A DNA stretch of 64,000 bases from Escherichia phage vB_EcoS_VAH1. How positions within the stretch are numbered: the first letter of the stretch is position 1; each line of letters starts with the position of its first letter. Positions 1-64,000 of the stretch are shown piece after piece. The stretch lies in sequence record MK373792.1. One strand, 5' to 3'. The position numbers and the translations under genes are program-made. The notes beneath the pieces were generated by a model. The model ran no database searches, was not told where the DNA came from, and was given only the letters and a program-made list of their open reading frames with translations.

Positions 1-820
1 TAGGTTTGAGGAGAAGTTGAGAGAGCGAGAAAAATTTGGGGAGCTAGAAGGATGTGGGGCAGGATTGGTGCGAAGCACCTGATTTGCGGGGATTTTGGGG
101 AAGAGTTGAGATAATTTGGGGAAATTTGAGATAGGTGCAGAAAAAAGTAAAATTTTATTAGCAAAATGGGGCAAAATAGCTTGACAAGTGAAAATTCTTG
201 TGGCTCTAAAAACTCAGGCAATCATGGGCCTTCGGCCCGAAAAATGCTGCTATTTTCAGGAGAGTAAGAGTTCCTAAAAACTTAGGCGTTTGTGCAAATC
301 CGACCATAAATTTCTAGAAATGCAGTGTGCAAATCCGACAGTAATTTCTGGAAATGTGTTTTCAAAAAATGTCTCCTAGAAATAACCGCCCTCCCTATAA
401 CCGCCCTGTATTAAACCGCCTAGTATATGTAACGTTGGAGAGAAACTGCCCTAGAATATGTGCAAATCCGATGATATTTTGTGCTTATCAATTTAGAATA
501 TGTGCAAATCCGATGAATATTTTTGTGTGATCTCTAGAATTTGTGCTTATCAATTTCCTAGAAACTTAGGAGTCTAGAAGAAAGTGTTGTGCCATCCTAG
601 CAGATGAGCGGCAACCGGTGTATCATCTTGAACACAGATATTGCCTTTAAATATTATAAGGTAAATTAAAAGTAAAGTAGCCCCCATTACATGTGTGCTT
701 ACTCGTGGGGCGCGTGATTAATTACGTAAGTCCTCGACTGTCATACCCCTGTTTGCTCGGTCGCAAAGAGTTAACGAAGTCTCGTGTAATAATCATCGCC
801 CCTAGAGTTCAAAACAAGAG
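1..820. repeat. Repeat-rich non-coding region: GTGCAAATCCGA x4, TTGTGCTTATCAATTT x2, AACCGCC x3, YTAGAAW x8, purine-rich GGGG/GAG repeats, GGGCC-TTCG-GGCCC hairpin near 230
   Basis: Direct reading; no ORF above 60 aa on the gene strand. Confidence 0.6.
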
Positions 821-887
821 TTGTTTTTAATCTATGTGATTATTATAACATGTGCCGCAATGAGTTGTCAAAAGATTTTGTTAACTT

Positions 888-1268
888 TTATTCCTCCTCT
901 TCGAGATTGGTATTGGGATCGTAAATTTTCTTGGCTCCTGTATTTAGGAATCGCTCTGCAAGTTGTGGGTGAATATCAAAGAACTCTGTGCATCCTTCGA
1001 ATCCCTTTAAATTACAGCGGTATTTCTTAAAGTAGATATGAGCAGCGGCTTCTAGATCTCTAGGATTATGGGTTTCATAAATCCCATACACGTATAAATC
1101 GTCAAAACCTCGATAGACTATCTTATCTAAGTTTAGTGTTTGAATCCTATTATGTGGATTCATACTGATACCGATCTTTGTTCTTTTAGGGATCTTCGTC
1201 AGATCCCTATTTGCAAGAATATATACTTTATATAGTGACATTCTTTCTAGCCTTGAGTTTGATACCAA
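888..1268 (-). CDS. T5orf172 (GIY-YIG-like) domain protein
   Basis: YKVYILANRD...KIGIS...GCTEFFDI pattern, shared with 14690..15301 and 46060..46731 C-termini. Confidence 0.5.
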   Translation of the reverse strand: MVSNSRLERMSLYKVYILANRDLTKIPKRTKIGISMNPHNRIQTLNLDKIVYRGFDDLYVYGIYETHNPRDLEAAAHIYFKKYRCNLKGFEGCTEFFDIHPQLAERFLNTGAKKIYDPNTNLEEEE

Positions 1269-1340
1269 GAGATGCGAAGTAGATATAAGTTGCTAAATAG
1301 GACATAGCAGATCCTGTCTCTTCGTAAGAGAGAGTTCCTT

Positions 1341-1946
1341 TCACGTACCTCTCTTATATTCTGGCTCTAGATTAATAATCGTAGTACTTGGCAATCCTAG
1401 CGAATTACATAATGATTTGAATGTTTCTTTATCTCTATGAATCGCATAGTGAATGGCTTTCTCCATTGGAGTTAACTCTAGATCTTTGGTAATGGCTACA
1501 TGCAAACTCGCTATAGTCATGCCAATCCCACGATACGTTTCTTCTTTATTAAGGGAAGGTCTCTGTTTTTCTAGCTCAGGAAGATGTGCAAATTCTCCCT
1601 TCTTTCTAGGAATCTTATCATCACTAAGTAATGCTGTTAAGAAATCTGTTTCTTCATAGGCTGGGAGCACTTCATCAATTAATACTAGAATAGAGCTAGC
1701 ATTGATACCTTTCGCACTAGGATCTAAAGATTTTAATGCTTTATTAGTTTCAACGTAGGAGCCTGCTAACACAACTTTTGAGCTATTCCGATCATATTTA
1801 ATTTTATTCGCTTCCCAACGCGCAGGACGATAATCAGATAGAAACATTACCGCATACTTTTGTTCATCTGTTAGCTCGGAGAAACATTTCTGGTTTGATT
1901 CTTTTGCTAGCGCAATAAGGTGCTTTAGTTTTTCTGCTTTATTCAT
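1341..1946 (-). CDS. hypothetical protein
   Basis: 201-aa ORF, balanced composition, in minus-strand gene string. Confidence 0.45.
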   Translation of the reverse strand: MNKAEKLKHLIALAKESNQKCFSELTDEQKYAVMFLSDYRPARWEANKIKYDRNSSKVVLAGSYVETNKALKSLDPSAKGINASSILVLIDEVLPAYEETDFLTALLSDDKIPRKKGEFAHLPELEKQRPSLNKEETYRGIGMTIASLHVAITKDLELTPMEKAIHYAIHRDKETFKSLCNSLGLPSTTIINLEPEYKRGT

Positions 1947-1948
1947 TG

Positions 1949-2338
1949 TTAGACCTCCTGAGCTTTATCTTCTGTATAGAAATCTTCGGTAGCTTGATAA
2001 TGTAATGTAAAGAATTCAAAAGACAGGCAATCTGATGCTGTATTTTGAATGTATCTTAATTCATTAATAAAGGATTCTTTGAAGATCTTACGGTTAGGTT
2101 TTAGTTCTATCAGTTGGTTAATAAGCTCATCGATTAATTCTATTGCATCATCTATATACTCATCCATAAATACTGGGGATTCATAGATTATTTCTTCAAC
2201 TCCGTTAGTAACTAAAGCGACTACAATTACCTCTCCCGTAGTTTCTTCAGGGTAAAGATAACCTGAATCTACTTTACGAACAGTAACGCGAGTTTGGCTA
2301 GTAATTTGACGATTTATAGCAATAATATAATGTAACAT
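1949..2338 (-). CDS. hypothetical acidic protein
   Basis: 129-aa ORF abutting the upstream gene. Confidence 0.45.
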   Translation of the reverse strand: MLHYIIAINRQITSQTRVTVRKVDSGYLYPEETTGEVIVVALVTNGVEEIIYESPVFMDEYIDDAIELIDELINQLIELKPNRKIFKESFINELRYIQNTASDCLSFEFFTLHYQATEDFYTEDKAQEV

Positions 2339-2412
2339 AAATTCTCCTAATATGCCTCTCCTATTAAAAGGTCTGGAGAGGCGTAGACCTATAAATTAGT
2401 TAACGATCTTTA

Positions 2413-3006
2413 TTAATCCTTTTTACTTTCGTTAATAACAGCTCCCAGTGCTTCCATAATTGTATCTTCTAGACTTCCATGTTTATCAGGATTGCTTAAG
2501 TGAATAGTATATGAGTTCCTAGAAACTCCAGAGTCCACAGGTGCTACGCTTTTCATGTCAGATTCAAAAGCTTCTTGAGTATGTTTCAACTGTGCAGAAG
2601 GTCCATAATCTTCACCAAACTTATATGACTGCGTACTACTTACCACACCCCCACAAGGAACATTGTGCAAATCCGATGATTTATTTAGCATTGAGATTGT
2701 CCCTGACTGCCACGGATCTCTAATAGTCACAGGAGTACTAGGACGGTTCACCTCAGTCTTCACGAGTTTATAGCCAGCATCTATTAATGCGTTAATAAGG
2801 TTATCAGCTGGAATGCGAGCCTTGCCAAAAATCTCACGAGCGTTGTTGAGCCTACCTTCAAAACCTTTACATGCTCTAATATTAGTGTGTGCAAAGGTTA
2901 GCTTCATAGATTTGAATTGTACAGTAGCAGTTAAATCTTTAAAGCTATAATCCCATGTGTTCAGTTCATGGTCTGGTACTACTTGAATAGGTTGTTGTGT
3001 AAACAT
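2413..3006 (-). CDS. hypothetical protein
   Basis: 197-aa ORF. Confidence 0.45.
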   Translation of the reverse strand: MFTQQPIQVVPDHELNTWDYSFKDLTATVQFKSMKLTFAHTNIRACKGFEGRLNNAREIFGKARIPADNLINALIDAGYKLVKTEVNRPSTPVTIRDPWQSGTISMLNKSSDLHNVPCGGVVSSTQSYKFGEDYGPSAQLKHTQEAFESDMKSVAPVDSGVSRNSYTIHLSNPDKHGSLEDTIMEALGAVINESKKD

Positions 3007-3191
3007 TATTTATTCTCCAGTTTGTCTAACAGTTTATGGGCTGCTAGATTATATTGTTTGAGTTCACGATTAAGGATTTGGTTCTCACACTTTAGTTCTA
3101 TGTTCTCCTTATTAAGAATACTACAGATTAATAGGAGTGCTAATATAACTACTAACGAACCTACGAGCATTAAAAGAAAAAGAGTTTCCAT
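3006..3191 (-). CDS. small membrane protein
   Basis: Single hydrophobic helix, start overlaps upstream stop. Confidence 0.35.
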   Translation of the reverse strand: METLFLLMLVGSLVVILALLLICSILNKENIELKCENQILNRELKQYNLAAHKLLDKLENK

Positions 3192-3424
3192 TATTTAATT
3201 CCCATATAGCGTTTGAGATACGTGATGAAGTCTTCCGCTGTATGCGCTACGCTACCTTGAGCTACAAATACTTTTAAGGTCGCTCGCTGTAGTTTAAGGG
3301 TAGCCAACTCACCACGTAATTTTGTTATATCTTCAGCTAGTTCTCTAGCTCTGCGCATAATAGCAAATGATACAAATGTTACAATAAATAACATAACTGC
3401 TAAAATAATTACTATGATCTCCAT
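3191..3424 (-). CDS. small membrane/coiled-coil protein
   Basis: N-terminal TM helix. Confidence 0.35.
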   Translation of the reverse strand: MEIIVIILAVMLFIVTFVSFAIMRRARELAEDITKLRGELATLKLQRATLKVFVAQGSVAHTAEDFITYLKRYMGIK

Positions 3425-3702
3425 ATTAACATCCAGCTCTTATCGTATATTTGGGCATGTTCTACTAATTCATTTATCGATGTAGAATTATCGTAGATAC
3501 CCTCTAGTAAACGTTTTCTGTCAAATTTATCAACCAAGTACTCTGTGCCATTTATCACTACCCTATACAGCTCTGGAACTAAGGGGTGTTTGTTTGGTAT
3601 TGGACGACTACCTAAGTCTATTTCATTATACCCCCACGTTGTTTTAAATAGTTTATTACTAAGTGCTGCTAGTGGGTTTGACCATACAATATAGCTACTC
3701 AC
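3412..3702 (-). CDS. hypothetical protein
   Basis: 96-aa ORF. Confidence 0.4.
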   Translation of the reverse strand: MSSYIVWSNPLAALSNKLFKTTWGYNEIDLGSRPIPNKHPLVPELYRVVINGTEYLVDKFDRKRLLEGIYDNSTSINELVEHAQIYDKSWMLIWRS

Positions 3703-4243
3703 TACTTATCTCCATTCTTAACTTTGAAAACTTATTATACCAAACTATGTGATTATCGTCAATTACAAATTTATGGTAACATGCTGGTACGGTATAAGTT
3801 CCATAATCCGTGACACGCTGCACAACCTTGTGTGCACACAGTCGACACCCATGCCCTTCTAAATGAGATCTAGCAGTTTGCCAGTAATAACCATCATGAT
3901 CTGGACAATAGATCTCGACTTGCTGTTGCATTGTCTTATAATTTACACGCTCATACCCGAAGAAAGCTCCATGAGCTGCAATGGCTTTCTTGATAAATAT
4001 AAGGTTTAGTGCTTCTTGTTGAAAGTCGGGGTGTAGTTGCTTAATCTTAGTTCTATTAATAGACCCATCCGATTTGATGAACCTATTTATTGGGAAGTTG
4101 TTAGCTTCCTCGATTAATAATTCATTTACTTTCTCTCTCATATTATATACTCTCACAACTAAGGTGGAAACATTCGTAAGCATCCCCAGTAAACTCTTTA
4201 TCTTGTAATAAGCACTTAGCCTGGTCTTCCGGTACTCCAGCAT
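3695..4243 (-). CDS. hypothetical Cys/His-rich protein
   Basis: CPDHDGYYW...GHGCRLCAHK possible metal-binding cluster. Confidence 0.4.
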   Translation of the reverse strand: MLEYRKTRLSAYYKIKSLLGMLTNVSTLVVRVYNMREKVNELLIEEANNFPINRFIKSDGSINRTKIKQLHPDFQQEALNLIFIKKAIAAHGAFFGYERVNYKTMQQQVEIYCPDHDGYYWQTARSHLEGHGCRLCAHKVVQRVTDYGTYTVPACYHKFVIDDNHIVWYNKFSKLRMEISSE

Positions 4244-4402
4244 CTAATAATTGTTGTTTACTTGGCTTTTCAGCGAATACTTTTACAAAGTACTCACCAT
4301 CTTGATTATACTCATTTATATCTCTAGTAAGGACATATACTTGCATTTGAAGTTCCTTAAAAACATAAAAGGCCAGAACAACTAAGTCCTGGCCTCCTAA
4401 AA

Positions 4403-4840
4403 TTAATGAAGCTGTTTACCACTTCTTAACATAGTGGCCGTTTCCATAAGACCTAGCGTAGCATCACGCTTATTGATCTGTTTACCAAGTTCATCAGTAC
4501 GTTTACTGATGTAAGCATTAATAGCCATATTCATAGCTGTAGCGAGATCTTCTTTGGTTATCTCTTCATCGTCTAAAGCTAATTTAGCCAAAGAATCAAA
4601 TGTGCTAGAGAGTCCTATAAGATCTGAGGTTTCTCCCGCCAAAATAAGATTAATATTATCTACTGTTACTTCTAGCATGGAGTTGACAATATCTTCACCG
4701 TCTATTAGACCAGTTTCAATATTACTCTCCCACTCCTTCATCTGCTCCAATAATGGATTTTTCTTTTCTGTCATGGTAGAGGTTTCCTGTGTCAGTCGGT
4801 AAGAATGATGATTGCGTTTTAGGTGGGTGTTGTTTAGCAA
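4403..4840 (-). CDS. hypothetical acidic protein (true start probably internal)
   Basis: Track ORF overlaps 4722..5183; internal Met likely. Confidence 0.35.
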   Translation of the reverse strand: MLNNTHLKRNHHSYRLTQETSTMTEKKNPLLEQMKEWESNIETGLIDGEDIVNSMLEVTVDNINLILAGETSDLIGLSSTFDSLAKLALDDEEITKEDLATAMNMAINAYISKRTDELGKQINKRDATLGLMETATMLRSGKQLH

Positions 4841-5183
4841 TCCAGTTAAGAATCAGCACGCGACTAGGAACAATATCGGTATTATACCAAAAATCGTGAA
4901 CCCATTGACGAGCATCTTCAAACTTACCAAATTTATATGCTTTCTTAAACAATTCAAATCCAAAACAATCTGGTGTAAAATCTACTTCGCGATATTGAAT
5001 TACTTTAGAACCAGTTAGGTCTTGTATCGCTGCATTAATTTCTGTATGTGAGAATTTTGTTTCATGAAACTTATTAAAGAATCGGTAGTTGAAGCGTCCG
5101 TTCGTTTCGACAAACAACTGGATGAAAAGATCGTTAAATTGGTTATCAAACCAGTAATTCTGTAGTTGTTGTAGTGCTGTCAT
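4722..5183 (-). CDS. hypothetical protein
   Basis: 153-aa ORF. Confidence 0.45.
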   Translation of the reverse strand: MTALQQLQNYWFDNQFNDLFIQLFVETNGRFNYRFFNKFHETKFSHTEINAAIQDLTGSKVIQYREVDFTPDCFGFELFKKAYKFGKFEDARQWVHDFWYNTDIVPSRVLILNWIAKQHPPKTQSSFLPTDTGNLYHDRKEKSIIGADEGVGE

Positions 5184-5380
5184 TTACGAACCCCGTTAAT
5201 CGCCATAATGATGCCTTCATACATAAAAGGAAGTAACCCAGAAGTATAGAATATATTTTCTGTTATTCCTAGATGTCGAAAAAGTATATTAAATAATGCT
5301 GTTAGAAATACAATCTGAGGCAGTAATACAAAATACTCAGTTACAATCTTTGGTGCCTGATAAACAAGACGTTTTACCAT
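5180..5380 (-). CDS. small membrane protein
   Basis: Two hydrophobic segments. Confidence 0.35.
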   Translation of the reverse strand: MVKRLVYQAPKIVTEYFVLLPQIVFLTALFNILFRHLGITENIFYTSGLLPFMYEGIIMAINGVRK

Positions 5381-5479
5381 TGTTTTTAAGTCTCCTTATT
5401 ACTTTGGCCTGCTCCACAATAATGAAAACTGCGAGCACTAATAGTGCTATTAGCCCCGCAGTAATTGGTACTAAATCAA

Positions 5480-5806
5480 TCATGGGAGACGCCATACATA
5501 ATTAGCTGTCTGTAGAACCTTAGGTGTGTCATCATGGTACATTACTACAGACTTTGGTGAATAACTATCAGCTAGTTCTTTACGAATCATCTTACATTCT
5601 TCACCAGTATCGATATTTTTAACTATCACTTTCATATTAAGAGGTGTTAATACAGAAAGCGGTTTCCAGGAGTCCTCAATCTCAATTCCTACCTTTTTCT
5701 CGATTACCGTGAGAACTTCTAGTGTATCATCTGGAATACTAATATTATTATTCACAAACTGTAATATCTCATGTAAGGTATTTAATTCATTAAAATTAAG
5801 CTTCAT
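5480..5806 (-). CDS. hypothetical protein
   Basis: 108-aa ORF. Confidence 0.4.
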   Translation of the reverse strand: MKLNFNELNTLHEILQFVNNNISIPDDTLEVLTVIEKKVGIEIEDSWKPLSVLTPLNMKVIVKNIDTGEECKMIRKELADSYSPKSVVMYHDDTPKVLQTANYVWRLP

Positions 5807-6041
5807 CTTTAAGAATATCCTCTACCATATCACAGGACTGTTGCAATTCGTCAGCAATACGTTTAATATCGGTTTTTGTTACTTTACCAACTAACATCAC
5901 CAGTAACATAGAAAAGATAATAAGTGGAACTGGAATAACAAATAAAGCTACCTTAACAACATTCTTTGGCGTCCATGTGTGGTACTTGGTAACCAGTACA
6001 CCAACCACAATCAAATAAAACGCTAGAATAAACATCATCAT
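5796..6041 (-). CDS. small membrane protein
   Basis: Two TM helices. Confidence 0.4.
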   Translation of the reverse strand: MMMFILAFYLIVVGVLVTKYHTWTPKNVVKVALFVIPVPLIIFSMLLVMLVGKVTKTDIKRIADELQQSCDMVEDILKDEA

Positions 6042-6319
6042 TTTTTAATCTCCGTAATTATCTGAGCACGCATCACTTTATTAGGTAATTTTGTATTCCC
6101 AGCTATTGCTTCAATATTGTTTAGTTTTTCTTTTAGAATATCTGAGCGTCTCTGTGCTAGTTCAATATCTTGTTCTTGTTCTATTAAGCGGCAGTGAAGT
6201 CCATCATTAGTAATAAGCATACTTTCCATGTTTTTTCGTGCGTTTACAATCCCAATAACTCCACCAATCGCTACTAGTGTAGTAAGAACTAGTAACCCAA
6301 TAAGAATTTCTGTAATCAT
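6038..6319 (-). CDS. membrane-anchored coiled-coil protein
   Basis: N-terminal TM then heptad-like region. Confidence 0.4.
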   Translation of the reverse strand: MITEILIGLLVLTTLVAIGGVIGIVNARKNMESMLITNDGLHCRLIEQEQDIELAQRRSDILKEKLNNIEAIAGNTKLPNKVMRAQIITEIKK

Positions 6320-6852
6320 TTATTTAATTCCTCTAAAGTAGGTAAGGGTTTTGTATGATCAAAAGTTTCTATAACAGCGTTAGGCCCATGTAGTTCTAAA
6401 CGTAGTTCATTAGCTCTTTGAACTGCCAACTCTAAATCTAGATACCTAAAGTAGCCTCCGTGTACTGTAATGCTTTCGGCGCTTCTGGCCTGGACTCTCC
6501 ATTGTTGTCGATCTTTTTTCCAGGTAACTCCTAAGTATCCCGAATTAGATTGAGCGATTCTGCTACGATTATTCTCTTGGGACGTACAATCTTTTAAATT
6601 ACACCATCTATTATCTTTTCTTATATTATTTAAGTGGTGTACTAGATTTGGAATATACCCCTCCATGTACAAAAAAGCTAACCTATGGGCTGCATATCTT
6701 TTTCTATTTATTCCAATAAATATATAACCATCCTTATCAGGACTACCAGCAATACTACCTGCTTTACCTCGCCCTCTACTGACTTTCCTTATAAATTCGC
6801 CCGTTTCCGGGCGGTATTCAAATAGCTCTTTTAATCTTTCTTGTGTTATCAT
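6316..6852 (-). CDS. HNH homing endonuclease (HNH_3/AP2-type)
   Basis: MITQERLKEL N-terminus, HRLAFLYMEGYIP...VHHLNN...N..NL motif; paralog of 10167..10706 and 62736..63269. Confidence 0.75.
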   Translation of the reverse strand: MITQERLKELFEYRPETGEFIRKVSRGRGKAGSIAGSPDKDGYIFIGINRKRYAAHRLAFLYMEGYIPNLVHHLNNIRKDNRWCNLKDCTSQENNRSRIAQSNSGYLGVTWKKDRQQWRVQARSAESITVHGGYFRYLDLELAVQRANELRLELHGPNAVIETFDHTKPLPTLEELNK

Positions 6853-7115
6853 TTTTTCTTTAATTGCTTAACTTCACGCTCAAAGCTAGCCGCTCGTCGT
6901 TCTGCCACTGCTTGATGCTCCTTAGCAAAGCGTGCCTCTTGTTTTGCTAAGTTAAAGGCCATAGCGTTCTTGTTAAGAGAATCGTACATCTTCTTCATCG
7001 CCGGAATAGACATTTTCATCAGTTGCCCCTCAAATCCTTGCATATCGAGGAGAATTGCCAGAACGTTAGCCATTTCATTTTTAGTCATGTTTTCCATTAG
7101 AATTTCCTCTCTCAT
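6849..7115 (-). CDS. hypothetical protein
   Basis: 88-aa ORF. Confidence 0.4.
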   Translation of the reverse strand: MREEILMENMTKNEMANVLAILLDMQGFEGQLMKMSIPAMKKMYDSLNKNAMAFNLAKQEARFAKEHQAVAERRAASFEREVKQLKKK

Positions 7116-7175
7116 TAATTTATGAACTTATTATACAGAATTTTAAGGCTTAAAGCAACTGAATTTTTTAATTAC

Positions 7176-7607
7176 TTACCAATCGTTAACAACACCAGAG
7201 AACTCAGAAGCAAAAACTTTTTCAAATTTTTCTGCAATTTCAGGATGATCTTTGCAGATCAGCTCAATGCATGCTTCTGGAGTCATTCCTTCATCTTCAG
7301 GATCACCATAGTATTTATCCCAAAGATCATCGGGAATGATATGCTCTGCCAAATCTTGGAAAGAGATTAACTGATAACGTTCTGCCTCCTCAGCGATAAG
7401 AATTTCGCACAGATCTTTATCTATATCGCTACGATAATCCGCAATTAATAAGGCATTGCAAGCATGACATTCCCAGACCATCAAACGTTCAGAGATAGGA
7501 TTAGACTTATCCTGAACGTAAGACTGGAACAAGGTTCGGAAAGTTGCCTTAACTTGTTCAAACTTATCTGCTGCTGCGAAAACTAGAGCTTTATCAACTT
7601 TGTTCAT
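7176..7607 (-). CDS. hypothetical acidic protein
   Basis: 143-aa ORF downstream of promoter cassette at ~7620-7680. Confidence 0.45.
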   Translation of the reverse strand: MNKVDKALVFAAADKFEQVKATFRTLFQSYVQDKSNPISERLMVWECHACNALLIADYRSDIDKDLCEILIAEEAERYQLISFQDLAEHIIPDDLWDKYYGDPEDEGMTPEACIELICKDHPEIAEKFEKVFASEFSGVVNDW

Positions 7608-7774
7608 TTTGATTCCTTCTCATCAATTTATAAAGTAATTATACAGAAACTTAAGCATTTTAGCAAATAAAACTTTCAATTAAAATGCCTAATCCTGTGC
7701 CAATAGCAATACAAATGATTATAAGTATTGCTATCGCTTGTATGCTTCGTTTAATAATAGCCTCAGCTATATAC

Positions 7775-8368
7775 TTAGACATTTATATCGCCACGTAATA
7801 CAGCAGCTACATCTTCCCCTATTTGTAATACTTCGCCAGTAGTACAATTAACTACTCTATCATAGCTAGTAAACTTACCAGACACAATATCCTCTAGTGG
7901 AATTGGAGTTTTACTCATTTCAAATGAGACATTAATATAACGTGGATCACGTAAAGAAGTAGTATGTACATGTCCGTGAATATTTAGTTTGCCACGAAGT
8001 TCATTAGGGTGCAAAGGGCAGTGAGATAGCCAAAACTTTTTGCCACCTCCAGTCTGTTTGCCTAGAGCTTGAATATCGTCATAAACTTCCGCTAAGTCCC
8101 TAATACTCAGTCCTTGACGCTCCGCATCATGATTACCCATAATGAGTTGATTAGGGACATTGTGGATAACCGACTTTAATTTGGCCAGACCTTCACGACC
8201 TACTGCAATATCTCCTAGCAAAATAAGTTTTGTTCGTTTACCAATATGCTTGGATAAAGTATCTAGAATATACTCATCGTGCTCTTTCATGTTCTTAAAC
8301 CACGGACGGAAACGTAGTGCTCCGGGGTGGTCTAAGTGCAAGTCTGACCAGAATTTAACCTTCATCAC
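7775..8368 (-). CDS. calcineurin-like metallophosphoesterase
   Basis: DLHLDHP, GDIAVGR, GNHD, GHVH motifs. Confidence 0.65.
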   Translation of the reverse strand: MMKVKFWSDLHLDHPGALRFRPWFKNMKEHDEYILDTLSKHIGKRTKLILLGDIAVGREGLAKLKSVIHNVPNQLIMGNHDAERQGLSIRDLAEVYDDIQALGKQTGGGKKFWLSHCPLHPNELRGKLNIHGHVHTTSLRDPRYINVSFEMSKTPIPLEDIVSGKFTSYDRVVNCTTGEVLQIGEDVAAVLRGDINV

Positions 8369-8653
8369 TTACTCCTTTTTTTGTATTAAATTATCAACCC
8401 AGGTAGTTAATACTCTAGTTTTAAACTCCTCGGGAGTCTCTCCTTCCTTAAGGTCTACCTCATTAAGGTAGGTAGTAAGCCTTGTTTCTATCTCTATTTC
8501 AGCAGGAGAATTAAAACAAAAATTGACTGCTATTCCAGAATATATTACTCCGGTATCTCCTTTGACGAAAGCATTAACTAATGCTCTCCAACGAAGGGCA
8601 TCAATACGCATTGCTCGTAATTCTTCTTGTACTTCTTTCATTCTATCATTCAT
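8369..8653 (-). CDS. hypothetical protein
   Basis: 94-aa ORF. Confidence 0.4.
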   Translation of the reverse strand: MNDRMKEVQEELRAMRIDALRWRALVNAFVKGDTGVIYSGIAVNFCFNSPAEIEIETRLTTYLNEVDLKEGETPEEFKTRVLTTWVDNLIQKKE

Positions 8654-9480
8654 TAAAGAATCCTCTGTACACCACAGCTATCTTCTCGAAGCGTGGTAAA
8701 TGTTGTGATTTTCCCAGTTTCATCATTAACTTGCGCAACCGTCAACTGCCCGTTGAAAACACCGCCAGTATCAAGATAAACACGGTTCTGGTATAAAATC
8801 GGGTAAGGTACTCCAGTATGCCCGTGAAACACGAAATCTACCCCTTTAACTTCTGGCACTTCTACCATGTATTTCTCTTTAAACCCTGCATAACGCTGGA
8901 AATATGAGTGTTCTTCACCATTTTTAGATAAGTGAAAACCTATTTCTTGGATTACATCTCGATCCCATAAGTATGGTTCAACATGGTATCCAGGATGGTC
9001 ATGTGGGTCTTCCTTAGATGCTTCTACTTGTGCAATAAGGTTATCCCATACTGGGGTTTCTACTTCGTTACCACATTCTTTGTACGTAAAAGGTACACCA
9101 CCATGAACAACACCATACTTTTTACCACGATGCAATACAGTCAGAAATACTGGCATTTTTTCAGCCATGTCTTCAGCAATATTTTTAATGGTATCTGCAT
9201 CTAGTTCATTCATAGCCCACATACCACCATTATACATCCAGTTAGCCCAATCTCCCACAATCATAAATTGGTCATGATTACCTCGGACACTGATAAAGCG
9301 TGGATTATACAGGAATTTGGCTAAAACTTGTAGGTTCTGCGTGCCTCGATCAATTAAATCTCCCACGCATACAACACAATCTTTCTTGCCGTTATAGCCA
9401 GCTAATTGTAGTGCATCTTCTAGTAAATCGTTACATCCATGAATATCACCAACGAAAAACAAGTTGGCGTCATCCGGCAC
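8653..9480 (-). CDS. serine/threonine protein phosphatase (PPP family, lambda-PPase-like)
   Basis: GDIHG, GDLIDRG, RGNHD, GH motifs; GTG start. Confidence 0.8.
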   Translation of the reverse strand: MPDDANLFFVGDIHGCNDLLEDALQLAGYNGKKDCVVCVGDLIDRGTQNLQVLAKFLYNPRFISVRGNHDQFMIVGDWANWMYNGGMWAMNELDADTIKNIAEDMAEKMPVFLTVLHRGKKYGVVHGGVPFTYKECGNEVETPVWDNLIAQVEASKEDPHDHPGYHVEPYLWDRDVIQEIGFHLSKNGEEHSYFQRYAGFKEKYMVEVPEVKGVDFVFHGHTGVPYPILYQNRVYLDTGGVFNGQLTVAQVNDETGKITTFTTLREDSCGVQRIL

Positions 9481-9519
9481 TACTAGAGTTTTATGTACAT
9501 TAAATTCTTTTTTTCATAA

Positions 9520-9765
9520 TTATTCCCAAATAACAGTTAAAATAGTTGTGCCATAATCATTAGATAGCTGGAGAGTATAACCCTCTTTATAGAGGGCTTT
9601 TATAGCTTCATAACTAATTTCATCACGATTAAACTGTACAAAAGAACCCCCAATCTCCACAGAAGAAACTATTCTCTTTTTAACATACTTATATGGTTTC
9701 TTTCTGCTCTTGAGAAGAGCAGCTCTATTAACTCTAGCTAAATGTTTTGCTTGCTCTGCTAACAT
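9520..9765 (-). CDS. hypothetical protein
   Basis: 81-aa ORF. Confidence 0.4.
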   Translation of the reverse strand: MLAEQAKHLARVNRAALLKSRKKPYKYVKKRIVSSVEIGGSFVQFNRDEISYEAIKALYKEGYTLQLSNDYGTTILTVIWE

Positions 9766-9862
9766 TTAATCCTCCTATCAATCTATATAAATAGTATACC
9801 AAAATTTTTAGCAAAAAGCAAGTAAAATAAAAGCCTGATCCGCTAAGATCAGGCTTGGTTTA

Positions 9863-10159
9863 TTAATCCTCTGGATTATCGTCTAGGAAATTTTTAATAG
9901 CTTCGTGCATAGTTTCTTTACGAAGCTGACGTCCAACCAAAATATGATTAGCTTCTACTCGACCATTAGGTAAGCGATCCGCTAGAACTACTACAGGAAC
10001 AGCTCTTACTCCGAACTTCTGCATTAATTCTGTATTATCAGTCTCTTTGTGGACTTCCAAATTATAGTCATTGACTACTTTATCAAATACTGGCTCGAAA
10101 AGAGCACAAGGACGACACGTGGAACCTTTTAATAAATAAATAACTTTGCTCATATACAC
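9863..10159 (-). CDS. thioredoxin/glutaredoxin-like protein
   Basis: CRPC (CxxC) near N-terminus, ~98 aa. Confidence 0.5.
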   Translation of the reverse strand: MYMSKVIYLLKGSTCRPCALFEPVFDKVVNDYNLEVHKETDNTELMQKFGVRAVPVVVLADRLPNGRVEANHILVGRQLRKETMHEAIKNFLDDNPED

Positions 10160-10166
10160 TCCTATT

Positions 10167-10706
10167 TTACTTGTTAAGCTCTTCTAAATCTGGTATATAT
10201 CCAAGAAACTCCTCAATTAAAGCGTACTCCCCAGCAATCTCCTGTCTAGACTTATTCGCTAAGTCTACTGCCAGAGCTAAGTCTTCATAATTGAAGATTC
10301 CTTTCATACGTTTTCGGCCTGTTTCATCCGTAATTTGAACTCTCCATTTCTGCCTATCTTTAGCCCACATAACATTTGCATATCCGGATTTGGACTTTTT
10401 ATGCTTTTTATTACGACAATTTTGTGGTTTAGATGCAGAACGTAAATTTTTCCATCGGTTATTTTGTGGATTTCTATCTATGTGATCCACAAATTCAGGT
10501 ATATATCCTTCCATATATAGGAAGGCCCATCTATGGGCTCCCTGCCTCTCCCCTTCCACCATTATCATTATGTAATCATTGTTGTACAGGGTTCCAGCTT
10601 CCATTCCCCTCTTTACATACTGATTATTACCATCTATCTTCCAGGTAAACACACCCGTTTCCGGGTTATAATCTAGTAATTCCTTTAATCTTTCTTGTGT
10701 TATCAC
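10167..10706 (-). CDS. HNH homing endonuclease (HNH_3/AP2-type)
   Basis: Paralog of 6316..6852; GTG start. Confidence 0.75.
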   Translation of the reverse strand: MITQERLKELLDYNPETGVFTWKIDGNNQYVKRGMEAGTLYNNDYIMIMVEGERQGAHRWAFLYMEGYIPEFVDHIDRNPQNNRWKNLRSASKPQNCRNKKHKKSKSGYANVMWAKDRQKWRVQITDETGRKRMKGIFNYEDLALAVDLANKSRQEIAGEYALIEEFLGYIPDLEELNK

Positions 10707-11107
10707 AATTTATTAATGGCCTCCAAGAAGTTTTTCATGCACCTAACAGTTGCAGTGCTGAGATCTAGAGTAGTTCCTAAACATTCTGTTAATGCTGCCT
10801 GGTAAGGCGCTTTTAAACGCCCTTCAGGGACTTCTACCTTTTTGTAGGTTTTATTCTTTACTTTATCCAACATAGCTTCAAGAACATTGAGAGGCAATTT
10901 CGCACCCTCAATATTCACACCAAGCATTTCGGTCAGCATGTTATTAAGATCAATACGAGTAAGTTTCTTGCCTTTAGACATAGTAGTTCCTGCCCTCTTC
11001 TCAAGTTTTTTACGCTCTGGTGAATCGAGGTCACGTAATGCGATGTTCAACTCATATGGAGCCATGTTATAATGTTCCGCCATTTGAGTGTAGAAACGAT
11101 CAGACAT
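10703..11107 (-). CDS. hypothetical protein
   Basis: 134-aa ORF. Confidence 0.4.
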   Translation of the reverse strand: MSDRFYTQMAEHYNMAPYELNIALRDLDSPERKKLEKRAGTTMSKGKKLTRIDLNNMLTEMLGVNIEGAKLPLNVLEAMLDKVKNKTYKKVEVPEGRLKAPYQAALTECLGTTLDLSTATVRCMKNFLEAINKL

Positions 11108-11182
11108 AATATATACCTCTCTTAACTAATTTATGTATATATTATATAATAACTAGGGCTAAAAGTCAACTACTTTTTTATC

Positions 11183-11599
11183 TTAATCTACTACATGTAT
11201 AAATCTTTTTCTAACTAGATACATAGTTATTGGGTAAATTGAGTACATAAGTATCGGGGAGAAAAGGGTGAAATACGCTGTAACTCCCCCAGCTAACATC
11301 AAAGGTATTAATGCTAGAGTAAGGGCCATAAGAATCATACCGAATGAAACAGCCAAAGCTATGGATATAGGATTCTCTAGTTCCATCCATAACCAACAAT
11401 ATTTCGTATCTCTATGGCAATTGCATTTACAAACGCCGAATGAACCCATAATTATATACTCTAGTCCGTGAATAACCTTTATTAATAAGCTATTTCGGGT
11501 AGTTAATGCAATGATAGTAAAGACTATCATTAAAACGAATACTACTAGACTTATTTTCCAGATACCTAGCAGCATCATAGTGAATAGTTCTGCAAACAT
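11183..11599 (-). CDS. multi-pass membrane protein (holin candidate)
   Basis: 3-4 hydrophobic helices, immediately downstream of endolysin. Confidence 0.4.
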   Translation of the reverse strand: MFAELFTMMLLGIWKISLVVFVLMIVFTIIALTTRNSLLIKVIHGLEYIIMGSFGVCKCNCHRDTKYCWLWMELENPISIALAVSFGMILMALTLALIPLMLAGGVTAYFTLFSPILMYSIYPITMYLVRKRFIHVVD

Positions 11600-11676
11600 G
11601 GCTTTCTCCTATCTTCAAAAATTATTAAAGCCCCCTTTGCCTAAAAAGGCGGGAATATTCCCGCCTAAGTTATTAA

Positions 11677-12090
11677 TTAAACTAGTTCGACATGACCGCC
11701 ATCATAGGTACCACGTTTTATTTCATCGTGATAGTCTCCCGAAGCATTCCAATCAGCACCAAAACGAAGTTTAATGCCTAGCTCTTTACCAGCTTGTTCA
11801 AAAGCCTTTTTAACTGCCCAAAATGCTTCTAAGTCATTCCAGTCAATTTTGCCATTAATATATGGAGCAAAATCGATAGCATCCCCAGTAATATGTTTGC
11901 TTTTACTAGGATCTTTTAGAAATGAAGTACCATTAGCAATGTTCTGGGCACTTTGTGCTACTGTACGAATACCTTGCACGATTGTGAAATCGTACGGAGA
12001 TAATTCTAAAGCCCTACGAGCTACTTTTTGTAGCTCGGGCTTAACGGTAGCTAATTGTTTTTCGCTATTTTTACCAAATTTAAAACTCAT
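11677..12090 (-). CDS. lys: endolysin, zinc L-alanyl-D-glutamate peptidase (M15 family)
   Basis: 137 aa; HITGDAIDF and DGGHVE zinc-ligand motifs as in T5-type endolysin. Confidence 0.8.
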   Translation of the reverse strand: MSFKFGKNSEKQLATVKPELQKVARRALELSPYDFTIVQGIRTVAQSAQNIANGTSFLKDPSKSKHITGDAIDFAPYINGKIDWNDLEAFWAVKKAFEQAGKELGIKLRFGADWNASGDYHDEIKRGTYDGGHVELV

Positions 12091-12392
12091 ATTGACCTAC
12101 CTAAAGATCTCTGTTGTGGGGAACAGAGCTTTGCTAAATATTCCTTGAACTGTTCAGAATCGGCTGTATCTACCGGATTATCTTTCCAAGCAATACCAAT
12201 GTACCCAGCATAGATATTTTTTAGATTGAAGTATGGACAAGTGTATATGTAATTAAAAGTAACGTTTTTAAACGCAGGTATATTTAACCCCATATATTTA
12301 TTTACTCTTACACTTAAATCCGATGCGTAGTTAAAGCCCTCTAAATGACGTCTGTATAATTCAGACGTTTTATTTACCGCTTTATCGGCCAA
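12087..12392 (-). CDS. hypothetical protein
   Basis: 101-aa ORF overlapping lys start. Confidence 0.4.
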   Translation of the reverse strand: MADKAVNKTSELYRRHLEGFNYASDLSVRVNKYMGLNIPAFKNVTFNYIYTCPYFNLKNIYAGYIGIAWKDNPVDTADSEQFKEYLAKLCSPQQRSLGRSI

Positions 12393-12472
12393 GTCAGCCC
12401 TATCTAATTGCGCATTACTTTCCCATGCAATAATATTGGAATAATCATTGATAGCATCTGGTTTATACTTGA

Positions 12473-12796
12473 CTACAAAACAGCATCTGCACCCGTCTGA
12501 GAGAAGAGAACCATGCTCTTTTCCCTCGCCACATTAGGGAAGTTATCTATCCTCTGGGTTTGTAAATCCTGTAAAACTGCAGACGTGGAAAAAGTCTTTA
12601 AGAATGACATCACTTCACTAGTATTACTAACAAATAAGAAAATAATGACAGCAACTAAGATAGTTAGCAGACGTTTAAGAAGCGATGCTGGGTCTTTCGC
12701 TTCTTGGAGCAGTACTGTTAATAATTGTAAGAACTTTTCCAATTTGTAACCTCCTCTAACCAGTACCATTATACTAATTTTGGAGGAAAATTTCAA
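12473..12796 (-). CDS. membrane protein (holin candidate)
   Basis: Single TM LLTILVAVIIFLFV, upstream of endolysin. Confidence 0.35.
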   Translation of the reverse strand: MKFSSKISIMVLVRGGYKLEKFLQLLTVLLQEAKDPASLLKRLLTILVAVIIFLFVSNTSEVMSFLKTFSTSAVLQDLQTQRIDNFPNVAREKSMVLFSQTGADAVL

Positions 12797-12898
12797 TGGG
12801 TTTTTAAATGTTACACTTGGAGCACAAAATTATGTCGTTGTCAAGAAGAATTTTAGATAAAAGAAAAGCCAGGGTACTTAACCCTGGCTTAAAATTAC

Positions 12899-13497
12899 TT
12901 ACTCTTCGTTGTGCTCCTCGGATTGAGGTAACTGCGTTTTATTATATTGCTCAGATCGATATTTTGCCAAGATTTCAATACGTTTATGGATTTCCTTGCT
13001 ATCTAGATAGATATTTTTGTTGTCTTTTACCATCTCGTCGATTTCATCTATTGAGAAGAACGGATAGTAGACATCTAGCATCATATCTTCTACGAACTTG
13101 TTGTAAGATTCATAGGCTTTCTTGATTTCTTGACCTTTCTCACAGAACCCACCAGAGAACGTATGTCCCATTAGCGTAGCATGTGGATGTACTACCCATC
13201 CATGACAAGATAGGAAAATTGTGCAGTAAGCAGAAGCACTAGGACCAATCAGGTGTCCTATAACTGTTCCACGGCAATTAGCAATTAAGTTAGATAACTG
13301 TGCAGCGGTATCAACATAGCCACCAGGGCCATTAATCATCAGATTAATTTCGTCGTCCTCATTTGCCTGCATAAGTACCATTGATAAATCACGGTATTCA
13401 TCCGGCGGACCAAGTTCTTCATCAAAGAAAAAGGTATACTCGTTAGATTGGCGAATGGAGTGAAACAGGTTAGTCTTTTCTTTTTTTTATTAGTCAT
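12899..13497 (-). CDS. ClpP-like serine peptidase (S14), reading frame interrupted at an A8 run
   Basis: INGPGGYVD, GPSASAYC, HPHATLMGHTFSGG resemble ClpP; ATG with AAGGA RBS at 13495-13497 is in a different frame from the domain (from 13486 down). Confidence 0.6.
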
Positions 13498-13509
13498 AGC
13501 GATCCTTGA

Positions 13510-14261
13510 TTATCCAACTAGTGGTTCTAGCTCTAAGTCACAGAAGTTATACACTTCTAGTTTAAGGTTATTGATACCATCGAATTTATTAACTAATTCG
13601 TGAGTAATATATTTTGCAGGAATACCACTTTCAGATGGATGATCTGATTTAATAGTGAACTTCTGCTCAGCGGGCACTACATTTACTAGTAAAGAATCCA
13701 TATCTAAATGGTTCGTTTCTCTGAGTAACTCTCCTTCATTGGGGAATCTCACATCTGTTATTACGGCGACATCTGGGTCGTCTTTAGCGATGGATTGCTC
13801 CAGAATTATGAGCCAAATGCGTTCATGTACCAGCTGCCTTCCTAGCTCTGTTCCTACGAGCTGTAACATTTTTCTCGGAGAAATAAATAAACTATAGAGT
13901 CCGTCTTCTTTATTCTCTGAGATAAGTTGTTGAGGATTAAGATATTTTTCCTCAAAAATCGGCCAAACGTACGAGAAGTCTTCAAACTTATCGATACCGT
14001 ATTTAAACCATACGTCTCTAGCTCGCTCCAATTGAGATTGTGTGACCGTAAACCATTGGTCAATCTCTTTCCCCTGCGCTCTCCTAGAAACTCTGGAGTT
14101 ACACCGAGGATTACGGATGCAAGTTCATAAACGGGCTTAGCAAAACTGTAACGACGGGGTAAACGCGTTGGATACGTGTCATTACACCAATCGATAATTA
14201 ATTTTGCAACAGTGTCTTTTCCAGAACCAGCCTCACCATGCAGACCTACTAATACTGACAT
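13510..14261 (-). CDS. deoxynucleoside monophosphate kinase, split into two overlapping frames
   Basis: N-part (track 13854..14261) has Walker A GEAGSGKDT; C-part (track 13510..14031) has ITDVRFPNE and SDHPSESGIP as in T4 gp1. Confidence 0.6.
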
Positions 14262-14614
14262 TAATCTTTCCTATTGTTAATGGGTGGATAGTAAACTAAG
14301 CAACGTTTTTCTTGTAAATCTTGGCGATAGAAGCAAACCATACTAGTCAGTCGTGAGATATATGAATATTCTGCCTCGCGGCATTTTGCTAACATATTCC
14401 AATCTTTATATGGTACAACAACTACTACGCCATCTTCGCCATTTGTAGCTAATTTCTTTTCGAATTTGAAATCAAAGCTACAAGGCTGAAGTCCTTTAGG
14501 CCAATCCACATGGGCTGTTGGTAGCTCATGTGTAGGTTCTGGCTTTATTTCTTGTGCACAGCCTGTGATTGTGATTGTGGCTGCGAGCAGTATTCCAAGT
14601 TTTATTTTGTGCAT
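14261..14614 (-). CDS. lipoprotein (lipobox ITGC), Pro-rich after the Cys
   Basis: MHKIKLGILLAATITITGC signal; possible o-spanin or exclusion lipoprotein. Confidence 0.55.
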   Translation of the reverse strand: MHKIKLGILLAATITITGCAQEIKPEPTHELPTAHVDWPKGLQPCSFDFKFEKKLATNGEDGVVVVVPYKDWNMLAKCREAEYSYISRLTSMVCFYRQDLQEKRCLVYYPPINNRKD

Positions 14615-14689
14615 CTACGCACCTCATAATGTGTTTCTATGTATTGTTCCACTTCTACTGGAGAAACATTGAAAAACTCTGTACTTCCA

Positions 14690-15301
14690 CTAAAACCCCA
14701 CATAACTGCATCTTTTATTTTTATAGATACTATGTAGGTCAGCTTCGATCTTAGCTGTTTCTTCCTTAGAACCCTTGCCACAAATATAGTAAGATGATAC
14801 TCTCAGGTCTTTAAAACCACTACAAGACTTAACTTCTAGAAGTCTTTTCTGCACATTCTTACTTATACCTATTTTTATGCCCTTATCGGAAACAAATATG
14901 TATAAAAATCCTTGTGTATCCCAAGCTGTTTTGGCACAATTTGGGCACCCACTATGGTGTAAAACGTGGTTAGTGGTTGTTTCCCACTGATGGGAACATG
15001 TATTACATAAAAACTTTAGCTTAGAAGTAGAATTAGTATATTCACTTAGTAATACGATTTTTCTAGGACTGAGGAGTGAGTTAATCCTGTCTTTGGTTAA
15101 CTTTTCATTGCCTGCACATTTTGGGCATCCTCTACCTTTATTTCTGACATTTGTAGGGGCTGTTAACCATGTATTAGAGCATATAAGACACTTAAATTGT
15201 GTCTTTGTCTTATTATGTTCATATTCCCCAACTAATCTTACTGTCCTACCTTGAGCTTCTAAGTCTTTATTAAAGATTTCTTTATTTATTTTTACGCTCA
15301 T
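14690..15301 (-). CDS. zinc-ribbon repeat + T5orf172 (GIY-YIG-like) protein
   Basis: Two CxxC...GCPxC ribbons then YIFVSDKGIKIGIS; same architecture as 46060..46731. Confidence 0.6.
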   Translation of the reverse strand: MSVKINKEIFNKDLEAQGRTVRLVGEYEHNKTKTQFKCLICSNTWLTAPTNVRNKGRGCPKCAGNEKLTKDRINSLLSPRKIVLLSEYTNSTSKLKFLCNTCSHQWETTTNHVLHHSGCPNCAKTAWDTQGFLYIFVSDKGIKIGISKNVQKRLLEVKSCSGFKDLRVSSYYICGKGSKEETAKIEADLHSIYKNKRCSYVGF

Positions 15302-15707
15302 CCCTACAGTACTCCAAGCTACCAGAAAGACATGCTAATCTTTCCTCGAACTCCTTACTCTGCTTTTTAGCAATTAATGTAACCAATCCAGGCTTTGCAG
15401 CTATAATATCTTGACGACTAAGTGCTTTATCAAGCTGGGAGATCTTCTTATCAAGATCTTGTTGAGAAATATTATGGAAAGTGAAATATTGATTCATACG
15501 TGTTTCACGTTGTTCACTTTCAACTTTAATCTTGTTTAAGGAGGTTTCTAGAGTAGAGATCTTATTAGTTGCTGCCGCGAGATCCCCTGCTAAAGTTTCC
15601 ACCTTATTTACTAGGTGATAAGCACCGAATCCGATGCCTATCGCCAAACCAGCTCCCAGGATATACCATTTACCTTGCCATAGAGAACTAATAAAGTTTT
15701 TTATCAT
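15282..15707 (-). CDS. N-terminal TM + coiled-coil protein (i-spanin-like)
   Basis: TM WYILGAGLAIGIGFGAY then heptad-rich region. Confidence 0.4.
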   Translation of the reverse strand: MIKNFISSLWQGKWYILGAGLAIGIGFGAYHLVNKVETLAGDLAAATNKISTLETSLNKIKVESEQRETRMNQYFTFHNISQQDLDKKISQLDKALSRQDIIAAKPGLVTLIAKKQSKEFEERLACLSGSLEYCRDERKNK

Positions 15708-16384
15708 CTTTTCATATTCCTGAATGACGTAACCGTATCAAATCCATGTGCTGCTAGGCGGTCTTTATCTGATACAGTAATCATATCAGGCTCACCAGTT
15801 CCTAGTACACCGAAGATATACTGTTCGAGAACTTGGTGCAAACGGTATAAGTTACTTTCAATTTCCTGCCACGGAATACCTGATAGGTGTAGACGCGGAT
15901 TAATTATAACCTTGAAGTATTTATTGTTATCTTTATCATTTGGAACTAATGAATCTAGAACTGCTAACGGTACTCTTAGCTCAGATAAGGCTTCTTTAGC
16001 CTTCGGGGTAACTTCTTCTTGCCACGATAAGATAGACTCTTTTGGCTTCCCTCTATTTATGTCTAGCAAAGAAAACCCTGTTGACCACCCATTCTCCTCT
16101 AAAATTTCTAACGCCTCGTCCAGGCTGAAGGTTTTTACTTGGGTATCTAGCACGTCAATGTGGTATAACCAGTAAATCTCTCCGGCTAGGAAGAAAGGCA
16201 AAATTTTAAAGTAGCCAATCTTTCCCTCGATACGAGCAATCCTACGTTCTTGCATGATCATATAGTTGCCATCATCTGGGGCTTTTATTGTTAGCTCTTC
16301 AGTTTTACGTTCCCAAACATGATCTGCATCGAATAAACTGTTCTGCAAATCATACACATCTGCAAATTTAGAAATGATTCTCAT
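15704..16384 (-). CDS. hypothetical protein
   Basis: 226-aa ORF. Confidence 0.45.
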   Translation of the reverse strand: MRIISKFADVYDLQNSLFDADHVWERKTEELTIKAPDDGNYMIMQERRIARIEGKIGYFKILPFFLAGEIYWLYHIDVLDTQVKTFSLDEALEILEENGWSTGFSLLDINRGKPKESILSWQEEVTPKAKEALSELRVPLAVLDSLVPNDKDNNKYFKVIINPRLHLSGIPWQEIESNLYRLHQVLEQYIFGVLGTGEPDMITVSDKDRLAAHGFDTVTSFRNMKR

Positions 16385-16538
16385 ATTTAATCCTCTTGCC
16401 TCAATCTATGAATATATTATACAAAAGTTTGGGCATCTATGCAACTAAAATTTTATTACAAAAATAGCCCAGTCGCAAAAGTGCAGGCTGGGCTTTGTCA
16501 TTATTTGCTTTTGCTAGTAAGTTGACTTAGTGTCAATC

Positions 16539-16919
16539 TTATGTAATATTAGTTTCTCTAGCTTTGCGTAGTACCCCTGCATTTCTCCATAACTTAATAT
16601 CGTCTACTGTTTCTTTATAAGGAGCTATGGTAAAACCTAGTGGGCCAGCACTAAATAATCCTAAGAATCCTATTGCACGCATATAGAATAAACATTCTTC
16701 GCCTGTCATTTCTTCAACTGCTTTTCTTTGTTTTTCGTTTTCAAACTCGTGATCCTTGTTGTCTATACGAAGGTGTTTAATGAACCATTCAGCAGAATAT
16801 TCATCTAAGTGTCTAAGTATGGCTACTGCATACCCAGCACCAATTAAAAACCAAGTGGTAACAAGAATTAATACTATAGTCATATCATCTCCAGTTAAGG
16901 TCAGCGACCAACTCACCAC
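16539..16919 (-). CDS. membrane protein
   Basis: Two TM helices. Confidence 0.4.
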   Translation of the reverse strand: MVSWSLTLTGDDMTIVLILVTTWFLIGAGYAVAILRHLDEYSAEWFIKHLRIDNKDHEFENEKQRKAVEEMTGEECLFYMRAIGFLGLFSAGPLGFTIAPYKETVDDIKLWRNAGVLRKARETNIT

Positions 16920-16993
16920 TTACCGCACTAAGGGGCACGACTCCCTTATCCGTAACAGTTGCAGGTGACGCAACTCGGTCCTACGCGAGTTCT

Positions 16994-17278
16994 TTAATTA
17001 TTCTGCATTTCTGCTTTAAATTTTTTCATATTACGGGTTTTTCGGTAATAGAAAAATACAGATGTTGGGCCTAAAAGAATGTCTATAATAAATATTGCAG
17101 ATCTAGCACACCTGAGCAACGTTTTATCATCAAGAGGTGCTAGGTCTGATGGACGTGTTTTATGTACAACATATAAGATCACATCTTTATTCTTGGAGAT
17201 GAATAAATCATCTATTAGACTATAAATAGCAACCACAGAGCCGATGACGAACCAAAGAGCAAATGGAGAAACAATCAT
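16994..17278 (-). CDS. membrane protein
   Basis: TM helices. Confidence 0.4.
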   Translation of the reverse strand: MIVSPFALWFVIGSVVAIYSLIDDLFISKNKDVILYVVHKTRPSDLAPLDDKTLLRCARSAIFIIDILLGPTSVFFYYRKTRNMKKFKAEMQNN

Positions 17279-17571
17279 TTCAGATCCTTTTCATTAATTA
17301 GAATATTAGTAAACAGAGGGGCAAATCCTAAACTCATAGTAGGTCCAAATGTTTTCATGGCTATCCATAACTGCATAGTAATCATGCCATCTTTAATTTC
17401 TGGATCTTTGTATTCCCCAATACGGGTTTTGGCGAAAGCCACTATATCTGGATTATTTTTATTTTCCTGAATATAGTCATGCCAAAATTGTGTATTCTCA
17501 CTACGTAGGAATGTTAAAATATCCTTAGTTGCTGGAATCTGCACTGTGCTATTGATGTTTAGCTTTTTCAC
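17275..17571 (-). CDS. hypothetical protein
   Basis: 98-aa ORF. Confidence 0.4.
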   Translation of the reverse strand: MKKLNINSTVQIPATKDILTFLRSENTQFWHDYIQENKNNPDIVAFAKTRIGEYKDPEIKDGMITMQLWIAMKTFGPTMSLGFAPLFTNILINEKDLK

Positions 17572-17968
17572 GTTCTTCTCTCCTACGTTTGCATTCTTTC
17601 ATCATATGGGCTGCTACAACTTCATGGTAGTAGTCATTAATGTTATCTTCTGGCAAGAAATGCTTAATAGTCTCTAGCTGACAAATAACTCGATGAAGAT
17701 GGTTATTTGGTAGGCATAATTTCATACCCGCAACAAACCCAGAGAAGCCTGGAATACTGAACATGGGTTGGGCTTCTACTCTACCTTCAGAGTTGATATT
17801 AAGCTCAATTGAGATACCCATTTTCATGTTATAAAGCTGGCAGTATTCCCCGTTACCGGACCTTGACCAAACAGTGAAGTCCTCATCAATTTGATCTTGG
17901 ATTTCTGTAATTGCAAATTTAATTCTAGGATCTAAATTATTCATCTTCACCTTCAAAGTCGCAATCAT
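17549..17968 (-). CDS. hypothetical protein
   Basis: 139-aa ORF. Confidence 0.4.
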   Translation of the reverse strand: MIATLKVKMNNLDPRIKFAITEIQDQIDEDFTVWSRSGNGEYCQLYNMKMGISIELNINSEGRVEAQPMFSIPGFSGFVAGMKLCLPNNHLHRVICQLETIKHFLPEDNINDYYHEVVAAHMMKECKRRREEREKAKHQ

Positions 17969-18347
17969 AACGACAAGTAAAAGAACTAGAGCTATTAGTA
18001 CGTTGAGTAGTTATCTCACCACGTTTGCTAACAGTAACAGCCGGAGTAGAGAAGTTTTTATTAGTATATATTTCTACTTTGCCGTTACGTTCCTTAACAT
18101 CACGCACTTTACCATATTCAGTAATGATGCCATTTTGTTGGACTTTAACATTCCCGTTTTTCATAAAAACTTTAGTAGATGCTAGAGAACTGAAACTAAC
18201 TGCCGAAACCATCAGTGCAATAATAAACTTATTCATCAGTATCTTCCTCACTACAGTCACGGCATACATCATAATCATTGAAGGAATGTTCATGAGCTTC
18301 ACACCACCAAGAACAAGAATCACAGAGGAATATTTCGGTTTTCTCAA
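17937..18347 (-). CDS. secreted protein (signal peptide; start probably internal MNKFIIAL)
   Basis: Hydrophobic signal-like segment ending ...SLAS. Confidence 0.4.
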   Translation of the reverse strand: MRKPKYSSVILVLGGVKLMNIPSMIMMYAVTVVRKILMNKFIIALMVSAVSFSSLASTKVFMKNGNVKVQQNGIITEYGKVRDVKERNGKVEIYTNKNFSTPAVTVSKRGEITTQRTNSSSSFTCRYDCDFEGEDE

Positions 18348-18510
18348 GTGCTTGGCCTAAAAGATCATCAGCTTCCTCAGCAGTAATCTTCAACCCACAT
18401 ACATCTGCCACACGTTCTTTAATTAAGCGACCTGCCTCATGATAAGACATACAGGTTCCAACAACACTATGCTCGACAACGTGAATAGCACAGTCTAGAC
18501 GAGTTTTCAT
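18229..18510 (-). CDS. Cys-rich hypothetical protein
   Basis: CDSCSWWC...CRDC; preceded by promoter cassette and GAGAGAGG RBS. Confidence 0.45.
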   Translation of the reverse strand: MKTRLDCAIHVVEHSVVGTCMSYHEAGRLIKERVADVCGLKITAEEADDLLGQALEKTEIFLCDSCSWWCEAHEHSFNDYDVCRDCSEEDTDE

Positions 18511-18540
18511 TTCAAACCTCTCTCATCAATTTATAAATAT

Positions 18541-18569
18541 ATTATAACAAGAAAAGAGAGGTTTAGCAA
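18541..18569 (-). promoter_or_regulatory. T5-type early promoter (one of ~20 minus-strand cassette copies)
   Basis: Minus strand TTGCTA - 17 nt - TATAAT, leader AUAAAUUGAUGAGAGAGG then ATG of 18229..18510. Confidence 0.6.
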
Positions 18570-18586
18570 ATGAATTATTTCAGAAA

Positions 18587-18934
18587 TTAGTCGTAGCACC
18601 ACCATAACCCACGCTTACGCATGTCATGATCGCGATTATAGTCGTAATTTTCTGGATCTTTCATCACGCGGTGGAGTTCTTGACGATTTCCTTGACGAAC
18701 CATTTTATTAGAGTGCCACTTAACATTCTTACTAACAGAATTCCAGCTATAACCATCCTTTTTCTCATTACGAATGGTTGCTTCTTCCATTTCCTGTTCT
18801 ACCTCATCCCAGGATTTAGCATAAGTAACACGAATGTAGTAGCCACTTGCTTTGAGGAAAGTATATCCCTGGGTGTAATTAGCTTTAGACTTCCACCACT
18901 GATCACCAGATTGTTTACGATAAGTACGGCTCAT
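18587..18934 (-). CDS. hypothetical basic/aromatic protein
   Basis: 115-aa ORF. Confidence 0.4.
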   Translation of the reverse strand: MSRTYRKQSGDQWWKSKANYTQGYTFLKASGYYIRVTYAKSWDEVEQEMEEATIRNEKKDGYSWNSVSKNVKWHSNKMVRQGNRQELHRVMKDPENYDYNRDHDMRKRGLWWCYD

Positions 18935-19055
18935 ATTACCTCCATTAAGTCTTTTGAATTAACCTAATGTGGGTGAATTTTATTATACATAAATTATTTA
19001 CCTGTATATAGAAAAACCCCAGACTACTTATTCAATAGCTGGGGTTTGTTATTAA

Positions 19056-19370
19056 TTACAGATCGGGGCGTTCATCTTCGAAACAGCCTGAGCTAATATC
19101 TTCTCCGAATCCTACGAAGCCATCAAATTCATCATTTGAAATACCCATAATCATTGCTTCCATTTTTCTAATCTCCGAAATTTTCATGCCTGCTTTACTA
19201 TTCTTAAAGTGTTTGCGAGGATTCCCGCACATCCAACAAGAACAGATACAAGGAGTAGTAGTGATAATACCTAACCGTTTAGGGCTTTCTTCATGTGGGA
19301 AGACTGTCCAGTATTTCTTGCGGTTGTTCTTCACACGTTGCCGGTGATGACGTCTTAATGCTCGATCCAC
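19056..19370 (-). CDS. Cys-rich hypothetical protein
   Basis: TPCICSCWMCGNP cluster. Confidence 0.4.
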   Translation of the reverse strand: MDRALRRHHRQRVKNNRKKYWTVFPHEESPKRLGIITTTPCICSCWMCGNPRKHFKNSKAGMKISEIRKMEAMIMGISNDEFDGFVGFGEDISSGCFEDERPDL

Positions 19371-19451
19371 ACATTTCTCCTAAAACTTGGGAGATAAATG
19401 GAGTTTGCTCGACTACCTCATGTAGTTCGGAGAAATCGTACCCAAACCCCA

Positions 19452-19821
19452 TTACATCGCCTGAGTAAATGTACGACTAATAACGTCGTTCTGTTGTTCA
19501 CGCGTCAGTGCGTTAAAACGTACAGCGTACCCTGAAACACGAATGGTTAACTGAGGGTATTTTTCAGGATGTTTCTGTGCATCCAAAAGCTGATCACGAC
19601 TTAACACATTGACATTTAGGTGTTGACCGCCTTCAATTTGAGGGGCGACTTCCACCTTGACTTCACGAAAGGATTCGGGGTCAAAATGGGGTGTAATACC
19701 TTCTAGATCTTCAACTAGAACTTTTTGTTTAAGTTCACCATCTTTAGAATATAATTGGATAATCTGATTATTATGAACAATATTAATTACGCCAGATTTA
19801 AGATTTTGGTACGCTTTCATT
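19452..19821 (-). CDS. autonomous glycyl radical cofactor (GrcA/YfiD-like)
   Basis: [11 protein letters not shown]...[21 protein letters not shown] matches E. coli GrcA including RVSGY; start moved to ATG ~19821 (AGGAG RBS) because track start overlaps a tRNA. Confidence 0.8.
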
Positions 19822-19834
19822 AGATCTCCTGTTT

Positions 19835-19910
19835 GGTAGTTAGTAGTGGATTTGAACCACTGTAGTCGCTCCGTATGAAGGAGGTGCATAACCACTCTGC
19901 CAACTAACTA
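19835..19910 (-). tRNA. tRNA-Met type (anticodon CAT)
   Basis: Acceptor AGTTAGT/ACTAACT, T-arm AGTGG-TTCAAAT-CCACT, loop TTCATAC, encoded CCA. Confidence 0.6.
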
Positions 19911-20005
19911 TTATGTTTTACTAGGCTAAGTAAGTATTCTTTATACTCTTTAGACCAACTAGCTTTTTTAAACTTTCCTGGACGCATAGTCTTAATTCCT
20001 AGATT

Positions 20006-20082
20006 TGGTGCTCCGGGAGGGATTTAAACCCCCGATCTCTCGGTTATCAGCCGAGTGCTTTAGATCGCTAAGCTACCGAAGC
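20006..20082 (-). tRNA. tRNA-Ile (anticodon GAT)
   Basis: Anticodon arm CTCGG-CTGATAA-CCGAG; T-loop TTTAAAT; CCA encoded. Confidence 0.6.
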
Positions 20083-20097
20083 ATTAAAATATTTACA

Positions 20098-20388
20098 TCA
20101 CATACTGTCTAGGTAAGAAGTATAATGGAATTTAGTTTCTCCAGTCTTATCTACTTCTACCTCAGTTCGTGGTACTTGACGAACCACACCATGAATTATC
20201 TTATAACGGATGCCTTTAGCTGGTTCATGATCTTTTGGAAATACTTGTTTAACCGTCACTACTTTATATTCTTCACGCGGTGTTAACACTACTACTTGAT
20301 CACCTTCTTTGATTTTCCAAGAAGATGGAAATTCATAGGTATACCTTTGGCCACCAGTTTGGAATACTACAGAAAGATAACGTTTCAT
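20098..20388 (-). CDS. hypothetical protein
   Basis: 96-aa ORF with promoter cassette at ~20395-20460. Confidence 0.4.
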   Translation of the reverse strand: MKRYLSVVFQTGGQRYTYEFPSSWKIKEGDQVVVLTPREEYKVVTVKQVFPKDHEPAKGIRYKIIHGVVRQVPRTEVEVDKTGETKFHYTSYLDSM

Positions 20389-20418
20389 TTGGTTTCCCTC
20401 TCATTAATTTATATAAAT

Positions 20419-20447
20419 ATTATAACAAGAAATAAGAGAGAATGCAA
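20419..20447 (-). promoter_or_regulatory. T5-type early promoter
   Basis: Minus strand TTGCAT - 17 nt - TATAAT before 20098..20388. Confidence 0.55.
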
Positions 20448-20463
20448 ATGAATTTTTAAATTT

Positions 20464-20537
20464 GGTGCTCCCACCAGGAATCGAACCCGGTTCAGATGCT
20501 TACAAGGCAACTGCATCGCCAGCAATGCTTTAGGAGC
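20464..20537 (-). tRNA. tRNA-Thr (anticodon TGT)
   Basis: Acceptor GCTCCTA/TGGGAGC, T-arm CCGGG-TTCGATT-CCTGG, loop CTTGTAA. Confidence 0.55.
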
Positions 20538-20704
20538 GATAATCCCGTTATTTCAACGGGATTTCTTTTTCAATAACAGGAGACTTATCAGTCATAACTG
20601 TCATAGCCAACTGCTGAAGAAACTCGAAAGTTAGCTTTAAGCGTTCTTCGCCTAATTCAACCTCAACGTATTTCTTTTGTTTGTCAACCCTTAATTTTAG
20701 GTTA

Positions 20705-20926
20705 TCAGCCATCTTCGGATTCTCGTTGCTCGGCTACTGCTAGCCAGTCTGGTAAAAGAAACTTAGTACGAAACTCTTCATACGTTTCTTCTGGATAAAA
20801 GCTAAAACCCCCTTTCTCATCATTCAAGATAACAGAGCCGTCAGTTTGTTCATATGCTCGATAGGTTTCCCCAATAACAATAACTCGTTTATCGGTACTT
20901 TTATTACGAAACTCAAAAACGTGCAT
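20705..20926 (-). CDS. hypothetical protein
   Basis: 73-aa ORF between tRNAs. Confidence 0.35.
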   Translation of the reverse strand: MHVFEFRNKSTDKRVIVIGETYRAYEQTDGSVILNDEKGGFSFYPEETYEEFRTKFLLPDWLAVAEQRESEDG

Positions 20927-20942
20927 AACGTTTCCTTAAAGT

Positions 20943-21018
20943 TGGAGCGGCTAGAGGGAATCGAACCCTACTCAGCGAGGCTTGGAAGGCCTGCGACACA
21001 ACCCGTGTGCTTAACCGC
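20943..21018 (-). tRNA. tRNA-Gly (anticodon TCC), tentative
   Basis: Acceptor GCGGTTA/TAGCCGC, T-loop TTCGATT, loop CTTCCAA. Confidence 0.5.
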
Positions 21019-21026
21019 TTATTGTT

Positions 21027-21104
21027 TGGCAGGGGATATTGGATTTGAACCAATGATCTCGACTTCAAAGGCCGAAGCTTTAGGCCAAGCTAAGCTAATC
21101 CCCA
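21027..21104 (-). tRNA. tRNA-Gln (anticodon TTG), tentative
   Basis: Anticodon arm TCGGC-CTTTGAA-GTCGA; T-loop TTCAAAT; 1-72 mismatch. Confidence 0.5.
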
Positions 21105-21110
21105 ATTGTT

Positions 21111-21186
21111 TGGCAGAAGGTAGTGGATTCGAACCACTGATCAGGATTTCAGAGACCCCAGCCTTAACCGACTTGGCTAACCTTCT
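21111..21186 (-). tRNA. tRNA-Gln (anticodon CTG), tentative
   Basis: Acceptor AGAAGGT/ACCTTCT, T-arm GTGG-TTCGAAT-CCAC, loop CTCTGAA. Confidence 0.45.
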
Positions 21187-21745
21187 TCTTAATACTTTTT
21201 GGATCTTTACCTGTTAAGGATTTATAGCGTTTACGTAGTCCGTTATCGGATAATCCTAACTCTTTTGATGCTTTAACCCATGAATAGTTTATTACCCAAT
21301 ATTCTATTTGCTCTGCTGTAATATCAGGGCTACTCTTTGGTTTACAATCAAAACAAGTTTTAGATGAAGAATTTATTTGTTTATTACAATTAGGGCATTT
21401 ATTACCGCCTATTGTATGCCCTCTTTCAACTGTAGTTTTTATTCTATGATCTTGCTTGGTCATGACTACTAGATTATCTAAGGAAAAATTCAATTTATTC
21501 CTATCTTTGTGATCCACTTCTAGCTCAGACTCTAGCGAAGGTAGATCTTTAAATACTCTAGCTAGTAATCTATGTAATACAATAGAGACATTCTTTCCCT
21601 GCTCATAGAATGTTACAAAAGGATACCCTGCACTACCTAAATGATGCGTAAGTAATTTATTACTCTTGGTAGAGTAAACTTCTCCATATGGAGAGATTAA
21701 GTATTCAGGGTATTCCGGAATTGCTTTGAAATTCTCTAATTTCAC
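21164..21745 (-). CDS. HNH homing endonuclease with C-terminal module shared with 28692..29375
   Basis: HRLLARVF...EVDHKDRNKLNFSLDNL HNH core; C-terminal ~45 aa near-identical to the 28692 ORF. Confidence 0.7.
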   Translation of the reverse strand: MKLENFKAIPEYPEYLISPYGEVYSTKSNKLLTHHLGSAGYPFVTFYEQGKNVSIVLHRLLARVFKDLPSLESELEVDHKDRNKLNFSLDNLVVMTKQDHRIKTTVERGHTIGGNKCPNCNKQINSSSKTCFDCKPKSSPDITAEQIEYWVINYSWVKASKELGLSDNGLRKRYKSLTGKDPKSIKKKVSQVG

Positions 21746-21746
21746 C

Positions 21747-21986
21747 TTAGTCTACAGCGTCTGGTTCTGCTGGCTGAGATACAGCAGGCTGTTCTAGTGT
21801 ATCTGGTGCTGATACAGAGAAAAGAGCTTGTAATGCTGCAATATCACGCTCGTAAGTATCAATACGAGTAGTAAGAGTATCTACCATCTGTTTATGATAG
21901 GCTAAGTTATTCTGAGATTCATCTCGAAGAGTTTGCAGTTCTGCAAGACGTGTTAACATAATTTCACTAATTAAAGCATTACTCAT
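21747..21986 (-). CDS. small coiled-coil protein
   Basis: 79-aa ORF. Confidence 0.35.
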   Translation of the reverse strand: MSNALISEIMLTRLAELQTLRDESQNNLAYHKQMVDTLTTRIDTYERDIAALQALFSVSAPDTLEQPAVSQPAEPDAVD

Positions 21987-22176
21987 TTGTTTCTCCTAAA
22001 TTTTCCGGTTCTTCTAAACGTTTGCCTTCATGATCTACTCGAATAACTCCGCATCCTTCGCAAATCACAACTGCACCATAACCTTCTTTGACTTCGGCTT
22101 CTGTAATCAAACCAGAAAGATCACCAGTATCTTTACCCCACATATCAATGGAGCATTGTTTGCAGAAATCAGCCAT
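21979..22176 (-). CDS. small zinc-ribbon-like protein
   Basis: CKQC...CEGC pairs. Confidence 0.35.
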   Translation of the reverse strand: MADFCKQCSIDMWGKDTGDLSGLITEAEVKEGYGAVVICEGCGVIRVDHEGKRLEEPENLGETNE

Positions 22177-22201
22177 ATTTTATTTCCTATTTAAGTTAAT
22201 T

Positions 22202-22278
22202 TGGGGTGGCTAGTGGAATTCGAATCCACATAGGCCTGATTCACAATCAGGATCATTAACCAATTATGATATAGCCAC
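22202..22278 (-). tRNA. tRNA-His (anticodon GTG)
   Basis: Acceptor GTGGCTA/TAGCCAC, T-arm GTGGA-TTCGAAT-TCCAC, arm CCTGA-TTGTGAA-TCAGG. Confidence 0.6.
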
Positions 22279-22515
22279 AATTGAAAACTCGCAGGGTTAG
22301 CGAAACCATCCTCAATTAGCATGTTCTATAATACTAATCAAGTTATCTCCTATTGCACGCAGCTCAAGACGAGTACGAATTTTCAATTGTGGCGGCTCTC
22401 AGAAACTCTTCTATTCTAGCCTCAGAAGCTTACCCCCGAACGCATGTCGGGAAAGTCTTTCCAAGCGCATCAAATAGCACCGTTACACTTTGAGCCATTG
22501 ATGTATCAAGGAATA

Positions 22516-22638
22516 GAAGGACTTGAACCTTCATGAGTTAGACCATATAACTCAACCGCTTTTAAGGTATATTTCTAGGAGTGAATGTTCCTAGTAAACC
22601 TATTCGGCAGTCCCGTCTACCAATTCCGGCATACTCCA
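22516..22638 (-). other. tRNA-Leu-like D-arm (GGAATTGGTAGAC) and T-arm (GAAGG-TTCAAGT-CCTTC) about 45 nt too far apart; disrupted or insert-containing tRNA
   Basis: Both motifs match E. coli tRNA-Leu but no acceptor pairing or normal anticodon arm could be built. Confidence 0.3.
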
Positions 22639-22645
22639 AGAATTT

Positions 22646-22819
22646 TTATAAACCAGCAGAAGCCTCATTTAAAGCATCAACAATAGCCTCACGCTGGGTC
22701 ATTCCATACCCGGTGGAGTCTAGGTGAGGCAAATAGGCTGCCCATCCATTATCTGTTTCATGAAGACATGCTTTAAATTTTTTACCATCCTTCATTGTTA
22801 CAGTAACTGTTTTGCTCAT
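22646..22819 (-). CDS. small protein (57 aa), possibly HicB/UPF0150-like; not in ORF track
   Basis: ATG with AAGGAAG RBS; MSKTVTVTMKDGKKFKACLHETDNGWAAYLPHLDSTGYGMTQREAIVDALNEASAGL. Confidence 0.35.
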   Translation of the reverse strand: MSKTVTVTMKDGKKFKACLHETDNGWAAYLPHLDSTGYGMTQREAIVDALNEASAGL

Positions 22820-22839
22820 AAGACTTCCTTATAGTTAAT

Positions 22840-22929
22840 TGGCAGAAGATAATGGAGTCGAACCATCACCGTATCACTACAGCGGGCTGGTTTTCAAGAC
22901 CAGTTACGTACCACTACGTCCTATCTTCT
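22840..22929 (-). tRNA. tRNA-Ser (anticodon TGA), type II
   Basis: Acceptor AGAAGAT/ATCTTCT, arm CTGGT-CTTGAAA-ACCAG, long variable arm, T-loop TTCGACT. Confidence 0.6.
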
Positions 22930-22942
22930 AGTATTTATTATA

Positions 22943-23290
22943 CTAATAGTCACTCGTACTAGTGAAATCTTCTACTTTTCCACAAATTTTACAAGTCCTA
23001 CGATGATAGTAGGTAATTTTTACTTTAGACCAGCCATCGTGATCATTACCTAGGTTTTCTGTTGCTCCCCAAGTATGGGAACACTCATTTTCAATTTGCT
23101 TAGTAAGAGCGTTATAGCGAGTATAAAACTCCTCCTGGGCAATAGCAAACTCTTTCTGTAGTTTATCACGAGCAATAATAGCACGTTCCAGATATGTTAA
23201 ATCGGGCATTCCAGCTTTTTCAGCAGCATCTATAATCTTATCTTCATCTAAAGATGCTAAAAACTCTAGAGCTTTATCTTTTGCTAACAT
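22943..23290 (-). CDS. hypothetical protein with C-terminal Cys pairs
   Basis: 115-aa ORF. Confidence 0.4.
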   Translation of the reverse strand: MLAKDKALEFLASLDEDKIIDAAEKAGMPDLTYLERAIIARDKLQKEFAIAQEEFYTRYNALTKQIENECSHTWGATENLGNDHDGWSKVKITYYHRRTCKICGKVEDFTSTSDY

Positions 23291-23310
23291 TATTATTACC
23301 TCAAGTGTTT

Positions 23311-23400
23311 GGCGGAAGAGGAGAGATTTGAACTCTCAAGCCGTTTTACCAGTCAGCCACTTTCCAAGCGGTTTTCGTCGCCAATTCGATTTGCTCTTCC
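23311..23400 (-). tRNA. tRNA-Ser (anticodon GGA), type II, tentative
   Basis: Acceptor GGAAGAG/CTCTTCC, T-loop TTCAAAT, loop TTGGAAA. Confidence 0.45.
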
Positions 23401-23434
23401 AATAATAAGATGATGCCTCTATCACACCAGGCAG

Positions 23435-23512
23435 TTACGCCTCACTGGGATTCGAACCCATTAAAACAGCTCAACCGAGATAGTAGGTTTAATTTACTCT
23501 GACCATCAAATT
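23435..23512 (-). tRNA. tRNA-like element, identity unresolved
   Basis: Canonical T-arm GGG-TTCGAAT-CCC at ~23446-23462, but acceptor pairing and CCA not found. Confidence 0.3.
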
Positions 23513-23589
23513 TGGTGCGTGACAAGGGATTCGAACCCTCAAAACCCGACTTCTAAGGACGGTATGTATGCCAATTCCATCAATCACGC
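23513..23589 (-). tRNA. tRNA, anticodon loop CTTAGAA (TAG) in a type-I frame; identity uncertain
   Basis: Acceptor GCGTGAT/GTCACGC, T-arm GAGGG-TTCGAAT-CCCTT, CCA encoded. Confidence 0.45.
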
Positions 23590-23594
23590 GTATT

Positions 23595-23668
23595 TGGTGG
23601 AGAAAGAGGGAGTTGAACCTTCGTCTTCTGCGTGCAAAGCAGATGTTCTACCATTAAACTATATCTCC
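23595..23668 (-). tRNA. tRNA-Ala (anticodon TGC)
   Basis: Arm TCTGC-TTTGCAC-GCAGA perfect; T-loop TTCAACT. Confidence 0.6.
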
Positions 23669-23960
23669 AAATTCTTTAGTTTACTAAGGCTATTAGCTCG
23701 GCGTAACTATAGCACCTTCGCTTCGAGCGGAAGGAACTACGTCATCTCGCAAACCCAATACACTATTCAGTTGCCGCTGAATCTAGTGGACTAATCTAGA
23801 ACCTCTCCTAAATAGTAGGGATCGTGCTTTTTGGCAGCCAGTCCTAGGTCGAGCTAATACCTTAGTGAACTATGATGAGGATTTCTCCTCATCAATTTAT
23901 ATAAATATTATAACAAGAAATTAAGCATTAAGCAACTGCGTTTTTGAAATTTCTTGGACT

Positions 23961-24034
23961 TGGTACTCGGTGATAGAATCTAACTATCGCAACCGCCGTG
24001 TAAAGACTGGGTTCTCCCATTAAACTAACCGAGC
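23961..24034 (-). tRNA. tRNA-like element with non-canonical T-loop (TTAGATT); possible pseudo-tRNA
   Basis: Good acceptor GCTCGGT/ACCGAGT and T-stem GATAG/CTATC, poor anticodon stem. Confidence 0.3.
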
Positions 24035-24041
24035 AAAAATT

Positions 24042-24119
24042 TGGTGGATTGCCTGGGATTCGAACCCAGAACTGACGGATTAAAGGTCCGCTACTCTTAT
24101 CCAGTTGAGCTAGCAATCC
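24042..24119 (-). tRNA. tRNA-Lys (anticodon TTT), tentative
   Basis: Perfect acceptor GGATTGC/GCAATCC, T-arm CTGGG-TTCGAAT-CCCAG, loop CCTTTAA. Confidence 0.5.
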
Positions 24120-24583
24120 AAATTCTCTACTAATAGTTTGAAAGCGTCTAACAGAGGTACTTCAAACCATTCTCCTGATACTTTGTAGTCTTTCAGAAGA
24201 TTATGTAATGCTTTTTCAGTTCTTCTCTTGTCCGAGGAGAATCTAAAATGGTATAACTTGTAATCACGATAGGGCGAATATGTTTGATAACTAGACAGTC
24301 TTTCATTTACGTCTACTGTCATACCTATCTTATAGAGTCCAGGCCATGCTGGGTTACCTATTACATATACAAACCCTTCTGTTATAGGGATTTTATGCTC
24401 CCTTTTATACTTCAGCAGGTTTAACGCTGCCATTCTATAACAGAACTTAAACTCTGAGGATTTTAGTTTACCTTCTTTACCAGATATTTCGTTATACTTC
24501 TCCATATACCTACGTATTAAGGAGTCAGTAATAGTAAAGTGCTTTGGAAGATCCAGGGCTTGAAGTACACTGTTAATAAGCAT
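24110..24583 (-). CDS. GIY-YIG-like (T5orf172/MUG113-type) domain protein
   Basis: GFVYVIGNPAWPGLYKIGMT...ERLSSYQTYSP...EWF; paralog of 26337..26855. Confidence 0.55.
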   Translation of the reverse strand: MLINSVLQALDLPKHFTITDSLIRRYMEKYNEISGKEGKLKSSEFKFCYRMAALNLLKYKREHKIPITEGFVYVIGNPAWPGLYKIGMTVDVNERLSSYQTYSPYRDYKLYHFRFSSDKRRTEKALHNLLKDYKVSGEWFEVPLLDAFKLLVENLDC

Positions 24584-24757
24584 AAACTTCCTTAATAGAA
24601 TGGACTTTTAAGTAAGAATGATTAATCCCAAACTCCGCCATTACTTCTTTTTCATCTTTTCCATAATGAGCAATTGATGATTTTGGGGTATTCTTACCTA
24701 AACGTTTGTCACTTACTACTAATCGAAATACTTTCATTTCGAAATCCTCTATTAAAA

Positions 24758-24835
24758 TGGAAGCGGGTGCAGGAATCGAACCTACCTCTTTCTAGCTTAT
24801 GAGACTAGCGATCTCTACCAGAGATCTAACCCGCA
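24758..24835 (-). tRNA. tRNA-Met type (anticodon CAT), 1-72 mismatch
   Basis: Arm CTAGT-CTCATAA-GCTAG, T-loop TTCGATT, CCA encoded. Confidence 0.55.
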
Positions 24836-24841
24836 ATTGTT

Positions 24842-24919
24842 TGGTCTCCGTGGGAGGATTTGAACCCCCGACCCTATCGCCCCAAACGAAACGCTCTGGC
24901 CAAACTGAGCTACACGGAG
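24842..24919 (-). tRNA. tRNA-Pro (anticodon TGG)
   Basis: Perfect acceptor CTCCGTG/CACGGAG, T-arm GGGGG-TTCAAAT-CCTCC, loop TTTGGGG. Confidence 0.55.
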
Positions 24920-25285
24920 AATATTATTTCTTCAACCACAACAAAGATAAGCCCAGCATACTAAAGCCGCTAACTAATCCGATACATTTTTCTTCTATAG
25001 TAAAAGTATCTAGATTAAATGCTGTTATAGCTACGGGCATACACCATAATGCCATAAAAACTTGAGCTATCTTATGTTTCATTTTGCTTTCCTTCTCTTC
25101 ACTTTATAAAATATATTATACAGATAATAAAGCAGAATAGCAAATGAATTTTTAATAAATTTACTTATTGTGTAGGCCACCTGGAGGCTACCAACCCCAC
25201 GGCTGACAAAGACGTTTGCGAGACCTCTCTTAAATGCCAGAATAAACCCGCCGATCTATCGGAACCTACATAATAAGTAAACTTT

Positions 25286-25415
25286 ATAGTGTCATTCTAG
25301 ACAGGACTCGAACCTGCTATCACTTGTGCGGACTTACGAGAACCATTCTTTCACTCGAATCGAACGAGCTTCTGCCCTCGCCAAGCTGGTTTCCCCATCA
25401 ACCACGCTAGAATGT
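25286..25415 (-). other. ~125-nt tRNA-like element with two T-loop-like motifs
   Basis: Terminal 7-bp pairing ATTCTAG/CTAGAAT; T-arm AGCAGG-TTCGAGT-CCTGT; second TTCGATT motif; D-like stem TGGT/ACCA. Confidence 0.3.
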
Positions 25416-25535
25416 TTGATTGTTTTCAGTGCAAGAGTCCGAGTCTTGGACACGACCGCTTCGCAAGTACATAGGCAGCTTATCATGAGTCAGCACTTCC
25501 GAATTGCTAGCTCCGTGTTCTGCACTGAAATTTTA

Positions 25536-25883
25536 TTAGTTTAACCGTAAAGTACTATCTACTTCACCATTAATTGTTCGGCATTCCTCTGGAATTGCTG
25601 GTGTGGCCTTGTATTCCCACCACTCAGCACCATCATATTCCCCACGTTCTAGCCAAGTTCCATCGGCAAACCATACATTACCATAAAGTAATTGTCCACC
25701 ATATCCAGAGTCATATTTAAAGTCTAGGTTATTAAGAAAATCCTCAATATCTTCTTCTGTGTAACCTAAAGGCAATACCCAAACTTTTTTATCTCCATAA
25801 TACCCGAATTCTATTTTAATACATTTAACTTCAGAATTAGTATTTTTTAAGGCAAGTAACAGCTCTTCTTTGGCATTACGCAT
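25536..25883 (-). CDS. hypothetical protein
   Basis: 115-aa ORF. Confidence 0.4.
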   Translation of the reverse strand: MRNAKEELLLALKNTNSEVKCIKIEFGYYGDKKVWVLPLGYTEEDIEDFLNNLDFKYDSGYGGQLLYGNVWFADGTWLERGEYDGAEWWEYKATPAIPEECRTINGEVDSTLRLN

Positions 25884-25908
25884 AGTATATTCTCATACTA
25901 AATTAATT

Positions 25909-25985
25909 TGGCGCGACCGATGGGATTTGAACCCACATTCCCTCCCGTGACAGGGGAGTACCATTACCAAGCCAGCCCCGGTCGC
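25909..25985 (-). tRNA. tRNA-Asp (anticodon GTC)
   Basis: Perfect acceptor GCGACCG/CGGTCGC, arm CTCCC-CTGTCAC-GGGAG, T-loop TTCAAAT. Confidence 0.65.
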
Positions 25986-25994
25986 ATAATTCAT

Positions 25995-26180
25995 TTACTC
26001 AGCTTTGAGTTTTTCAATAGCTGCATTAAGTTCTTTAAGAAACTCTTTTCGTACATTAAGACGATTGAGACTTACTAGTATATCGTGTTTAAGTTCTTCG
26101 ATGTATTTCTTTTCAACTTCAATATTGTTGATAGTGCTATCACGATGAACTTCTAGCTGCGCAATTACATTCTTGGACAT
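25995..26180 (-). CDS. small coiled-coil protein
   Basis: 61-aa ORF. Confidence 0.3.
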   Translation of the reverse strand: MSKNVIAQLEVHRDSTINNIEVEKKYIEELKHDILVSLNRLNVRKEFLKELNAAIEKLKAE

Positions 26181-26282
26181 GCTTGTTTCCTCAGTTATTA
26201 ATGAAAATGGTATCTGTGGCTGAATTCGATGTCAGCAATGATAGCTGGTTGGCTACCGGTTTACTTAACTCTACACAGAATT

Positions 26283-26360
26283 TGGCGGTTCCTGCTGGAT
26301 TTGAACCAGCAACCCTCAACTTAACAAGATGCCGCTCTAACCAATTAGAGCTAAGGAACC
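26283..26360 (-). tRNA. tRNA-Asn (anticodon GTT), tentative
   Basis: Perfect acceptor GGTTCCT/AGGAACC, D-arm GCTC...GAGC, loop TTGTTAA, weak anticodon stem. Confidence 0.5.
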
Positions 26361-26855
26361 ATATAAGTCAGAACTAGAGTTAATACGTTCTAGATATTTA
26401 CTAAGATCTCTAGAATTTATACTAAACCACTCATGCTCTTTTAAATCTTTGAAATACTGGTGAATTAGTTTTTCACCTTTTCGTTTGTCAAACCAAAAAG
26501 ACCAGTGCTCTAACTTATAATCCCTATAAGGGGAATAAGTCTGATATTGAGCTAATCTCTCTTTTGGATTTTGACTCATACCTATTTTATACTGATTTTT
26601 CCATGCAGGATTACTAATACAGTATACAAAACCTTCAGAAATAGGAAGTTTATTTTCCTGCTTAAACTTTATAAAGGAAAGTGCAGCAAGTTTTCTCGAA
26701 TACATAGTATTTGTATTCTTTTTGGTATTACCATTGGTTCCTGAAAGACTTATATATTCTTCCATAAATCTTTGGATTAGTTCTGCGGTTATATAGAAGG
26801 GCTCATTAGTAACAACGCCTTTCTTTACCAAACTATCAAAAACTTTTGTATGCAC
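26337..26855 (-). CDS. GIY-YIG-like (T5orf172/MUG113-type) domain protein
   Basis: GFVYCISNPAWKNQYKIGMS...ERLAQYQTYSP...EWF. Confidence 0.55.
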   Translation of the reverse strand: MHTKVFDSLVKKGVVTNEPFYITAELIQRFMEEYISLSGTNGNTKKNTNTMYSRKLAALSFIKFKQENKLPISEGFVYCISNPAWKNQYKIGMSQNPKERLAQYQTYSPYRDYKLEHWSFWFDKRKGEKLIHQYFKDLKEHEWFSINSRDLSKYLERINSSSDLYGSLALIG

Positions 26856-26876
26856 TACTTCTTTCCTTTAGTAATT

Positions 26877-26952
26877 TGGACGACCGCATGAGATTTGAAC
26901 TCACATAAAAAGGATTTGCAATCCTTCGCCTAAGCCATTCAGCCAACGGTCG
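26877..26952 (-). tRNA. tRNA-Cys (anticodon GCA)
   Basis: Arm AAGGA-TTGCAAA-TCCTT perfect; T-loop TTCAAAT; CCA encoded. Confidence 0.65.
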
Positions 26953-27130
26953 ATTTATCTTGTTTTTCGAGATCTTCAAATTCTAAATCATTGAAGTTCC
27001 CTAGAGTACGGGAGTAGAGCCCGTCTCCTGCGTCATAGCCTGATTTGCCACAATCACACATTTTAAGTTCACGAAGATGTGTAAAAACATGTTCAGAACC
27101 ACAACACTTAAATCTAACTAATCGTTTCAT
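26939..27130 (-). CDS. small Cys-rich protein
   Basis: FKCCGSEH...CDCGKSG. Confidence 0.3.
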   Translation of the reverse strand: MKRLVRFKCCGSEHVFTHLRELKMCDCGKSGYDAGDGLYSRTLGNFNDLEFEDLEKQDKSTVG

Positions 27131-27179
27131 TAGCTTCTCCAGTTCAATTTATGTAATTATTATATAGAACTTTTGGAAA

Positions 27180-27467
27180 CTAAGCAACTACATTTTTTAA
27201 GAATTTGATGCCTTTCTTTTTCTTCTTATATTTCCATGTTAATGGATTCTGTCGGTTATGAACGCTTGAGATCCTTGTCTCGTCAAAGTTCTTCAATATC
27301 ATGTAATCACAGGATAATTGTTCTAGTGGAATGTGATCACCGTCAAAAGCGTATACATAAGGCTGTTGACTAGCACGATAATGATAGACTTTGTTAATTC
27401 TACGTTTCAGCGACTTATCCGTGCAGTAAATAAAGAAGTTTTCAGGATGCATCAGCATCTCCTTCAA
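27180..27467 (-). CDS. hypothetical protein
   Basis: 95-aa ORF. Confidence 0.35.
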   Translation of the reverse strand: MKEMLMHPENFFIYCTDKSLKRRINKVYHYRASQQPYVYAFDGDHIPLEQLSCDYMILKNFDETRISSVHNRQNPLTWKYKKKKKGIKFLKNVVA

Positions 27468-27469
27468 TT

Positions 27470-27544
27470 TGGTGCACCCTGTTCGAATTGAACGAACCTC
27501 TCAAGCTCTTCAGGCAAGCGCTAATCCATCTCAGCTAAAGGTGC
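27470..27544 (-). tRNA. tRNA-Phe (anticodon GAA), tentative
   Basis: Acceptor GCACCTT/AGGGTGC, T-arm GTTCG-TTCAATT-CGAAC, loop CTGAAGA. Confidence 0.45.
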
Positions 27545-27550
27545 AAATTT

Positions 27551-27621
27551 TGGCAGGGGTAAAGGTATTCGAAACCTTTTCATGGGTTTTGGAGGCCCAT
27601 TTGCAACCTATGCGTACCCCA
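27551..27621 (-). tRNA. short tRNA-like element (~71 nt), identity unresolved
   Basis: T-arm AAGGT-TTCGAAT-ACCTT and CCA present; D and anticodon arms atypical. Confidence 0.3.
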
Positions 27622-27630
27622 ATTGTTAGT

Positions 27631-27704
27631 TGGCACACCCACGGAGAATTGAACTCCGATTCTCAGATTGAAATCCTGATGTCCTAGCCATTAGACGATA
27701 GGTG
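27631..27704 (-). tRNA. tRNA-Glu (anticodon TTC)
   Basis: Arm TCAGG-ATTTCAA-TCTGA, T-arm CGGAG-TTCAATT-CTCCG. Confidence 0.55.
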
Positions 27705-27713
27705 CATTAAATT

Positions 27714-27801
27714 TGGTGGGCGTTAATGGAGTCGAACCACTCGAGTCGCAATGACCAGGGATTTACAATCCCCTCCGCTACCACTTACGGAATAAACGCC
27801 C
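27714..27801 (-). tRNA. tRNA-Tyr (anticodon GTA), type II
   Basis: Perfect acceptor GGGCGTT/AACGCCC, arm GGGGA-TTGTAAA-TCCCT, long variable arm, T-loop TTCGACT. Confidence 0.6.
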
Positions 27802-27929
27802 ATATTTAGAAGCATTCAAATACTTGTTTAAACACTTTTAAATATGTTTCCAAATTAGATAACTATTATACCAGGTTTTAATGCACTGAGCAAGTCAAAT
27901 TTTGAAGAACTTGCTCAGTGCTGTATTAG

Positions 27930-28205
27930 TTAGTCGAACTTAGGAGTGACAGTTAAGGAGAACGGAAGTTCGAAAACTTCTTCGCCCTCATTACTAACGG
28001 TAACTACACGACCTTTAAGTTCAGACATTAAAATATCAATATCAGCTCTTGCATCTGGAGCCATGCCAGCTTCAATACATTTAGCTTTAACTTCCGGTAA
28101 AAGCTCTACGTTATAGAGATAGAGCCACTCAATCTCACCTTCCCAGTCTTCCCAGGATTTGCAGATTGCACTTTCAATACCAGTTGCTACAACACGATTT
28201 TGCAT
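27930..28205 (-). CDS. hypothetical acidic protein
   Basis: 91-aa ORF. Confidence 0.4.
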   Translation of the reverse strand: MQNRVVATGIESAICKSWEDWEGEIEWLYLYNVELLPEVKAKCIEAGMAPDARADIDILMSELKGRVVTVSNEGEEVFELPFSLTVTPKFD

Positions 28206-28295
28206 TAGTTAATTCCTTCATCAATTTATATAACTATTATATCAGAAATTTAAAGTAAAAGGCAAGTACATTTTTAAAAATTCTGTTTGGAGGAG

Positions 28296-28502
28296 CTAAA
28301 CTCCGGATTCTTCGGCCAAGTCTAGACTAATAAGAGTTATAGCCATAATTGCTGCACCGTGTTCTTTTTCTCCGGTGTTTTTAGCCGAGTCTATAATACC
28401 CTTAATCTGTTCGTAATAACTTTTTACTTCTTGTTCAATGCCTGCCTCAGCTATCATGCCTTTAGCCATGAATCGTTGCATGGTAATTTCAGGATTAGCC
28501 AT
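28296..28502 (-). CDS. hypothetical small protein
   Basis: 68-aa ORF. Confidence 0.35.
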   Translation of the reverse strand: MANPEITMQRFMAKGMIAEAGIEQEVKSYYEQIKGIIDSAKNTGEKEHGAAIMAITLISLDLAEESGV

Positions 28503-28691
28503 GTTGTTTCTCCAGTTTCATTTTTAATAGTTTACAGATGAAATCAACGTCTTCATCTGTGCCTAAGTCTCTATCCTCAAGAGTCGCCTTGAAGTTTTTC
28601 GTCAATTCCATGAGGATGACTTCCCTAGAACGACGTGTTGGCGGAGGTGGATGTCTATACATCTTATTTCCTTAATTTGGTAGGGATTATA

Positions 28692-29375
28692 TCATCTACT
28701 TTTCTTAATACTTTTAGGATCTTTCCCTGTTAGGGACTTATACCTTTTCCTTAATCCAGTATCAGATAATCCTAGTTCTTTGGAGGCACGAATCCAGGAA
28801 TATTTAGATACCCAGTACTCTATTTGCTCCACAGTAATATCTGGATTTATAGTTATCTCTTTAGGAGTACATGATTTACAGTGTGTTGCTCTTGAACTAA
28901 TTTCGCAGTGACAAATAGCACACGTATTTACAGCTCTTTCTGTATACCTGCCAATATTTTTGCCTGCATGAGTAGGTGTTAGTGCATGGCAATTTGGACA
29001 TAGGAGGGCTAAGTTATCCCATTCATTATTATAGTGATTTCCATCCTTGTGTTCGAGTTCTAAAGGAATTGGTTTGTCTAACCAACTTTCTAAGCCACAA
29101 CTCTCACACTTATGTGGTTTTAGCCCCTCGTTAAGAATTTTATTCTTTAGTTTATAGGAAGAAATAGGGCTGCCGTTATATAAATACTCTGTTGCAGACT
29201 TATATTTATTATCATACTGCCTATTCGCAGGAATAACTACTATTCCTAGTTTTCCTAAATATGCTTCCAAAGTGTTCGAGGAGCAGGATAGCATTCTTGC
29301 TATCTCTGCTTTAGATTTTCCCTGAGCTATCCACTGAGCTATTTCTTCCTTTCTATCTAGTATATCAGTTCTCAT
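28692..29375 (-). CDS. HNH homing endonuclease with N-terminal HTH and shared C-terminal module
   Basis: HKCESCG...LELEHKDGNHYNNEWDNLALLCPNCH; C-terminus near-identical to 21164..21745. Confidence 0.7.
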   Translation of the reverse strand: MRTDILDRKEEIAQWIAQGKSKAEIARMLSCSSNTLEAYLGKLGIVVIPANRQYDNKYKSATEYLYNGSPISSYKLKNKILNEGLKPHKCESCGLESWLDKPIPLELEHKDGNHYNNEWDNLALLCPNCHALTPTHAGKNIGRYTERAVNTCAICHCEISSRATHCKSCTPKEITINPDITVEQIEYWVSKYSWIRASKELGLSDTGLRKRYKSLTGKDPKSIKKSR

Positions 29376-29398
29376 AGTTTATGACTTTCTAATTAAGC

Positions 29399-29476
29399 TG
29401 GTGGCTCCCCGAGGATTCGAACCTACGTACCTTCCAGTTATGAGCTGGGTGCTCATACCATATGAGCTTGAGAACC
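29399..29476 (-). tRNA. tRNA-Met type (anticodon CAT); third CAT tRNA, could be the Ile2 (lysidine) species
   Basis: D-arm GCTC...GAGC, arm CCCAG-CTCATAA-CTGG, T-arm GTAGG-TTCGAAT-CCTCG. Confidence 0.55.
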
Positions 29477-29482
29477 AGAATT

Positions 29483-29571
29483 TGGCGGAAGAAGTGGGAA
29501 TCGAACCCACAAGGCTATATTTCAAACCGACAGATTAGCAATCTGCTGCAATACCGTTATGCTATTCTTCC
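29483..29571 (-). tRNA. tRNA-Ser (anticodon GCT), type II
   Basis: Perfect acceptor GGAAGAA/TTCTTCC, arm GCAGA-TTGCTAA-TCTGT, long variable arm. Confidence 0.6.
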
Positions 29572-29592
29572 GAATTTATAAGATATATTATA

Positions 29593-30162
29593 TTAGAAAT
29601 TTAGCTTCATGGCAAGAAAATTTTTCAAGTTTTCGGTAGACATCTCATCCACATCTATAGGAGAAACAAACCCATTTAATTGTCTAGCAAACTTTTCACC
29701 AGCAGGATCATTATCCCCAACAGCTACCAATTTAAAAGGTAGTAATTTCAATTGCTTTAACAATGCTTTTCCGGGGGAAGAACCCAACATTGCCAGGGCT
29801 GGATAACCAGCGTTATGTAACGCAACTGCCTTAAATACAGATTCAGCAATCAATACTACTTTTTCATCTCCATTGAGAGTTTCTAGTCCCCATACACACT
29901 GTGTAGTAGAATAAGTAAAATATCTAGCTTCAAGGGGGCACTTACCATGACCTTTTGGAGCAGAAGGATTATAAGTCTGATAGCCTCTCAACATCCCAGA
30001 GAAGTCATACAATGGGACTGTTAGCCATCCTTCCGGGCTTAACCAGCAATGATATTTATCTGTATCAAACCCTCTAGATAAGAGATGTTCTGTTAGTTCA
30101 TCAACAGTCATACTAGATTCCTCTCTCAAATTTATAAATATATTATACAGAGAATTTAGCAT
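29593..30162 (-). CDS. stand-alone Toprim-domain protein
   Basis: VVLIAESVFKAVALHNAGYPALAMLGS...KLVAVGDNDPAGEKFA matches DnaG-type Toprim; no zinc finger or helicase part. Confidence 0.5.
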   Translation of the reverse strand: MLNSLYNIFINLREESSMTVDELTEHLLSRGFDTDKYHCWLSPEGWLTVPLYDFSGMLRGYQTYNPSAPKGHGKCPLEARYFTYSTTQCVWGLETLNGDEKVVLIAESVFKAVALHNAGYPALAMLGSSPGKALLKQLKLLPFKLVAVGDNDPAGEKFARQLNGFVSPIDVDEMSTENLKNFLAMKLNF

Positions 30163-30280
30163 TCAAGCAATTGAATTTTTTAACTTTTTAGAGGAAAATC
30201 ACAGGATGCTTAAGGGTAGCAGGTAAGTGGTCAGGACCGAAATTTGTGACCCCACTAAAAATCTGGGGGCAATTTTTAAA

Positions 30281-30320
30281 GACCCCTTGACATTTTCGCT
30301 GGGGTAGTGTAAAGTATATG
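30281..30320 (+). promoter_or_regulatory. sigma70-like promoter for the plus-strand island
   Basis: TTGACA at ~30281, ~17-18 nt spacer, TGn + TAAAGT; AGGAGG RBS before ATG at 30368. Confidence 0.5.
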
Positions 30321-30367
30321 TTATGGATGAGTGATCAAAGAGACACACATTTTCTATATACTAGGAG

Positions 30368-31360
30368 GTGTCAAAAATGACAGAAGAAGTAGCTAAGAGT
30401 CCTGAGACCGTCGCTAGCGTTGCAGCAGAACTGCACCGTCACGAGGAATCAGATAAGAAAAAGTGGGAGAAGGTCAGAGCCTACGAAGAAAAACATCGTG
30501 AACACGATGATGAAGAAGATGACGATGAGCATTGTCATAAATATGGAAAACATAAAATGCAAGAACCAGTAAACGTATTTACTAGTGGCTTCCCTGGCCT
30601 ACTTGGTGGTTACCCAGCAAACGCAAGTGCTTTCGGTGGCGAAGGTATGGGACTATTCGGAGCTATCCTAATCGGTGCTCTATTAACAGGCGGGTTCGGT
30701 GGTTTCGGTGGATTCGGTGGACGTGGTGTAGTTGGTGATGGTACCGCAGTTGATGCAGTACTTCAGAACCAAGATACCGCTAGTATTCTAGCAGCTATTA
30801 ACACTACTCGTACAGAAGCTAACCAGGGTACTGGAGCTGTTTTAAGCGCAGTTAACAATGGTTTTAGCCAGACATCCCAAAACCAGAGCCGTGATACTCA
30901 GTCTGTACTAACTACGATCTATGGTACAGGTGCTAATCTGTCTAATCAGATCTGCCAGGAAACTCGCAACGTTATTCAGGGTCAGTTCGATCTTTCTCGC
31001 CAGATTGATCAATCTTTCGCAGCTAACCAGATAGCTCGTGCACAAGATAAGTTTGATTCTGCACAGATCGCTTTCCAGCAGACTTTACAAACTAATAACC
31101 AGTTTGCCGCTGTTCAGGCTCAGATGTGTGCTAACCAGAACTCTCTGGAACGTCAGATCGCTGAATGTTGCTGTGAACTTCAGACTGCGATCGCTGGTGT
31201 AACTACTGCGCGTATTCAGGATGAGTTAGATGCATGTCGCCTACGTGAAGCAATCGCTGCGGGTAACGGTGCTAACGGTCAGGTAATTAATCAAATCGCT
31301 GTAAGTCTTGGTGCTATCACTCAGACTCTGGCTGGTCTGCAGGCTAAACTGCCGGCTTAA
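30368..31360 (+). CDS. acidic/His-rich N-domain + glycine-zipper TM segment + Gln/Asn/Ala-rich helical C-domain protein; function unknown
   Basis: DDEEDDDEH; GLFGAILIGALLTGGFGGFGGFGG; Q/N/T-rich tail with CCC cluster; codon usage unlike neighbours. Confidence 0.55.
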   Translation: MSKMTEEVAKSPETVASVAAELHRHEESDKKKWEKVRAYEEKHREHDDEEDDDEHCHKYGKHKMQEPVNVFTSGFPGLLGGYPANASAFGGEGMGLFGAILIGALLTGGFGGFGGFGGRGVVGDGTAVDAVLQNQDTASILAAINTTRTEANQGTGAVLSAVNNGFSQTSQNQSRDTQSVLTTIYGTGANLSNQICQETRNVIQGQFDLSRQIDQSFAANQIARAQDKFDSAQIAFQQTLQTNNQFAAVQAQMCANQNSLERQIAECCCELQTAIAGVTTARIQDELDACRLREAIAAGNGANGQVINQIAVSLGAITQTLAGLQAKLPA

Positions 31361-31381
31361 TATTAAGGGGAGGAGCCCATT

Positions 31382-31798
31382 ATGAGTAAATATGGTTTTG
31401 TAAATAACGGACTTAATCAAAGTATGGGCTCCCAGCAGCCCATTCCGGGTCTGGATAACCCCTACTTACAACAATTGCAACAGCGTTTAGCAGAAGCGCA
31501 ACAGATGCAGCAACAACTCCAGCAAAACCCTGGAAGTGTGAGTCCTATGCAAATGATGCAGCAAATGAGCGGGCAGTCGCAAATGCCTCAACAAATGCAG
31601 CAACAGGTGCCGCAGCAGCAAGCTCAGCAGCAAACCCAACAACCGCAGGTTTCTGCGGAAGGACAGGCAGTACTAGCCCTTTTCGAAGACTTCGCAAAGA
31701 CAGAGGATGGTAAGCAGCTTGTATCACTTATGGGTAAGTTTAATAGCTTCTGCCAAAGCCAGGTTGCAAAAGCTCAAAATAGTGGTAATAACTCCTAA
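31382..31798 (+). CDS. Gln/Met-rich low-complexity (prion-like) protein
   Basis: QQLQQRLAEAQQMQQQLQQNP...MQMMQQMSGQSQMPQQMQQQVPQQQAQQQTQQ; GGAGG RBS. Confidence 0.5.
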   Translation: MSKYGFVNNGLNQSMGSQQPIPGLDNPYLQQLQQRLAEAQQMQQQLQQNPGSVSPMQMMQQMSGQSQMPQQMQQQVPQQQAQQQTQQPQVSAEGQAVLALFEDFAKTEDGKQLVSLMGKFNSFCQSQVAKAQNSGNNS

Positions 31799-31807
31799 GG
31801 AGGAATT

Positions 31808-32002
31808 ATGTGTTGCAGAAAATCTGTTTCGTGCTGCCCAATGCCTGTAGCACGTTGTTGCTCTCCAGCAATGTTTACGCAAATACCGGCGTTCAATCCG
31901 TTTGCCTTTAAGCCTACTCTTATCCTGCCCCCTAGAGTAGATTTTCAGTCAAGATTGGCCTCCCGTATGGGTGGTTGCTGTAATAAGAGTATATGGTTCT
32001 GA
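31808..32002 (+). CDS. small Cys-rich protein (CC pairs)
   Basis: MCCRKSVSCCPMPVARCCSP...GGCCNK; AGGAGG RBS. Confidence 0.35.
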   Translation: MCCRKSVSCCPMPVARCCSPAMFTQIPAFNPFAFKPTLILPPRVDFQSRLASRMGGCCNKSIWF

Positions 32003-32018
32003 AGAACCAAACAATAAA

Positions 32019-32053
32019 GCCCCTAAGTCTTTCGACTAGGGGCTTTTCTTTTA
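32019..32053 (+). terminator. rho-independent terminator closing the plus-strand island
   Basis: GCCCCTAAGTC...GACTAGGGGC hairpin followed by TTTTCTTTT. Confidence 0.6.
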
Positions 32054-32060
32054 TCTTAAA

Positions 32061-32097
32061 TACAGAAAAGCCCTGCGCTCTCCAGGAAACGCAGGGC
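32061..32097 (-). terminator. rho-independent terminator for the SPFH gene (convergent)
   Basis: GCCCTGCG...CGCAGGGC 8-bp stem with T-run on the minus strand. Confidence 0.6.
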
Positions 32098-32122
32098 TTA
32101 TTTCAGATGTTACATGCGGGTA

Positions 32123-33070
32123 TTATTTATTACGCATATCCATAATCATTTGGCCATCATAGCCAGTGCCAACCACAGTCTGCGGTACACCACCTTGGTA
32201 TTTCTGAGCACGAATCATTTCAACTTCCAGTTGCTTCCAGCGAATCATCTCAGGAGTAATGGTACGTTGCAACGCGGCGTTAGCTTCAGCTTCTTTCTTA
32301 GCTGCGTACAGTTTGGCATCTGCGTCACGCTCATTGGCAATAGCTTGGTTATTACGAGCTTCGCGATCTGCTTCTGCTTGTTTAACCTTCTGCTGTGCTT
32401 CTTGTTCAACACGAGCCAGTTCAGCTTTCGCAGCATTAACTTGCTCTTCACGAACTTTGGTATTCTGTACCTGTTCCATGATTACCGGTGGCAAAGTAAT
32501 ATCCTGAAGGAATACCTGCTTAACTGTATAACCATATGGGCGTGCATACTCTTCAACTTCCTGTTGAATTGCAGTTTGCAATTGAGCCTGAATTTTAGCA
32601 TCAAACAAATCTTGTGCTTTAGGTACAGACTTACCAAACTCACGAATAGTAGACAGTAATTTTTCAGTTACATATTTATCTAGTGCTTGATCCTGGGTGC
32701 CTGCGTTAATACGGTTAATCGGTGCCTTAGAACCATCAAATTGTAACATAACAGTCAGGTCAACAGTGGATTTAAACTTATCTTGGCTAGGAACCTGAAG
32801 TTTATCTAATTTTACAGCAATATCTTTTGTACTAAAAGTATCGAAAGATGCAAATGGGTTTACAAGATGGAAACCAGGTAATACTGGGTTAGGATCTACT
32901 TTACCTAGAAATGTTTGGGTTTTAACCGTACCATCAGAAACAATAGTATATGAATTAAAAGCTAGGATTAAACCTGCTAAACCAACTACAGCACCAATAC
33001 CCCAACGTTTAATAGTGCGAATTACTTTTTGCTCAGAAGTCAGTTCTTTCATATTTTTAGTATTAAACAT
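32123..33070 (-). CDS. SPFH/Band-7 (prohibitin/stomatin/HflKC-like) membrane protein
   Basis: N-terminal TM (WGIGAVVGLAGLILAF), SPFH-like core, long Ala/Glu/Gln coiled-coil tail. Confidence 0.7.
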   Translation of the reverse strand: MFNTKNMKELTSEQKVIRTIKRWGIGAVVGLAGLILAFNSYTIVSDGTVKTQTFLGKVDPNPVLPGFHLVNPFASFDTFSTKDIAVKLDKLQVPSQDKFKSTVDLTVMLQFDGSKAPINRINAGTQDQALDKYVTEKLLSTIREFGKSVPKAQDLFDAKIQAQLQTAIQQEVEEYARPYGYTVKQVFLQDITLPPVIMEQVQNTKVREEQVNAAKAELARVEQEAQQKVKQAEADREARNNQAIANERDADAKLYAAKKEAEANAALQRTITPEMIRWKQLEVEMIRAQKYQGGVPQTVVGTGYDGQMIMDMRNK

Positions 33071-33104
33071 ATATTTCCTTTGTTTTAGTTACAGTTAATA
33101 AAAT

Positions 33105-33179
33105 TGGCCGAGGTGACAGGATTCGAACCTGCATAAAGGAATTTAGAAGACTCCTGCCTCTCCCTTAGACTACACCCCG
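33105..33179 (-). tRNA. tRNA-Arg (anticodon TCT)
   Basis: Acceptor CGGGGTG/CACCTCG, arm GGAGT-CTTCTAA-ATTCC, T-arm GCAGG-TTCGAAT-CCTGT. Confidence 0.55.
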
Positions 33180-33669
33180 TTTAAGTATTTTTAAGAACTC
33201 TCGTAAAAACTCTTAAAAATACAGACGATACCGGGAGAGTCATAAGTCTCACTCATTAAGTATTTCAAGACAAAATACAGTAACGTCTATTATTTTCCAG
33301 TTTAAGTCAGGGTGACTTAGTGGTTATGTCCTGCGGTATATTGAGGACTCGGTTAGGCTTTGGGGTCATGACTTCCCGCCTTTTGCTGCTACTCAACAGG
33401 AGTTATCGCGAATTACCTGTGCTATTGTGCACCATTAGTGACATCTCTCATGTCAGCATTTCCCACTTTGTGGATAGCTTGAAAAACTACTCCGATATGG
33501 AGAAAGAACTTCACTATCCTAGAATACCTTCTAAAGTTCTTCTTTAGCCTGGACATAGTTAAATCGTAATAAAACTATTCAGCAGACTGGTTGGTTAGTC
33601 TGGAACCAACTACCGCGTGGTTTAGGCAGTGCGCAACTAACCTCGGAAGCTTTTACGTTAAAAGCATCA

Positions 33670-33745
33670 GTTATCCAGTTCTTACCGACCGTAGGATTCG
33701 AACCTACATCTTCCACCAGTTACGGCTTGATAATACCAATTATAC
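33670..33745 (-). tRNA. tRNA-like element, identity unresolved
   Basis: T-arm GTAGG-TTCGAAT-CCTAC; acceptor GCCGTCC/GGTCGGT with one mismatch; no clean anticodon arm; no CCA. Confidence 0.3.
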
Positions 33746-34029
33746 TAGGACGGCAGTGTTACTACATAAGTGATTTCCACACCCCACTATCAGTAAATTA
33801 GAGAAGAGTTTAGGGGAGAGGTTTCAGACGCCTCATTTTACACGTTCTAGCCACTAACCGGGATTGCCGCCCCCTGTGTACTAGTTTTACAACTAACCCA
33901 CCGACTCTATTCAACGAATCTTAGTGCTCGACGCATCTTACATTAAGACAAGTTCAGCGTAATCGGCTCGCTGTTCCCTAATTTATGAATATATTATACA
34001 GAATTTAAAGGCATTTAGCAAATAAATTT

Positions 34030-34473
34030 TTAATTAAATTCGCCAGCAATCTGAGCAGCAGTACCACCATCATAACGCCCAGGAAATTCTTCCTTAATCG
34101 CTTTCATCAGCATACCTTTTGTAATTCCAGGGTTTAGCTTAACTAATTCTGCAAAGTATTTACGAATCTCAGTATCAGATAACTGAGGAGGCAGATACTC
34201 CTGCAACCACTTATTTAGAATGTATTCATACTGAGCGGACTGCAAGCTATAACTATCAAGATCTTGACCATGAAGTTTAGCTTTCATCTGGTTAATGCTT
34301 TTTAGTTGAGCTTTGAGATAAGACACAAATTGTTCAGAAGTGATGAAATCTTTATCAATACGCTGAAGATCCCCGATTATGGTCTGATAGCTTTTAGCGA
34401 CTTCTTTATCAGAACCATTAAACTTAGAATCCTGCAAAGCTCTACGCAAAACATCTAAAATATTCTCTTCCAT
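34030..34473 (-). CDS. GatB/YqeY-domain protein
   Basis: LRRALQDSKFNG...ILNKWLQEYLPPQLSDTEIRKYFAELV...GITKGMLMKAIKEEFPGRYDG follows YqeY pattern. Confidence 0.55.
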   Translation of the reverse strand: MEENILDVLRRALQDSKFNGSDKEVAKSYQTIIGDLQRIDKDFITSEQFVSYLKAQLKSINQMKAKLHGQDLDSYSLQSAQYEYILNKWLQEYLPPQLSDTEIRKYFAELVKLNPGITKGMLMKAIKEEFPGRYDGGTAAQIAGEFN

Positions 34474-34711
34474 TATTTCATTCCTAACGCTTGGTTAAAA
34501 GATTGTTCCGTCATAACTGCTGAGACTTTGGCGAAATCAAACTTTTTAGGGTTCGTAGTGATCTCAGCAACGTTAGAAGTTTTAACAGTTTTCGTAGTAC
34601 GAATACCGCGAGTGTTAACACCAATAATTACAACTGATTTCATATTTCGCTTCCTCTCATTAATTTATGGAAGTATTATACGGAAATTTAAGTATTTAAG
34701 CAAGTAAATTT

Positions 34712-35179
34712 TTAAGTTTTAGTGACAACAGGTTTATAAAACGTATGTCCCTTAATCTTAGTTGTTTTCTTAAACTTCTTTGTCCAGTAAGGTTTATCTT
34801 TACCACTATGGAAGTATAGTGCTCCATATGTAGGATCTTGTGGTAAATCAACGTAGTATATCACTCTAGCTAAATTCTTAGCGGTTTGCCAAGCCTCATC
34901 AGTTTTATCAACTTTTGGTCTCTTAGATACCCAAGAGAACTGGTTAGACTGATATACTACTTTACAGTAGGAATCTGGGAATTTACCGGAGTTTACACGG
35001 TTTTTAGTAACGTGTGCAATCGCCGTCATTCCCTTTATGCCCTCACCACGACTTTCGAAATAGATATTTTTAGCAATGCAATCTATTTCTTTTGCATCGT
35101 GCGATGCCTGACTACTAAAGCTGAAGGTAAGGGCAGCTACTAAAAGCAAAGCTGCCTTCATTCTTTTTACTCCTGCCAA
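34712..35179 (-). CDS. secreted cell-wall hydrolase (SleB/Hydrolase_2-like)
   Basis: Signal peptide; IAKNIYFESRGEG...AIAHVTKNRVNSGKFPDSYCKVVYQSNQFSW. Confidence 0.6.
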   Translation of the reverse strand: MAGVKRMKAALLLVAALTFSFSSQASHDAKEIDCIAKNIYFESRGEGIKGMTAIAHVTKNRVNSGKFPDSYCKVVYQSNQFSWVSKRPKVDKTDEAWQTAKNLARVIYYVDLPQDPTYGALYFHSGKDKPYWTKKFKKTTKIKGHTFYKPVVTKT

Positions 35180-35484
35180 TCATATTCAACACGATTGGGA
35201 TTTTCTTTATACCCTAAGTCAAGCAAATCATTACGCATATTTTGCTTAGCTACTGGGTTCGAGGTTACTAGTACCACTTTCTTTGGTCTCTGCCCAAATT
35301 CTAAGAGTAAGCGAAGAATTTGATAACCTTCCATACCATCTACAGCCAAGTCATTATCCATATAAACGAAATGGCCTGTGGTATCAGTTTTATTCAGAAA
35401 CTCTACAGCGGCTTCTGGGGTTCGAATGATAATGTCCATTCCGTGAAGATTACGCACATCATCAATCAAAATATGAAAAGTCAT
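35167..35484 (-). CDS. hypothetical protein with receiver (CheY-like) fold features
   Basis: ILIDDV, YMDNDL...GMEGYQILRLL, VVLVTS pattern; weak. Confidence 0.3.
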   Translation of the reverse strand: MTFHILIDDVRNLHGMDIIIRTPEAAVEFLNKTDTTGHFVYMDNDLAVDGMEGYQILRLLLEFGQRPKKVVLVTSNPVAKQNMRNDLLDLGYKENPNRVEYDWQE

Positions 35485-35926
35485 AATAGCCTCGTTTCAT
35501 CAATTTAAAAATATATTATACAGATAACTTAGTAAATTAGCAAATACATTTTTAAATTGTGAAACTAGTAAACCGATAAACAGCCTAGAGGCGCCACAGG
35601 CCATATCTTACGAGCCATGTACCTTTGATCTAGGGTTTGAATCATCAACGAATACTTTGCATCTTTTAGCTTTAGAAGTTTAGAAGTTTGAGTTCTTTAA
35701 ACTTTTCAGCTTTCATACTTAAATGTTGATCTTTGAAGTTGTGTCGGTAATATCAACGACGCTTTGTTTTTACGTGTCAGATTAAGTGTCTGATGTAATA
35801 AACATAATCTCCAATAGATTATACTTTATAGTATGGTCAGCGGTCTTATTTAACCTCGTATTTCAACCGCTGCTGCGAGGTAAGATGCTTGGGCTTTCGT
35901 CTACCGATTTACTAGCTTTTAAATTA

Positions 35927-36565
35927 TTACTCTACTTCAATGAAGGTAGAGGCGTTAGACTCGGACAGAACAAAGTCAACATTTGTTGCAAAGTCCTGGT
36001 ATTCCTCGTCATGCTGCTTAATCAGCTTTTCCAGTTCCAGCGGATCAATCAAGAATGGAGTATTCTTGAGTTCCAGCAGGTTGAGCTGCATTTTAACTTC
36101 ATCTTCGGAAGTTTTCTTATCGCGGGTAGCCATGCTATCCTGCAAACGCTCATATTTAGCATCAAACTGTGCTTTCTGCGTATTAAACTTAACCGTAGCG
36201 GCATGGAACTGCTTACGCATGTTAGCCAGCAGTTGGGCTTTAAGTTCCATAGAACGCTTAGCTTCAATTGCTTCCGCAACAGTCATCTTACGAGAGCCAA
36301 TCTCAACGATTGTTTCAGCATTGCTTTTAATCAGAGCAGCTTTGATACGATCACGCTGGGACATCATATCCAGGAGAGATTGGAAATCTGCCTTAATACG
36401 AGCGGACAGATCGTCTACTTCGATTGCAGCGCCAACTACAACCTTATTTTTATCCTTACCTTCACCAACAGCGATCAGAAGCTGTTGTTCAGTAGCTTTA
36501 CGGATTTTAGCTTCCAGAGATTTGATAGTTGCCAGAGCGCGAGTTTTAGAAATACGAGTAGTCAT
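35927..36565 (-). CDS. hypothetical Lys/Glu-rich helical protein
   Basis: 212-aa ORF; antisense plus-strand ORFs here are low-complexity. Confidence 0.45.
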   Translation of the reverse strand: MTTRISKTRALATIKSLEAKIRKATEQQLLIAVGEGKDKNKVVVGAAIEVDDLSARIKADFQSLLDMMSQRDRIKAALIKSNAETIVEIGSRKMTVAEAIEAKRSMELKAQLLANMRKQFHAATVKFNTQKAQFDAKYERLQDSMATRDKKTSEDEVKMQLNLLELKNTPFLIDPLELEKLIKQHDEEYQDFATNVDFVLSESNASTFIEVE

Positions 36566-36618
36566 TATTTGCTTCCTTATATGAAGTTTGAGATTTGAAT
36601 TTGTTTAAACTTGGTTTA

Positions 36619-36801
36619 TTACAGACCAATTGCCAGCAGAGTGCGCAGAACAGTATCGTTACTGTTATCAATTTTAGGATTAGCACGATTTAGCAGATCA
36701 AAGATTTTCTGGACACCTGATTGACGTTCAGCCATACGACGGATACCCAGATTACGAGTAGCTTTCTTACCATTTTTACGAACATTTTTAGATACTGGCA
36801 T
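36619..36801 (-). CDS. small basic protein
   Basis: 60-aa ORF. Confidence 0.3.
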   Translation of the reverse strand: MPVSKNVRKNGKKATRNLGIRRMAERQSGVQKIFDLLNRANPKIDNSNDTVLRTLLAIGL

Positions 36802-36871
36802 ATTTGTTTTCCTTTTATTGTTTTCTCAAATTTATGAATATATTATACAGAATTTTGGGGCCGGAAGCAAA

Positions 36872-37573
36872 TCAAATTTTCATTTTTTCGATCATAGCTG
36901 CAACACAATAGCTTTCAACTAAGGCATCAAATGCAGGATCATGCTTAACCGGATAGATCCCATAACGAATAGTGTCCATCTTCTCCATTTTAGCTATTGC
37001 CCAGCTAATACCTTCGGTCTCTAGAGCCTTATAACTGTATCCAGCTTGCATCCAGAGATTACGAAGAGATCGAACATTACCCAAATTCCAGAATTTCCAC
37101 GGAACTACCTCTTCATTGGTTCCAGCATGGAACGTGTTTGCAGAGTAGATAGTCATATCAAACTCTGGACCATTGCCATAATACAAAGCATTTTCGCCTA
37201 GAGCCAACTCCATAATATTTTGAGCCATAGAGAAGGCAGCATAGTTAGAGCCGAGCTTATTAGTACAGTGATGTTTACCGTCTTGAAAAGCAATCAGCTT
37301 TGGATTGCATTCCCTCATAGCTTCCATAATATGTAGAGCTGATGGACTATTTTTAGCTTGATCCATCCAGAATGCTAGAGTAGATGCCGTAACTTTAGCT
37401 CCAGAATTAAGCTGATCTTGTACATCCAAAATAACAAACACTAGACCAGGATCTTTATCAATTCCGTGCATAGCCACAAAAGCGAAAGAAGGCATTACGA
37501 TATGAGTAGTACCACAATCTCCTGGAGTTCCTAAAGATTCAATATCTAGCATACCAAATGGTTTTACTTTCAT
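36872..37573 (-). CDS. DEDDh-family 3'-5' exonuclease (DnaQ/DexA-like)
   Basis: MLDIESLG (D-x-E) near N-terminus and YPVKHDPAFDAL (H-x4-D) near C-terminus. Confidence 0.55.
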   Translation of the reverse strand: MKVKPFGMLDIESLGTPGDCGTTHIVMPSFAFVAMHGIDKDPGLVFVILDVQDQLNSGAKVTASTLAFWMDQAKNSPSALHIMEAMRECNPKLIAFQDGKHHCTNKLGSNYAAFSMAQNIMELALGENALYYGNGPEFDMTIYSANTFHAGTNEEVVPWKFWNLGNVRSLRNLWMQAGYSYKALETEGISWAIAKMEKMDTIRYGIYPVKHDPAFDALVESYCVAAMIEKMKI

Positions 37574-37601
37574 AACTTATCCTTTATTGCGTAGAAAACT
37601 A

Positions 37602-37838
37602 TTAAAGAGCTGTCTCTTTAATAGACTCCCACTTCTTGGGGTCTTTAAAACCAGGAAGCATATCCTCACTGACATCCCAGTTCTCTTCCATAGAGAAGTC
37701 AGGCCATTCATTCCAGCTACCTTCCAATTCTTCATAACAGGTATCCATTACCTCATGACTAGAAAGTCGTGTATAATCTCTAGCGGACTTATGAGTGCTA
37801 GCACGGTTAAAATCATTCTTTGCTACAAAATTACGCAT
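37602..37838 (-). CDS. small acidic Trp-rich protein
   Basis: 78-aa ORF. Confidence 0.35.
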   Translation of the reverse strand: MRNFVAKNDFNRASTHKSARDYTRLSSHEVMDTCYEELEGSWNEWPDFSMEENWDVSEDMLPGFKDPKKWESIKETAL

Positions 37839-37879
37839 AGTTTCTCCAAACTAAGAGGGGCTTTCGCCCCTCTTATCTA

Positions 37880-38395
37880 TTACTTCGCTTTACATTTACG
37901 AGCTGGTTTAGCAGATTTATGAGCAGAATCGCCCGTGAATTTAATCCCTACACCGTAGCACAGAGCACGAACGTTATCTTTGCTATACTCTACACCGAAG
38001 ATATTTGGCTTAACAGAACCAAACTGTCCACGAGCATCACGCAGTACATCTGCCGTTGGTTTACGCTTCTGGTTAACTGCTTTCTCATAATCTTTCATGG
38101 CCATGCCATTACGAGAGAACAATTCAGCTCCAGCATTGAAACTCAGTGTTACTGGAACAGATTTGTGACCATAACCCTGTACATAGGTCACAAGGCGGGC
38201 TACAGAACGAGTAGCATTCTTAGCCTTCGGCTTTTGACGAATCGGAGCCGGACGATTCAGTGCCTGTGCAGCTTGAGCATCAGTAGGATGCTTGCGCAGG
38301 TGGCGTTCCAGACGAGCTTTGCGGTTAGCCTCAGTCTGCGGGAAAGTTTTAACTGTAGTAGCTGCTTGAGTTTTTGCGTTTTTCTGCTTAGCCAT
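37880..38395 (-). CDS. basic protein, possible nucleic-acid binding
   Basis: Lys/Arg/Ala-rich N-half. Confidence 0.4.
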   Translation of the reverse strand: MAKQKNAKTQAATTVKTFPQTEANRKARLERHLRKHPTDAQAAQALNRPAPIRQKPKAKNATRSVARLVTYVQGYGHKSVPVTLSFNAGAELFSRNGMAMKDYEKAVNQKRKPTADVLRDARGQFGSVKPNIFGVEYSKDNVRALCYGVGIKFTGDSAHKSAKPARKCKAK

Positions 38396-38478
38396 TATTT
38401 GTTTTCCTTTTTGTTTATCAATTTATGAAGTATATTATACGAGAATTTGAAGCGTTTAGCAAATGAATTTTTTAAAAA

Positions 38479-38757
38479 TTATCTGCCGACCATCTTAGCT
38501 TGTTCTTCATCAGAAACGTATTGATATGCACCCTTGTTATACGCCGGAGCAGTGCACATCTTCTTACGCTCAATCTCTTCTTGAGCTTTTCTTTCGCGTT
38601 CAGCTAATTCTTCGTCCAGATAAACTAAACGTTGTTCTGGAGGGGGTGGAAGACGTGTTTCTGGCTCACCAATATTAGCCTTTCTTATTTGACGGGGTGA
38701 TTGTGCACGTTTTCTCAACGGTTTAAATCCTAATGAATTTGAGTTATAAATTCGCAT
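38479..38757 (-). CDS. hypothetical protein
   Basis: 92-aa ORF. Confidence 0.35.
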   Translation of the reverse strand: MRIYNSNSLGFKPLRKRAQSPRQIRKANIGEPETRLPPPPEQRLVYLDEELAERERKAQEEIERKKMCTAPAYNKGAYQYVSDEEQAKMVGR

Positions 38758-38833
38758 AAAGCCCTCCTCACTTTCAATACGAATATTATACTAAATTAGG
38801 GGGCTTTAAGCAAGAAGATTTTTAATTTATTTA

Positions 38834-39322
38834 TTACATCTCAGCCATTTCAGCTTCAGTAATAACTGTGTTACACAATGCATCTACAGCTTCATTACCA
38901 CTAATACCAGAATGTCCTTTAACCTTAATAAAGGTAGGATTAGTATTGTGAAAGTTGATATACTGCTGTGTTAATTTAAATGCTTCCTGCCAAAGTTCTA
39001 GATTAAGAGGGACTTCACCATCTGCTTTCTTCCAGCCTTTCCTTTGCCAAGAAAACATCCAACTTTCCATACCATTTTTGCAATAAGCAGAGTCAGTATA
39101 GATAGCAATTGGTCTATTATCTTTTTTAACAGACCAACGTAGGGCTTCTACGATAGCTGTGAGTTCCATCTCATTATTTGTAGTTTTAGGATTATAACCA
39201 GATTTAGAACCTAAACGATCGTCGTTATCATCATAGACAATAAAACCCCAAGCACCTGGACCTGGATTAGACTTACAAGCACCATCTGTGTAAATGTGGA
39301 AAACCGACATTATACCTCCCAA
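38834..39322 (-). CDS. ribonuclease H
   Basis: IYTDGAC..NPGPGAWG, TNNEMELTA, YTDSAY, VKGHSGISGNEAVDALC. Confidence 0.8.
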   Translation of the reverse strand: MGGIMSVFHIYTDGACKSNPGPGAWGFIVYDDNDDRLGSKSGYNPKTTNNEMELTAIVEALRWSVKKDNRPIAIYTDSAYCKNGMESWMFSWQRKGWKKADGEVPLNLELWQEAFKLTQQYINFHNTNPTFIKVKGHSGISGNEAVDALCNTVITEAEMAEM

Positions 39323-39591
39323 CTAATTTTAAGACCCATGTCTACAAAGGCGGCTTCTCGGTAGTATTGTGAGAGATGATACCCCTTATCCGATAAGGTT
39401 TTTAGTACCGATTTAGCTGCTCCTGGCATTTCTCTAGGATTATATAGCCACCTAGCGTAAGGATTATCTCGAATAATTACTTCTGTATTTCCAGACTTAG
39501 CAGCTTCTACAATCTTTTCTTCTATAAACTTTAGAAATGCGGGTACTTCTGTTAATCCTGCAAGTTCTTGGGCTTCTTTGGCTGAAATCAT
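39310..39591 (-). CDS. hypothetical protein
   Basis: 93-aa ORF. Confidence 0.4.
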   Translation of the reverse strand: MISAKEAQELAGLTEVPAFLKFIEEKIVEAAKSGNTEVIIRDNPYARWLYNPREMPGAAKSVLKTLSDKGYHLSQYYREAAFVDMGLKISWEV

Positions 39592-39684
39592 TGTATACCT
39601 CCAATTTATAAAATATATTATAGTTAAATTTCACTAAATAAGCAAATGAAATTTAAATATAATAGCCCCGAAGGGCTATTTAAG

Positions 39685-40524
39685 TTAAGAGGACATTTTA
39701 GCTTTAAGAGCCGGATGCGGATCATATCCTTCAAGCTGGAAGGACCAAGCTGCCGTATTATTTTCTAATAAATCGTAAAGATCTACAAACTCTGGCATTA
39801 CTAGAGTTGGTAAAGAGCGAGGTTTACGTTTTACCTGTTCTTCTACCTGTTCCATATGGTCATTATAGATATGAGTGTCACCACCACTAAAGATAAGATA
39901 GCGAGGTTTTAATCCTGTCAGTTTTGCTAATATATGCGTTAATAAAGCATAACTAGCGATATTGAAAGGTAAACCGAGGAAACAATCTACAGAACGTTGT
40001 GTCCATTTAAGATCTAGGTATCCATCGTTACTTACATAGCACTGGAAGCCGTAGTGACAGGGTGGTAATGCCATCTTATCCAGTTCAGCAACGTTCCATG
40101 CAGATACTAGATGTCTGCGGCCATGGGGGTTATTCTTGAGTCCTTCAATAAGTTCTAGAATCTGATCTCGTCCACCAAAGTTACGCCACTGTTTACCATA
40201 TACTGGTCCTAGATTACCCTTATCATACCCCATACTTATAGCTTGGTCTTCATAATTTGGAGTCCAGATGGTCCACTGTCCTTCGTCACGACCAAATGTG
40301 AATACACGTAGATCATGAAGATTTGTGGAACCAGACAAGAACCATAAAAGTTCTCCTACTACTGATTTCCAGGCTAGGCGTTTAGTAGTTACAGCCGGGA
40401 ACCCTTCACGTAGATCGAATTTAGCATAGGAATCAAAAATTGAAACTGTGCCTGTTCCTGTACGGTCATTACGGGGTTCACCTAGTAAAATTACATCTGT
40501 CAAAATTTTTAAGTATTGTTGCAT
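39685..40524 (-). CDS. thyA: thymidylate synthase
   Basis: NDRTGTGT, LGPVYGKQWR, SAWNVAELDKMALPPCH, FLGLPFNIASYALL, GGDTHIY, EGYDPHP. Confidence 0.92.
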   Translation of the reverse strand: MQQYLKILTDVILLGEPRNDRTGTGTVSIFDSYAKFDLREGFPAVTTKRLAWKSVVGELLWFLSGSTNLHDLRVFTFGRDEGQWTIWTPNYEDQAISMGYDKGNLGPVYGKQWRNFGGRDQILELIEGLKNNPHGRRHLVSAWNVAELDKMALPPCHYGFQCYVSNDGYLDLKWTQRSVDCFLGLPFNIASYALLTHILAKLTGLKPRYLIFSGGDTHIYNDHMEQVEEQVKRKPRSLPTLVMPEFVDLYDLLENNTAAWSFQLEGYDPHPALKAKMSS

Positions 40525-41057
40525 TAATAAGTAACCAATTCCTGTACAAATCGCAGGCTGTTATCACTGTTTGCGCCAACTGCATAGACTAATCGAGTGG
40601 ATTCATAGTTATAATCCAGTATTATACTATCTAGGTGTATATCTGCCTCTAGCTTCTGTTCGCTAAAGATTGTAGATACAAAAGCACTTTCTATATGCCC
40701 ATGTTGGTACATTTCTAGAAGAAGATTAGCTCCGCCTAGAACTACTGTTTGCTGATCTTTTAGAAAGGTAGGTAATGTATCACCTATCATTGATATGGGA
40801 GTGTAAATATCATGTGTAATATCGTCTGGTAGTGGACGATCAGCACGAATAAATAGGTCAGAAGCTCCAATCATACGTTCCCTAACGGCATATGGAAGAG
40901 CTAAATAAGTACCTGCCCCAATAATAATATTATCAGGATTTAGTACATCTAATTGTGAATAAAAAGCATCTAGTTCTTCTTTAAAAGAACCCCAGGGAAG
41001 CTTACCTCGGAGGCCGAACTCCCCATTCGGCCCAACTGCATACATTGCTGTAATCAT
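40524..41057 (-). CDS. frd: dihydrofolate reductase
   Basis: FGLRGKLPW N-terminal motif, ~177 aa, directly upstream of thyA. Confidence 0.8.
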   Translation of the reverse strand: MITAMYAVGPNGEFGLRGKLPWGSFKEELDAFYSQLDVLNPDNIIIGAGTYLALPYAVRERMIGASDLFIRADRPLPDDITHDIYTPISMIGDTLPTFLKDQQTVVLGGANLLLEMYQHGHIESAFVSTIFSEQKLEADIHLDSIILDYNYESTRLVYAVGANSDNSLRFVQELVTY

Positions 41058-42199
41058 AGGAAATCTCCAAATTCATTGCCCAGATCTTTTAGAGTATCAG
41101 TAGAGGTCTCAGTTACCTGACCTACACGGTAGGCTGCACCAATCTGGATTTCTTGTGGAGCAGGCTGTAGAGAGGTAGTATCCAACCAGTTCATGATCCA
41201 CGGAATAGGGTTTTTAGTGATTACTGGTAAGTGACTAGGCCATTCTACGCCAATGTGCATAAACGCGTTGCGTCCCACAAAGTACAAGTATTCTTCTAGA
41301 AGTTCTGCATTCAAACCAATCAGACTACGACCTTTGAAGATGAAATGACCCCATTCAATTTCAGTTTTCAGAGTTTTCAGGAGCTGTGCTGGTGCTTTAG
41401 CCACTGCTTCATCTACCAGATCTTTGTCAAACTGCTGGAACATAATCTGGATGATTGTTTTAGACATCTGAGTATGTAGGGCTTCATCTTTAGCAATCAA
41501 TTGCAGATTTTTAGCAATACCTTGCAGAATATCGTTCTCTGCTAACGCAAAGGTACATGCAAAGGATGCGTAGAACTGCATTGCTTCCAGACCGTAGATT
41601 GCAAAATAAGCGTCTAATAACTTAGCCTGAGTTTCACGTTTAACTTCAGGAAACTCTGTTTCTGGGTAAGTATTATCACCACGATGATCGCGTACTGCGA
41701 TGAAATACTGACCTAACTGGTACAATTCATCGAACAGTTCAACAGAATCAGCGATACGTGCGAATGCTTCTTGGTTTTTAGTTACAGAATCAATAAATTC
41801 TGCCGGATCAGTCAGCACATTACGGATAATATTGCTATACGCACGACTATGCAGGTCTTCAAAATAGCTCCACTGCTTGAGCATACCTTCCAATTCTGGA
41901 CGACTTACAAGCGGCATAATAGCTGCTTCCGGGGCACGACTGATAAAGGAATCAGTTTGAGTCTGCCATGCTAAGTTCAGGAGTGTAATTTCCTGAATTT
42001 CACGTGGGAGATTAGGCCATTGTTTCTTATCTGCTTCCAGACTGATTTCAGTTTCAGTCCAAAATTGAGAGCGTTGCAGAAGTGCCAGACGTTCTAGTTC
42101 TGGATGTGCTACACGTACATAATCTGCGATACCGAGAGAATCTCCCAGGAAAAGGTCAGCGTTAGTATGATCCCAATTCAGGTTTAGTAAAGTAGTCAT
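41054..42199 (-). CDS. nrdB: ribonucleotide reductase class Ia small subunit
   Basis: Colinear with E. coli NrdB incl. RDEALH iron-ligand motif, SNPIPW, C-terminal tail. Confidence 0.9.
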   Translation of the reverse strand: MTTLLNLNWDHTNADLFLGDSLGIADYVRVAHPELERLALLQRSQFWTETEISLEADKKQWPNLPREIQEITLLNLAWQTQTDSFISRAPEAAIMPLVSRPELEGMLKQWSYFEDLHSRAYSNIIRNVLTDPAEFIDSVTKNQEAFARIADSVELFDELYQLGQYFIAVRDHRGDNTYPETEFPEVKRETQAKLLDAYFAIYGLEAMQFYASFACTFALAENDILQGIAKNLQLIAKDEALHTQMSKTIIQIMFQQFDKDLVDEAVAKAPAQLLKTLKTEIEWGHFIFKGRSLIGLNAELLEEYLYFVGRNAFMHIGVEWPSHLPVITKNPIPWIMNWLDTTSLQPAPQEIQIGAAYRVGQVTETSTDTLKDLGNEFGDFL

Positions 42200-42305
42200 T
42201 GATTTTCCTCTTTCTCACTATTTCAGGAATATTATAGCAAATCTGGTAGCGATTAGCAAGTAAAATTTCAAAGAAAAAGGAGACCCGAAGATCTCCTTGT
42301 TTTTA

Positions 42306-44636
42306 TTAAATAGTACAACCACCGGATGCACAACCGGCTGCTTCTTCTCCAGCACCTCCACCATTTGCGGTATTGAAGTTAGCATAATACCAAGTTTTCC
42401 ACCCATACTTAACAGCAGTCATGAAATCACGAACTACTACTGGGCCAGGAATTATTTCATTCTCAAACTTGGTGTAGTCATAGTACATATTCGTACTGAT
42501 AGACTGACTGAAGAATTTCTGCATAGTTGCTACCCACTTGATCCACTCGATACGATCTACATCATAAGCCAGTTTATAGCTCATTAACGTTTCCCAATCG
42601 GTTGCACCCGGAGCAATTGCAATTACTTTATTAACTGCACTACCCTTGATAGATACAATCTTACGAGGTGGTTCGATAGAGTTAGTAACGCCTAGCAGAA
42701 CAGAAGAGCTTTCTCCTGGCATCTGAGCAGTCAGAACAGAGTTCCGCATACCATATTTCAGAATATCTGCACGCAGAGACTCCCAATCCATTTCTAGACC
42801 TACGGATACCAGTTCATCAACAGTTTTCTTGTACGTGTCGATTACCAGAATTCCTTTAGATGGTTTAGTACGATCAAACCACTCACATGCACCCTGTTCT
42901 CTAGCTAGGCGTACAGAGGCTTTATGCAGGAAGTAGGACAGTTTTTCAGCCTCACGGTGAATCCAGTTACGGGCTTCAATACCTTCGTAAGCCAGACCTT
43001 CTGCTGCCATTGCACCTGCTGCGTTCATTAGGCCAATACCAACATTACGACGTTTCTTAGCTGTGTATTCCATAGTTGGGAACGGATAATCCTGAATTTC
43101 AATGATGGTATCAACGAATTTCAGAAGAATATAGCAAGTCTTTTCCCACTCAGCTAGAGATTCCATGCGTCCAAGTACAACACCACCTAAGTTACACAGA
43201 GATACTTCACCAATATCCTCCGGCTTCATTTGATCAAGCTGCTCTTTTGTCTTATACAGCTCTGTGATATGATGGAACGGGCGTGTAGGCTGAGTAATTT
43301 CAACACAAAGGTTTGTCATACGGATCGGATCAAGGAAATTACCATGACGATTAGATTCCCCAATGTGATGAGCATACATACGTCCTGTTTCCATTCGGAT
43401 ACGTAGCCAAGTATCTAGGATTTCTTTTGCAGAGACTTTAGGAGCTGCTGGAACTGTTTTTCCTTCGTGGTCGATCTTTGTAAGAGATGCCACACGTTTC
43501 TCCGCTGCCACATAGATTTCTTCAAATTTAGCCTCGTCATCACTATAAAACGCTTCATGAACTTCTGGAGCATAGAAGTATGACATTAGCGTAATATCTT
43601 CATTTTTCAGATAACGTTTTAACAAAAGATTGTTGAAGCTCAGAGAATAATCCATCTTATCGATTTTATTCTCATCTGTAGCACGTTGTTGCTTAACCTG
43701 CATCAATTGAATGATTTCAGGGTCAAAGTATGGATAAGACACTGTAGCAGAACCACCACGAGTTTGCTGAGTATTGGCCTTTACTGAGCGGTCAATGTGT
43801 CGATAATATGGCAGTTTTCCGGAATGCGGGAATGCCCCATTTCGCACCGGATCAGCAATTGATCTGCTTTCAAGATGATACCCGATTCCCGCTCTGGCTG
43901 CGACCATTTTGAAGACGATGTGCTCGGCGGTGTCGATTGAATCCAACGTGTCAGTGGAATCCACGAGGCAGCAACTAGCAAATCCACGGTCACTAGAGCG
44001 CAGGCCAACCAGTGGCGGCGTAGGAACGTTGATTTTGTGGAGTGACATTGCGTTGTAGAGGTCGATTGCATCTAGAATTGTCCAGTTAGGTTGAGATAGC
44101 ATCGCCATTGCCATACCCATGTAGGCAAACTGCGGAGTTTCATAAATTTCACCAGTGGCTATGTTACGCCGGGAATACTTATCAAAGAACTGCTTCAGTC
44201 CACCACTAGTAAAAAGACGGTCACGATCATGGTCGATAACCTGATTCAGAGCTTCAAATTGCTCATCGGTAATCCATGCACTCATGTCTTCCCATGCACC
44301 TACGCTAACCATATGGTCGTGGAAGAAGCGCAGAGAAGGCGGTTCGAAAGAGTCATAAAGGCGTTTACGCATTTGCGCAAGACGTAATTCCTTTGCTGGC
44401 ACATCGTATGCTGGGTTATCTTTGATAAGACTTTCAGCAGCTTTAATTAATGCGTCCATCAGAGTGTCGGAATCTACAACCCCTTTAGGTAGAGTTTTTT
44501 GAGCAGCCATAGTAATGGCTGACCAACTTACATCAACTGTTTTGCAACCATACTCTGCCCAACCATTGAGTTTTTCAGGAGCAAAGTCTTCTACAGTACC
44601 GTCACGTTTAATTACTTTTTCAATGCGATGGCTCAT
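42306..44636 (-). CDS. nrdA: ribonucleotide reductase class Ia large subunit (start trimmed to MSHRIEKV; track ORF extends to 44741)
   Basis: ATP-cone N-terminus; FEPPSLRFF, SSCCLVD, NLCVEI, C-terminal Cys pair; colinear with E. coli NrdA. Confidence 0.9.
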   Translation of the reverse strand: MSHRIEKVIKRDGTVEDFAPEKLNGWAEYGCKTVDVSWSAITMAAQKTLPKGVVDSDTLMDALIKAAESLIKDNPAYDVPAKELRLAQMRKRLYDSFEPPSLRFFHDHMVSVGAWEDMSAWITDEQFEALNQVIDHDRDRLFTSGGLKQFFDKYSRRNIATGEIYETPQFAYMGMAMAMLSQPNWTILDAIDLYNAMSLHKINVPTPPLVGLRSSDRGFASCCLVDSTDTLDSIDTAEHIVFKMVAARAGIGYHLESRSIADPVRNGAFPHSGKLPYYRHIDRSVKANTQQTRGGSATVSYPYFDPEIIQLMQVKQQRATDENKIDKMDYSLSFNNLLLKRYLKNEDITLMSYFYAPEVHEAFYSDDEAKFEEIYVAAEKRVASLTKIDHEGKTVPAAPKVSAKEILDTWLRIRMETGRMYAHHIGESNRHGNFLDPIRMTNLCVEITQPTRPFHHITELYKTKEQLDQMKPEDIGEVSLCNLGGVVLGRMESLAEWEKTCYILLKFVDTIIEIQDYPFPTMEYTAKKRRNVGIGLMNAAGAMAAEGLAYEGIEARNWIHREAEKLSYFLHKASVRLAREQGACEWFDRTKPSKGILVIDTYKKTVDELVSVGLEMDWESLRADILKYGMRNSVLTAQMPGESSSVLLGVTNSIEPPRKIVSIKGSAVNKVIAIAPGATDWETLMSYKLAYDVDRIEWIKWVATMQKFFSQSISTNMYYDYTKFENEIIPGPVVVRDFMTAVKYGWKTWYYANFNTANGGGAGEEAAGCASGGCTI

Positions 44637-44780
44637 TTGGCTTTCCTTTTTATAGTTATCAGGATTTAAGGAATATTCTACTTTATTATTGGTCATTAGG
44701 CAAATAAAATTTTCTGATAGAAAAGGCCCGAGTATTTTCATACCCAGGCCCTGTATATTACCAGTCTAGTTTTTGGCCAC

Positions 44781-44978
44781 TTAAGTTCTCAGCAGAATAT
44801 CTATTGAGGTACTTAGTTCATTATAATTGAAGGGCCGATTTGGATTTGAGGTTACAATTTTCCACGCTAGGGTAGTCTTAGGACTTTCTTCCCCTTCCTT
44901 ACGTGTAATCATATTAGCAGCACTCAGTGAAGTACGATGTATTTTAGTTTTACGGTGTAGATGTACGACGTTTCCCAT
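44781..44978 (-). CDS. small basic protein (start trimmed to MGNVVHL)
   Basis: GGAAGG RBS then ATG just after phoH stop. Confidence 0.3.
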   Translation of the reverse strand: MGNVVHLHRKTKIHRTSLSAANMITRKEGEESPKTTLAWKIVTSNPNRPFNYNELSTSIDILLRT

Positions 44979-44979
44979 A

Positions 44980-45741
44980 TTACACCTTCCCCATGTCTTT
45001 AAAAATATCGTAGAATGCTTTAGACTCAGCAGAACGAACGTTATCAATCAATTCGATCATTGAGAATGGAGCATTTTCATATTTCTCATAAACTTCCATA
45101 AGAAGTGCTAGACCTGAGTCACCTTTAATGTCTTTCTGAGCTATATCTCCGCAGATAATTAAACGGCAGTCTTGTCCTACACGAGTTAGGAGACAAACCA
45201 TTGCCTCAACGGAAATATTCTGAGCTTCATCGACAATTACATAGGAGTTGTTGAAAGTTCTGCCACGAGCATGTTCTATAGCCAAAAATTTAATTTTCTG
45301 ACGTTCGACATATCCCTTATATGCATGATCACCGATGGCCCATTTCATACCATCAGCTATTGGCTCTAACCAAGGCTCTAGCTTTTCTGCTAGATCACCA
45401 GGAAGCATACCAAGAGACTTACCTAGAGGTTCATTAGGACGTACGAGAATTACTTGCTCAATATCTGAGTGAATGTCTACGAGTTCCTGAGCTGCAAGAA
45501 CAGACGGGATAAAGGTTTTACCAGTACCTGGCTCTCCGATACCCACAGTCACTGTGTTGTTCTTGATCATATTGATATATGATTTTTGCTCGCGGTTTTT
45601 ACCTACTAGGGATTTAGCAACTGGATTAGCGTAATCATTAGAAAAATCAGCCTGAATTACGTTATTCTCATATTTGTTGCCACGCTTTCTTGAACCATTG
45701 CGGTTCTCTCTTTTTTGACGTGCTTTTCCCATAAATAACAC
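44980..45741 (-). CDS. phoH: PhoH-like ATPase
   Basis: Walker A GEPGTGKTF, Walker B VIVDEAQN, typical PhoH core. Confidence 0.85.
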   Translation of the reverse strand: MLFMGKARQKRENRNGSRKRGNKYENNVIQADFSNDYANPVAKSLVGKNREQKSYINMIKNNTVTVGIGEPGTGKTFIPSVLAAQELVDIHSDIEQVILVRPNEPLGKSLGMLPGDLAEKLEPWLEPIADGMKWAIGDHAYKGYVERQKIKFLAIEHARGRTFNNSYVIVDEAQNISVEAMVCLLTRVGQDCRLIICGDIAQKDIKGDSGLALLMEVYEKYENAPFSMIELIDNVRSAESKAFYDIFKDMGKV

Positions 45742-45945
45742 TCCTATAGTGTACTTCGCTTCTAACAGAGGATCAACAAAGAGATCTTGTTTATCAACTT
45801 ACAAATATATTATAACAAGGTTTACAGCAAAAAGCAAGTATAATTTTAAATAAACCTATGATATTGCTTTTAAGTAAAAAATTTACTTGCTTATAAAGGT
45901 AGAAATATGATACTAGATAATCATTTATTTATATGTAAAAATACT

Positions 45946-45959
45946 ATGCTGTATAGCAT
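45946..45959. promoter_or_regulatory. perfect 14-bp palindrome ATGCTGTATAGCAT in the divergent control region
   Basis: Self-complementary; lies between leftward and rightward promoters. Confidence 0.4.
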
Positions 45960-46009
45960 CAATAAAAATTGATAAAAATCAAAAGTCAAATAGTATTAGA
46001 AAAATGTAG

Positions 46010-46038
46010 TTGACGTATGGGGTGGAATTATGTATAAT
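46010..46038 (+). promoter_or_regulatory. sigma70 promoter for the rightward gene block
   Basis: TTGACG - 17 nt - TATAAT; GGGAG RBS before ATG at 46060. Confidence 0.55.
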
Positions 46039-46059
46039 ATGTGAATTAGGGAGAATTTA

Positions 46060-46731
46060 ATGGTAAGAAAGAAAATAACTACAGAAGATGTGAACTTAGC
46101 ACTTGCTCCCAGAGGAATAATTATGCTAAGCACGTATATATCAGCTAAATCCAATGCTATATTTAAGTGCTCTAATGGGCATAGTTGGGAGGCTAGAGTA
46201 GATAATGTAAAAGGTGGGAGAGGTTGCCCTTATTGTGCTAGTCGTACTTTAGATCTTAAAGAGGTAAATGAATCCTTAGCTGCTCGTGGAATAAAGATGG
46301 AAGGTAAATACATCAATTCTAAGAGTAAAATTATGTTCAGCTGTGAGAATAATCATAGGTGGGAGTCTACACTTGATAGTGTTAGAAACCATAGTTCTGG
46401 TTGTCCTATATGTTTATTAGAGAAGGATAATTATCCTACTAACGTATATATTTTAATAAGTAATGTGGGAACCAAAATAGGAGTGTCTAGCAGAACTAAA
46501 GATAGACTCAGAGATATTAAAACTTCTTCTAACATACATGATTTAAAAATATTTAAGGAATATAGCTTTTCAGATAGATCAAAAGCTATACGTATTGAAA
46601 GAGAGGTCCATTTACAGTTTAAGGAATATAATTGTCAGTACAAAGATTTTGATGGTGCTACAGAATTTTTTAATATTGAGCCAGAAGTAGTAGCAAGGTT
46701 TATTGAGGAAATAATTAATGACAGAGAATGA
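46060..46731 (+). CDS. zinc-ribbon repeat + T5orf172 (GIY-YIG-like) protein
   Basis: CSNGHSWE...GCPYCA and CENNHRWE...GCPIC ribbons; C-terminus matches 888..1268 and 14690..15301. Confidence 0.6.
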   Translation: MVRKKITTEDVNLALAPRGIIMLSTYISAKSNAIFKCSNGHSWEARVDNVKGGRGCPYCASRTLDLKEVNESLAARGIKMEGKYINSKSKIMFSCENNHRWESTLDSVRNHSSGCPICLLEKDNYPTNVYILISNVGTKIGVSSRTKDRLRDIKTSSNIHDLKIFKEYSFSDRSKAIRIEREVHLQFKEYNCQYKDFDGATEFFNIEPEVVARFIEEIINDRE

Positions 46732-48544
46732 ATTAATTGAGAATTGCAAAGGTCTGCTCACTCTAACTGCGGATAAGGACTTACAGCATAATAATGCTAA
46801 TAAGCCTAGTGAGATGTTCCATACTCAAAGAGACTTATTAGCTGGGGAAATTAACAAGTATTTAGTATCGCAAGAATTACCTAAACACCTGTTAGACGCA
46901 CATAATCTAGGTAAAATACACATTCATGACATGGACTACAGAGCACAAGGGTACACCAACTGTTGCTTAGTAGATCTAGGCGGTATGCTGAAAAATGGCA
47001 CTAAAATTGGTAACGCAAATATTGAAACTCCTAAATCCATAACTACTGCATGCGCGATTACTGCTCAGATTATTGCTCAAGTATCGGGTGCTCAGTATGG
47101 TGGCACTTCTATTGATCGTATCGATGAGGTTTTAGCCCCCTATGTCAGAAAGTCTTATGATAAGCACCTGGGTCGTGGTCTACGTTGGCTCAAGGATGAA
47201 AGGAAAGCTGCTGTATATGCTACTGAACTTACTGAAAAAGAGTGTTATGATGCATTCCAAGCCCTAGAGTATGAAACTAATTCATTATTTAACTCTAACG
47301 GACAGACTCCTTTTGTTACGCTTGGCTTTGGGCTAGGACAGGGGTGGGAGGAAAGGATGATTCAGAAAGCCATCCTCCAAAACCGTATTAAAGGTTTAGG
47401 TGCTGCTGAGTCAACCCCTATCTTCCCTAAACTAGTATTCTCAGTTAAAGAAGGGTTAAATAAAAATCCAGGCGATCCTAACTATGATATAAAACAGCTA
47501 GCACTTGAGTGTTCTGCTACCCGTATGTACCCGGACTATTTAAGTTACGAGAAAGTTGTAGCTGTTACTGGTGATTTTAAAGCACCTATGGGTTGTCGTA
47601 GTTTTTTATCCGCTATTCCTTCTGGGGAAACTGCCGGCCGTAATAATCTGGGTGTAGTGTCTATTAATCTACCTATGGTTGCTGCTGAGGCAGATGGGGT
47701 TTTTGAAGATTTCTGGGATATTCTGGACAAATATGTGGATGAGGCTTTTGAAGCTCATGATTTTTTCTTGGATAGACTTAAGAAAGTGAAGGCTAAACAA
47801 GCCCCTATTCTTTATATGCACGGTGGTTTTGGTGTGCGTTTAGATGGGGAAGAGTATGTATGGCCAATTTTTGAGGGTAGATCTTCTGTATCTCTTGGGT
47901 ATATTGGGGTCTATGAGATGTGCCAAATAATGTTTAGTTTACCGCAGACTCATAGGGACTGTATTGAATTTACAGAGGAAGTTCTTACTCACCTAAAAAA
48001 TCGTTGCGAAGTTAAAGCTAATGAGACTAATCTTGGGTTTAGCTTGTATGCTACTCCTAGTGAGTCTCTATGTAATCGCTTTAATAAACTACTGGAACGT
48101 AGGTTCCCTGAGTATTCTTGGCTAACAGATAAAGGCTATCTCACTAATAGTCATCATTTGGACGTAAGGGAGAAGGTAGCTCCGGATACTAAATTTGAGT
48201 ATGAAGCTCATTTCACCAAAATAGCTAATGGTGGTAATATATCGTTTGTGGAACTACCACAAATGAAAAAGTTCCATAAAGCTCTTGAATACGTAGTAGA
48301 TAAGGGATTAGAATGTAGCCATTATATTGGTGTTAATATACCAATTGATGAGTGCTTCAACTGTGGGTATATGGGTGAATCTGTTGCCTCTGAACGTGGG
48401 TTTGTATGTCCAAGTTGTGGGTCTGAAGAAATAGAGGTTACACGTAGGGTTTGCGGGTACCTGGGATCCCCGGGCAGTAGGCCTTTCAATTCTGGGAAAC
48501 AAAAAGAAGTGCTTGGTAGAGTAAAACACTTAAATCTTAAGTAA
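46718..48544 (+). CDS. nrdD: anaerobic ribonucleoside-triphosphate reductase (class III)
   Basis: C-terminal CFNCGY...CPSCGS zinc ribbon and RVCGY glycyl-radical motif. Confidence 0.88.
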   Translation: MTENELIENCKGLLTLTADKDLQHNNANKPSEMFHTQRDLLAGEINKYLVSQELPKHLLDAHNLGKIHIHDMDYRAQGYTNCCLVDLGGMLKNGTKIGNANIETPKSITTACAITAQIIAQVSGAQYGGTSIDRIDEVLAPYVRKSYDKHLGRGLRWLKDERKAAVYATELTEKECYDAFQALEYETNSLFNSNGQTPFVTLGFGLGQGWEERMIQKAILQNRIKGLGAAESTPIFPKLVFSVKEGLNKNPGDPNYDIKQLALECSATRMYPDYLSYEKVVAVTGDFKAPMGCRSFLSAIPSGETAGRNNLGVVSINLPMVAAEADGVFEDFWDILDKYVDEAFEAHDFFLDRLKKVKAKQAPILYMHGGFGVRLDGEEYVWPIFEGRSSVSLGYIGVYEMCQIMFSLPQTHRDCIEFTEEVLTHLKNRCEVKANETNLGFSLYATPSESLCNRFNKLLERRFPEYSWLTDKGYLTNSHHLDVREKVAPDTKFEYEAHFTKIANGGNISFVELPQMKKFHKALEYVVDKGLECSHYIGVNIPIDECFNCGYMGESVASERGFVCPSCGSEEIEVTRRVCGYLGSPGSRPFNSGKQKEVLGRVKHLNLK

Positions 48545-48550
48545 GCTAAT

Positions 48551-48590
48551 CAGCCGGGTTGCTAGTCGACCTGGCTTTTATTTTATTTGC
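48551..48590 (+). terminator. rho-independent terminator after nrdD
   Basis: AGCCGGG...CCTGGCT hairpin followed by TTTTATTTTATTT. Confidence 0.5.
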
Positions 48591-48615
48591 TTTCAGCCAA
48601 AAATTTATATATAAT
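48587..48615 (+). promoter_or_regulatory. T5-type early promoter (P_N25-like)
   Basis: TTGCTT - 17 nt - TATAAT, leader ...ATAAATTTGAGAGGAG before ATG 48644. Confidence 0.6.
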
Positions 48616-48643
48616 AGATTTATAAATTTGAGAGGAGAAAGCT

Positions 48644-48925
48644 ATGAGCGAATTGCTTCCTAAAGTAGATGTCTCCCATCTTGGGGAGCCTAGTGAAGAA
48701 CGTAAGGCTCTAGATTGGTTGGGCGGATTTGATTATCGTCGTGTTGTTGCAACATGGAATGATAAGAAAGTTAAGAAGTTTCGGGTACATTATGTAGGTA
48801 AAGACAAGTGGCTCTGGATTGATTATGAAGAATCGAAGGGGTCTACTAAGGCTGTGAAAATTTATCGTATGTATGGGTATTATTATGCTCACTGTGATAA
48901 GAATGAATTTACAGTACAGAACTAA
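48644..48925 (+). CDS. hypothetical protein
   Basis: 93-aa ORF behind promoter. Confidence 0.45.
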   Translation: MSELLPKVDVSHLGEPSEERKALDWLGGFDYRRVVATWNDKKVKKFRVHYVGKDKWLWIDYEESKGSTKAVKIYRMYGYYYAHCDKNEFTVQN

Positions 48926-48934
48926 GGAACAAGA

Positions 48935-49138
48935 ATGAAAAACGTAAAACATCTTAAATATCGCTTAATTTACAACGGACGTATGGAAACAGAAGATCTG
49001 GCCCAGTTAGCTATTAATTCTAATGAGGTTACAGTGCGTGCGCTGGCAATTGAAAAGTTGCGTGCCTCTTATGAAAATCGTGTTATGGAACTAGAGGAGA
49101 AACTTTATGGCATTCTCGAAGCCGATGCTACCAGATAA
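48935..49138 (+). CDS. hypothetical small protein
   Basis: 67-aa ORF. Confidence 0.35.
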   Translation: MKNVKHLKYRLIYNGRMETEDLAQLAINSNEVTVRALAIEKLRASYENRVMELEEKLYGILEADATR

Positions 49139-49328
49139 GGGTTTAAACGCCGCTTTGGAAAACGCATTAATGCAGCACTGGGAAACTGGCTATAAGGATG
49201 GTGTTGAATCCTGCGCTACTATGCTAGAAGTTATTGCTAATACCTTAATGGAGAAAGGCAATAAAGAATTAGCTGAGCTATTAGACAGTATTGGGCAAAA
49301 CTTCAGAGAACAGGTGAAAAATGCGTAG
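49107..49328 (+). CDS. hypothetical small protein
   Basis: 73-aa ORF. Confidence 0.35.
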   Translation: MAFSKPMLPDKGLNAALENALMQHWETGYKDGVESCATMLEVIANTLMEKGNKELAELLDSIGQNFREQVKNA

Positions 49329-50136
49329 ATTAATTGTTATTAGCGGTGCAGGTTTGAGTGTTGAAAGTGGTGTACGAGCTTTTCGTACTGATACTGCTAG
49401 TGGTAAAGCATTGTGGGATGATTATGACTTAGAAGAGGTATGTAATATTCATGCCTTTCGTGGTAATTTTTATCATAAAACCCACACGTTTTACAACAAA
49501 CGTCGTGAAGAGTTAGAAACTGTTGAACCCAATCTTGCACACTTGCGTATTGGTGAATGGTATAAGAAATATCCAGGTCAAGTAGTAAACTTGACTACCA
49601 ACGTTGATGACCTTATTGAGCGTGCTGGCGTTCCACATAGTGACATTCTGCACATTCATGGGTATTTAAAAGAGGTTGTTGTAGCTGATAGCTACAATAG
49701 TAGTAATAAACGAATTATTGATGTTGGGTATAGCTCTATTGACCCAGATGATTATAAATGGGTTAAACCTAATGTAATCTTCTTCGGGGAACATGCTCCA
49801 GCATATGCAGAAATGTACAATGTTTTTGATGGTATTACCAGTCAAGATATGATCATTGTGGTTGGTTGCTCTAACCAAGTAATTAACTTCTACTGGGAAT
49901 TATTTCCTGTTCTTAATCTGACTGCTGCAAAACTTATGGTAGTTAACTACTATGATAGTGCTCTAGCGGTGGAACCAGGCTATCAAGGTATGACTCGTAG
50001 TGAGATGTACCAGCTGGAAGAACGTGGTATCCCTTACTGGAGTAAAGGTGCGATAGATGCTTTCAATGATCCTGATTTTATTGCTCGTGTAGAAGCTCAT
50101 TTAGAGGGTAGACCTTATGTGTCGGGAAATAAGTAA
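49321..50136 (+). CDS. Sir2-family (sirtuin-like) NAD-dependent protein lacking the zinc-ribbon cysteines
   Basis: GAGLSVESGVRAFR, TTNVDDLIERAG, LHIHGYL, PNVIFFGE, IIVVGCSNQV in sirtuin order. Confidence 0.65.
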   Translation: MRRLIVISGAGLSVESGVRAFRTDTASGKALWDDYDLEEVCNIHAFRGNFYHKTHTFYNKRREELETVEPNLAHLRIGEWYKKYPGQVVNLTTNVDDLIERAGVPHSDILHIHGYLKEVVVADSYNSSNKRIIDVGYSSIDPDDYKWVKPNVIFFGEHAPAYAEMYNVFDGITSQDMIIVVGCSNQVINFYWELFPVLNLTAAKLMVVNYYDSALAVEPGYQGMTRSEMYQLEERGIPYWSKGAIDAFNDPDFIARVEAHLEGRPYVSGNK

Positions 50137-50629
50137 TACTCCAATTATTTTTCTAGATATTGATGGGGTGCTCAATTCGAGCATCTCCCACCATCATGCG
50201 CCTGATGATGAAAAGATTTTCTTTGGAAGTGACTGGGTTTTCAAACCGCTTCTCAAGGCTTTTCAGGACTTTATTCGTCCTTCTCCAATAATGATTGTTG
50301 GGGTATCTTCATGGTTCTCTGTCAGGAATGAGATGGAGAACGTTCAGATTATGACCGGATTAGATCTTATCGATCGTTTTCTAGGTACAACGGATTTTAC
50401 TGGTGGTGGGCTATCTAGGGGTAATTCTGTTCTTCGCTTCGTTGAAAAGCATAAGCTCAAACATTGGTGTGTGCTGGATGACGCTGGTGCTATGATGTAT
50501 CAGTATCCAACGGTTATAGTCAACGGTAGAACTGGAATAAATCTTCAAGATTTAAGAGCTGTTAGCTATATGTTAGAATTTAGTCCAGATCTTGAAATGT
50601 GTAAAGCCCTACAACAATTTAAGGTATAA
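50117..50629 (+). CDS. HAD-superfamily phosphatase-like protein
   Basis: IIFLDIDGVLN (DxDG motif I) near N-terminus. Confidence 0.5.
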   Translation: MCREISNTPIIFLDIDGVLNSSISHHHAPDDEKIFFGSDWVFKPLLKAFQDFIRPSPIMIVGVSSWFSVRNEMENVQIMTGLDLIDRFLGTTDFTGGGLSRGNSVLRFVEKHKLKHWCVLDDAGAMMYQYPTVIVNGRTGINLQDLRAVSYMLEFSPDLEMCKALQQFKV

Positions 50630-50631
50630 AT

Positions 50632-51060
50632 ATGTTCAATAATGTATTCTCTAAAGAAGCTAACCCAATATTGGTTAATTTTTGGCGTACTCTTCCAGCC
50701 AACCTGTACAATGAGGCTATTAATGCTCTGAAAATATGGTGTGAGAATAATGAAATCTCCTTTGCTTTTAAGGGTGAGATTGAAGAAGCTCCCTGTATTG
50801 GTTTAATTGTGCAGGTAGAGGATGGTCTGGAAGAGATTGTCGGCTGGAAAGAGTTGGATGAAATGGGGTTGGTTTTTGCATTAAACTATAAGCTATTTAT
50901 GCCCAATAAACACCGTATTGTTGTTAATTATAAAACCAGTGAATCTCCGGGCTTTCAAGTTAATGAACATTACGGTTGGTCTTACTCACCGGAAGAAGTA
51001 AATGATGGTATCCAGAAACTTCGTCGTTTTGGTTATCAAATTCCTGGTTTAACCGCCTAA
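50632..51060 (+). CDS. hypothetical protein, tandem paralog A
   Basis: Shares EEAPCIG...W.EL.EMGL..ALN..LF.P pattern with 51070..51462. Confidence 0.45.
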   Translation: MFNNVFSKEANPILVNFWRTLPANLYNEAINALKIWCENNEISFAFKGEIEEAPCIGLIVQVEDGLEEIVGWKELDEMGLVFALNYKLFMPNKHRIVVNYKTSESPGFQVNEHYGWSYSPEEVNDGIQKLRRFGYQIPGLTA

Positions 51061-51069
51061 GGGGGCACA

Positions 51070-51462
51070 ATGGAACAAGTATATTGGCGTCAGATTGATC
51101 CTAGTTTGGTGAAGCGTGCGGAGAAGCTGCTACAACGTTGGTTGGGGGTAAGACAAGCTTCCTTCACTTTTCCGGAGCAGCAAATAGACGATCCCTGTAT
51201 TGGTGTTTTCCTATCAGGCTACGCTAGGGAATGGGAACTGGATTGGAATGAATTGTCTGCTATGGGTTTAATTGTTGCACTAAATTTCTCTTTGTTCCAT
51301 CCACGTGGTTTTGCCATATGTTGTGTGCCTGATGATGGTTGTTCGCCCCATCTTTTACAGGTGGAAGATGATATTTGGGAGTACACTCCAGATATTCTCA
51401 AAGAAGCTAAAGAACAATTAAATCGTGTTGGGATTTATGTTCCAGGCCTGAATGATGAATGA
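51070..51462 (+). CDS. hypothetical protein, tandem paralog B
   Basis: DDPCIG...WNELSAMGLIVALNFSLFHP; paralog of previous gene. Confidence 0.45.
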   Translation: MEQVYWRQIDPSLVKRAEKLLQRWLGVRQASFTFPEQQIDDPCIGVFLSGYAREWELDWNELSAMGLIVALNFSLFHPRGFAICCVPDDGCSPHLLQVEDDIWEYTPDILKEAKEQLNRVGIYVPGLNDE

Positions 51463-51547
51463 TTTTTATTAGCTGAAGTTTGTAATCCGGGCTATTAGTG
51501 CTCGGATTATTACATAATCTTTCTAGTCGATTGACAGTCAAAATAAA

Positions 51548-52054
51548 TTGTCGTTGACAATTTGGATGGATTATGTAATAATATATGTATTGGAGGTGAG
51601 GATGTCATTCACACAGCAAGAACTTTTAGATAACTTCCGATATGAAGATGGTAAGTTATTTAGAACTACAGGAAGAAATGCAGGGAAAGAATGTTGTGTC
51701 TCTACTGGTAACGGATATTATCGTATATCTCTAGGGAATAGGACTATGCTTCGGCATAGAGCAATATTTTTAATGCATCATGGATACTTACCTGATTTAG
51801 TAGATCATGTGAATACTGTAAAAGGTGATGATCGTATTGAAAATCTTAGAGAGCAGACAGTATCCGGTAATCTAAGAAATATCAAATATAAGAAAGGAAT
51901 GCATGTTTACCCTTCTGGTAGTAATAACTGGCAAGTAGTATTTACTATTAACCGTAAACGTATAGTTAAAGGAACATATGACAACTATGAGGTTGCATGT
52001 TCTATGGCCAAGATGTTTAGAGGTCAACTATACGGTAGGGAATCAATCCAGTAA
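51548..52054 (+). CDS. HNH homing endonuclease (HNH_3/AP2-type)
   Basis: LRHRAIFLMHHGYLPDLVDHVN...N..NL; own promoter with two TTGACA elements. Confidence 0.7.
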   Translation: MSLTIWMDYVIIYVLEVRMSFTQQELLDNFRYEDGKLFRTTGRNAGKECCVSTGNGYYRISLGNRTMLRHRAIFLMHHGYLPDLVDHVNTVKGDDRIENLREQTVSGNLRNIKYKKGMHVYPSGSNNWQVVFTINRKRIVKGTYDNYEVACSMAKMFRGQLYGRESIQ

Positions 52055-52511
52055 AATTTCATTTGCAAGGGAGTATTATTTTATAGTATAATATTCCCAT
52101 AAATGAGAGACATTAGTAAAAATTGATTTTGCTAATTTTTCTTGTTTACAATCCGCGATACGGAACAGTTAGGCTGCCCCATTAAGGGTTGTTTTAACTG
52201 TTACGTGTTAGTTTTTAAACAAATAGTTAATAGAATACTTAGCGATCTGCGTCCCGTAGGAACCCTGGTAAGGCCTCGAAGCAACCTAGATAGAGGTGGT
52301 TGTGAAGTGAGACGGGAGGAGTGAAAAACTCCGAGACGTGATTCTGTAAGTTATATTGCATCTAGTATGAGCTAGTATATGAAGCATTAGGTGAGCAAAT
52401 CTGGCTTAGCGGCCATCCTCAAGGATTTGTGCGGTATAGCAAAGCAGCAGCGCAGCGTGAGAGTGGAAGTTGCCACCCCACTTCAGTATTTGAGATTAAT
52501 TTGTTGAGAAA

Positions 52512-55379
52512 TTGACAGTAACAGTTGTTCTATTCTTTCTGAATAGTCCTAAAGAAAACTTATTTCATTTCCAACACAGGAGTATTGTTGTGTTTTCAAT
52601 CCTACAAGGTCATGCAGGATTTCATCGCGATTTAGCCACGGGCAATTGGCGAGAAGTTAAAGCAGAAGACTATCTTTTTGCTAAAAGATTTTCCTCAAAG
52701 CATCCTGAAGGTAAACCAGCTTCAATGCCCTTCAAGTTTGATGTAATTGATGAAGTTGATCCTCAAACCCTAGTAGAAATGCTTCCTCTTATGAGACGTT
52801 TAACGTCTGACCCTCATATCGTTGCGGTACGAGGTCGATGTCTTGCACCTAAAAATAATGTGCGACGTAAGAAGGGCAACTTTAATGTATCTAACCCAAG
52901 TCATATAATTGCAATGGACGTGGATGGTATTGTAGATACAGGTGGTTGTAACAAGTTTGATCTTGTTGGCATGGCTCGACACATTATTAGAATGTTAAAT
53001 AGTATTAGTGAGGATATGTTTCCTCTTGATGCAGGGTTTATCGCTCATGCATCGTCTTCGGCTGGGCTAAAACCAGGTATCCGAATGCACTTAATACTAG
53101 AATCTAATGTTAAAGTAACTCAGGGTCAAATCAAGTTCTTATTTACATCTATCAATGAAAGTAGTAGACAAAAGTATGGCTTTGATATTGCCGACTTAGC
53201 TTATTACTCTTCCGTACAGCTCCATTACTTTGCAGATCCTTTATTTATTGATGGTATAGTCGATCCGTTTAAAGCGGAGGGTGCTTCACGTCTGGTATTT
53301 GTTAAAGGCTCAAAAGTAAATTTACCTAATAATCTAGTTGACTATGAAACAACTAGAGGAGAGTTTAAAGAGGAATTCTACTCTTTACTCGATCAAATTA
53401 AAGGTAAAAAAGCTGCCTCTGATAAAGTAGAAGAAACTATCAGCGAACTAGAAGAAGCTGAGGATGGAGTGTATCTACGTATTATTCCTAAACTCTATCA
53501 CAGGGCTTTAGAGGATGGTGTTGATTTTGCATGGCTAGAAAAAGAAATCCGTCCAGCCTTATCAGAATATATTGCAACTAAAGATAATAGTCGTAATATT
53601 CAAGACTACTTTAATAACGGTCGTAAACAGGCTCTAAAAGCGTTTGTTAATAATTCTAAGCGTGAGATCCCTGAAGTATTAAAAGGTATCCCCCTTAAAA
53701 AGCTAGAAACTAATTCACTAGAGACCGACAACTTCTTGAAATTAAATACTGTACCACCAGAAGGCTATATGACTTTTGTAAAAGCAAGTCTAGGCACAGG
53801 TAAAACCACGGCGGTTGTGCGTTGGTTAGATTCAGGGGTTATTAAAGGTAATTTCTTAGCAATTACCAATACTAGAGCACTGGTATCTTCAAATGCTAAG
53901 AAATTTAGTGCAGGACAATATGATAAGTCTGTAGATATGCTTAATTTTAAGCGTGGTGCTATTGACCGTATGTCCACAACTATTCACTCTTTGCATAAAT
54001 TCAAGAGTTTTATTGGTCAAATTGATGCAATCTTTATCGATGAATGTGATGCAGTAATGAATGACCTATTATTCGCCCCGGTTGTTAAGCAACGTCGTGA
54101 ATGTATTCAGGTTCTTCGGGATATTCTTGCAACTGCAAAAATCATTATATTATCTGATGGTGATATTAGTGCAGAAACAATTGAAGCATATGGTTCTTTG
54201 ATTGAGTTTGATAAACCGGTCGCATTTTATAATCATCATCGTAAGATGTTGTCAAAAGCTCATGCTTATGAGTTCCCTGATGAATCTAGTATTTGGGTTG
54301 CACTTCAAACATCACTAGAGATGGGTGAGAAATCTATTCTAGTATCTGATTGCGGCCCAGATGAGCTGAATGAGAAAGGTATGGCATTACGTCGTAATAC
54401 GGGTGCATTAGTTAAAGAAATCCATTCAAACTCTACATCTGATGTGGATATTAGACGTATTCTGGATTACACAACTAATGAGCTAATTGATCAACAAATT
54501 GATTGCTTATTATGTAGTCCATCCGTAACGAGTGGTGTTGACTTCAACTATTTTGATAACGTATTCGTTATTACTAGAACCAGTAACCAGGCGCCGAACA
54601 TGCGTTTTCAAGCAATCAGGCGCGACCGTGGTGCTCAGAATATCTATTATTTTATTGATAAATCCACTAGTGGATTCTCCGCAGGTTCTGAGCAATATAA
54701 CATTGATGAAGGTTGGCTCGAATTAGCACAGCAGTTATATGCACGTCGTAGGGAATTAGAGTCTAGGAACTATACTAGTACCTTACGCTATTACTTGCTT
54801 GATCAGGGAGCAACTATTGATATTTTCAGTGAAAGCTGGGGAACTATTGAAGGTGCTGGTAAAGAGTACACAGAAGAGCGAATCAAAGCTATTCTGCACT
54901 CAACTCCTGATTATTGTGCTCCACGTCATGCGGATGCGTATGAAGCTAAACTACTTCTTGTTCGCTATTATCATCTTGAGTCTATTAAAGATGTAACAGT
55001 TGAGCATGTTGAACAATATATCAAAGATAAGCCGAATGATCGAGCTGCATTCTTCCATAAGATGCACGAGATGTTCTGGGAAGATATTAAGAAGTGTTCA
55101 AATGTGACCATTAAACCATTCATAGAAGCTCTGAAAGGTAAGAAGAAGGACTTCTTCCTTAAAACAGGTCAGAGTGCTAACCCAAAATATGCTAGAATGT
55201 ATCTTGGTATGATGGGTATTGGTAAAGATATGAACACGGAGAATATCGTAGACTGGTACAGAACCTATTGTAAAATCGAATGTATGCCAATTCCTTTCAA
55301 ATTTATGACAGAGGAAGAGAAGGCTATGGCAGAAGAAGCAATGTCAGAGCTAGGTGCTAGAAATGACAGTGAAGAATAA
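52512..55379 (+). CDS. replication origin-binding-protein-like SF2 helicase (probable true start GTG ~52589 after AGGAG)
   Basis: Walker A ASLGTGKTT, Walker B IFIDECD, helicase motifs in C-half. Confidence 0.55.
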   Translation: MTVTVVLFFLNSPKENLFHFQHRSIVVFSILQGHAGFHRDLATGNWREVKAEDYLFAKRFSSKHPEGKPASMPFKFDVIDEVDPQTLVEMLPLMRRLTSDPHIVAVRGRCLAPKNNVRRKKGNFNVSNPSHIIAMDVDGIVDTGGCNKFDLVGMARHIIRMLNSISEDMFPLDAGFIAHASSSAGLKPGIRMHLILESNVKVTQGQIKFLFTSINESSRQKYGFDIADLAYYSSVQLHYFADPLFIDGIVDPFKAEGASRLVFVKGSKVNLPNNLVDYETTRGEFKEEFYSLLDQIKGKKAASDKVEETISELEEAEDGVYLRIIPKLYHRALEDGVDFAWLEKEIRPALSEYIATKDNSRNIQDYFNNGRKQALKAFVNNSKREIPEVLKGIPLKKLETNSLETDNFLKLNTVPPEGYMTFVKASLGTGKTTAVVRWLDSGVIKGNFLAITNTRALVSSNAKKFSAGQYDKSVDMLNFKRGAIDRMSTTIHSLHKFKSFIGQIDAIFIDECDAVMNDLLFAPVVKQRRECIQVLRDILATAKIIILSDGDISAETIEAYGSLIEFDKPVAFYNHHRKMLSKAHAYEFPDESSIWVALQTSLEMGEKSILVSDCGPDELNEKGMALRRNTGALVKEIHSNSTSDVDIRRILDYTTNELIDQQIDCLLCSPSVTSGVDFNYFDNVFVITRTSNQAPNMRFQAIRRDRGAQNIYYFIDKSTSGFSAGSEQYNIDEGWLELAQQLYARRRELESRNYTSTLRYYLLDQGATIDIFSESWGTIEGAGKEYTEERIKAILHSTPDYCAPRHADAYEAKLLLVRYYHLESIKDVTVEHVEQYIKDKPNDRAAFFHKMHEMFWEDIKKCSNVTIKPFIEALKGKKKDFFLKTGQSANPKYARMYLGMMGIGKDMNTENIVDWYRTYCKIECMPIPFKFMTEEEKAMAEEAMSELGARNDSEE

Positions 55380-55596
55380 AAAATGGGAAACAAGGAAGTT
55401 TCCAGTAAAAGAACGTAAAGTTCCTATTTATGATACTTCGGAAAAGCTATGTAGGGTGGTACCATCTAGATTAGCTGGCATCCCTAACATATCCGAGTGG
55501 TTACTTAAACAACGGAGGACTAGCGTATCCCTTCGCATAGGGTTTGAGTTAGATAAAGTATATGCTGAACTTTCTTCTTTGCTCAAGGAACAATAA
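55354..55596 (+). CDS. hypothetical small protein
   Basis: 80-aa ORF. Confidence 0.3.
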   Translation: MLEMTVKNKKWETRKFPVKERKVPIYDTSEKLCRVVPSRLAGIPNISEWLLKQRRTSVSLRIGFELDKVYAELSSLLKEQ

Positions 55597-56168
55597 TGTT
55601 TATAAGAATTCCCGAATTTCCTGACTATGCAGTGAATGAAAATGGAGAGGTGTACTCTTTTCTCTCCTACAAGTTTCTTACTCCAGGTCAAAATACTGCT
55701 GGGTACTTACAAGTTAATTTAATGAAGGACGGCACCCCTATAAATGTGAGGGTGCATAGGTTAGTAGCTTATTGTTTTGGGCTACTTCCTGGGTTAGAAT
55801 CAGAATTGGTAGTAGACCATATAAACGATGATAAGTTAGATCCTAGACTATCTAACTTGCAGGTATTAACCTACAGAGCTAATGCAATAAAATTTCATAA
55901 TAAAAATTGGAGAGAACATCCAGATTTCCTAGTAGAAATTAAGAAATTAGAAAGTATGGGCATAACTAAAGCAGCTGCATCTTATAGGCGCAGGGCTATG
56001 TTTAAATATATTGTGGCTGTTCCCTCTAGTGATACTCTAACCTTAGAATTAATAGAATCTACATATCAGAAAACCAATTCTTGGGGAAAAACTGCTAGGG
56101 CTCTAGGCTTTAACAGTGCTCCTGCTATTAGATACAGGTATAATAAGCTGAAAGCAGCTTCTTTATAA
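55596..56168 (+). CDS. HNH homing endonuclease (NUMOD4/HNH_3-type)
   Basis: IPEFPDYAVNENGEVYS...GYLQVNL...HRLVAYCF...VDHINDDKLD..SNLQVL. Confidence 0.7.
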   Translation: MFIRIPEFPDYAVNENGEVYSFLSYKFLTPGQNTAGYLQVNLMKDGTPINVRVHRLVAYCFGLLPGLESELVVDHINDDKLDPRLSNLQVLTYRANAIKFHNKNWREHPDFLVEIKKLESMGITKAAASYRRRAMFKYIVAVPSSDTLTLELIESTYQKTNSWGKTARALGFNSAPAIRYRYNKLKAASL

Positions 56169-56174
56169 ATTTTC

Positions 56175-56234
56175 TTGCTTTACGATGAATTTTTCTGTAT
56201 AATAGATTCATAAATTTGAGAGAGGAGTTTAAAT
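56175..56234 (+). promoter_or_regulatory. T5 P_N25-like early promoter and leader
   Basis: TTGCTT(56175-56180) - 17 nt - TATAAT(56198-56203), leader ATAAATTTGAGAGAGGAGTTTAAAT then ATG; matches the classic T5 N25 promoter as recalled. Confidence 0.8.
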
Positions 56235-56939
56235 ATGGCTGGTTCTCGCAGAAAGAAACATATCCATGAAATCCCGGATGAAGTCTTTAAAAAAGTTATA
56301 GAGCATCTGGAGAACGGTGGTACTAAGAAAGCAGCATGTGAAATGCTCGGCGTATCATCCAACCCAACTATGGAAAGGATGATAGAAGAGTGGCAAGACC
56401 GCCAGATCCAAGTTGCCGAGATGAAGAAAAAGAAACGTGGTACACTCATTGAAGGTATTGAGTTGGCCAACGTTATTGAACAGTATCTATCTGGTGATTC
56501 TTTTGAAGAGATTGCCGATCGTAATTACCGCTCTGTAGCAATGGTTAAATCTGTTCTGGAACGCTATGGTGCTCTGCTTCGTTTGAACGATATTGTAGAT
56601 CCATTGAATCCACCAATTATTCCTGATGATGCTGTAGCAGAAGAATTTGAGGTAGGTGAGCTTGTTTGGGTTCCTGGATACCAGTGTATCGGTGAAATCA
56701 AAAAAGCAATGGATAACCCTGTTGGTTGTTACCGTGTATGGCTTCTATCAGAAGGCAAACAACAGAATGTTCATTATATGAATTATGAATTAGCTTCTGT
56801 AAAGCATTTGGAAAAGCTAGGGGTAGACGTAAAATCTCTGGGGTATAAATGGTCCCGGGAAGAAGTTATCACACTGATTAACGAAGCTGTTAAGGCCGCC
56901 TTGAAACTTGATAAAGAAAAAGGAAAACGCCGTGAGTAG
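56235..56939 (+). CDS. early protein with HTH-like N-terminal region
   Basis: KKAACEMLGVSSNPTMERMIEEW helix-turn-helix-like; directly behind P_N25-like promoter. Confidence 0.5.
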   Translation: MAGSRRKKHIHEIPDEVFKKVIEHLENGGTKKAACEMLGVSSNPTMERMIEEWQDRQIQVAEMKKKKRGTLIEGIELANVIEQYLSGDSFEEIADRNYRSVAMVKSVLERYGALLRLNDIVDPLNPPIIPDDAVAEEFEVGELVWVPGYQCIGEIKKAMDNPVGCYRVWLLSEGKQQNVHYMNYELASVKHLEKLGVDVKSLGYKWSREEVITLINEAVKAALKLDKEKGKRRE

Positions 56940-57183
56940 ACTAACTGATTTACTTAAAGATGGGGAAGTAAAAACACTATATCGTAGAAGCTGGGATAAC
57001 GATAATAACGGCTTAGTGTTACTAACTTTAGATGCTGACTCAGATGTAGCTACTCAGCATACCTGGGTAGCCGGTAACTATCCATATAGCGAGGTTGTTT
57101 CATTAACAGTATGCGAAGCTATTGCAGACGATTGGGAGGTTGCCAGCATCGATGATATGCTTGCTGTTGGCCTGGTGGAGTAA
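56908..57183 (+). CDS. hypothetical protein
   Basis: 91-aa ORF. Confidence 0.4.
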   Translation: MIKKKENAVSRLTDLLKDGEVKTLYRRSWDNDNNGLVLLTLDADSDVATQHTWVAGNYPYSEVVSLTVCEAIADDWEVASIDDMLAVGLVE

Positions 57184-57286
57184 CTACTTAAAAATTTCAG
57201 TTGCTTAATCCTACAATTCTTGATATAATATTCTCATAGTTTGAAAGAACTATTCTGTTTAATTCTTAATTAAGGAAATATAAAAT

Positions 57287-57697
57287 ATGACTACTCCAAC
57301 TCAGTGGACTGATGAACTATTCGAAAAAATGTCTTCCGAATACGTTGCTCGTATGGAGCAATTCCCAGAGGATGAACGTCCGAATGTTAGCATGGAAATT
57401 GTTAGCGAAATTGCCCAGGAAAATGGTGTAACTCCGAACGGTTTTCGTATGAAGCTGACTAAAGCAGGTTTGTATATCAAGAAAGCTGCTGGCTCTGCTT
57501 CTAAATCTAGCGCATCTACTGGAGAAAAAGCTTCCGGTGGTTCTCGTACCTCCAAAGCTCAAGCCCATGCCGACCTTCGTTCAGCTTTCTCTGATGCTGG
57601 CTTAGCACCAGATTTTCTGGATGATGCAATTATCGACAAACTGACCGGTAAAGCGGCTGCTCATCTGGCAGAAGCAATCCGAGCTATCACTAAGTAA
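57287..57697 (+). CDS. hypothetical protein
   Basis: 136-aa ORF behind TTGCTT-17-TATAAT promoter at ~57203-57240. Confidence 0.45.
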   Translation: MTTPTQWTDELFEKMSSEYVARMEQFPEDERPNVSMEIVSEIAQENGVTPNGFRMKLTKAGLYIKKAAGSASKSSASTGEKASGGSRTSKAQAHADLRSAFSDAGLAPDFLDDAIIDKLTGKAAAHLAEAIRAITK

Positions 57698-57734
57698 TAT
57701 TTAGATAAATCCACCAACAAAAGGAACTATAGCT

Positions 57735-58031
57735 ATGACTAAAGCTGAAATTATTGCACAGTGCGAAAAATTTGGTGAGTTTTATCTTCATTACGAGAAA
57801 CTTCGTCAGAAAGGAACCACGTACCTTCAGGGTACAATGGAATTTGATCCGGCCCAAGATAAATATCTGGCTGAGCGTATTAAACGTGAACGTATTCGTA
57901 AAGCGAAAGATGATGAAATCCTTGTCTTCTCTCGTACTAATGATAGCTTCCGTTTTATTCCTGTCGAGAAAGTTCGTCGTGTGACTAGCCTCCAATCAGA
58001 GTTAGATCGTGCTTCTCCAGTAGGCCGATAA
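57735..58031 (+). CDS. hypothetical protein
   Basis: 98-aa ORF. Confidence 0.4.
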   Translation: MTKAEIIAQCEKFGEFYLHYEKLRQKGTTYLQGTMEFDPAQDKYLAERIKRERIRKAKDDEILVFSRTNDSFRFIPVEKVRRVTSLQSELDRASPVGR

Positions 58032-58042
58032 GAAAACAATTA

Positions 58043-58066
58043 GCCCCTATATGGGGCTTTTTGTGT
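58043..58066 (+). terminator. rho-independent terminator
   Basis: GCCCC-TATAT-GGGGC hairpin + TTTTTGTG. Confidence 0.6.
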
Positions 58067-58081
58067 ATTTGGGATATGTAA

Positions 58082-58390
58082 ATGAGCGAACAGGTAAATC
58101 AAAACTATGAAGGACACGTTGATGACCAGTCCATCATACTTTGGGAGAAGGAGGGAGAACAAGTAAGATTAACAGTATCTGAATTTCGTGGGAATCTATA
58201 CATGGGTATTCGTTACTGGCTTCTTGATATTAATGATGAATGGTTTCCAACGAAATCTGGCTTCTCTTTTCCTTACACCCTAGAAACAACATCACAGCTT
58301 TTCTATGCGTTTACACAGATTCTTAGCGAATCTGAGGTTTTACATGAAGTACAGAAACGAGCTGAAGAACTCAAAGCCAAGAATGCCTAG
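58082..58390 (+). CDS. hypothetical acidic protein
   Basis: 102-aa ORF. Confidence 0.4.
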   Translation: MSEQVNQNYEGHVDDQSIILWEKEGEQVRLTVSEFRGNLYMGIRYWLLDINDEWFPTKSGFSFPYTLETTSQLFYAFTQILSESEVLHEVQKRAEELKAKNA

Positions 58391-58477
58391 TTCTTGGCTT
58401 TTTCTTTATAAATGTATTTGCTTTCAACTCAGTTTTGTTATATAATATTTATATAAATTAATGAGAGATATAAATAA

Positions 58478-59303
58478 ATGACCAATGTAAAAGAATTTAT
58501 TAAACGCTGTCAAGAAGCATATTATCAAGGTATGTCTTTAATCTCTGATGAGGAATATGATTGCCTAGTAAAACGCTTCCCGTTAGAGGAAGAGATCGGG
58601 CCTAAGGGTGATATTCCACATCTGTATCGTATGTATTCTTTACAGAAAGTTTACTATAACCGTGGAGATAAACCACCATTCAATCCTTTAGGTCAGGTGG
58701 AAACCGATAAGTTAGATGGTTGTGCAATTTCTCTGCTATATATTTAATGGCGAATTTGTTCAAGCACTAACTCGTGGTAATGGTATTCTGGGGAATGATG
58801 TCACAAGCAACGTAAGATTGCTGAACATCCCTAAAAAGATTTCCCAAAAAGTACCTACTCAAATCACTGGTGAAGTTCTAATTACAAAAGAAGTAGAAAA
58901 TAAACGTAACTTTGCCTCTGGTGCTATTAACCTCAAAGATAGTGATGCTTTTGTACAACGTATCGGGGAAGGTGGTTTAATCTTCGTTGCATACGGTATC
59001 CAGTGTTCTGCTGAATCTGTAGGTATTACAGAAGCGTATTTAAAAGATATGCTTTGGCTAGAGAATGAGAACTTCTTAACAGTTGTTATGTGCGTTCCTC
59101 CTTTAAAATGGATTCCGACGGACGGTAAAGTTGTTCGTATTAATGACAACAACAAATTCTTCCGGGAAGGCTGGACTAATAAATTCCCTCGTGGGGCATT
59201 CGCTATTAAAGAGGATGAAGAAGGCGAGATTACAACTCTTACTAAAGTTGAATGGCAGGTAGGGGCTTCTGGTAAAGTTCCAGTTGGTTATTTCGAACCG
59301 TAA
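58478..59303 (+). CDS. lig: NAD-dependent DNA ligase, adenylation part, internally frameshifted (track ORFs 58478..58747 and 58716..59303)
   Basis: KLDG adenylation lysine in first ORF; TRGNGILGNDVTSN and onward in second ORF; junction at CTATATATTTAATGG. Confidence 0.75.
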
Positions 59304-59309
59304 TAATTG

Positions 59310-59453
59310 ATTGATGCCACAATTGTTAAAGCGACTCTTAATAACGTTGATTATATTAACTCTCTCGATCTAGAGATCGGTTGCCAGATTCGAGTGATTC
59401 GTGCTGGTGGTGTAATCCCGTGCATAGTAGAGCGAGTATACGATTATACATAA
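59310..59453 (+). pseudogene. ligase OB-fold remnant, in frame after tandem TAA TAA stops
   Basis: [44 protein letters not shown] matches the LigA OB domain (ATLHN...RAGDVIP) but has no conventional start. Confidence 0.5.
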
Positions 59454-59641
59454 CCCTTTGCTACCCATCTACCGTATCGGAATTATGGTTATTGACATTT
59501 CGCCGCTTAGGTATATATACTATTATCATTCAGTTGAGGGATAGAAAGTTATGGCGAGGGTAAGCAAAGTTAGTTAAAATTGTAGTTGCTAAATGCTTAA
59601 ATACTTGCTATAATATTTATATAAATTGATAAGGAAGAAAT

Positions 59642-60424
59642 TTGATGAAAATCGAAATTCCAACACAATGTCCCTCTTGTGGTTCTAAGCTAGATCTTGT
59701 CAACGGACAATTATTCTGTCGTAATAAGTCCAACTGTCCAGCGCAATCAAGTAAGTTAATTGAGAACTTCTGTACAAAAATGAAGTTAAAGGGCTTTGGC
59801 CCGAAAACTATTGAGAAGCTGGAGCTGACGAAGATTTCAGAACTATTTTACCTAACCGAAGAAGATTTGGTTAGAGCAGTGGGTAGCAAGGTTGCCGCTA
59901 AATTAATTAGCGAATTAAATACTAAAGTTCGCGGAGACATTGACTTTGGTTCAGTTCTCGGTTCTTTAGGAATCCCTCTAATTGGAGAGGTTGCAGCAAA
60001 GAAATTATCCCAAAATTGCACTAGCTTCCACGATGTGAAGGCTGACGGCAAGGCTGGAGAAAACTATAAAGCCTGGCTAAATTCCCCACAAGGCAAGGAT
60101 GTTATCGAATTACCGTGGAAATTCACAACTGGTGTTAAAGGTGCTAAAGCTGAGGTCATCATTACTGATGGTCTAGTAGCCCAACCAAACGGAATAACGG
60201 TATGTATTACCGGATCTTTGCAAGATTTTGCAAATAGAACGGATGCAACAAACTATCTAGAAGGTCTAGGGTATACTGTTAAAAAATCAGTTACCAAAGA
60301 CGTTAAATACCTAATCTGTGAGGATGAATCTAAGCGTTCTTCCTCATCTTATAAGAAAGCCGAAACGAATGGGATAGAAATCCTGTCGATTAAAGAACTA
60401 TTGGAGAAAAATAATAATGTCTAA
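59642..60424 (+). CDS. lig: NAD-dependent DNA ligase, C-terminal part (Zn finger-HhH-BRCT) as a separate ORF
   Basis: CPSCGS...C zinc finger then HhH and BRCT-like regions; own TTGCTA-TATAAT promoter at ~59605-59630. Confidence 0.75.
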   Translation: MMKIEIPTQCPSCGSKLDLVNGQLFCRNKSNCPAQSSKLIENFCTKMKLKGFGPKTIEKLELTKISELFYLTEEDLVRAVGSKVAAKLISELNTKVRGDIDFGSVLGSLGIPLIGEVAAKKLSQNCTSFHDVKADGKAGENYKAWLNSPQGKDVIELPWKFTTGVKGAKAEVIITDGLVAQPNGITVCITGSLQDFANRTDATNYLEGLGYTVKKSVTKDVKYLICEDESKRSSSSYKKAETNGIEILSIKELLEKNNNV

Positions 60425-61184
60425 ACTGAACTGGAACGTAGAAGGTGTAACCGAGTCTCTGAAAGCAAAAGCCACTGCTCTGGGTGTTGCTGTAATCTCT
60501 CAAGAACAAGTAGCTGCTATCGCTGCTGAACTGGCTGCTGAGACTGGCAAAGACGTTACCGCTCGCTCTGTTGGCTCTAAGCTGCGTAAAGAAGGTTTCG
60601 AAGTACAGAAAGCTAACGAAGTACAGAAATCTCCGTGGACTCCTGAGCAGGAAGCTGAACTGGTTGATTTCCTGAACGCTCATGCTGGTCAGTATACCTA
60701 TGCTGAAATCGCTGCTGCTGTAGCTGGTGGTCAGTTCGGTGCTAAACAGGTACAGGGTAAGATCCTGAGTCTGGAAATGACCGCTTCTGTTAAACCAACC
60801 GAAAAAGCTGCTGCTGTTCGTTCCTTCACTCCGGATGAAGAAACTGATTTTGTTAATCAGGTTGTTGCTGGGGCTACTATTGAAGCTATCGCTGCTCACT
60901 TCGGTCGTAATATCAAACAGATCCGTGGTAAAGCTCTGAGTCTGCTTCGTGAAGGTCGTATCGCTGCTATGCCGGTACAGGAAACTTCAAGTGCTAAAAC
61001 TCGTGAAGATCTGCTAGAAGGTCTGGATCTGGTTAACATGACCGTTGCTGAGATCGCTGAGAAAACTGGTAAATCTGAGCGCGGTGTTAAATCTATGCTG
61101 TCTCGTCGTGGTCTGGTTGCTAAGGACTATGATGGTGCCGCTAAGCGTGCTAAACTGGATGCAAAAGCTGCGGCTGCTGAATAA
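60417..61184 (+). CDS. Ala-rich internally repeated protein with strong codon bias, possible abundant DNA-binding protein
   Basis: Internal repeats, high-expression-type codon usage, terminator immediately downstream. Confidence 0.45.
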   Translation: MSKLNWNVEGVTESLKAKATALGVAVISQEQVAAIAAELAAETGKDVTARSVGSKLRKEGFEVQKANEVQKSPWTPEQEAELVDFLNAHAGQYTYAEIAAAVAGGQFGAKQVQGKILSLEMTASVKPTEKAAAVRSFTPDEETDFVNQVVAGATIEAIAAHFGRNIKQIRGKALSLLREGRIAAMPVQETSSAKTREDLLEGLDLVNMTVAEIAEKTGKSERGVKSMLSRRGLVAKDYDGAAKRAKLDAKAAAAE

Positions 61185-61202
61185 TCTGGTAAATTAAACC
61201 TA

Positions 61203-61236
61203 AGGGGAGGGGGCTATGCTCCTTCCCCTTTTTGCA
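61203..61236 (+). terminator. rho-independent terminator
   Basis: GGGGAGGGGG...CCTTCCCCT hairpin + TTTTTG. Confidence 0.6.
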
Positions 61237-62739
61237 TTTAGAAGGCACGAAAGCGTGCAAAGGAGAATGACCTTGTTTAACGTGCAAGCTGTAGTGTTGA
61301 AGATGCTTCTAGCTTCCGAACAGAAGCAAATAGCATTGGAAACATTCTCAAAACTGCATAAAGATCATTTTAATGACGCTTTCTCCTCAATTTACCAAGC
61401 CGTCCAGAATTATTATAAAAAATATAACACAATGCCGTCCATTGACGCACTTATGCTTGAAGCTAATAGGAACGCCCGCCTTTCTCAAGCTCTAGTCGTC
61501 TTAGCTAACACTCAAATTCCAGAAGTGAGCATGGAACAGGCACTTGAAGTCCTAGAGGCCGAATATACACAGGATTTATTCCTGAAGCTTCTAGAAACAG
61601 ACGTGCTTCAAGATTTAACAATGCTGGATCAGGGAGAAATTCTCAACCGAGTTGCCTCCCTTCACTTAAAATTAGAAGAGAAAGTAACGAATACTGGAAA
61701 AGTATTCAACGCAGATAACATGCGTATTTTCCAGAGAGAAGAAGATACCAAACTGAACTTAATCGCTCTTGGTATTTGTAATGAGTTCGACGCTCAAATC
61801 GGTTTAGCTCGCACAGAAACGTTACTGCTTGGTGGTTGGCGTGGTACTGGTAAATCCATTATCTGTTCAAACATACAGGTTCAGCAATATTTGAATGGGG
61901 ATATTGCTCCATACTTCTCAATTGAGATGAAAGAACATGAAGTATTTAGACGTAATCTAGCCATGTTAGCTGGTGTATCAGCATTAGCAATGCGTAATAA
62001 TACTCTAGAAGGTGCAGCTCTGTTGAGATTAGCCAGAACTAGAGCTAGAATGTTTAATGGTGGTGAAGAGCTTTTCGACAACTTCGTTAAACAGTATACA
62101 ATGGCTAAGATGAGTGATTTCTACGATATGGAGAGTAAGCTAATAGAGGGATATGAACTACATACTCCTATGATTATCGTTTATGACCCTGAACTGTCCA
62201 TTACAACAGTTGACGTAGAATTAAATAAATTAGTTGCTAGATATGGTGATAAAGTTACAGTAGCTCTACTTGACTATATTAACCAAACCCGACTTCCAGA
62301 CTCTAAAACCATTGATATGTATGACTGGAAAGAACAGATGGTTGTTAGCTCGTCTTTCAAATCTATCTGCCAGAAACATAACGTGGCTGGTGTAGCTCCT
62401 TACCAGATCGATCAAGATGGTAGAACACGTATGTCAAAGGGTATTCTTGATTCCGCAGATATGGCTGCTAATCTTAATGCTGCAAAAGCTGATAATGGTC
62501 AAGGTGCTATTATGTTTGACTTCGTTAAGACTCGTTCTTCTGATAGCGTGAAGTTTATGCCTAAAATGAACTGGGAAACCTTGCGGATGGATAACACTAC
62601 CAACCTAGCAATGGAAGATATATCTCAAATGGAAGCTGAGTTCATTATCCCTATTGAGAAGGATAAGCCGGCTCAACCTAAACGTGCTAAGAAAGACAAA
62701 ACTGAAAATTCAACAGGTGAACAGGCCAGCGATATATGA
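61216..62739 (+). CDS. DnaB-like replicative helicase (true start probably downstream of the terminator)
   Basis: Walker A GGWRGTGKS, Walker B IIVYDPELS, RecA-like C-domain. Confidence 0.55.
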   Translation: MLLPLFAFRRHESVQRRMTLFNVQAVVLKMLLASEQKQIALETFSKLHKDHFNDAFSSIYQAVQNYYKKYNTMPSIDALMLEANRNARLSQALVVLANTQIPEVSMEQALEVLEAEYTQDLFLKLLETDVLQDLTMLDQGEILNRVASLHLKLEEKVTNTGKVFNADNMRIFQREEDTKLNLIALGICNEFDAQIGLARTETLLLGGWRGTGKSIICSNIQVQQYLNGDIAPYFSIEMKEHEVFRRNLAMLAGVSALAMRNNTLEGAALLRLARTRARMFNGGEELFDNFVKQYTMAKMSDFYDMESKLIEGYELHTPMIIVYDPELSITTVDVELNKLVARYGDKVTVALLDYINQTRLPDSKTIDMYDWKEQMVVSSSFKSICQKHNVAGVAPYQIDQDGRTRMSKGILDSADMAANLNAAKADNGQGAIMFDFVKTRSSDSVKFMPKMNWETLRMDNTTNLAMEDISQMEAEFIIPIEKDKPAQPKRAKKDKTENSTGEQASDI

Positions 62740-63269
62740 TAACACAGGAAAGGCTAAAAGAGTTATTTGATTACTCCCCAGGAACTGGGGAGTTTACTAG
62801 AAAAGTATCTAGAGGTAATCAGAAAGCTGGTAGTATAGCTGGTTCTTTAAGAAAAGATGATTATATATGTATATGGGTAGATGGAAAGCCTTACTATGCG
62901 CATCAACTAGCTTTTCTCTATATGGAAGGTTATTTACCTGAAGAAGTAGACCATATAAACCGTATACGAAGTGATAATCGTTGGGTTAACCTTAAAGATT
63001 CTTCTCACCAAGAGAATAGCAGGAATAAAGCAGCTAAAAGTAAATCAGGGTATATAGGAGTTAGTTGGAATAAACAAAGGCAAAAATGGCAAGTTCAACT
63101 AAGAGATACCAATAAAAAGAAAATATTCGGTGGATATTTTGAGTACCAGAATTTAGAATCAGCCGTAGATAAGATTAATAAGCTACGATTACAATTTCAT
63201 GGGGAAAATGCTATTCAAGAAATATTCGACCCGTCTAATTATCCTGCATTAGAGGAGATAAATTCATGA
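62736..63269 (+). CDS. HNH homing endonuclease (HNH_3/AP2-type)
   Basis: MITQERLKELFDY... paralog of 6316..6852 and 10167..10706. Confidence 0.75.
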   Translation: MITQERLKELFDYSPGTGEFTRKVSRGNQKAGSIAGSLRKDDYICIWVDGKPYYAHQLAFLYMEGYLPEEVDHINRIRSDNRWVNLKDSSHQENSRNKAAKSKSGYIGVSWNKQRQKWQVQLRDTNKKKIFGGYFEYQNLESAVDKINKLRLQFHGENAIQEIFDPSNYPALEEINS

Positions 63270-64000
63270 GTAGAATAACAGAATTACTTGATCTTAAGGG
63301 AATTGAGTATAAAGATACTGGTGGAGATATTTTAATCTGTTGCTTAAATCCAGATCATGATGATAAACACCCAAGTTTGCGTATTGATCCTGAAACCGGG
63401 ATTATGCACTGCTTGAGTTGCGGGTTTGGCAAAGGTATACCTAGTATTTATCATTATTTTAATGAGACTCAATATAGACAATCTCCAAGACTATCCCAAG
63501 TACGTAAAAAGATTTCAGAGATTAGAAATGGATCTACGAATCTTGCAATCCCAGAATCTGCCTGCCTTTTCGAAGGTGATTTCCGAGGTATCAGTTCTAA
63601 GACCTTGAAGAAATATTTTGCTTTCCAACATCAAGAGAACTGGGAAGGCAGAATTGTATTCCCAATCACAGATGCTGTTGGACGCAATATCCTATTTTTG
63701 GGTCGTTCTATAAACAGTTCTGCCCCTCCTAAATACTTAGTAAAACCAAAACAAGTTTCACCACCGATTTTCCCTGTACGATATAATACTCCAGTTCTTG
63801 TTCTAGTTGAAGGTATCTTTGATATGCTGAACCTAGAGGATAATGGTATAGACTATGCTTCTTGCTGCTTTGGTACACATCAGTTTACCTCGGATAACAT
63901 TGCAGATAAGTTCAGTCCGTATATTATTGCTGGTGTTAAAGTTGTTGTTATCTTACTAGATAATGATGCTTCTGGTAATAAAGCCGCACAAGCACTGGCT
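63266..64000 (+). CDS. DnaG-like DNA primase, 5' part (runs off window end; not in ORF track)
   Basis: CHC2 zinc finger CLNPDHDDKHPSLRIDPETGIMHCLSCG and Toprim VLVLVEGIFDM...VVVILLDNDASG; ATG overlaps upstream stop (ATGA). Confidence 0.7.
   Translation, partial: MSRITELLDLKGIEYKDTGGDILICCLNPDHDDKHPSLRIDPETGIMHCLSCGFGKGIPSIYHYFNETQYRQSPRLSQVRKKISEIRNGSTNLAIPESACLFEGDFRGISSKTLKKYFAFQHQENWEGRIVFPITDAVGRNILFLGRSINSSAPPKYLVKPKQVSPPIFPVRYNTPVLVLVEGIFDMLNLEDNGIDYASCCFGTHQFTSDNIADKFSPYIIAGVKVVVILLDNDASGNKAAQALA

What the first reader, a model, noticed from the sequence alone, without database searches (positions are those of the whole stretch)
25286..25415. ~125-nt tRNA-like element with terminal 7-bp pairing and two T-loop-like motifs
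ATTCTAG at ~25407-25413 pairs with CTAGAAT next to a canonical T-arm (AGCAGG-TTCGAGT-CCTGT) ~120 nt away; a second TTCGATT motif and a TGGT/ACCA D-like stem lie between. It is too long for a normal tRNA and lacks CCA. It may be a tRNA with an insertion, a fused pair, or a tRNA-derived regulatory RNA.
Basis: seen in the sequence. Interest (0 to 1): 0.5.

Follow-up and report, generated by a model that had tools for sequence, protein, structure and literature searches.

The report
tRNA-shaped phage RNA, anticodon replaced
This is the phage T5 gene "RNA2", a tRNA-shaped RNA whose anticodon loop is replaced by a conserved 55-nt three-armed module; the same design recurs in many unrelated large phages, and nobody yet knows what it does.

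Summary
On the minus strand, 25414..25290 is the ortholog (97.5% identical) of the GenBank feature rna2/RNA2 of phage T5, annotated "tRNA-like stable RNA with unknown functions". So the locus is already known, but it is unexplained.

It has a complete cloverleaf body: acceptor stem, D-arm, anticodon-type stem, 4-nt variable loop and T-arm. A 55-nt module sits where the 7-nt anticodon loop should be. The module is a three-way junction. One arm ends in a second T-loop (UUCGAUU), a mini-hairpin presents U-G-G, and the junction strands (GAA, CGUAA) are conserved.

Covariation across about 60 distinct sequences supports every helix (93% of cells paired, against 33-47% for slid controls). The family occurs in T5-like phages, in T4-like Acinetobacter phages and in uncultured contigs up to 570 kb. 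It lies mostly inside same-strand tRNA arrays, with one copy per locus. It is absent from E. coli genomes and plasmids, and Rfam has no family for it.

It is not two fused tRNAs. It is probably not an intron-bearing tRNA either, because the residual loop lacks U33 and a purine at 37. Unlike 20 of 21 neighbouring tRNA genes, it encodes no CCA.

Best reading: a non-decoding RNA in which the tRNA body gives processing and stability and the module is the effector. The binding partner is unknown.

The parts
25290..25414 (-). Whole element: ortholog of T5 rna2/RNA2 (125 nt, CAUUCUAG...CUAGAAUGACA)
   Evidence: 97.5% identity to NC_005859 32959-33083, annotated misc_RNA 'tRNA-like stable RNA with unknown functions'. 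Also annotated in AY692264, AJ604531 and NC_042564.
25407..25413 (-). Acceptor stem, 5' strand (AUUCUAG). C at 25414 can add an 8th pair with G25293.
   Evidence: Pairs with 25294-25300. All 7 pairs change on both sides across the family, 95% of cells paired.
25387..25404 (-). D-arm (UGGU / UGAUGGGGAA / ACCA)
   Evidence: All 4 pairs change on both sides, 92% paired. The D-loop contains GG in 53 of 54 members.
25382..25386 (-). Anticodon-type stem, 5' strand (GCUUG)
   Evidence: Pairs with 25322-25326 (CAAGU). All 5 pairs change on both sides, 98% paired. RNAalifold finds it independently.
25327..25381 (-). 55-nt module that replaces the anticodon loop (GCGA GGGC AGAA [Pb] GAA [Pc] CGUAA GUCC GCA)
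   Evidence: This is the conserved part of the family while the tRNA body drifts. Module length is 51-61 nt across members. In IMG/VR it is always embedded in a tRNA body, 41 of 41 hits.
25374..25377 (-). Pa, 5' strand (GGGC); pairs with GUCC at 25330-25333
   Evidence: G-C, G-C and G.U are near-invariant. The 4th pair switches between C-G and U-A (UA 20, CG 10). The competing helix RYGG/CCRY shows no covariation.
25353..25369 (-). Pb: 5-bp hairpin with a T-loop (GCUCG UUCGAUU CGAGU)
   Evidence: 4 of 5 pairs change on both sides. The T-loop is present even when the search pattern leaves it unspecified.
25339..25349 (-). Pc: mini-hairpin AGAA [UGG] UUCU presenting U-G-G
   Evidence: Found by a mutual-information scan. 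Compensatory stem variants include GUA/UAC, UUA/UAA, CA/UG and CGUA/UACG. The loop-proximal pairs covary, UA 19 / AU 14 / GU 3 / CG 2; the outer pairs are weak.
25334..25338 (-). Conserved junction strand CGUAA (with GAA at 25350-25352 on the other side of Pc)
   Evidence: Conserved in BLAST-found relatives from Klebsiella, Pectobacterium and Acinetobacter phages before any pattern was imposed. Later invariance is partly by construction, because it was part of the search pattern.
25301..25317 (-). T-arm (GCAGG UUCGAGU CCUGU)
   Evidence: 3 of 5 pairs change on both sides, the G53-C61-type pairs are invariant, 95% paired.
25294..25300 (-). Acceptor stem, 3' strand (CUAGAAU)
   Evidence: See the 5' strand.
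25290..25293 (-). 3' tail G-ACA (no encoded CCA)
   Evidence: 20 of 21 tRNA genes in the window are followed by CCA. Tails in T5-like copies vary (GACA, GACU, GACC, GAUA, GCCA).

Best explanation
The element is the T5 RNA2 gene, one member of a phage-restricted family of tRNA-shaped non-coding RNAs that cannot decode. The complete tRNA body serves as a natural 'tRNA scaffold'. It lets the RNA be cut out of the polycistronic tRNA-array transcript by the host's tRNA-processing enzymes and makes it as stable as a tRNA. The working part is the 55-nt three-way-junction module that sits where the anticodon loop should be. I infer that this module folds compactly, probably through a contact between its T-loop and its UGG loop like the one at a tRNA elbow, and binds a partner that is conserved across many hosts or phages. 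My preferred guess for the role is a decoy or adaptor for a tRNA-binding factor in the phage-host conflict over tRNAs. What is shown: identity with RNA2, the fold, the lack of an anticodon loop and of CCA, the tRNA-array context, and the restriction to phages. What is inferred: the processing route, the compact fold, and the binding function.
For: Identity: 97.5% to annotated T5 rna2, with the same neighbours (T5.067 homolog = phrog_3972 upstream; RNAIV and promoter P13a downstream). Fold: 93.1% of cells paired against 33-47% for slid partners, 25 of 34 pairs change on both sides, covariation score 0.83 against 0.18 or less. This is repeated on a model-made alignment and by a mutual-information scan in which 22 of the top 23 pairs are the proposed helices. 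Scaffold role: the body stems vary at every position and no conserved identity nucleotides were seen, whereas the junction strands and loops of the module are conserved. All 41 module hits in IMG/VR lie inside a tRNA body. A median of 7 tRNAs lies within 4 kb, all on the same strand. No promoter or terminator was predicted immediately around it. Non-decoding: no 7-nt anticodon loop exists. Accessory and phage-specific: no match in 5,426 E. coli genomes or 72,556 plasmids. The only convincing hit among 185,579 species genomes is on a phage-like contig. The viable variant T5Mos lacks 30661-38625, a deletion that spans RNA2 by NC_005859 coordinates (PMC11464382). Engineering precedent: RNAs inserted in place of the anticodon loop of a tRNA are precisely processed and stable in E. 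coli (PMC3753655).
Against: No expression, end-mapping or binding data were available here. 'Stable RNA' rests only on the GenBank note. No partner is identified, and no protein gene co-occurs with the element across lineages. 15 of 117 loci have no tRNA within 4 kb, so array context is not obligatory. The T-loop to UGG-loop contact is an inference without covariation, because both loops are invariant. Part of the module's apparent invariance (inner T-loop, CGUAA, outer T-loop) was imposed by my search patterns, although reduce that concern. Post-transcriptional CCA addition and charging cannot be excluded.
Confidence: 0.55

Rival explanations
1. The module is a small-molecule aptamer of the riboswitch type, a three-way junction with two interacting loops. 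Displayed on an abundant tRNA scaffold, it would act as an RNA sponge or sensor, for example for a nucleotide second messenger of anti-phage immunity.
For: The conservation pattern matches junction-type aptamers: variable stems, conserved junction strands and conserved loops. One lineage tolerates a peripheral extra arm. The element is phage-restricted and dispensable in the laboratory. From general knowledge, T-loops often form ligand or base-intercalation sites in riboswitches.
Against: No Rfam riboswitch family matches even at E<=10. The Pc arm is only 2-4 bp. No ligand is suggested by the gene context. The idea is purely architectural.
Confidence: 0.12
2. It is a chargeable tRNA-like RNA that acts in translation or ribosome rescue without decoding, in the manner of tmRNA. 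CCA would be added after transcription, and the module would take the place of codon recognition.
For: The L-shape determinants are intact (D-loop GG, T-loop, 7-bp acceptor stem). A few members do encode N-CCA (EH5 GCCA, Sugarland UCCA, L162 ACCA). In Acinetobacter phage W16 a small RF-1-domain (ArfB-like) gene starts 27 nt downstream.
Against: CCA is absent in most members, while neighbouring tRNA genes encode it. The acceptor stem and discriminator vary freely, so no common synthetase identity is apparent; the window copy has U3-A70, not G3.U70. ARAGORN finds no tmRNA and there is no tag reading frame. The RF-1 neighbour is seen in only one lineage.
Confidence: 0.1
3. It is a tRNA gene interrupted by a small intron. 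The module is removed to give a normal decoding tRNA.
For: The insertion sits exactly in the anticodon loop. If the three helices were excised, the residual loop would be 7 nt in 45 of 67 members. Rfam's tRNA model scores some members as a tRNA with an insertion.
Against: Among the 7-nt residual loops only 2 of 45 have U33 and 2 of 45 have a purine at 37; the typical loop is NCGA|GCA. At 55 nt the module is far too small for a group I intron, and no intron family matches. The structure next to the stem is a 4x3 internal loop, not a bulge-helix-bulge. By established knowledge, bacteria lack the tRNA splicing endonuclease. The module is the most conserved part, the opposite of what is expected for a spacer. 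T5 annotators give the RNA as 125 nt.
Confidence: 0.08
4. It is a decayed or fused tRNA relic with no function of its own, kept at most as an RNase P / RNase E processing signal within the array.
For: tRNA scanners do not call it. It lacks CCA. It lies in a region that T5 can lose.
Against: Relics do not keep about 30 unpaired nucleotides conserved, nor compensatory changes in seven helices, across T5-like, T4-like and uncultured large phages. There is exactly one copy per locus in 91 of 94 sources.
Confidence: 0.05

Closest known systems
Phage T5 rna2 / RNA2 (GenBank misc_RNA, locus_tag T5s06; also annotated in BF23 and Salmonella phage 5)
   Same: Same gene: 97.5% identity over 125 nt, same position between the T5.067 homolog and RNAIV/promoter P13a.
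   Different: Nothing structural. The annotation gives only 'tRNA-like stable RNA with unknown functions'. It describes neither the three-way-junction module nor the family outside T5-like phages.
Canonical tRNA (Rfam RF00005)
   Same: Acceptor, D, anticodon-type and T stems, D-loop GG, T-loop consensus and a short variable loop. It sits in a tRNA array on the same strand.
   Different: No anticodon loop (a 55-nt module instead), no encoded CCA, C8 instead of U8 in T5-like copies, and not called by ARAGORN or the Rfam model in this window.
Engineered 'tRNA scaffold' for recombinant RNA expression (Ponchon and Dardel; PMC3753655)
   Same: Identical design: acceptor, D and T arms are kept and a structured RNA is inserted on the anticodon stem, which gives precise processing and nuclease resistance in E. 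coli.
   Different: That is a laboratory construct. This would be a natural counterpart with one particular conserved insert.
tmRNA (RF00023)
   Same: A tRNA-like frame that carries a large functional insert and does not decode through an anticodon.
   Different: tmRNA lacks the D stem and anticodon stem, has G3.U70 and CCA, pseudoknots and a tag reading frame, and is cellular. None of these is present here.
Bacterial Y RNA-like YrlA (RF02553)
   Same: A non-coding RNA with a tRNA-like domain, also found in some phages.
   Different: In YrlA the 5' and 3' ends form the Ro-binding stem and the tRNA-like part is internal (from memory of Chen et al. 2014). Here the ends form the acceptor stem. 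There is no RF02553 match on the element.
Phage T4 stable RNAs rnaC / rnaD (species 1 and 2)
   Same: Orphan stable RNAs at the end of a phage tRNA cluster. rnaC also ends in a T-arm, a 7-nt strand and UACA.
   Different: The family model finds only the T-arm (18.7 bits, against 50-95 bits for members), with no three-way junction.
Junction-type riboswitch aptamers (e.g. the purine riboswitch three-way junction)
   Same: Three helices, conserved junction strands, two conserved loops on neighbouring arms, variable stems.
   Different: No sequence or model similarity, very short arms, carried on a tRNA body rather than in a 5' UTR. This is a resemblance of architecture only.

Membership tests
T5 RNA2 (annotated misc_RNA rna2) | High sequence identity to the annotated 125-nt feature | tested here: met
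   97.5% over the query including all 125 nt of NC_005859 32959-33083.
T5 RNA2 (annotated misc_RNA rna2) | Same position in the T5-type tRNA region | tested here: met
   Upstream ORF = T5.067 family (phrog_3972, E 1e-42). RNAIV homolog and a P13a-type promoter (TTGCTA-17-TATAAT at 25143..25115) lie downstream.
T5 RNA2 (annotated misc_RNA rna2) | Accumulates as a stable RNA in infected cells | not testable with these tools
   Only the GenBank note says so. No transcript data were available.
Canonical tRNA (RF00005) | Cloverleaf with acceptor, D, anticodon and T stems | tested here: met
   All four stems are supported by two-sided changes.
Canonical tRNA (RF00005) | 7-nt anticodon loop with U33 and a purine at 37 | tested here: not met
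   The loop is replaced by 51-61 nt. Even the residual flanks have U33 in only 2 of 45 and R37 in 2 of 45.
Canonical tRNA (RF00005) | Reaches the Rfam gathering score or is called by ARAGORN | tested here: not met
   No call at this locus, even at E<=10. Some relatives do pass (L132 50.6 bits, L115 47.9 bits).
Canonical tRNA (RF00005) | 3' CCA and aminoacylation | tested here: inconclusive
   CCA is not encoded (G-ACA), whereas 20 of 21 neighbours encode it. Addition after transcription and charging cannot be tested here.
Intron-containing tRNA (group I or bulge-helix-bulge type) | Intron with a group I core, or a bulge-helix-bulge splice motif | tested here: not met
   55 nt, no intron family match. 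A 4x3 internal loop lies next to the stem rather than two 3-nt bulges on opposite strands.
Intron-containing tRNA (group I or bulge-helix-bulge type) | Excision leaves a functional anticodon loop | tested here: not met
   The residual loops are typically NCGA|GCA.
tmRNA | tRNA-like domain with G3.U70 and CCA, plus a tag ORF and pseudoknots | tested here: not met
   ARAGORN finds no tmRNA and Rfam gives no hit. Positions 3:70 are U-A. There is no ORF with any support.
YrlA / Y RNA-like (RF02553) | Match to the family model; termini form the Ro-binding stem | tested here: not met
   No RF02553 hit on the element. The termini form a tRNA acceptor stem.
T4 rnaC / rnaD | Homology to the T4 stable RNAs | tested here: not met
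   Family model R1 gives 18.7 bits (T-arm only) on rnaC and 16.4 bits across the rnaD/tRNA-Arg boundary, both at background level.
Phage tRNA-scaffolded three-way-junction RNA (the family defined here, model R1) | tRNA body plus the Pa / Pb(T-loop) / Pc(UGG) module on the anticodon stem | tested here: met
   92 bits with R1, with the caveat that a window-identical sequence was in the training set. Every helix is present.

The most novel reading that the evidence does not exclude
RNA2 and its relatives are a natural 'tRNA-scaffolded aptamer'. This would be a compact riboswitch-like three-way junction that phages express at tRNA-like abundance to soak up or sense a small molecule or a nucleic-acid end, for example an immune second-messenger nucleotide or the CCA end of tRNAs (its exposed U-G-G is complementary to CCA). 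That would make it an RNA-only counter-defence factor.
Probability: 0.1. Interest if true: 0.9.

Novelty: already known. Interest (0 to 1): 0.5.

Why it matters
The locus itself is not new: T5 RNA2 has been in GenBank for about twenty years as an orphan. Three things appear to be undescribed in Rfam 15 and in the literature I could search.

- The 'extra' sequence is a conserved three-way junction that precisely replaces the anticodon loop.
- The same design recurs in T4-like Acinetobacter phages and in uncultured phages with contigs up to 570 kb, each with a completely different tRNA body.
- In these scans it is confined to virulent phages.

Phage tRNA regions have recently been shown to hold counter-defence functions (T5 tRNA-Lys against PARIS, PMC11464382). 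A conserved non-decoding tRNA look-alike in the same arrays is therefore an obvious candidate for another such function. It would also be a natural precedent for the engineered tRNA scaffold. On a practical level, many genome records annotate spurious small ORFs across the element, or nothing at all.

Tried and rejected
- **Minimum-free-energy fold of the single sequence.** The z-score is only -1.23, and it pairs GCUUG with UAAGU. Covariation instead supports GCUUG/CAAGU.
- **RNAalifold's UGG/CCG helix inside the module.** No covariation above shuffles. Rejected in favour of Pa.
- **My first Pc helix (AUGG with NCGU).** Only one-sided changes. Replaced by the UGG-loop mini-hairpin after the mutual-information scan.
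- **Exact 15-mer scan of IMG/VR.** It returned mostly chance hits inside coding sequence.
- **Co-occurring protein genes within 4 kb.** None is shared across lineages.
- **T4 rnaC/rnaD as relatives.** Not detected.
- **Coding alternative.** Only 20-72-aa ORFs without family support, and the automatic GenBank calls are on the opposite strand.
- **Pairing of the post-hairpin AGAAUG with the 5' acceptor strand in T5 (a possible alternative fold).** Seen by eye in a few members only. It was not pursued because acceptor sequences are not conserved.
- **Resemblances recalled from memory** to the RNase P J11/12 region, the T-box antiterminator (UGGN pairing with NCCA), the 23S GTPase-associated centre (CGUAAUA) and loop E (GUA/GAA). 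These are leads only. None could be tested, and the CGG variants of the loop argue against simple CCA pairing.
- **Literature searches.** I found no functional study of RNA2.

Full report
**What the window is.** The window carries a minus-strand array of 21 tRNA genes between about 19.8 and 33.8 kb (ARAGORN; Rfam). It is 95-99% identical to T5-like phages such as phiLLS and T5 itself. The finding lies inside this array.

**Checking the observation.** Read on the minus strand, the element is:

CAUUCUAG-CG-UGGU UGAUGGGGAA ACCA-GCUUG-[55 nt]-CAAGU-GAUA-GCAGG UUCGAGU CCUGU-CUAGAAU-G-ACA

Neither ARAGORN nor the Rfam tRNA model calls it, and a permissive Rfam scan (E<=10) of 25100-25600 gives only two chance-level hits elsewhere. 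The motif combination occurs once in the window and never in 100 shuffles.

**Identity.** BLAST against 50,697 phage records finds the element in 481 of them. In NC_005859 and AY692264 (T5) the match lies under the feature rna2. In AJ604531 (Salmonella phage 5) and NC_042564 (BF23) it lies under RNA2, described as 'tRNA-like (stable) RNA with unknown functions', 125 nt. By offset, the window copy is 25414..25290. The neighbours agree with T5. Upstream is the T5.067 homolog (phrog_3972). Downstream are the RNAIV homolog and a P13a-type promoter at 25143..25115. So the locus is already annotated, but without a structure model beyond 'tRNA-like' and without a function.

**The wider family.** Aligning the window copy with relatives from Salmonella phage EH5, Pectobacterium phage DU_PP_V, Klebsiella phage Sugarland and Acinetobacter phage W16 showed two things. 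The acceptor, D, anticodon-type and T stems are replaced wholesale but stay complementary. The middle segment is conserved in sequence.

A gapped pattern built from that middle segment found the element in several collections:
- IMG/VR contigs of 14-364 kb;
- metagenome contigs up to 570 kb;
- one 'bacterium' contig whose neighbours are phage tail-fiber and internal-virion proteins.

Cultured carriers outside the T5 genus include Acinetobacter T4-like phages Acj9 and 133, Providencia PSTCR5/PR1, Proteus Stubb/PM135 and Serratia Slocum. The element is unannotated in all of them. There is no match in 5,426 complete E. coli genomes or 72,556 plasmids.

A covariance model of the conserved part (R1) scores members at 50-95 bits and everything else at 31 bits or less. 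It finds exactly one copy per locus in 91 of 94 sources, rejects the three chance pattern matches, and finds one copy in the window (25301-25386, 92 bits).

**Structure.** I parsed about 68 distinct sequences by fixed anchors and registered the result as an alignment (A3). The full structure has 93.1% of cells paired, against 33-47% when partners are slid by 1-3 columns. 25 of 34 pairs change on both sides, and the covariation score is 0.83 against 0.18 or less. The acceptor and anticodon-type stems were chosen by complementarity, so they lean towards the model. The inner hairpin, the outer T-arm and Pa were placed by fixed offsets only, and they covary as well. A model-made alignment gives the same picture. 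An APC-corrected mutual-information scan returns the proposed helices as 22 of its top 23 pairs.

The module, 25381..25327 in the window, reads as follows:
- J1 GCGA
- Pa GGGC (pairs with GUCC; the last pair switches between C-G and U-A)
- AGAA
- Pb GCUCG-UUCGAUU-CGAGU (a T-arm look-alike)
- GAA
- Pc AGAA-[UGG]-UUCU
- CGUAA
- GUCC (Pa, 3' strand)
- GCA

Pc came from the mutual-information scan and replaced my first guess. Its two loop-proximal pairs covary (UA 19, AU 14, GU 3, CG 2) and its outer pairs are weak. RNAalifold's competing UGG/CCG helix shows no covariation. A search pattern that leaves Pb and Pa unspecified still recovers only members with an inner T-loop. It also revealed a lineage with an extra ~45-nt arm at the junction.

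Caveat: the inner T-loop, CGUAA and the outer T-loop were in my first pattern, so their invariance is partly by construction. GGG, UGG, GAA and GCA were not in it.

**What it is not.**
- It is not two fused tRNAs. The second T-loop hairpin has no arms of its own.
- It is probably not an intron-bearing tRNA. Removing the three helices would leave 7 nt in 45 of 67 members, but only 2 of those 45 have U33 and 2 of 45 have a purine at 37. At 55 nt the module is far too small for a group I intron, no intron family matches, and the module is the most conserved part.
- It is not tmRNA, YrlA or a relative of T4 rnaC/rnaD.
- It is not coding.

The body is tRNA-like by an independent test. Rfam's tRNA model scores L132 at 50.6 bits and L115 at 47.9 bits across about 120 nt.

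**Context.** Within 4 kb of the element there is a median of 7 tRNA genes, all on the same strand. 15 of 117 loci have none. No protein family recurs across lineages. In the window, 20 of 21 tRNA genes are followed by CCA, but RNA2 is followed by G-ACA. Across the family an encoded CCA is the exception. The viable T5 variant T5Mos lacks 30661-38625, which spans RNA2 by NC_005859 coordinates, so the RNA is dispensable on laboratory E. coli (PMC11464382).

**Interpretation.** Three points are shown by the analyses here:
- the RNA has a tRNA-type fold;
- it lacks an anticodon loop and so cannot decode in the usual way;
- its conserved, selected part is the three-way junction.

The rest is inferred. 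The tRNA body probably serves the purpose it serves in the engineered tRNA scaffold, namely precise excision from the array transcript and nuclease resistance (PMC3753655). The module is probably a compact fold, possibly closed by a T-loop to GG-loop contact like the one at a tRNA elbow, that binds a conserved partner. I put about 0.55 on this general model. Within it, I favour a macromolecular partner, that is, a decoy or adaptor for a tRNA-binding factor. That fits the counter-defence role now known for T5 tRNAs. A small-molecule aptamer (about 0.12), a chargeable tmRNA-like role (about 0.10), an intron (about 0.08) and a functionless relic (about 0.05) remain as rivals.

**Verdict.** The locus is already known as T5 RNA2. 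Its function is still open. The family-wide architecture and distribution described here appear to be undescribed in Rfam 15 and in the papers I could search.

Noticed in passing
window 25169-25271 (minus strand): Homolog of T5 rnaIV ('stable RNA with unknown functions'), immediately 3' of RNA2. Its ends form a long imperfect helix (UUAUUAUGUAGG.../...CCUACACAAUAA). The folding z-score is only -0.95, and the weak MIR6135 hit at 25155-25287 is that helix.
   Followed up: partly
window 25416-25536 (minus strand): Unannotated 121-nt spacer between the T5.067 homolog and RNA2. Its ends pair over about 11 bp (UUUCAGUGCAG / UGCACUGAAA) and it contains a GUCC-AAGACUC-GGAC hairpin. The z-score of -1.63 is not significant, and conservation outside T5-like phages was not examined.
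   Followed up: partly
window 29402-29476 and 33683-33754 (minus strand): Two tRNA genes that Rfam finds (38.2 and 35.5 bits) but ARAGORN misses. The second is the only tRNA gene in the window not followed by CCA.
   Followed up: no
window, 3' flanks of the tRNA genes: 20 of 21 tRNA genes are followed by CCA, and 11 of them by the same hexamer CCAAAT. This may be a shared processing or spacer signal in the array.
   Followed up: no
L009 508-738 (Acinetobacter phage vB_AbaSt_W16): A 76-aa RF-1-domain (peptide chain release factor / ArfB-like) gene, phrog_20323, starts about 27 nt downstream of the RNA2-like element. There is no tRNA within 4 kb in that phage. This neighbour is seen in this lineage only.
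   Followed up: partly
L165 1409-1547 (phage T4 rnaC): T4 rnaC (annotated 'species 1 RNA') ends in a T-arm, a 7-nt strand and UACA, much like RNA2's G-ACA end, and it contains CGAGG...CCGUAAGCC. The family model does not recognise it beyond the T-arm.
   Followed up: partly
L166 2491-2721 (Acj9p148); L167 163-255 (PP429240): Protein-coding genes are annotated across the RNA element in several records (Acj9p148; small opposite-strand ORFs with no PHROG in T5-like records). These are probably annotation artefacts.
   Followed up: partly
L168 7926-8057 and L169 11946-12077: A family variant from 112-kb and 251-kb contigs has an additional ~45-nt arm inserted between the T-loop hairpin and the UGG hairpin, turning the three-way junction into a four-way junction.
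   Followed up: partly
L003, L005, L006 (T5, Salmonella phage 5, BF23), just 3' of RNA2: The segment immediately downstream of RNA2 differs between close relatives: RNAIV directly in T5, a 56-aa ORF in phage 5, and an extra tRNA-Gly in BF23. This suggests cassette-like reshuffling at the boundaries of the RNA genes.
   Followed up: no

Follow-up and report, generated by a model that had tools for sequence, protein, structure and literature searches.

The stretch of DNA analyzed here (64,000 nucleotides of Escherichia phage vB_EcoS_VAH1, MK373792.1; referred to as the window) carries a self-contained accessory operon of three genes (P1, P2, and P3) with a predicted promoter and a bidirectional terminator, lying between about 30145 and 32059. 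Because T5-like phages either carry it whole or lack it entirely, and because it recurs in unrelated phage backbones, it behaves as a moron-like, horizontally exchanged cassette. As an explanation of the whole, we tentatively favor, with less than even confidence, a mobile accessory operon whose products would form a cysteine-bridged membrane complex acting in the exclusion of other phages.

Table. Features of the cassette and its surroundings (positions in the window)
Feature	Position	Strand	Evidence or remark
tRNA-Ser	29483-29571	-	flanks the island, within the 21-tRNA minus-strand cluster
Variable segment	30145..32059	.	DNA missing from cassette-less T5-like phages
Sigma-70-type promoter-like site TTGACA-17-TAAAGT	30287..30315	+	consensus scan, 10/12 positions; equals T5 P12
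P1, T5.077 homolog	30377..31360	+	ORF, start corrected, 327 aa
P2, T5.078 homolog	31382..31798	+	ORF, 138 aa
P3, T5.079 homolog	31808..32002	+	ORF, 64 aa
Bidirectional intrinsic terminator of the cassette (T5 ter1)	32016..32052	.	hairpin 32016-32046, then UUUUCUUUU
Intrinsic terminator of the SPFH gene	32068..32099	-	13-bp stem and T-tract; fold of -24.1 kcal/mol
SPFH/Band-7 membrane protein, T5.080 homolog	32123..33070	-	Pfam PF01145; convergent to the cassette
tRNA-Arg	33105-33179	-	flanks the island, within the 21-tRNA minus-strand cluster

The elements that a first-pass annotation had described at this site, namely, three plus-strand genes with strong ribosome-binding sites behind a TTGACA promoter-like site, a closing terminator, and a setting inside a minus-strand tRNA cluster, were all found (see the table). 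The start of P1 had to be moved. The GTG proposed at 30368 overlaps the Shine-Dalgarno sequence (AGGAGG at 30363 to 30368, read from the DNA), and the true start is instead an ATG lying 8 nt downstream of that sequence, at 30377, which gives the MTEEV N terminus seen in every homolog; therefore, P1 is 327 amino acids long. The Shine-Dalgarno sequence of P2 (GGAGG at 31369 to 31373) is located 8 nt upstream of the ORF, and that of P3 (AAGGAGG at 31797 to 31803) overlaps the stop codon of P2. The cassette terminator gave an RNA fold of -19.3 kcal/mol on the plus strand (z = -5.2) and a fold of -20.8 kcal/mol on the reverse strand, and T5 records describe ter1 as terminating efficiently in both directions. 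A search for known RNAs in the region returned only tRNAs and sub-threshold noise.

P1, P2, and P3 are homologs of T5.077 to T5.079 (T5p075 to T5p077), which are accompanied in T5 by the annotated promoter P12 and terminator ter1. Identity was 80 to 89% for P1, depending on the alignment method, 95% for P2, and 100% for P3; gene order, promoter position, terminator, and SPFH neighbor were the same, and we found no substantive difference. The T5 counterparts carry no annotation beyond hypothetical protein, and P1 is cut into two ORFs in one T5 record. The cassette lies inside the 8,208-bp segment that the T5 st0 mutant has lost while staying viable. Therefore, T5.077 to T5.079 are accessory rather than core genes, and lytic growth in the laboratory does not require the cassette. 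A comparison with related T5-like genomes, as suggested by the first-pass annotation, showed that the island is cleanly missing at the same site in AKFV33 and JLBYU43, where the toprim and SPFH genes are adjacent, with sharp junctions in local alignments. Homology to these two phages ran through the SPFH gene and its terminator to 32060 and resumed at or below 30144/30106 inside the toprim gene. About half of the T5-like phages lack exactly this segment of about 1.9 kb; syntenic homologs were thus found in T5 and about half of its relatives, not in all of them as for core T5 genes. The unit formed by P1, P2, P3, and the terminator was also found in unrelated Pseudomonas phages related to KPP23. 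In a lambdoid phage (L011/L012), the cassette is inserted between the gene for antiterminator Q and the holin-lysozyme-Rz genes, in an orientation opposed to all its neighbors. A search for the host of L011/L012 matched only part of a terminase from a Pseudomonas phage, at 73% identity.

The composition of the island had been described as unusual in both GC content and codon usage, and only the first part of this claim was retained. The GC content of the cassette was 46.7%, compared with 38.4% for the background, a value reached by 0 of 295 same-size windows. The GC3 of P1 (0.34) equaled that of the background (0.31 ± 0.055); therefore, the GC excess of P1 comes from its Ala/Gly/Gln-rich composition. 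P1 favors GCT, GGT, and CGT and avoids AGA, AGG, and GGG, a bias common to the SPFH gene. Foreign codon usage was dismissed on the basis of the background-level GC3 and the shared bias, which looks like translational optimization.

The layout of P1 was as previously outlined. An acidic, His-rich N-terminal head with one confident helix is followed by an EPVNVFT motif, a glycine-rich hydrophobic segment (GLFGAILIGALLTGGFGGF; KD19 of 1.72; glycine-rich stretch at residues ~90 to 115), and a long helical Q/N/A-rich C-terminal domain with an invariant CCC (residues 264 to 266), which accounts for three of its seven cysteines. The AlphaFold model (pLDDT of 69.6) placed helices at residues 133 to 163, 170 to 274, and 277 to 324. 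P1 is predicted to be membrane anchored. It corresponds to PHROG 8119, of unknown function (E = 7e-203), within a proposed CCC-helical viral family of at least 457 cluster representatives at E ≤ 1e-3 that includes PHROGs 8119, 9288, and 16490. This family is characterized by the glycine-rich hydrophobic segment, a helical Q/N/S/T-rich domain, and CCC-[ED] followed by (T)R..(L/I). Among 98 diverse members, CCC was kept in 92 and the hydrophobic segment was present in 87; K/R followed the membrane segment in 55 and preceded it in 24. The N-tails were acidic, and every CCC motif was C-terminal to the membrane segment. Members were found in phages that infect either Gram-negative or Gram-positive hosts, in recoded gut phages, and on giant-virus-sized contigs, and hhalign gave probabilities of 96.8 to 99.1% to proteins from a giant-virus-sized contig, a Clostridium phage, and an Edwardsiella phage. 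The membrane segment is often missing from the relatives on giant-virus-sized contigs; therefore, the role of the P1 core domain may exceed exclusion. Distant relatives are encoded immediately after, or next to, tail-fiber genes. The family was found on viral contigs only: two pattern-limited scans of 100,044 representative genomes gave no member, none was found in 72,556 plasmids, and no copy of the lambdoid cassette version was found in complete E. coli genomes.

P2 (PHROG 7894, of unknown function) contains 28% Gln and 7% Met and had been viewed as a prion-like protein. The alignment of homologs did not bear this out, since the Q/P/M-rich tract is a linker of variable length (~5 to 60 amino acids), nearly gone in homologs of 101 to 111 amino acids, and conservation resides in the flanking segments. 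These are an N-terminal helix (NPYLQQLQQRLxEAQxMQQQL) and a C-terminal segment (EGQAVLALFEEFAKTEDGKQLVSxMGKFNSFCQS) that contains the single invariant cysteine, Cys124. P2 homologs were restricted to contigs also bearing P1, and Q-rich proteins adjoining distant P1 relatives were rejected as P2 homologs (hhalign probability of <1%). In several records, P2 is labeled "kapc" (cAMP-dependent protein kinase catalytic subunit); no kinase family was found even at E ≤ 1, and the label probably stems from the Q-rich low complexity.

P3 begins with MCC, has a Pro/Phe-rich middle, and contains eight cysteines in 64 amino acids, arranged as four conserved CC pairs; each aligned sequence had four pairs, three of them in invariant columns. 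Its counterparts in KPP23 (after frame correction) and in L011 and L012 follow the pattern MC(G)CC...CC...CC...CC. The dN/dS ratio was 0.25 to 0.4 in the P3 frame and ~1 in most other frames. P3 was found in 221 phage records, where its annotation is mostly missing. P3 is a real gene, though usually unannotated or taken in the wrong frame. The three proteins together contain 16 cysteines, including one CCC and four CC.

The convergent SPFH gene closed by its own terminator on the opposite strand was confirmed by the ORF and by the predicted fold. The first-pass annotation had also tentatively linked this gene with the module, a view that we rejected on the basis of its distribution among phage records. 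The gene was found in 725 phage records, compared with about 222 for the cassette, and also in T4-like Klebsiella and Aeromonas phages; it was missing beside the cassette in KPP23, in L011 and L012, and in contigs P0020 and P0021. By this comparison, it is an independent convergent neighbor and not a component of the proposed complex. Its terminator, also present in the cassette-less AKFV33, is by the same comparison part of the conserved backbone, outside the cassette. The protein matched Pfam Band_7 (E = 2e-17; 64.2 bits versus a gathering cutoff of 23.6) and has an N-terminal transmembrane segment at residues 25 to 43, and among solved structures, its nearest relative is that of E. coli QmcA (8z5g; E = 1.8e-6). 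The likeness to QmcA, HflK/C, and prohibitin, which concerns the SPFH gene only, consists of the N-terminal transmembrane segment, the Band_7 domain, and a C-terminal helical region. Unlike these proteins, the T5-like SPFH protein is phage encoded, free of cysteine, and without an NfeD-type partner, and its gene is unlinked to the cassette outside T5-like phages. Because it contains no cysteine at all, hence no lipobox Cys, the lipoprotein label carried by T5.080 homologs (RefSeq, PHROG 200) is wrong.

No described function was found for P1, P2, or P3 in Pfam, PHROGs, NCBIfam, PADLOC, PDB, or the literature. NCBIfam returned nothing for the cassette proteins, PADLOC-DB gave no defense family at E ≤ 1 for these proteins or the SPFH protein, and the best match of P1 to PDB profiles was not significant (E = 0.024). 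T5.077 to T5.080 appeared in no paper found, and the literature search gave nothing relevant on the T5 SPFH protein, tRNA-region deletions, or RNA-seq. Library, structure-profile, and literature searches thus agree with the initial impression that the three proteins are unlike any described phage function. Of the earlier interpretation overall, the island, the lack of a match to any described function, and a predicted membrane anchor for P1 were upheld, whereas SPFH membership, a prion-like P2, and foreign codons were not. Its suggestions of a pore-forming toxin, exclusion, or membrane remodeling are conjectures.

Morons are recognized as extra DNA relative to close relatives, with their own promoter and terminator, a differing GC content, and expression from a repressed prophage to the benefit of the host (PMC3594210). 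The cassette is extra DNA at the same site compared with AKFV33 and JLBYU43, and it has its own terminator in the T5-like window, L011, and KPP23, with a hairpin and U-tract directly 3′ of P3 in all three backbones. Its GC content is unlike the surroundings in the T5-like window but close to that of the flanks in L011 (49.3 versus 48.9) and KPP23 (58.4 versus 56.2). A sigma-70 consensus promoter was predicted only in the T5-like cassette, with no match in L011 or KPP23; in T5 records, P12 is annotated at the homologous position, 36 to 110 nt upstream of T5.077. The closest comparison is with the gene 15 moron of HK97, which provides inner-membrane superinfection exclusion (PMC3594210): the cassette is likewise added and exchanged DNA encoding a membrane product, with its own predicted promoter, its own terminator, and higher GC content in the T5-like version. 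In the lambdoid version, the interval between Q and the lysis genes where the cassette lies is a classical location for morons. T5-like phages are virulent. Unlike the HK97 moron, the cassette has three genes and a promoter annotated as early, occurs mainly in these virulent phages, and has no similarity to the gp15 sequence. T4 Imm, P22 SieA, and lactococcal Sie2009 are also membrane-anchored, small to medium-sized, non-essential phage proteins expressed early or from a prophage; they differ in acting alone, without cysteine clusters or soluble partners, and have no homology to the cassette. Searches of Pfam and PHROGs detected no sequence similarity of the cassette to HK97 gp15, T4 Imm, or P22 SieA.

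In the mechanism that we propose, P1 would be a highly expressed bitopic inner-membrane protein probably with the acidic N-tail outside and the long helical CCC domain in the cytoplasm, a topology based on a weak charge bias across the family. The CCC domain could combine with soluble P2 and P3 into a membrane-attached complex joined by thiol-thiol or thiol-metal bridges. Early in infection, or in the lambdoid version from a prophage, such a complex would alter the inner membrane on its cytoplasmic face, and the altered membrane may prevent competing phages from delivering their genome or developing. The strong Shine-Dalgarno sequences and the optimized codons of P1 counted in favor of the overall explanation. 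Known exclusion proteins are single while the cassette encodes three proteins, which counted against exclusion, and the lack of a prophage copy of the cassette in representative genomes counted against prophage expression. Our confidence in exclusion as the function is low. It is similarly doubtful, though possible, that P1 represents a large, previously undescribed, virus-exclusive family of membrane-anchored CCC helical domains that, in proteobacterial phages, forms with two vicinal-Cys partners a thiol- or metal-bridged membrane machine of novel mechanism.

Several other functions were weighed against exclusion. The membrane complex could serve counter-defense or host takeover, by neutralizing membrane-associated host immunity or conditioning the envelope to favor the phage that carries it. 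An early promoter, patchy presence, and exchange are typical of anti-defense accessory genes, and the cassette, found in a virulent phage behind a promoter annotated as early, is patchy among close relatives and exchanged between phages, with a virus-only P1 family. However, it has no similarity to known anti-defense or defense proteins, and the lambdoid position opposing the late operon better suits lysogen-expressed cargo; we regard this role as unlikely. Also unlikely is a role in membrane maintenance or remodeling, with the long amphipathic helices of P1 forming a phasin-, PspA-, or apolipoprotein-like layer on the inner membrane that would preserve membrane integrity and the proton-motive force while infection proceeds; in T5-like phages, the SPFH scaffold might cooperate. 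In ArsD, MerT, and metallothioneins, As(III), Hg(II), and Cu(I) are bound by vicinal cysteines. The abundance of cysteines across the three proteins and the His-rich heads of close P1 homologs, such as HHYHHHHHEH, could accordingly point to metal or redox handling, in which the CC and CCC thiols and the T5-like His/Asp/Glu-rich head would bind soft metals or buffer or sense redox. The His-rich head is, however, lineage specific and absent from most of the P1 family, no metallothionein, Mer, Ars, or copper-chaperone family was matched, and a phage has no evident need for such handling, making this role quite improbable.

The location of the cassette next to the lysis genes in L011 and L012, the predicted single membrane pass of P1, and the position of distant P1 homologs after tail-fiber genes, a frequent site of lysis cassettes, would be consistent with a holin- or antiholin-like regulator of lysis timing. 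We give this little credence: the cassette is opposite in strand to the lysis genes and has its own terminator, its promoter is early according to the T5 annotation, and P1, with ~300 amino acids and a large soluble domain, is unlike holins and matched no holin family. Proximity to tail-fiber genes, together with the capacity of Cys-rich proteins to cross-link particles, could instead suggest a virion or assembly component. Very little speaks for that role, since T5 st0 still forms viable particles without the segment, the annotated promoter is early and outside the late region, and the KPP23 record labels a neighbor, not the cassette ORFs, as a virion protein. A membrane fusogen, HA2- or spanin-like, in which a coiled coil and a glycine-rich fusion peptide would work with a small Pro/Cys-rich partner, is largely refuted. 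The influenza HA2 fusion peptide also begins with the six residues GLFGAI, and the top PDB profile matches were to HA/HA2 and spike HR1, but these matches were not significant and P1 showed no heptad (3.5-residue) periodicity, the observed power being reached by 506 of 1000 shuffles; a class I fusion protein was therefore rejected. P3 is small and Pro-rich, as o-spanins are, but it starts with MCC without a signal peptide or lipobox, P1 homologs occur in phages of Gram-positive Clostridium, and the cassette lies outside the T5 lysis genes and would be expressed early, as an accessory unit, rather than late. A two-component spanin of the Rz/Rz1 type, which would call for an outer-membrane lipoprotein partner, a place in the late lysis cassette, and a diderm host, was rejected as well.

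T5 is a model phage in which a strongly signaled and probably highly expressed operon has been left without an assigned function through 20 years of annotation. The analysis shows a mobile cassette common to unrelated phages, a real cysteine-rich peptide (P3), and a P1 family of several hundred clusters. Misannotations copied between records, as kinase, lipoprotein, and alpha/beta hydrolase, are corrected, and the SPFH gene is set apart from the cassette. Three "hypothetical proteins" become a defined, testable target. T5 st0, wild-type T5, and natural cassette-less relatives are available; therefore, the hypotheses on exclusion, the membrane, and cysteine chemistry are directly testable.

The plus-strand three-gene island reported in the first-pass annotation proved real and could be delimited more sharply. 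The genome is T5-like (Tequintavirus), and the region is 96 to 98% identical to that of many Escherichia and Salmonella T5-like phages. The ORF listing gave three plus-strand ORFs, encoding the proteins P1 to P3, and a convergent minus-strand ORF for an SPFH (Band-7) protein, all set within a minus-strand cluster with 21 tRNA genes (see the table). Each of the three plus-strand ORFs has a strong Shine-Dalgarno sequence. The P1 ORF was retained, but not the GTG at 30368 initially taken as its start, because this codon lies inside the AGGAGG sequence; the true start is the ATG at 30377, in agreement with the N terminus of all homologs. T5 records show the same order: promoter P12, three hypothetical genes T5p075 to T5p077 (T5.077 to T5.079), ter1, labeled an "efficient bidirectional terminator," and the Band-7 gene T5.080. 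The entire P12-to-ter1 cassette lies inside the 8,208-bp segment lost in the viable st0 deletion mutant (GenBank AY734508). The cassette is the equivalent of T5.077 to T5.079 and is dispensable. It has been in the T5 annotation for two decades, as hypothetical genes, and no mention of these locus tags was found in the literature searched.

Features of the tRNA region and of the compared loci (window coordinates unless a locus is named)
Feature	Position	Strand	Remarks
HNH endonuclease-like ORF	28692-29375	-	227 aa, CPNCH motif; between tRNA genes; homolog of T5 hegA (T5.075)
tRNA-like sequence	29402-29476	-	Rfam, 38.2 bits
tRNA-Ser	29483-29571		flank of region
Toprim/"DNA primase-like" ORF	29593-30162	-	listed as 189 aa; T5 and AKFV33 homologs 172 aa
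Promoter-like site	30287-30315		TTGACA-17-TAAAGT; putative
P1	30377-31360	+	327 aa
P2	31382-31798	+	138 aa
P3	31808-32002	+	64 aa
Cassette-closing hairpin	32016-32046		-19.3 kcal/mol, z = -5.2; U-tracts on both strands
SPFH terminator hairpin	32068-32099	-	-24.1 kcal/mol; contains GAGCGCAGG
SPFH gene	32123-33070	-	
tRNA-Arg	33105-33179		flank of region
Equivalent of T5 "RNAX" stable RNA	~33180-33900	-	in T5 directly downstream (transcription direction) of tRNA-Arg
tRNA-like sequence	33683-33754	-	Rfam, 35.5 bits
Zinc-ribbon ORF, KPP23	L002 5266-5412	-	48 aa
Zinc-ribbon ORF, lambdoid	L011 4716-4919	-	67 aa
KPP23 ORF072	L002 6938-7132		no Cys
KPP23 P3 counterpart	L002 6936-7118	+	ATG ORF overlapping ORF072; encodes MCCNQPVPQCCGPF...RCCKKFDCC
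P1 homolog P0029	L005-L007 ~6001-6885		in-frame TAG codons
CCC-domain tandem paralogs	L038 3538-6251; L040 3932-5711; L043 3552-5375		AECCCELK; giant-virus-sized contigs/GVMAG bins
P1-like four-gene set	L045 4043-6190; L046 3971-5719; L042 4176-5959		recurring; Clostridium-type phages

Several further features of the region were recorded. The T5 "major single-strand nick 3, 32.6%" (consensus 5'-N-Pu-pGCGC-N) maps within a few bases of ter1, where the SPFH terminator hairpin lies; at the cassette junction, a fixed T5 nick site and a transcription terminator thus occupy the same place. The two tRNA-like sequences, which ARAGORN did not report, map to a tRNA-Ile/Met and a pseudo-tRNA in the T5 annotation. 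Apart from a tRNA-like match, no Rfam family was found at the RNAX equivalent. The hegA homolog is absent from the corresponding spot in JLBYU40, a phage that carries the cassette. As for the toprim ORF, the homology to AKFV33 starts near 30106, suggesting that its true start is probably the internal ATG at about 30111 (MTVDELTEHL).

P1, P2, and P3 co-occurred in about 220 phage records. Of the 725 records with the SPFH protein, about 430 were T5-like at ≥90% identity; the cassette is therefore missing in roughly half of T5-like phages. In the cassette-less phages AKFV33 and JLBYU43, the toprim-to-SPFH gap is about 95 bp, and homology to the window ends at about 32060 and restarts at or below 30144. 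These junctions reveal an insertion/deletion polymorphism of about 1.9 kb carrying the promoters, the three genes, and ter1. Pseudomonas phage KPP23 has a version with the same order and sizes (320, 143, and 60 aa), with P1 44% and P2 46% identical to those of the window. In a lambdoid phage (L011/L012), where gene order and sizes likewise agree, the cassette sits between the antiterminator Q gene and the holin-lysozyme-Rz genes, opposite in direction to all neighbors. Versions of 310 to 312, 106, and 65 aa occur on more diverged T5-sized contigs, where they again run opposite to the surrounding genes and SPFH is absent. Downstream of P3, each of the three sequenced backbones (T5-like, the lambdoid L011, and KPP23) has a hairpin terminator. 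The cassette is an accessory operon that has its own transcription signals, can be dispensed with, and moves as a block. Its properties fit the definition published for morons (PMC3594210), with the caveat that the GC content deviates in T5-like phages only (46.7% versus 38.4%), no deviation being found in L011 or KPP23. Codon usage had been read as foreign, but the GC3 of P1 is the same as the T5 background, and the excess GC is thus largely a matter of amino acid composition.

In Epseptimavirus (L014 to L016), the left side of the cassette is formed not by toprim but by a PnuC-like transporter and a NadR-like NMN adenylyltransferase or ribosylnicotinamide kinase, and its right side (SPFH, tRNA-Arg) is constant. 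A small, divergent zinc-ribbon ORF with a double CxxC lies just upstream of P1 in KPP23 and L011 (43% identity) and is absent in T5-like phages; it is possibly a regulator of the cassette.

The head of P1 is variable and acidic/His-rich, with one helix predicted with confidence; it is followed by a conserved EPVNVFT-G-PG motif and then by a hydrophobic segment rich in glycine. The last part is a long helical Q/N/A/T-rich domain in which single cysteines are conserved and a CCC is invariant. An exhaustive profile search (E ≤ 1e-3) retrieved 457 cluster representatives, with no meaningful name among those sampled; PHROGs 8119, 9288, and 16490, each of unknown function, are members. The CCC, usually with Glu or Asp as the next residue, was present in 92 of 98 diverse members, and the hydrophobic segment in 87. 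Positive charges were found after the segment in 55 and before it in 24, and the N-terminal tails were acidic; under the positive-inside rule, this pattern weakly favors an N-out/C-in topology. Members occur in Clostridium perfringens, Edwardsiella, and Aeromonas phages (hhalign, 98.7% and 99.1%), in gut phage contigs of about 100 kb with TAG read as Gln, and, as tandem paralogs, in viral contigs of 199 to 473 kb and giant-virus bins (hhalign, 96.8%). The in-frame TAG codons of P0029, translated as Gln in the database (GMGFL-Q-VTNAIQ), point to stop-codon-recoded gut phages; its gene is downstream of large tail-fiber-like ORFs. P1, the core protein of the cassette, belongs to a very broad, virus-only family.

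One of the paralogs on giant-virus-sized contigs opens with a Gly/Tyr-rich segment and others finish in CPPPCPPPCPPPCP; L043 shows ERxG-type repeats, with apolipoprotein matches below threshold. Besides the P1-like gene, the Clostridium-type set comprises a Q-rich protein of about 146 to 153 aa (PHROG 21718 in L045), an M/Q-rich protein of 75 to 86 aa (L045 and L046), and a small beta-rich protein (weak BclA_C match in L045).

P2 occurs only where P1 occurs. In this protein, a Q/P/M-rich linker separates two conserved parts, an N-terminal helix and a C-terminal segment in which one Cys is invariant. The prion-like character suggested for P2 did not hold, as the Q-rich tract is a linker that varies about tenfold in length and conservation lies in the flanking segments. 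Several records name P2 "cAMP-dependent protein kinase catalytic subunit" (kapc), a propagated misannotation, the kinase domain being absent. P3 starts with MCC and, in each of the three backbones, contains four CC pairs; its reading frame is under purifying selection. In a database of 5.8 billion proteins, it falls into just two clusters, one labeled "alpha/beta hydrolase like protein." P3 is almost never annotated and is missing from most T5-like GenBank records (about 220 phage records matched). In KPP23, where the GenBank frame of ORF072 appears wrong, it was found only once the frame was corrected. P1, P2, and P3 form a conserved trio with clustered cysteines as their common hallmark.

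The SPFH protein had been proposed to belong to the same membrane module; it is distributed independently of the cassette. It is a genuine Band-7 protein that is closest to QmcA and has a transmembrane segment at its N terminus. Because it contains no cysteine, the label "lipoprotein" (RefSeq, PHROG 200) is a propagated misannotation.

Searches of Pfam, NCBIfam, PADLOC, and PDB sequences gave nothing significant, and an analogy of P1 with HA2 was rejected because the E values were nonsignificant and heptad periodicity was absent. We infer that P1 is held in the inner membrane by its anchor and exposes its CCC domain to the cytoplasm, where P1 would join P2 and P3 via thiol or metal bridges. 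By analogy with moron-encoded inner-membrane exclusion factors, such a complex might act against competing phages, a role we advance with low confidence. Alternatively, the trio could serve in counter-defense, membrane maintenance, metal or redox handling, or the timing of lysis, or it could provide a fusogen or a virion component. Two aspects make the cassette interesting: its conserved vicinal-cysteine trio and how widely the undescribed P1 family is spread.

What the first reader, a model, noticed from the sequence alone, without database searches (positions are those of the whole stretch)
34030..35179. GatB/YqeY-domain protein and a second, secreted cell-wall hydrolase beside the tRNA cluster
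A GatB/YqeY-like protein (34030..34473), a family linked to tRNA-dependent amidotransferases, sits at the edge of the tRNA cluster. Next to it a signal-peptide SleB-type hydrolase (34712..35179) is a second peptidoglycan enzyme in addition to the M15 endolysin, possibly for entry or release.
Basis: partly seen in the sequence, partly recalled or inferred. Interest (0 to 1): 0.4.

Follow-up and report, generated by a model that had tools for sequence, protein, structure and literature searches.

The report
Known T5 YqeY and SleB-type genes
These are two conserved, already-annotated early genes of T5-like phages: a small non-enzymatic YqeY-fold protein beside the phage's tRNA genes, and an exported SleB-type cell-wall hydrolase that is extra to the normal lysis enzyme.

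Summary
The window is a T5-like phage (Tequintavirus, 99% identical to Salmonella phage oldekolle). Both ORFs are real, lie on the minus strand and are orthologues of T5.081 and T5.083.

**YqeY-like protein (34030..34473).**
- It has no GatB catalytic domain, so the database label "tRNA amidotransferase" is wrong.

**SleB-type hydrolase.**
- It is a single Hydrolase_2 domain (89 bits) with the catalytic ESRGE glutamate and a cleavable Sec signal peptide.
- It has two invariant cysteines that Bacillus SleB lacks.
- The true start is ATG 35161, not TTG 35179.
- It is not a SleB equivalog.
- It lies 22.6 kb from the holin and M15 endolysin pair.

**Context.** The two genes sit in separate T5-type early transcription units.

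**Synteny.** The order Hydrolase_2, then YqeY, then a tRNA cluster starting with tRNA-Arg is kept in three Demerecviridae genera examined.

**Interpretation.** A role in cell entry is unlikely. Function remains untested. The genes are already annotated in hundreds of genomes and mentioned in papers.

The parts
35515..35543 (-). T5-type early promoter (TTGCTA, 17 nt, TATAAT) driving the cREC_REC and SleB-type genes
   Evidence: Promoter scan. It is near-identical to the annotated T5 promoter upstream of T5.084.
35167..35484 (-). cREC_REC protein (105 aa), the T5.084 orthologue and first gene of the hydrolase transcription unit
   Evidence: Pfam PF20274 at 56.8 bits, E 3.8e-15. phrog_1479. Its stop codon lies 5 nt before the hydrolase ATG.
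34712..35161 (-). Exported SleB-type (Hydrolase_2) peptidoglycan hydrolase, 149-aa precursor, the T5.083 orthologue
   Evidence: Pfam PF07486 at 89 bits. Bacillus SleB catalytic domains 4f55 and 4fet at E 4e-8 and 1.5e-7. Invariant residues E36, E40, C28 and C66.
35105..35161 (-). Signal peptide MKAALLLVAALTFSFSSQA, with predicted cleavage SQA|SH
   Evidence: Hydrophobic window with Kyte-Doolittle score 2.69, positive n-region and an AXA-type site. The same layout is found in 24 of 24 homologues despite sequence drift. This is a heuristic; SignalP was not available.
35054..35056 (-). Codon of the predicted catalytic glutamate E36 (motif FESRGE)
   Evidence: It aligns with the ESRGE motif of B. 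cereus SleB and is invariant in the family. That this glutamate is the catalytic residue comes from the literature as cited in PMC7807722.
34675..34703 (-). T5-type early promoter (TTGCTT, 17 nt, TATAAT), homologue of T5 promoter P-D/E 33, driving the DUF7616 and YqeY-like genes
   Evidence: Alignment with the annotated T5 promoter.
34473..34643 (-). DUF7616 protein (56 aa, pI 10.4), the T5.082 orthologue. Its stop codon overlaps the YqeY start (TAATG).
   Evidence: Pfam PF24592 at 113 bits. The overlap is read from the sequence. No fold match was found.
34030..34473 (-). Stand-alone YqeY-fold protein (147 aa), the T5.081 orthologue
34066..34080 (-). Conserved C-terminal motif G132-R-Y-D-G136, which aligns with KGKADG of B. 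subtilis YqeY
   Evidence: G132, Y134 and G136 are invariant and D135 nearly invariant in the phage family.
33993..34021 (-). T5-type promoter (homologue of T5 P16-17) directly after the YqeY stop codon, driving the RNAX homologue and tRNA-Arg
33180..33992 (-). Homologue of the T5 stable RNA 'RNAX', including a tRNA-like element at 33683..33754
   Evidence: Alignment to the T5 rnaX feature. Rfam tRNA model at 35.5 bits. ARAGORN does not call it.
33105..33179 (-). tRNA-Arg (TCT), the first gene of the 21-gene tRNA cluster (19834..33179)
   Evidence: ARAGORN. Rfam at 49.3 bits.
11677..12090 (-). Canonical endolysin, an M15 L-alanyl-D-glutamate peptidase next to the holin gene. Included for comparison.
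   Evidence: Pfam Peptidase_M15_4. PDB 2mxz at E 6.6e-91. Holin adjacency is shown in relatives.

Best explanation
The locus holds two independent early transcription units of a T5-like phage, with genes homologous to T5.084-T5.083 and T5.082-T5.081.

**Unit 1: promoter, cREC_REC, SleB-type hydrolase.**
- Shown: the hydrolase is a single Hydrolase_2 catalytic domain with the conserved catalytic glutamate.
- Inferred: it is made with a cleavable Sec signal peptide and exported to the periplasm. There it probably forms a disulfide between its two invariant cysteines.
- Inferred: it cuts glycan strands of the host sacculus in the manner of a lytic transglycosylase.
- Inferred: it acts from the periplasmic side, independently of the holin, as an accessory wall-weakening or remodelling enzyme.
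- It is not the main endolysin, which is the holin-linked M15 peptidase 22.6 kb away. It is not a virion entry enzyme.

**Unit 2: promoter, DUF7616, YqeY-like protein.**
- Shown: this is a stand-alone, non-catalytic two-domain helical YqeY protein, a class that E. coli lacks.
- Inferred: it is translated in step with the small basic DUF7616 protein.
- Inferred, and the weakest step: it binds tRNA through its conserved C-terminal domain, as the homologous tails of GatB and Deinococcus GlnRS do. It would act as an accessory factor for the phage's own tRNA set (folding, processing, charging or protection), whose genes start immediately downstream.
- It does not amidate anything.
For: **Identity of the phage and the orthologues.** The region is 99.2% identical to oldekolle. 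The T5 map carries named promoters and the RNAX feature. The three window promoters align with the T5 promoters.

**YqeY-like protein.**
- The AlphaFold model has pLDDT 89.
- The family profile matches 1ng6 over its full length at E 0.0012.
- The profile finds 871 mostly 130-155-aa proteins in 1.84 billion representatives. Of 40 sampled, 34 are Pfam YqeY.
- Only a YqeY domain is found in 147 aa.
- The YqeY domain raises tRNA affinity in Deinococcus GlnRS (PMC1865053). The GatB tail is needed for tRNA binding (PMC2811023).
- The most conserved stretch of the phage family (M123 to G136) aligns with the MG.IM..KGKADG segment of YqeY-C.

**Linkage of the YqeY gene to tRNA genes.**
- In the window, YqeY is followed by a promoter, RNAX and tRNA-Arg.
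- Proteus phage PM135 has YqeY, then 1.2 kb, then tRNA-Arg and 13 more tRNAs.
- Providencia phage PSTCR5 has YqeY about 2 kb before tRNA-Arg and its cluster.
- In Vibrio phage Gary, YqeY lies inside the cluster between tRNA-Val and tRNA-Trp.

**Hydrolase.**
- Pfam gives 89 bits. SleB structures 4f55 and 4fet match with ESRGE aligned.
- A signal peptide is present in all 24 homologues. Two cysteines are invariant, and Bacillus SleB has none at those positions.
- The mature protein has pI 9.7.
- It is far from the holin and M15 pair.
- Other large coliphages also carry a Hydrolase_2 protein in addition to a canonical endolysin (PMC10793346, PMC12031403, PMC11180984).
Against: **No experiments.** No experimental work on either protein was found in the paper library.

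**YqeY-like protein.**
- The single sequence is below the Pfam cut-off (25.4 against 27).
- The protein is mildly acidic (pI 5.5), as are its relatives (median 5.95). This is not typical of a general RNA binder.
- In Deinococcus the YqeY domain worked only in cis (PMC1865053).
- A YqeY-fold protein (Aim41) serves as a structural subunit of complex I (PMC12487887), so the fold is not tied to tRNA.
- The linkage to tRNA genes may be inherited gene order within one phage family. In an rV5-like phage the YqeY gene has no tRNA within 6 kb.

**Hydrolase.**
- Bacillus SleB needs muramic-delta-lactam, which E. coli walls lack (established knowledge). Activity on ordinary peptidoglycan is therefore assumed, not shown.
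- The signal peptide was judged by hand rules, not by a trained predictor.
- The hydrolases of PM135 and PSTCR5 have a hydrophobic N-terminus but no positive n-region.
- The proposed disulfide is not modelled.
Confidence: 0.6

Rival explanations
1. The SleB-type protein is a true Sec-exported endolysin used for release. It accumulates in the periplasm and is unleashed when the holin collapses the membrane potential, like Lys44 of Oenococcus phage fOg44 or the SAR endolysins. It would work redundantly with, or instead of, the M15 peptidase.
For: It has a signal peptide and a conserved catalytic glutamate. RefSeq and PHROGs label it 'endolysin'. It is conserved in essentially all T5-like genomes: 449 records match the region, against 445 for the lysis cassette.
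Against: It is 22.6 kb from the holin and M15 pair and in a different transcription unit. T5-like phages already have a complete holin and endolysin set, with spanins annotated. Nothing is known that would keep an exported enzyme inactive. Other large phages also carry a Hydrolase_2 protein as a second, non-cassette enzyme (PMC10793346).
Confidence: 0.2
2. The YqeY-like protein has nothing to do with tRNA. It is a protein-binding adaptor, for example acting on the ribosome or bS21, or forming a complex with the basic DUF7616 protein. This would echo the bacterial rpsU-yqeY gene pair and the structural role of Aim41.
For: Its start is translationally coupled to the stop of a pI-10.4, 56-aa protein. 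Bacterial yqeY is co-transcribed and co-regulated with rpsU (PMC13374519). Aim41 is a complex I subunit (PMC12487887). YqeY proteins are acidic.
Confidence: 0.25
3. The YqeY-like protein takes part in tRNA-dependent amidation (Glu-tRNA-Gln to Gln-tRNA-Gln, or Asp-tRNA-Asn to Asn-tRNA-Asn), as the database name 'tRNA amidotransferase' implies.
For: It is homologous to the GatB tail. The phage encodes tRNA-Gln (two genes), tRNA-Asn, tRNA-Glu and tRNA-Asp.
Against: It has no GatB catalytic (cradle) domain and is only 147 aa. Its best structural matches are stand-alone YqeY proteins. It lacks the extra helix and the KXGKXK motif of GatB tails (PMC2811023). From established knowledge, the hosts use GlnRS and AsnRS directly and have no GatCAB.
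Confidence: 0.02
4. The SleB-type hydrolase is a virion-carried enzyme that opens the wall during DNA entry.
For: Many phages carry muralytic domains in the virion.
Against: It has a cleavable signal peptide, is a small single domain, and lies behind an early promoter in the early region away from the structural genes. From established knowledge, T5 entry muralytic activity resides in tail protein pb2. The limited AKFV33 virion proteomics found only four major proteins, so it is not informative.
Confidence: 0.03

Closest known systems
Phage T5 genes T5.081, T5.082, T5.083 and T5.084, with promoters P-D/E 33 and P16-17 and RNAX (NC_005859)
   Same: Gene order, gene sizes, promoters and the downstream RNAX and tRNA-Arg are the same. 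The window hydrolase is 99.3% identical to that of an evolved T5 derivative, T5_ev219.
   Different: The YqeY-like protein belongs to the 147-aa variant. Other T5-like phages carry a 144-aa form that is only 46-62% identical. The RNAX homologue has a 166-nt insertion and a deletion of about 87 nt relative to T5.
Stand-alone bacterial YqeY proteins (PF09424; B. subtilis 1ng6, C. jejuni 8xje, V. parahaemolyticus 8xjg)
   Different: Sequence identity is only 10-15%, and the single sequence is just below the Pfam cut-off. It is encoded by a virus of hosts that lack yqeY (PMC13374519). Its neighbour is a tRNA cluster rather than rpsU.
YqeY-like tail of GatB/GatE and the C-terminal domain of Deinococcus GlnRS
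   Same: The helical tail domain is homologous. This is the only context in which the domain's function, tRNA binding, has been measured (PMC2811023, PMC1865053).
   Different: It is free-standing rather than fused to an enzyme. It has no catalytic domain, no extra helix and no Lys-rich KXGKXK motif.
Catalytic domain of Bacillus SleB/CwlJ spore cortex lytic transglycosylases (PF07486; 4f55, 4fet)
   Same: The domain is shared and the ESRGE catalytic motif aligns.
   Different: It has no N-terminal peptidoglycan-binding domain. It scores 50 bits against the 236.5-bit cut-off of the SleB equivalog model. It has a Sec signal and two invariant cysteines that Bacillus SleB lacks. The host wall has no muramic-delta-lactam (established knowledge).
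Second Hydrolase_2 'lytic proteins' of other large virulent coliphages (for example Phapecoctavirus iGC_PHA_EC001 and vB_EcoM_LNA4)
   Same: A Hydrolase_2 protein is present in addition to a canonical endolysin (PMC10793346, PMC12031403). tblastn hits at 35-41% identity were found in 1273 phage records.
   Different: They are only distantly related. Some have longer N-terminal regions, with the domain at residues 70-181 in LNA4.
Exported endolysins (Lys44 of phage fOg44; SAR endolysins P1 Lyz and R21). This comparison is from my own knowledge.
   Same: It is a muralytic enzyme with an N-terminal export signal, so it reaches the wall without a holin pore.
   Different: Those enzymes are the phage's main endolysin and sit in the lysis cassette. 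This one is an extra enzyme far from the cassette. Its signal looks like an ordinary cleavable type I signal (13-residue hydrophobic core and an AXA site), not a SAR domain.

Membership tests
Stand-alone YqeY proteins (PF09424) | Significant, full-length, colinear sequence similarity to YqeY proteins | tested here: met
   The family profile matches 1ng6 at residues 11-139 against 9-142, E 0.0012. The profile retrieves 871 proteins, and 34 of 40 sampled are Pfam YqeY, best E 3.5e-27. Caveat: the single window sequence scores 25.4 bits, just under the Pfam cut-off of 27, and only over residues 90-142. Relatives in Vibrio phage Gary and an rV5-like phage pass at 37.2 and 33.8 bits.
Stand-alone YqeY proteins (PF09424) | Two-domain all-helical fold of about 145 residues | tested here: met
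   [not shown]
Stand-alone YqeY proteins (PF09424) | Conserved C-terminal G-[KR]-x-D-G loop between the last two helices | tested here: met
   GRYDG (residues 132-136) aligns with GKADG of 1ng6. G132, Y134 and G136 are invariant and D135 is nearly invariant in the phage family.
Stand-alone YqeY proteins (PF09424) | tRNA binding. This is shown only for the fused homologues; the function of free YqeY is unknown. | not testable with these tools
   It needs gel-shift or RIP-seq experiments. The literature basis is PMC1865053 and PMC2811023.
GatB subunit of tRNA-dependent amidotransferase | N-terminal catalytic (cradle) domain | tested here: not met
   The protein is 147 aa in total. Pfam finds only the YqeY domain and NCBIfam finds nothing.
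GatB subunit of tRNA-dependent amidotransferase | Extra helix and Lys-rich KXGKXK motif in the tail domain (PMC2811023) | tested here: not met
   The C-terminal domain of the model has three helices (100-113, 119-129, 136-145), as in YqeY-C. No KXGKXK motif is present in the sequence.
GatB subunit of tRNA-dependent amidotransferase | GatA and GatC partners encoded or available in the host | not tested
   The window was not searched systematically. None is annotated in the T5 region examined. The absence of GatCAB from enterobacteria is from established knowledge.
Hydrolase_2 / SleB-CwlJ catalytic domain (PF07486) | Domain match above the curated cut-off | tested here: met
   89 bits against a cut-off of 27, covering profile positions 1-100 of 100.
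Hydrolase_2 / SleB-CwlJ catalytic domain (PF07486) | Catalytic glutamate in the E-[SA]-R-G-E motif | tested here: met
   FESRGE aligns with GESRGE of 4f55 and 4fet. E36 and E40 are invariant in 24 homologues.
Hydrolase_2 / SleB-CwlJ catalytic domain (PF07486) | Lytic transglycosylase chemistry on peptidoglycan | not testable with these tools
   It needs muropeptide analysis of digested sacculi.
Spore cortex-lytic enzyme SleB proper (TIGR02869 equivalog) | Full-length match that includes the N-terminal peptidoglycan-binding domain | tested here: not met
   50.4 bits against a cut-off of 236.5. Only profile positions 79-201 match.
Canonical holin-dependent phage endolysin | Cytoplasmic protein encoded next to the holin and spanin genes | tested here: not met
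   It has a signal peptide. It lies 22.6 kb from the holin and M15 pair at about 11.7-12.7 kb, in another transcription unit.
Virion-associated (entry) lysin | Domain of, or co-expressed with, structural proteins, and without an export signal | tested here: not met
   It is a 15-kDa single domain with a cleavable signal, behind an early promoter and among early genes. Sensitive virion proteomics was not available.

The most novel reading that the evidence does not exclude
The phage YqeY-fold protein is a dedicated cofactor of the phage's own tRNA set. Expressed early from a promoter directly upstream of the RNAX and tRNA transcription unit, it would bind the tRNA elbow or D-loop. It would either promote maturation or charging of phage tRNAs by host enzymes, or shield them from host tRNA-cleaving defences. 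That would give the first function for the widespread, unexplained stand-alone YqeY family. It would also add a protein component to the phage tRNA counter-defence story. A weaker add-on is that the conserved Hydrolase_2 and YqeY gene adjacency reflects a functional link.
Probability: 0.2. Interest if true: 0.55.

Novelty: already known. Interest (0 to 1): 0.2.

Why it matters
As it stands, the finding matters little. Both genes have been annotated in T5 (NC_005859) and in roughly 450 related genomes. The two-hydrolase situation has been remarked on in print (PMC3326045, PMC5519627, PMC11180984).

There are two practical points:
1. The common labels are misleading and should not be propagated. 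These are 'tRNA amidotransferase', 'recombination related exonuclease' and 'carbon-nitrogen ligase' for the YqeY protein, and 'endolysin' or 'spore cortex-lytic enzyme precursor' for the exported hydrolase.
2. Both proteins are cheap experimental targets in a classic model phage. A secreted second wall hydrolase bears on how lysis is organised in large virulent phages. A tRNA-cluster-linked YqeY could shed light on a protein family whose function is still unknown in bacteria and mitochondria.

Tried and rejected

2. **cREC_REC and Hydrolase_2 as a general gene pair.** cREC_REC homologues occur only in T5-like and some large Vibrio phages. Hydrolase_2 is found in 1273 records of many phage groups. 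There is no general linkage.

3. **The 'histidyl tRNA synthetase' annotated next to YqeY in rV5-like phage J-01.** It has no Pfam support, and no tRNA lies within 6 kb. It was not used as evidence.

4. **Searches of IMG/VR for distant YqeY relatives.**
   - Three single-protein queries found nothing.

5. **Literature searches for T5.081 to T5.084** found nothing relevant. The C. jejuni and V. parahaemolyticus YqeY structure paper was not in the library. A 2026 PNAS paper on toxic T5 products did not mention these genes.

6. **Plus-strand ORFs overlapping the locus** (34306..34458, 34528..34707, 34886..35143, 35786..36598) have no PHROG family. They are treated as mechanical ORFs.

7. **The split holin as a reason why this phage might depend on the exported hydrolase.**
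   - The window's holin lacks one T of a T5 run.
   - That allele is absent from IMG/VR.
   - The dNMP kinase region also carries a 2-nt length deficit and a split ORF.
   - Assembly indel errors are therefore the likelier cause. The idea was dropped.

Full report
**What the window is.** The stretch 33000-36000 is 99.2% identical to Salmonella phage oldekolle and 98.8-99% identical to many other Tequintavirus genomes. In all, 449 phage records match it. The gene map is that of phage T5 itself. The finding covers the orthologues of T5.081 (YqeY-like), T5.082, T5.083 (SleB-type) and, just outside it, T5.084. The named T5 promoters lie between them, and the stable RNA 'RNAX' and tRNA-Arg follow.

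**Checking the observation.**
- Both ORFs are present on the minus strand.
- The YqeY-like ORF is exactly 34030..34473.
- The hydrolase ORF as given (34712..35179) is the longest mechanical ORF from a TTG. The likely start is ATG 35161, for four reasons:
  - It has an AGGAG Shine-Dalgarno sequence six bases upstream.
  - The upstream gene ends at 35167.
  - The T5 and oldekolle orthologues are annotated as 450 nt.
  - All homologues align from the MKAAL position.
- Plus-strand ORFs across the locus have no family support.
- ARAGORN finds 21 tRNA genes between 19834 and 33179, all on the minus strand. The YqeY gene therefore sits 850 nt upstream, in the transcriptional sense, of the first of them, tRNA-Arg(TCT).
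It is essentially identical to the solved T5 L-alanyl-D-glutamate peptidase (2mxz, E 6.6e-91).

**The YqeY-like protein.**
- On its own the sequence gives only a sub-threshold Pfam YqeY hit. It scores 25.4 bits against a cut-off of 27, over residues 90-142. It does give a strong hit to phrog_1460.
- I collected 51 homologues. Most of those with a source name come from T5-like phage genomes or carry a Salmonella enterica label. I aligned 23 of them.
- The profile of that alignment matches B. subtilis YqeY (1ng6) colinearly over its whole length at E 0.0012.
- An AlphaFold model built on the alignment is confident (pLDDT 89) and consists of eight helices.
- The profile scanned against 1.84 billion representative proteins finds 871 hits. 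Nearly all are 130-155 aa and match end to end. Of 40 sampled, 34 are Pfam YqeY.
- The most conserved part of the phage family (M123, I126, K127, G132, Y134, D135, G136) aligns with the 'MGAIM..KGKADG' segment of YqeY-C. This corresponds to the helix-loop-helix that forms the conserved tRNA D-loop pocket in the GatB tail (PMC2811023). The mapping is an inference from the alignment and was not modelled.

**What the YqeY-like protein is not.**
- It has no GatB catalytic domain. [quoted passage not shown]
- The RefSeq and PHROG name 'tRNA amidotransferase' is therefore unsupported. So are the GenBank names 'recombination related exonuclease' and 'carbon-nitrogen ligase'.
- E. coli lacks yqeY (PMC13374519). 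From established knowledge, enterobacteria use GlnRS and AsnRS directly.
- The only measured activity of the domain is raising tRNA affinity. In Deinococcus GlnRS this works only in cis (PMC1865053). In GatB the tail is needed for tRNA binding (PMC2811023).
- Two caveats apply to any tRNA role. The protein and its relatives are mildly acidic (pI 5.5; median 5.95). The fold also occurs as a structural subunit of mitochondrial complex I (PMC12487887).

**Transcription units.**
- Three sites share the classic T5 early promoter layout: an A-rich upstream block, TTGCT(A/T), 17 nt, TATAAT, then CATAAATT. They align with the annotated T5 promoters.
- The first, at 35543..35515, drives cREC_REC and, 5 nt later, the hydrolase.
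- The second, at 34703..34675, is the homologue of P-D/E 33. It drives DUF7616 and the YqeY gene, whose start overlaps the DUF7616 stop codon (TAATG).
- The third, at 34021..33993, is the homologue of P16-17 and lies directly after the YqeY stop codon. It drives the RNAX homologue and tRNA-Arg.
- No terminator-like site separates the units on the minus strand, so read-through is possible.
- The two genes of the finding are therefore neighbours but belong to different units.

**Synteny across the phage family.**
- In Proteus phage PM135 (Novosibvirus; YqeY 31% identical) the order is Rv2179c-like exonuclease, Hydrolase_2 (60.8 bits), an AAA ATPase, YqeY, a 1.2-kb gap, then tRNA-Arg(TCT) and 13 more tRNAs.
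- In Providencia phage PSTCR5 (Priunavirus) a Hydrolase_2 gene (61.4 bits) is followed after one base by YqeY. tRNA-Arg and the cluster begin about 2 kb further on.
- In Vibrio phage Gary (Thalassavirus) the YqeY gene (Pfam 37.2 bits) lies inside the tRNA cluster, between tRNA-Val and tRNA-Trp.
- In an unrelated rV5-like myovirus a YqeY gene (33.8 bits) has no tRNA within 6 kb.
- The tRNA linkage is thus consistent within Demerecviridae. Much of it may be inherited gene order, so I give it moderate weight only.

**The SleB-type hydrolase.**
- Pfam Hydrolase_2 matches over the whole profile at 89 bits.
- The catalytic domains of B. cereus and B. anthracis SleB match at E 4e-8 and 1.5e-7, with FESRGE aligned to GESRGE.
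- E36 and E40 are invariant across 24 diverse homologues.
- It is not an SleB orthologue. The equivalog model scores 50 bits against a cut-off of 236.5, and only the catalytic part matches.
- Every homologue keeps an N-terminal n-h-c region with an AXA-type site although the sequence drifts. Examples are SQA|SH here and SHA|T, AYA|T, VQA|Q, AIA|S and VLA|D elsewhere. Each has two cysteines at the aligned invariant positions, 38-39 residues apart, and a few carry additional cysteines.
- Bacillus SleB has no cysteine at either position.
- A conserved cleavable signal together with a conserved cysteine pair is what one expects of a periplasmic, disulfide-bonded protein. This is an inference, because no trained signal-peptide predictor or structural model was available.
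- The PM135 and PSTCR5 versions keep the hydrophobic N-terminus and the cysteines but lack a positively charged n-region.
- tblastn finds relatives in 1273 phage records of many genera.
- Several papers note that large virulent coliphages carry a Hydrolase_2 protein in addition to a canonical endolysin (PMC10793346, PMC12031403). For T5-like Salmonella phages, one paper notes that the M15 enzyme sits by the holin while the SleB-domain enzyme is far from it, and that which one is used is an open question (PMC11180984). It was listed earlier for AKFV33 and phiLLS (PMC3326045, PMC5519627).

**How it most likely works.**
- For the hydrolase:
  - The identity of the catalytic domain is shown.
  - Export is strongly suggested.
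  - Action on the host sacculus from the periplasm, independent of the holin, follows from those two points.
  - An accessory or remodelling role, rather than that of the main endolysin, follows from its position and from the presence of a holin-linked M15 endolysin. Relatives have the full set, with spanins annotated nearby.
  - A role in entry is unlikely.
- For the YqeY protein:
  - The fold and the absence of catalysis are shown.
  - tRNA binding in support of the phage tRNA set is an inference from homology and gene position. I put it at roughly 40%.
  - A protein-adaptor role is the main rival.
- I found no experiment on either protein.

**Novelty and verdict.** However, the genes are long-annotated members of known families in one of the classic model phages. 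The added value here is the correction of names and of the start codon, the operon structure, and the family-wide synteny. Interest is low (0.2). The most novel reading still open is that the YqeY protein is a cofactor of the phage tRNAs, at a probability of about 0.2.

**Side observations.**
- The holin gene beside the M15 endolysin is split by loss of one T in a run of five. That allele is absent from IMG/VR, while the intact one is present.
- The dNMP kinase region is also 2 nt short and split. These look like assembly indels rather than biology.
- The RNAX homologue contains a tRNA-like element that Rfam scores above threshold but ARAGORN does not call. It also differs from T5 by a 166-nt insertion and a deletion of about 87 nt.

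Noticed in passing
window 12087..12796 (minus strand); T run at 12477..12480: The holin gene upstream of the M15 endolysin is split into two ORFs by loss of one T from a run of five, relative to phage Bf23. This creates a premature TAG at 12475..12473. The four-T allele has no match in IMG/VR, while the five-T allele has 4 matches. It is probably a homopolymer sequencing error, but if real the holin would be truncated after its membrane segment.
   Followed up: yes
window 13450..14300 (minus strand): The dNMP kinase region is 2 nt shorter than in all best-matching relatives. It appears as two overlapping ORFs in different frames (13510..14031 and 13854..14261). This is a second sign of small indel errors in this assembly.
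   Followed up: partly
window 33180..33992 (minus strand), element at 33683..33754: This is the homologue of the T5 stable RNA 'RNAX' of unknown function, behind a P16-17-type promoter. It contains a tRNA-like element (Rfam tRNA 35.5 bits, above the gathering score). The acceptor and T arms are good but the anticodon arm is poor, and ARAGORN does not call it. Relative to T5 the region has a 166-nt insertion near its 5' end and a deletion of about 87 nt.
   Followed up: partly
window 35167..35484 (minus strand): The gene directly upstream of the hydrolase, in the same transcription unit, is a cREC_REC domain protein (T5.084 orthologue). Iyer and colleagues predict this family to be a cyclic-phosphate-processing phosphoesterase linked to RNA repair and NAD-centred conflict systems (PMC7824862). 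Homologues occur only in T5-like and some large Vibrio phages.
   Followed up: partly
L003 (Proteus phage PM135) 5712..7423; L011 (Providencia phage PSTCR5) 6562..7435: The Hydrolase_2 gene and the YqeY gene stay neighbours in distant Demerecviridae genera at about 30-40% protein identity. They are separated by an AAA ATPase in PM135 and are directly adjacent (one-base gap) in PSTCR5, while the genes between them differ. This may be inherited gene order or a functional link.
   Followed up: partly
[not shown]
   Followed up: yes
window 35927..36565 and 36872..37573 (minus strand): The 212-aa protein labelled 'tail fiber protein' by PHROG and RefSeq lies in the early region and has no significant Pfam hit, so the label looks like a propagated error. 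The next gene is an Rv2179c-like 3'-5' exoribonuclease domain protein that is variously annotated as 'metallopeptidase' or 'exonuclease'.
   Followed up: no
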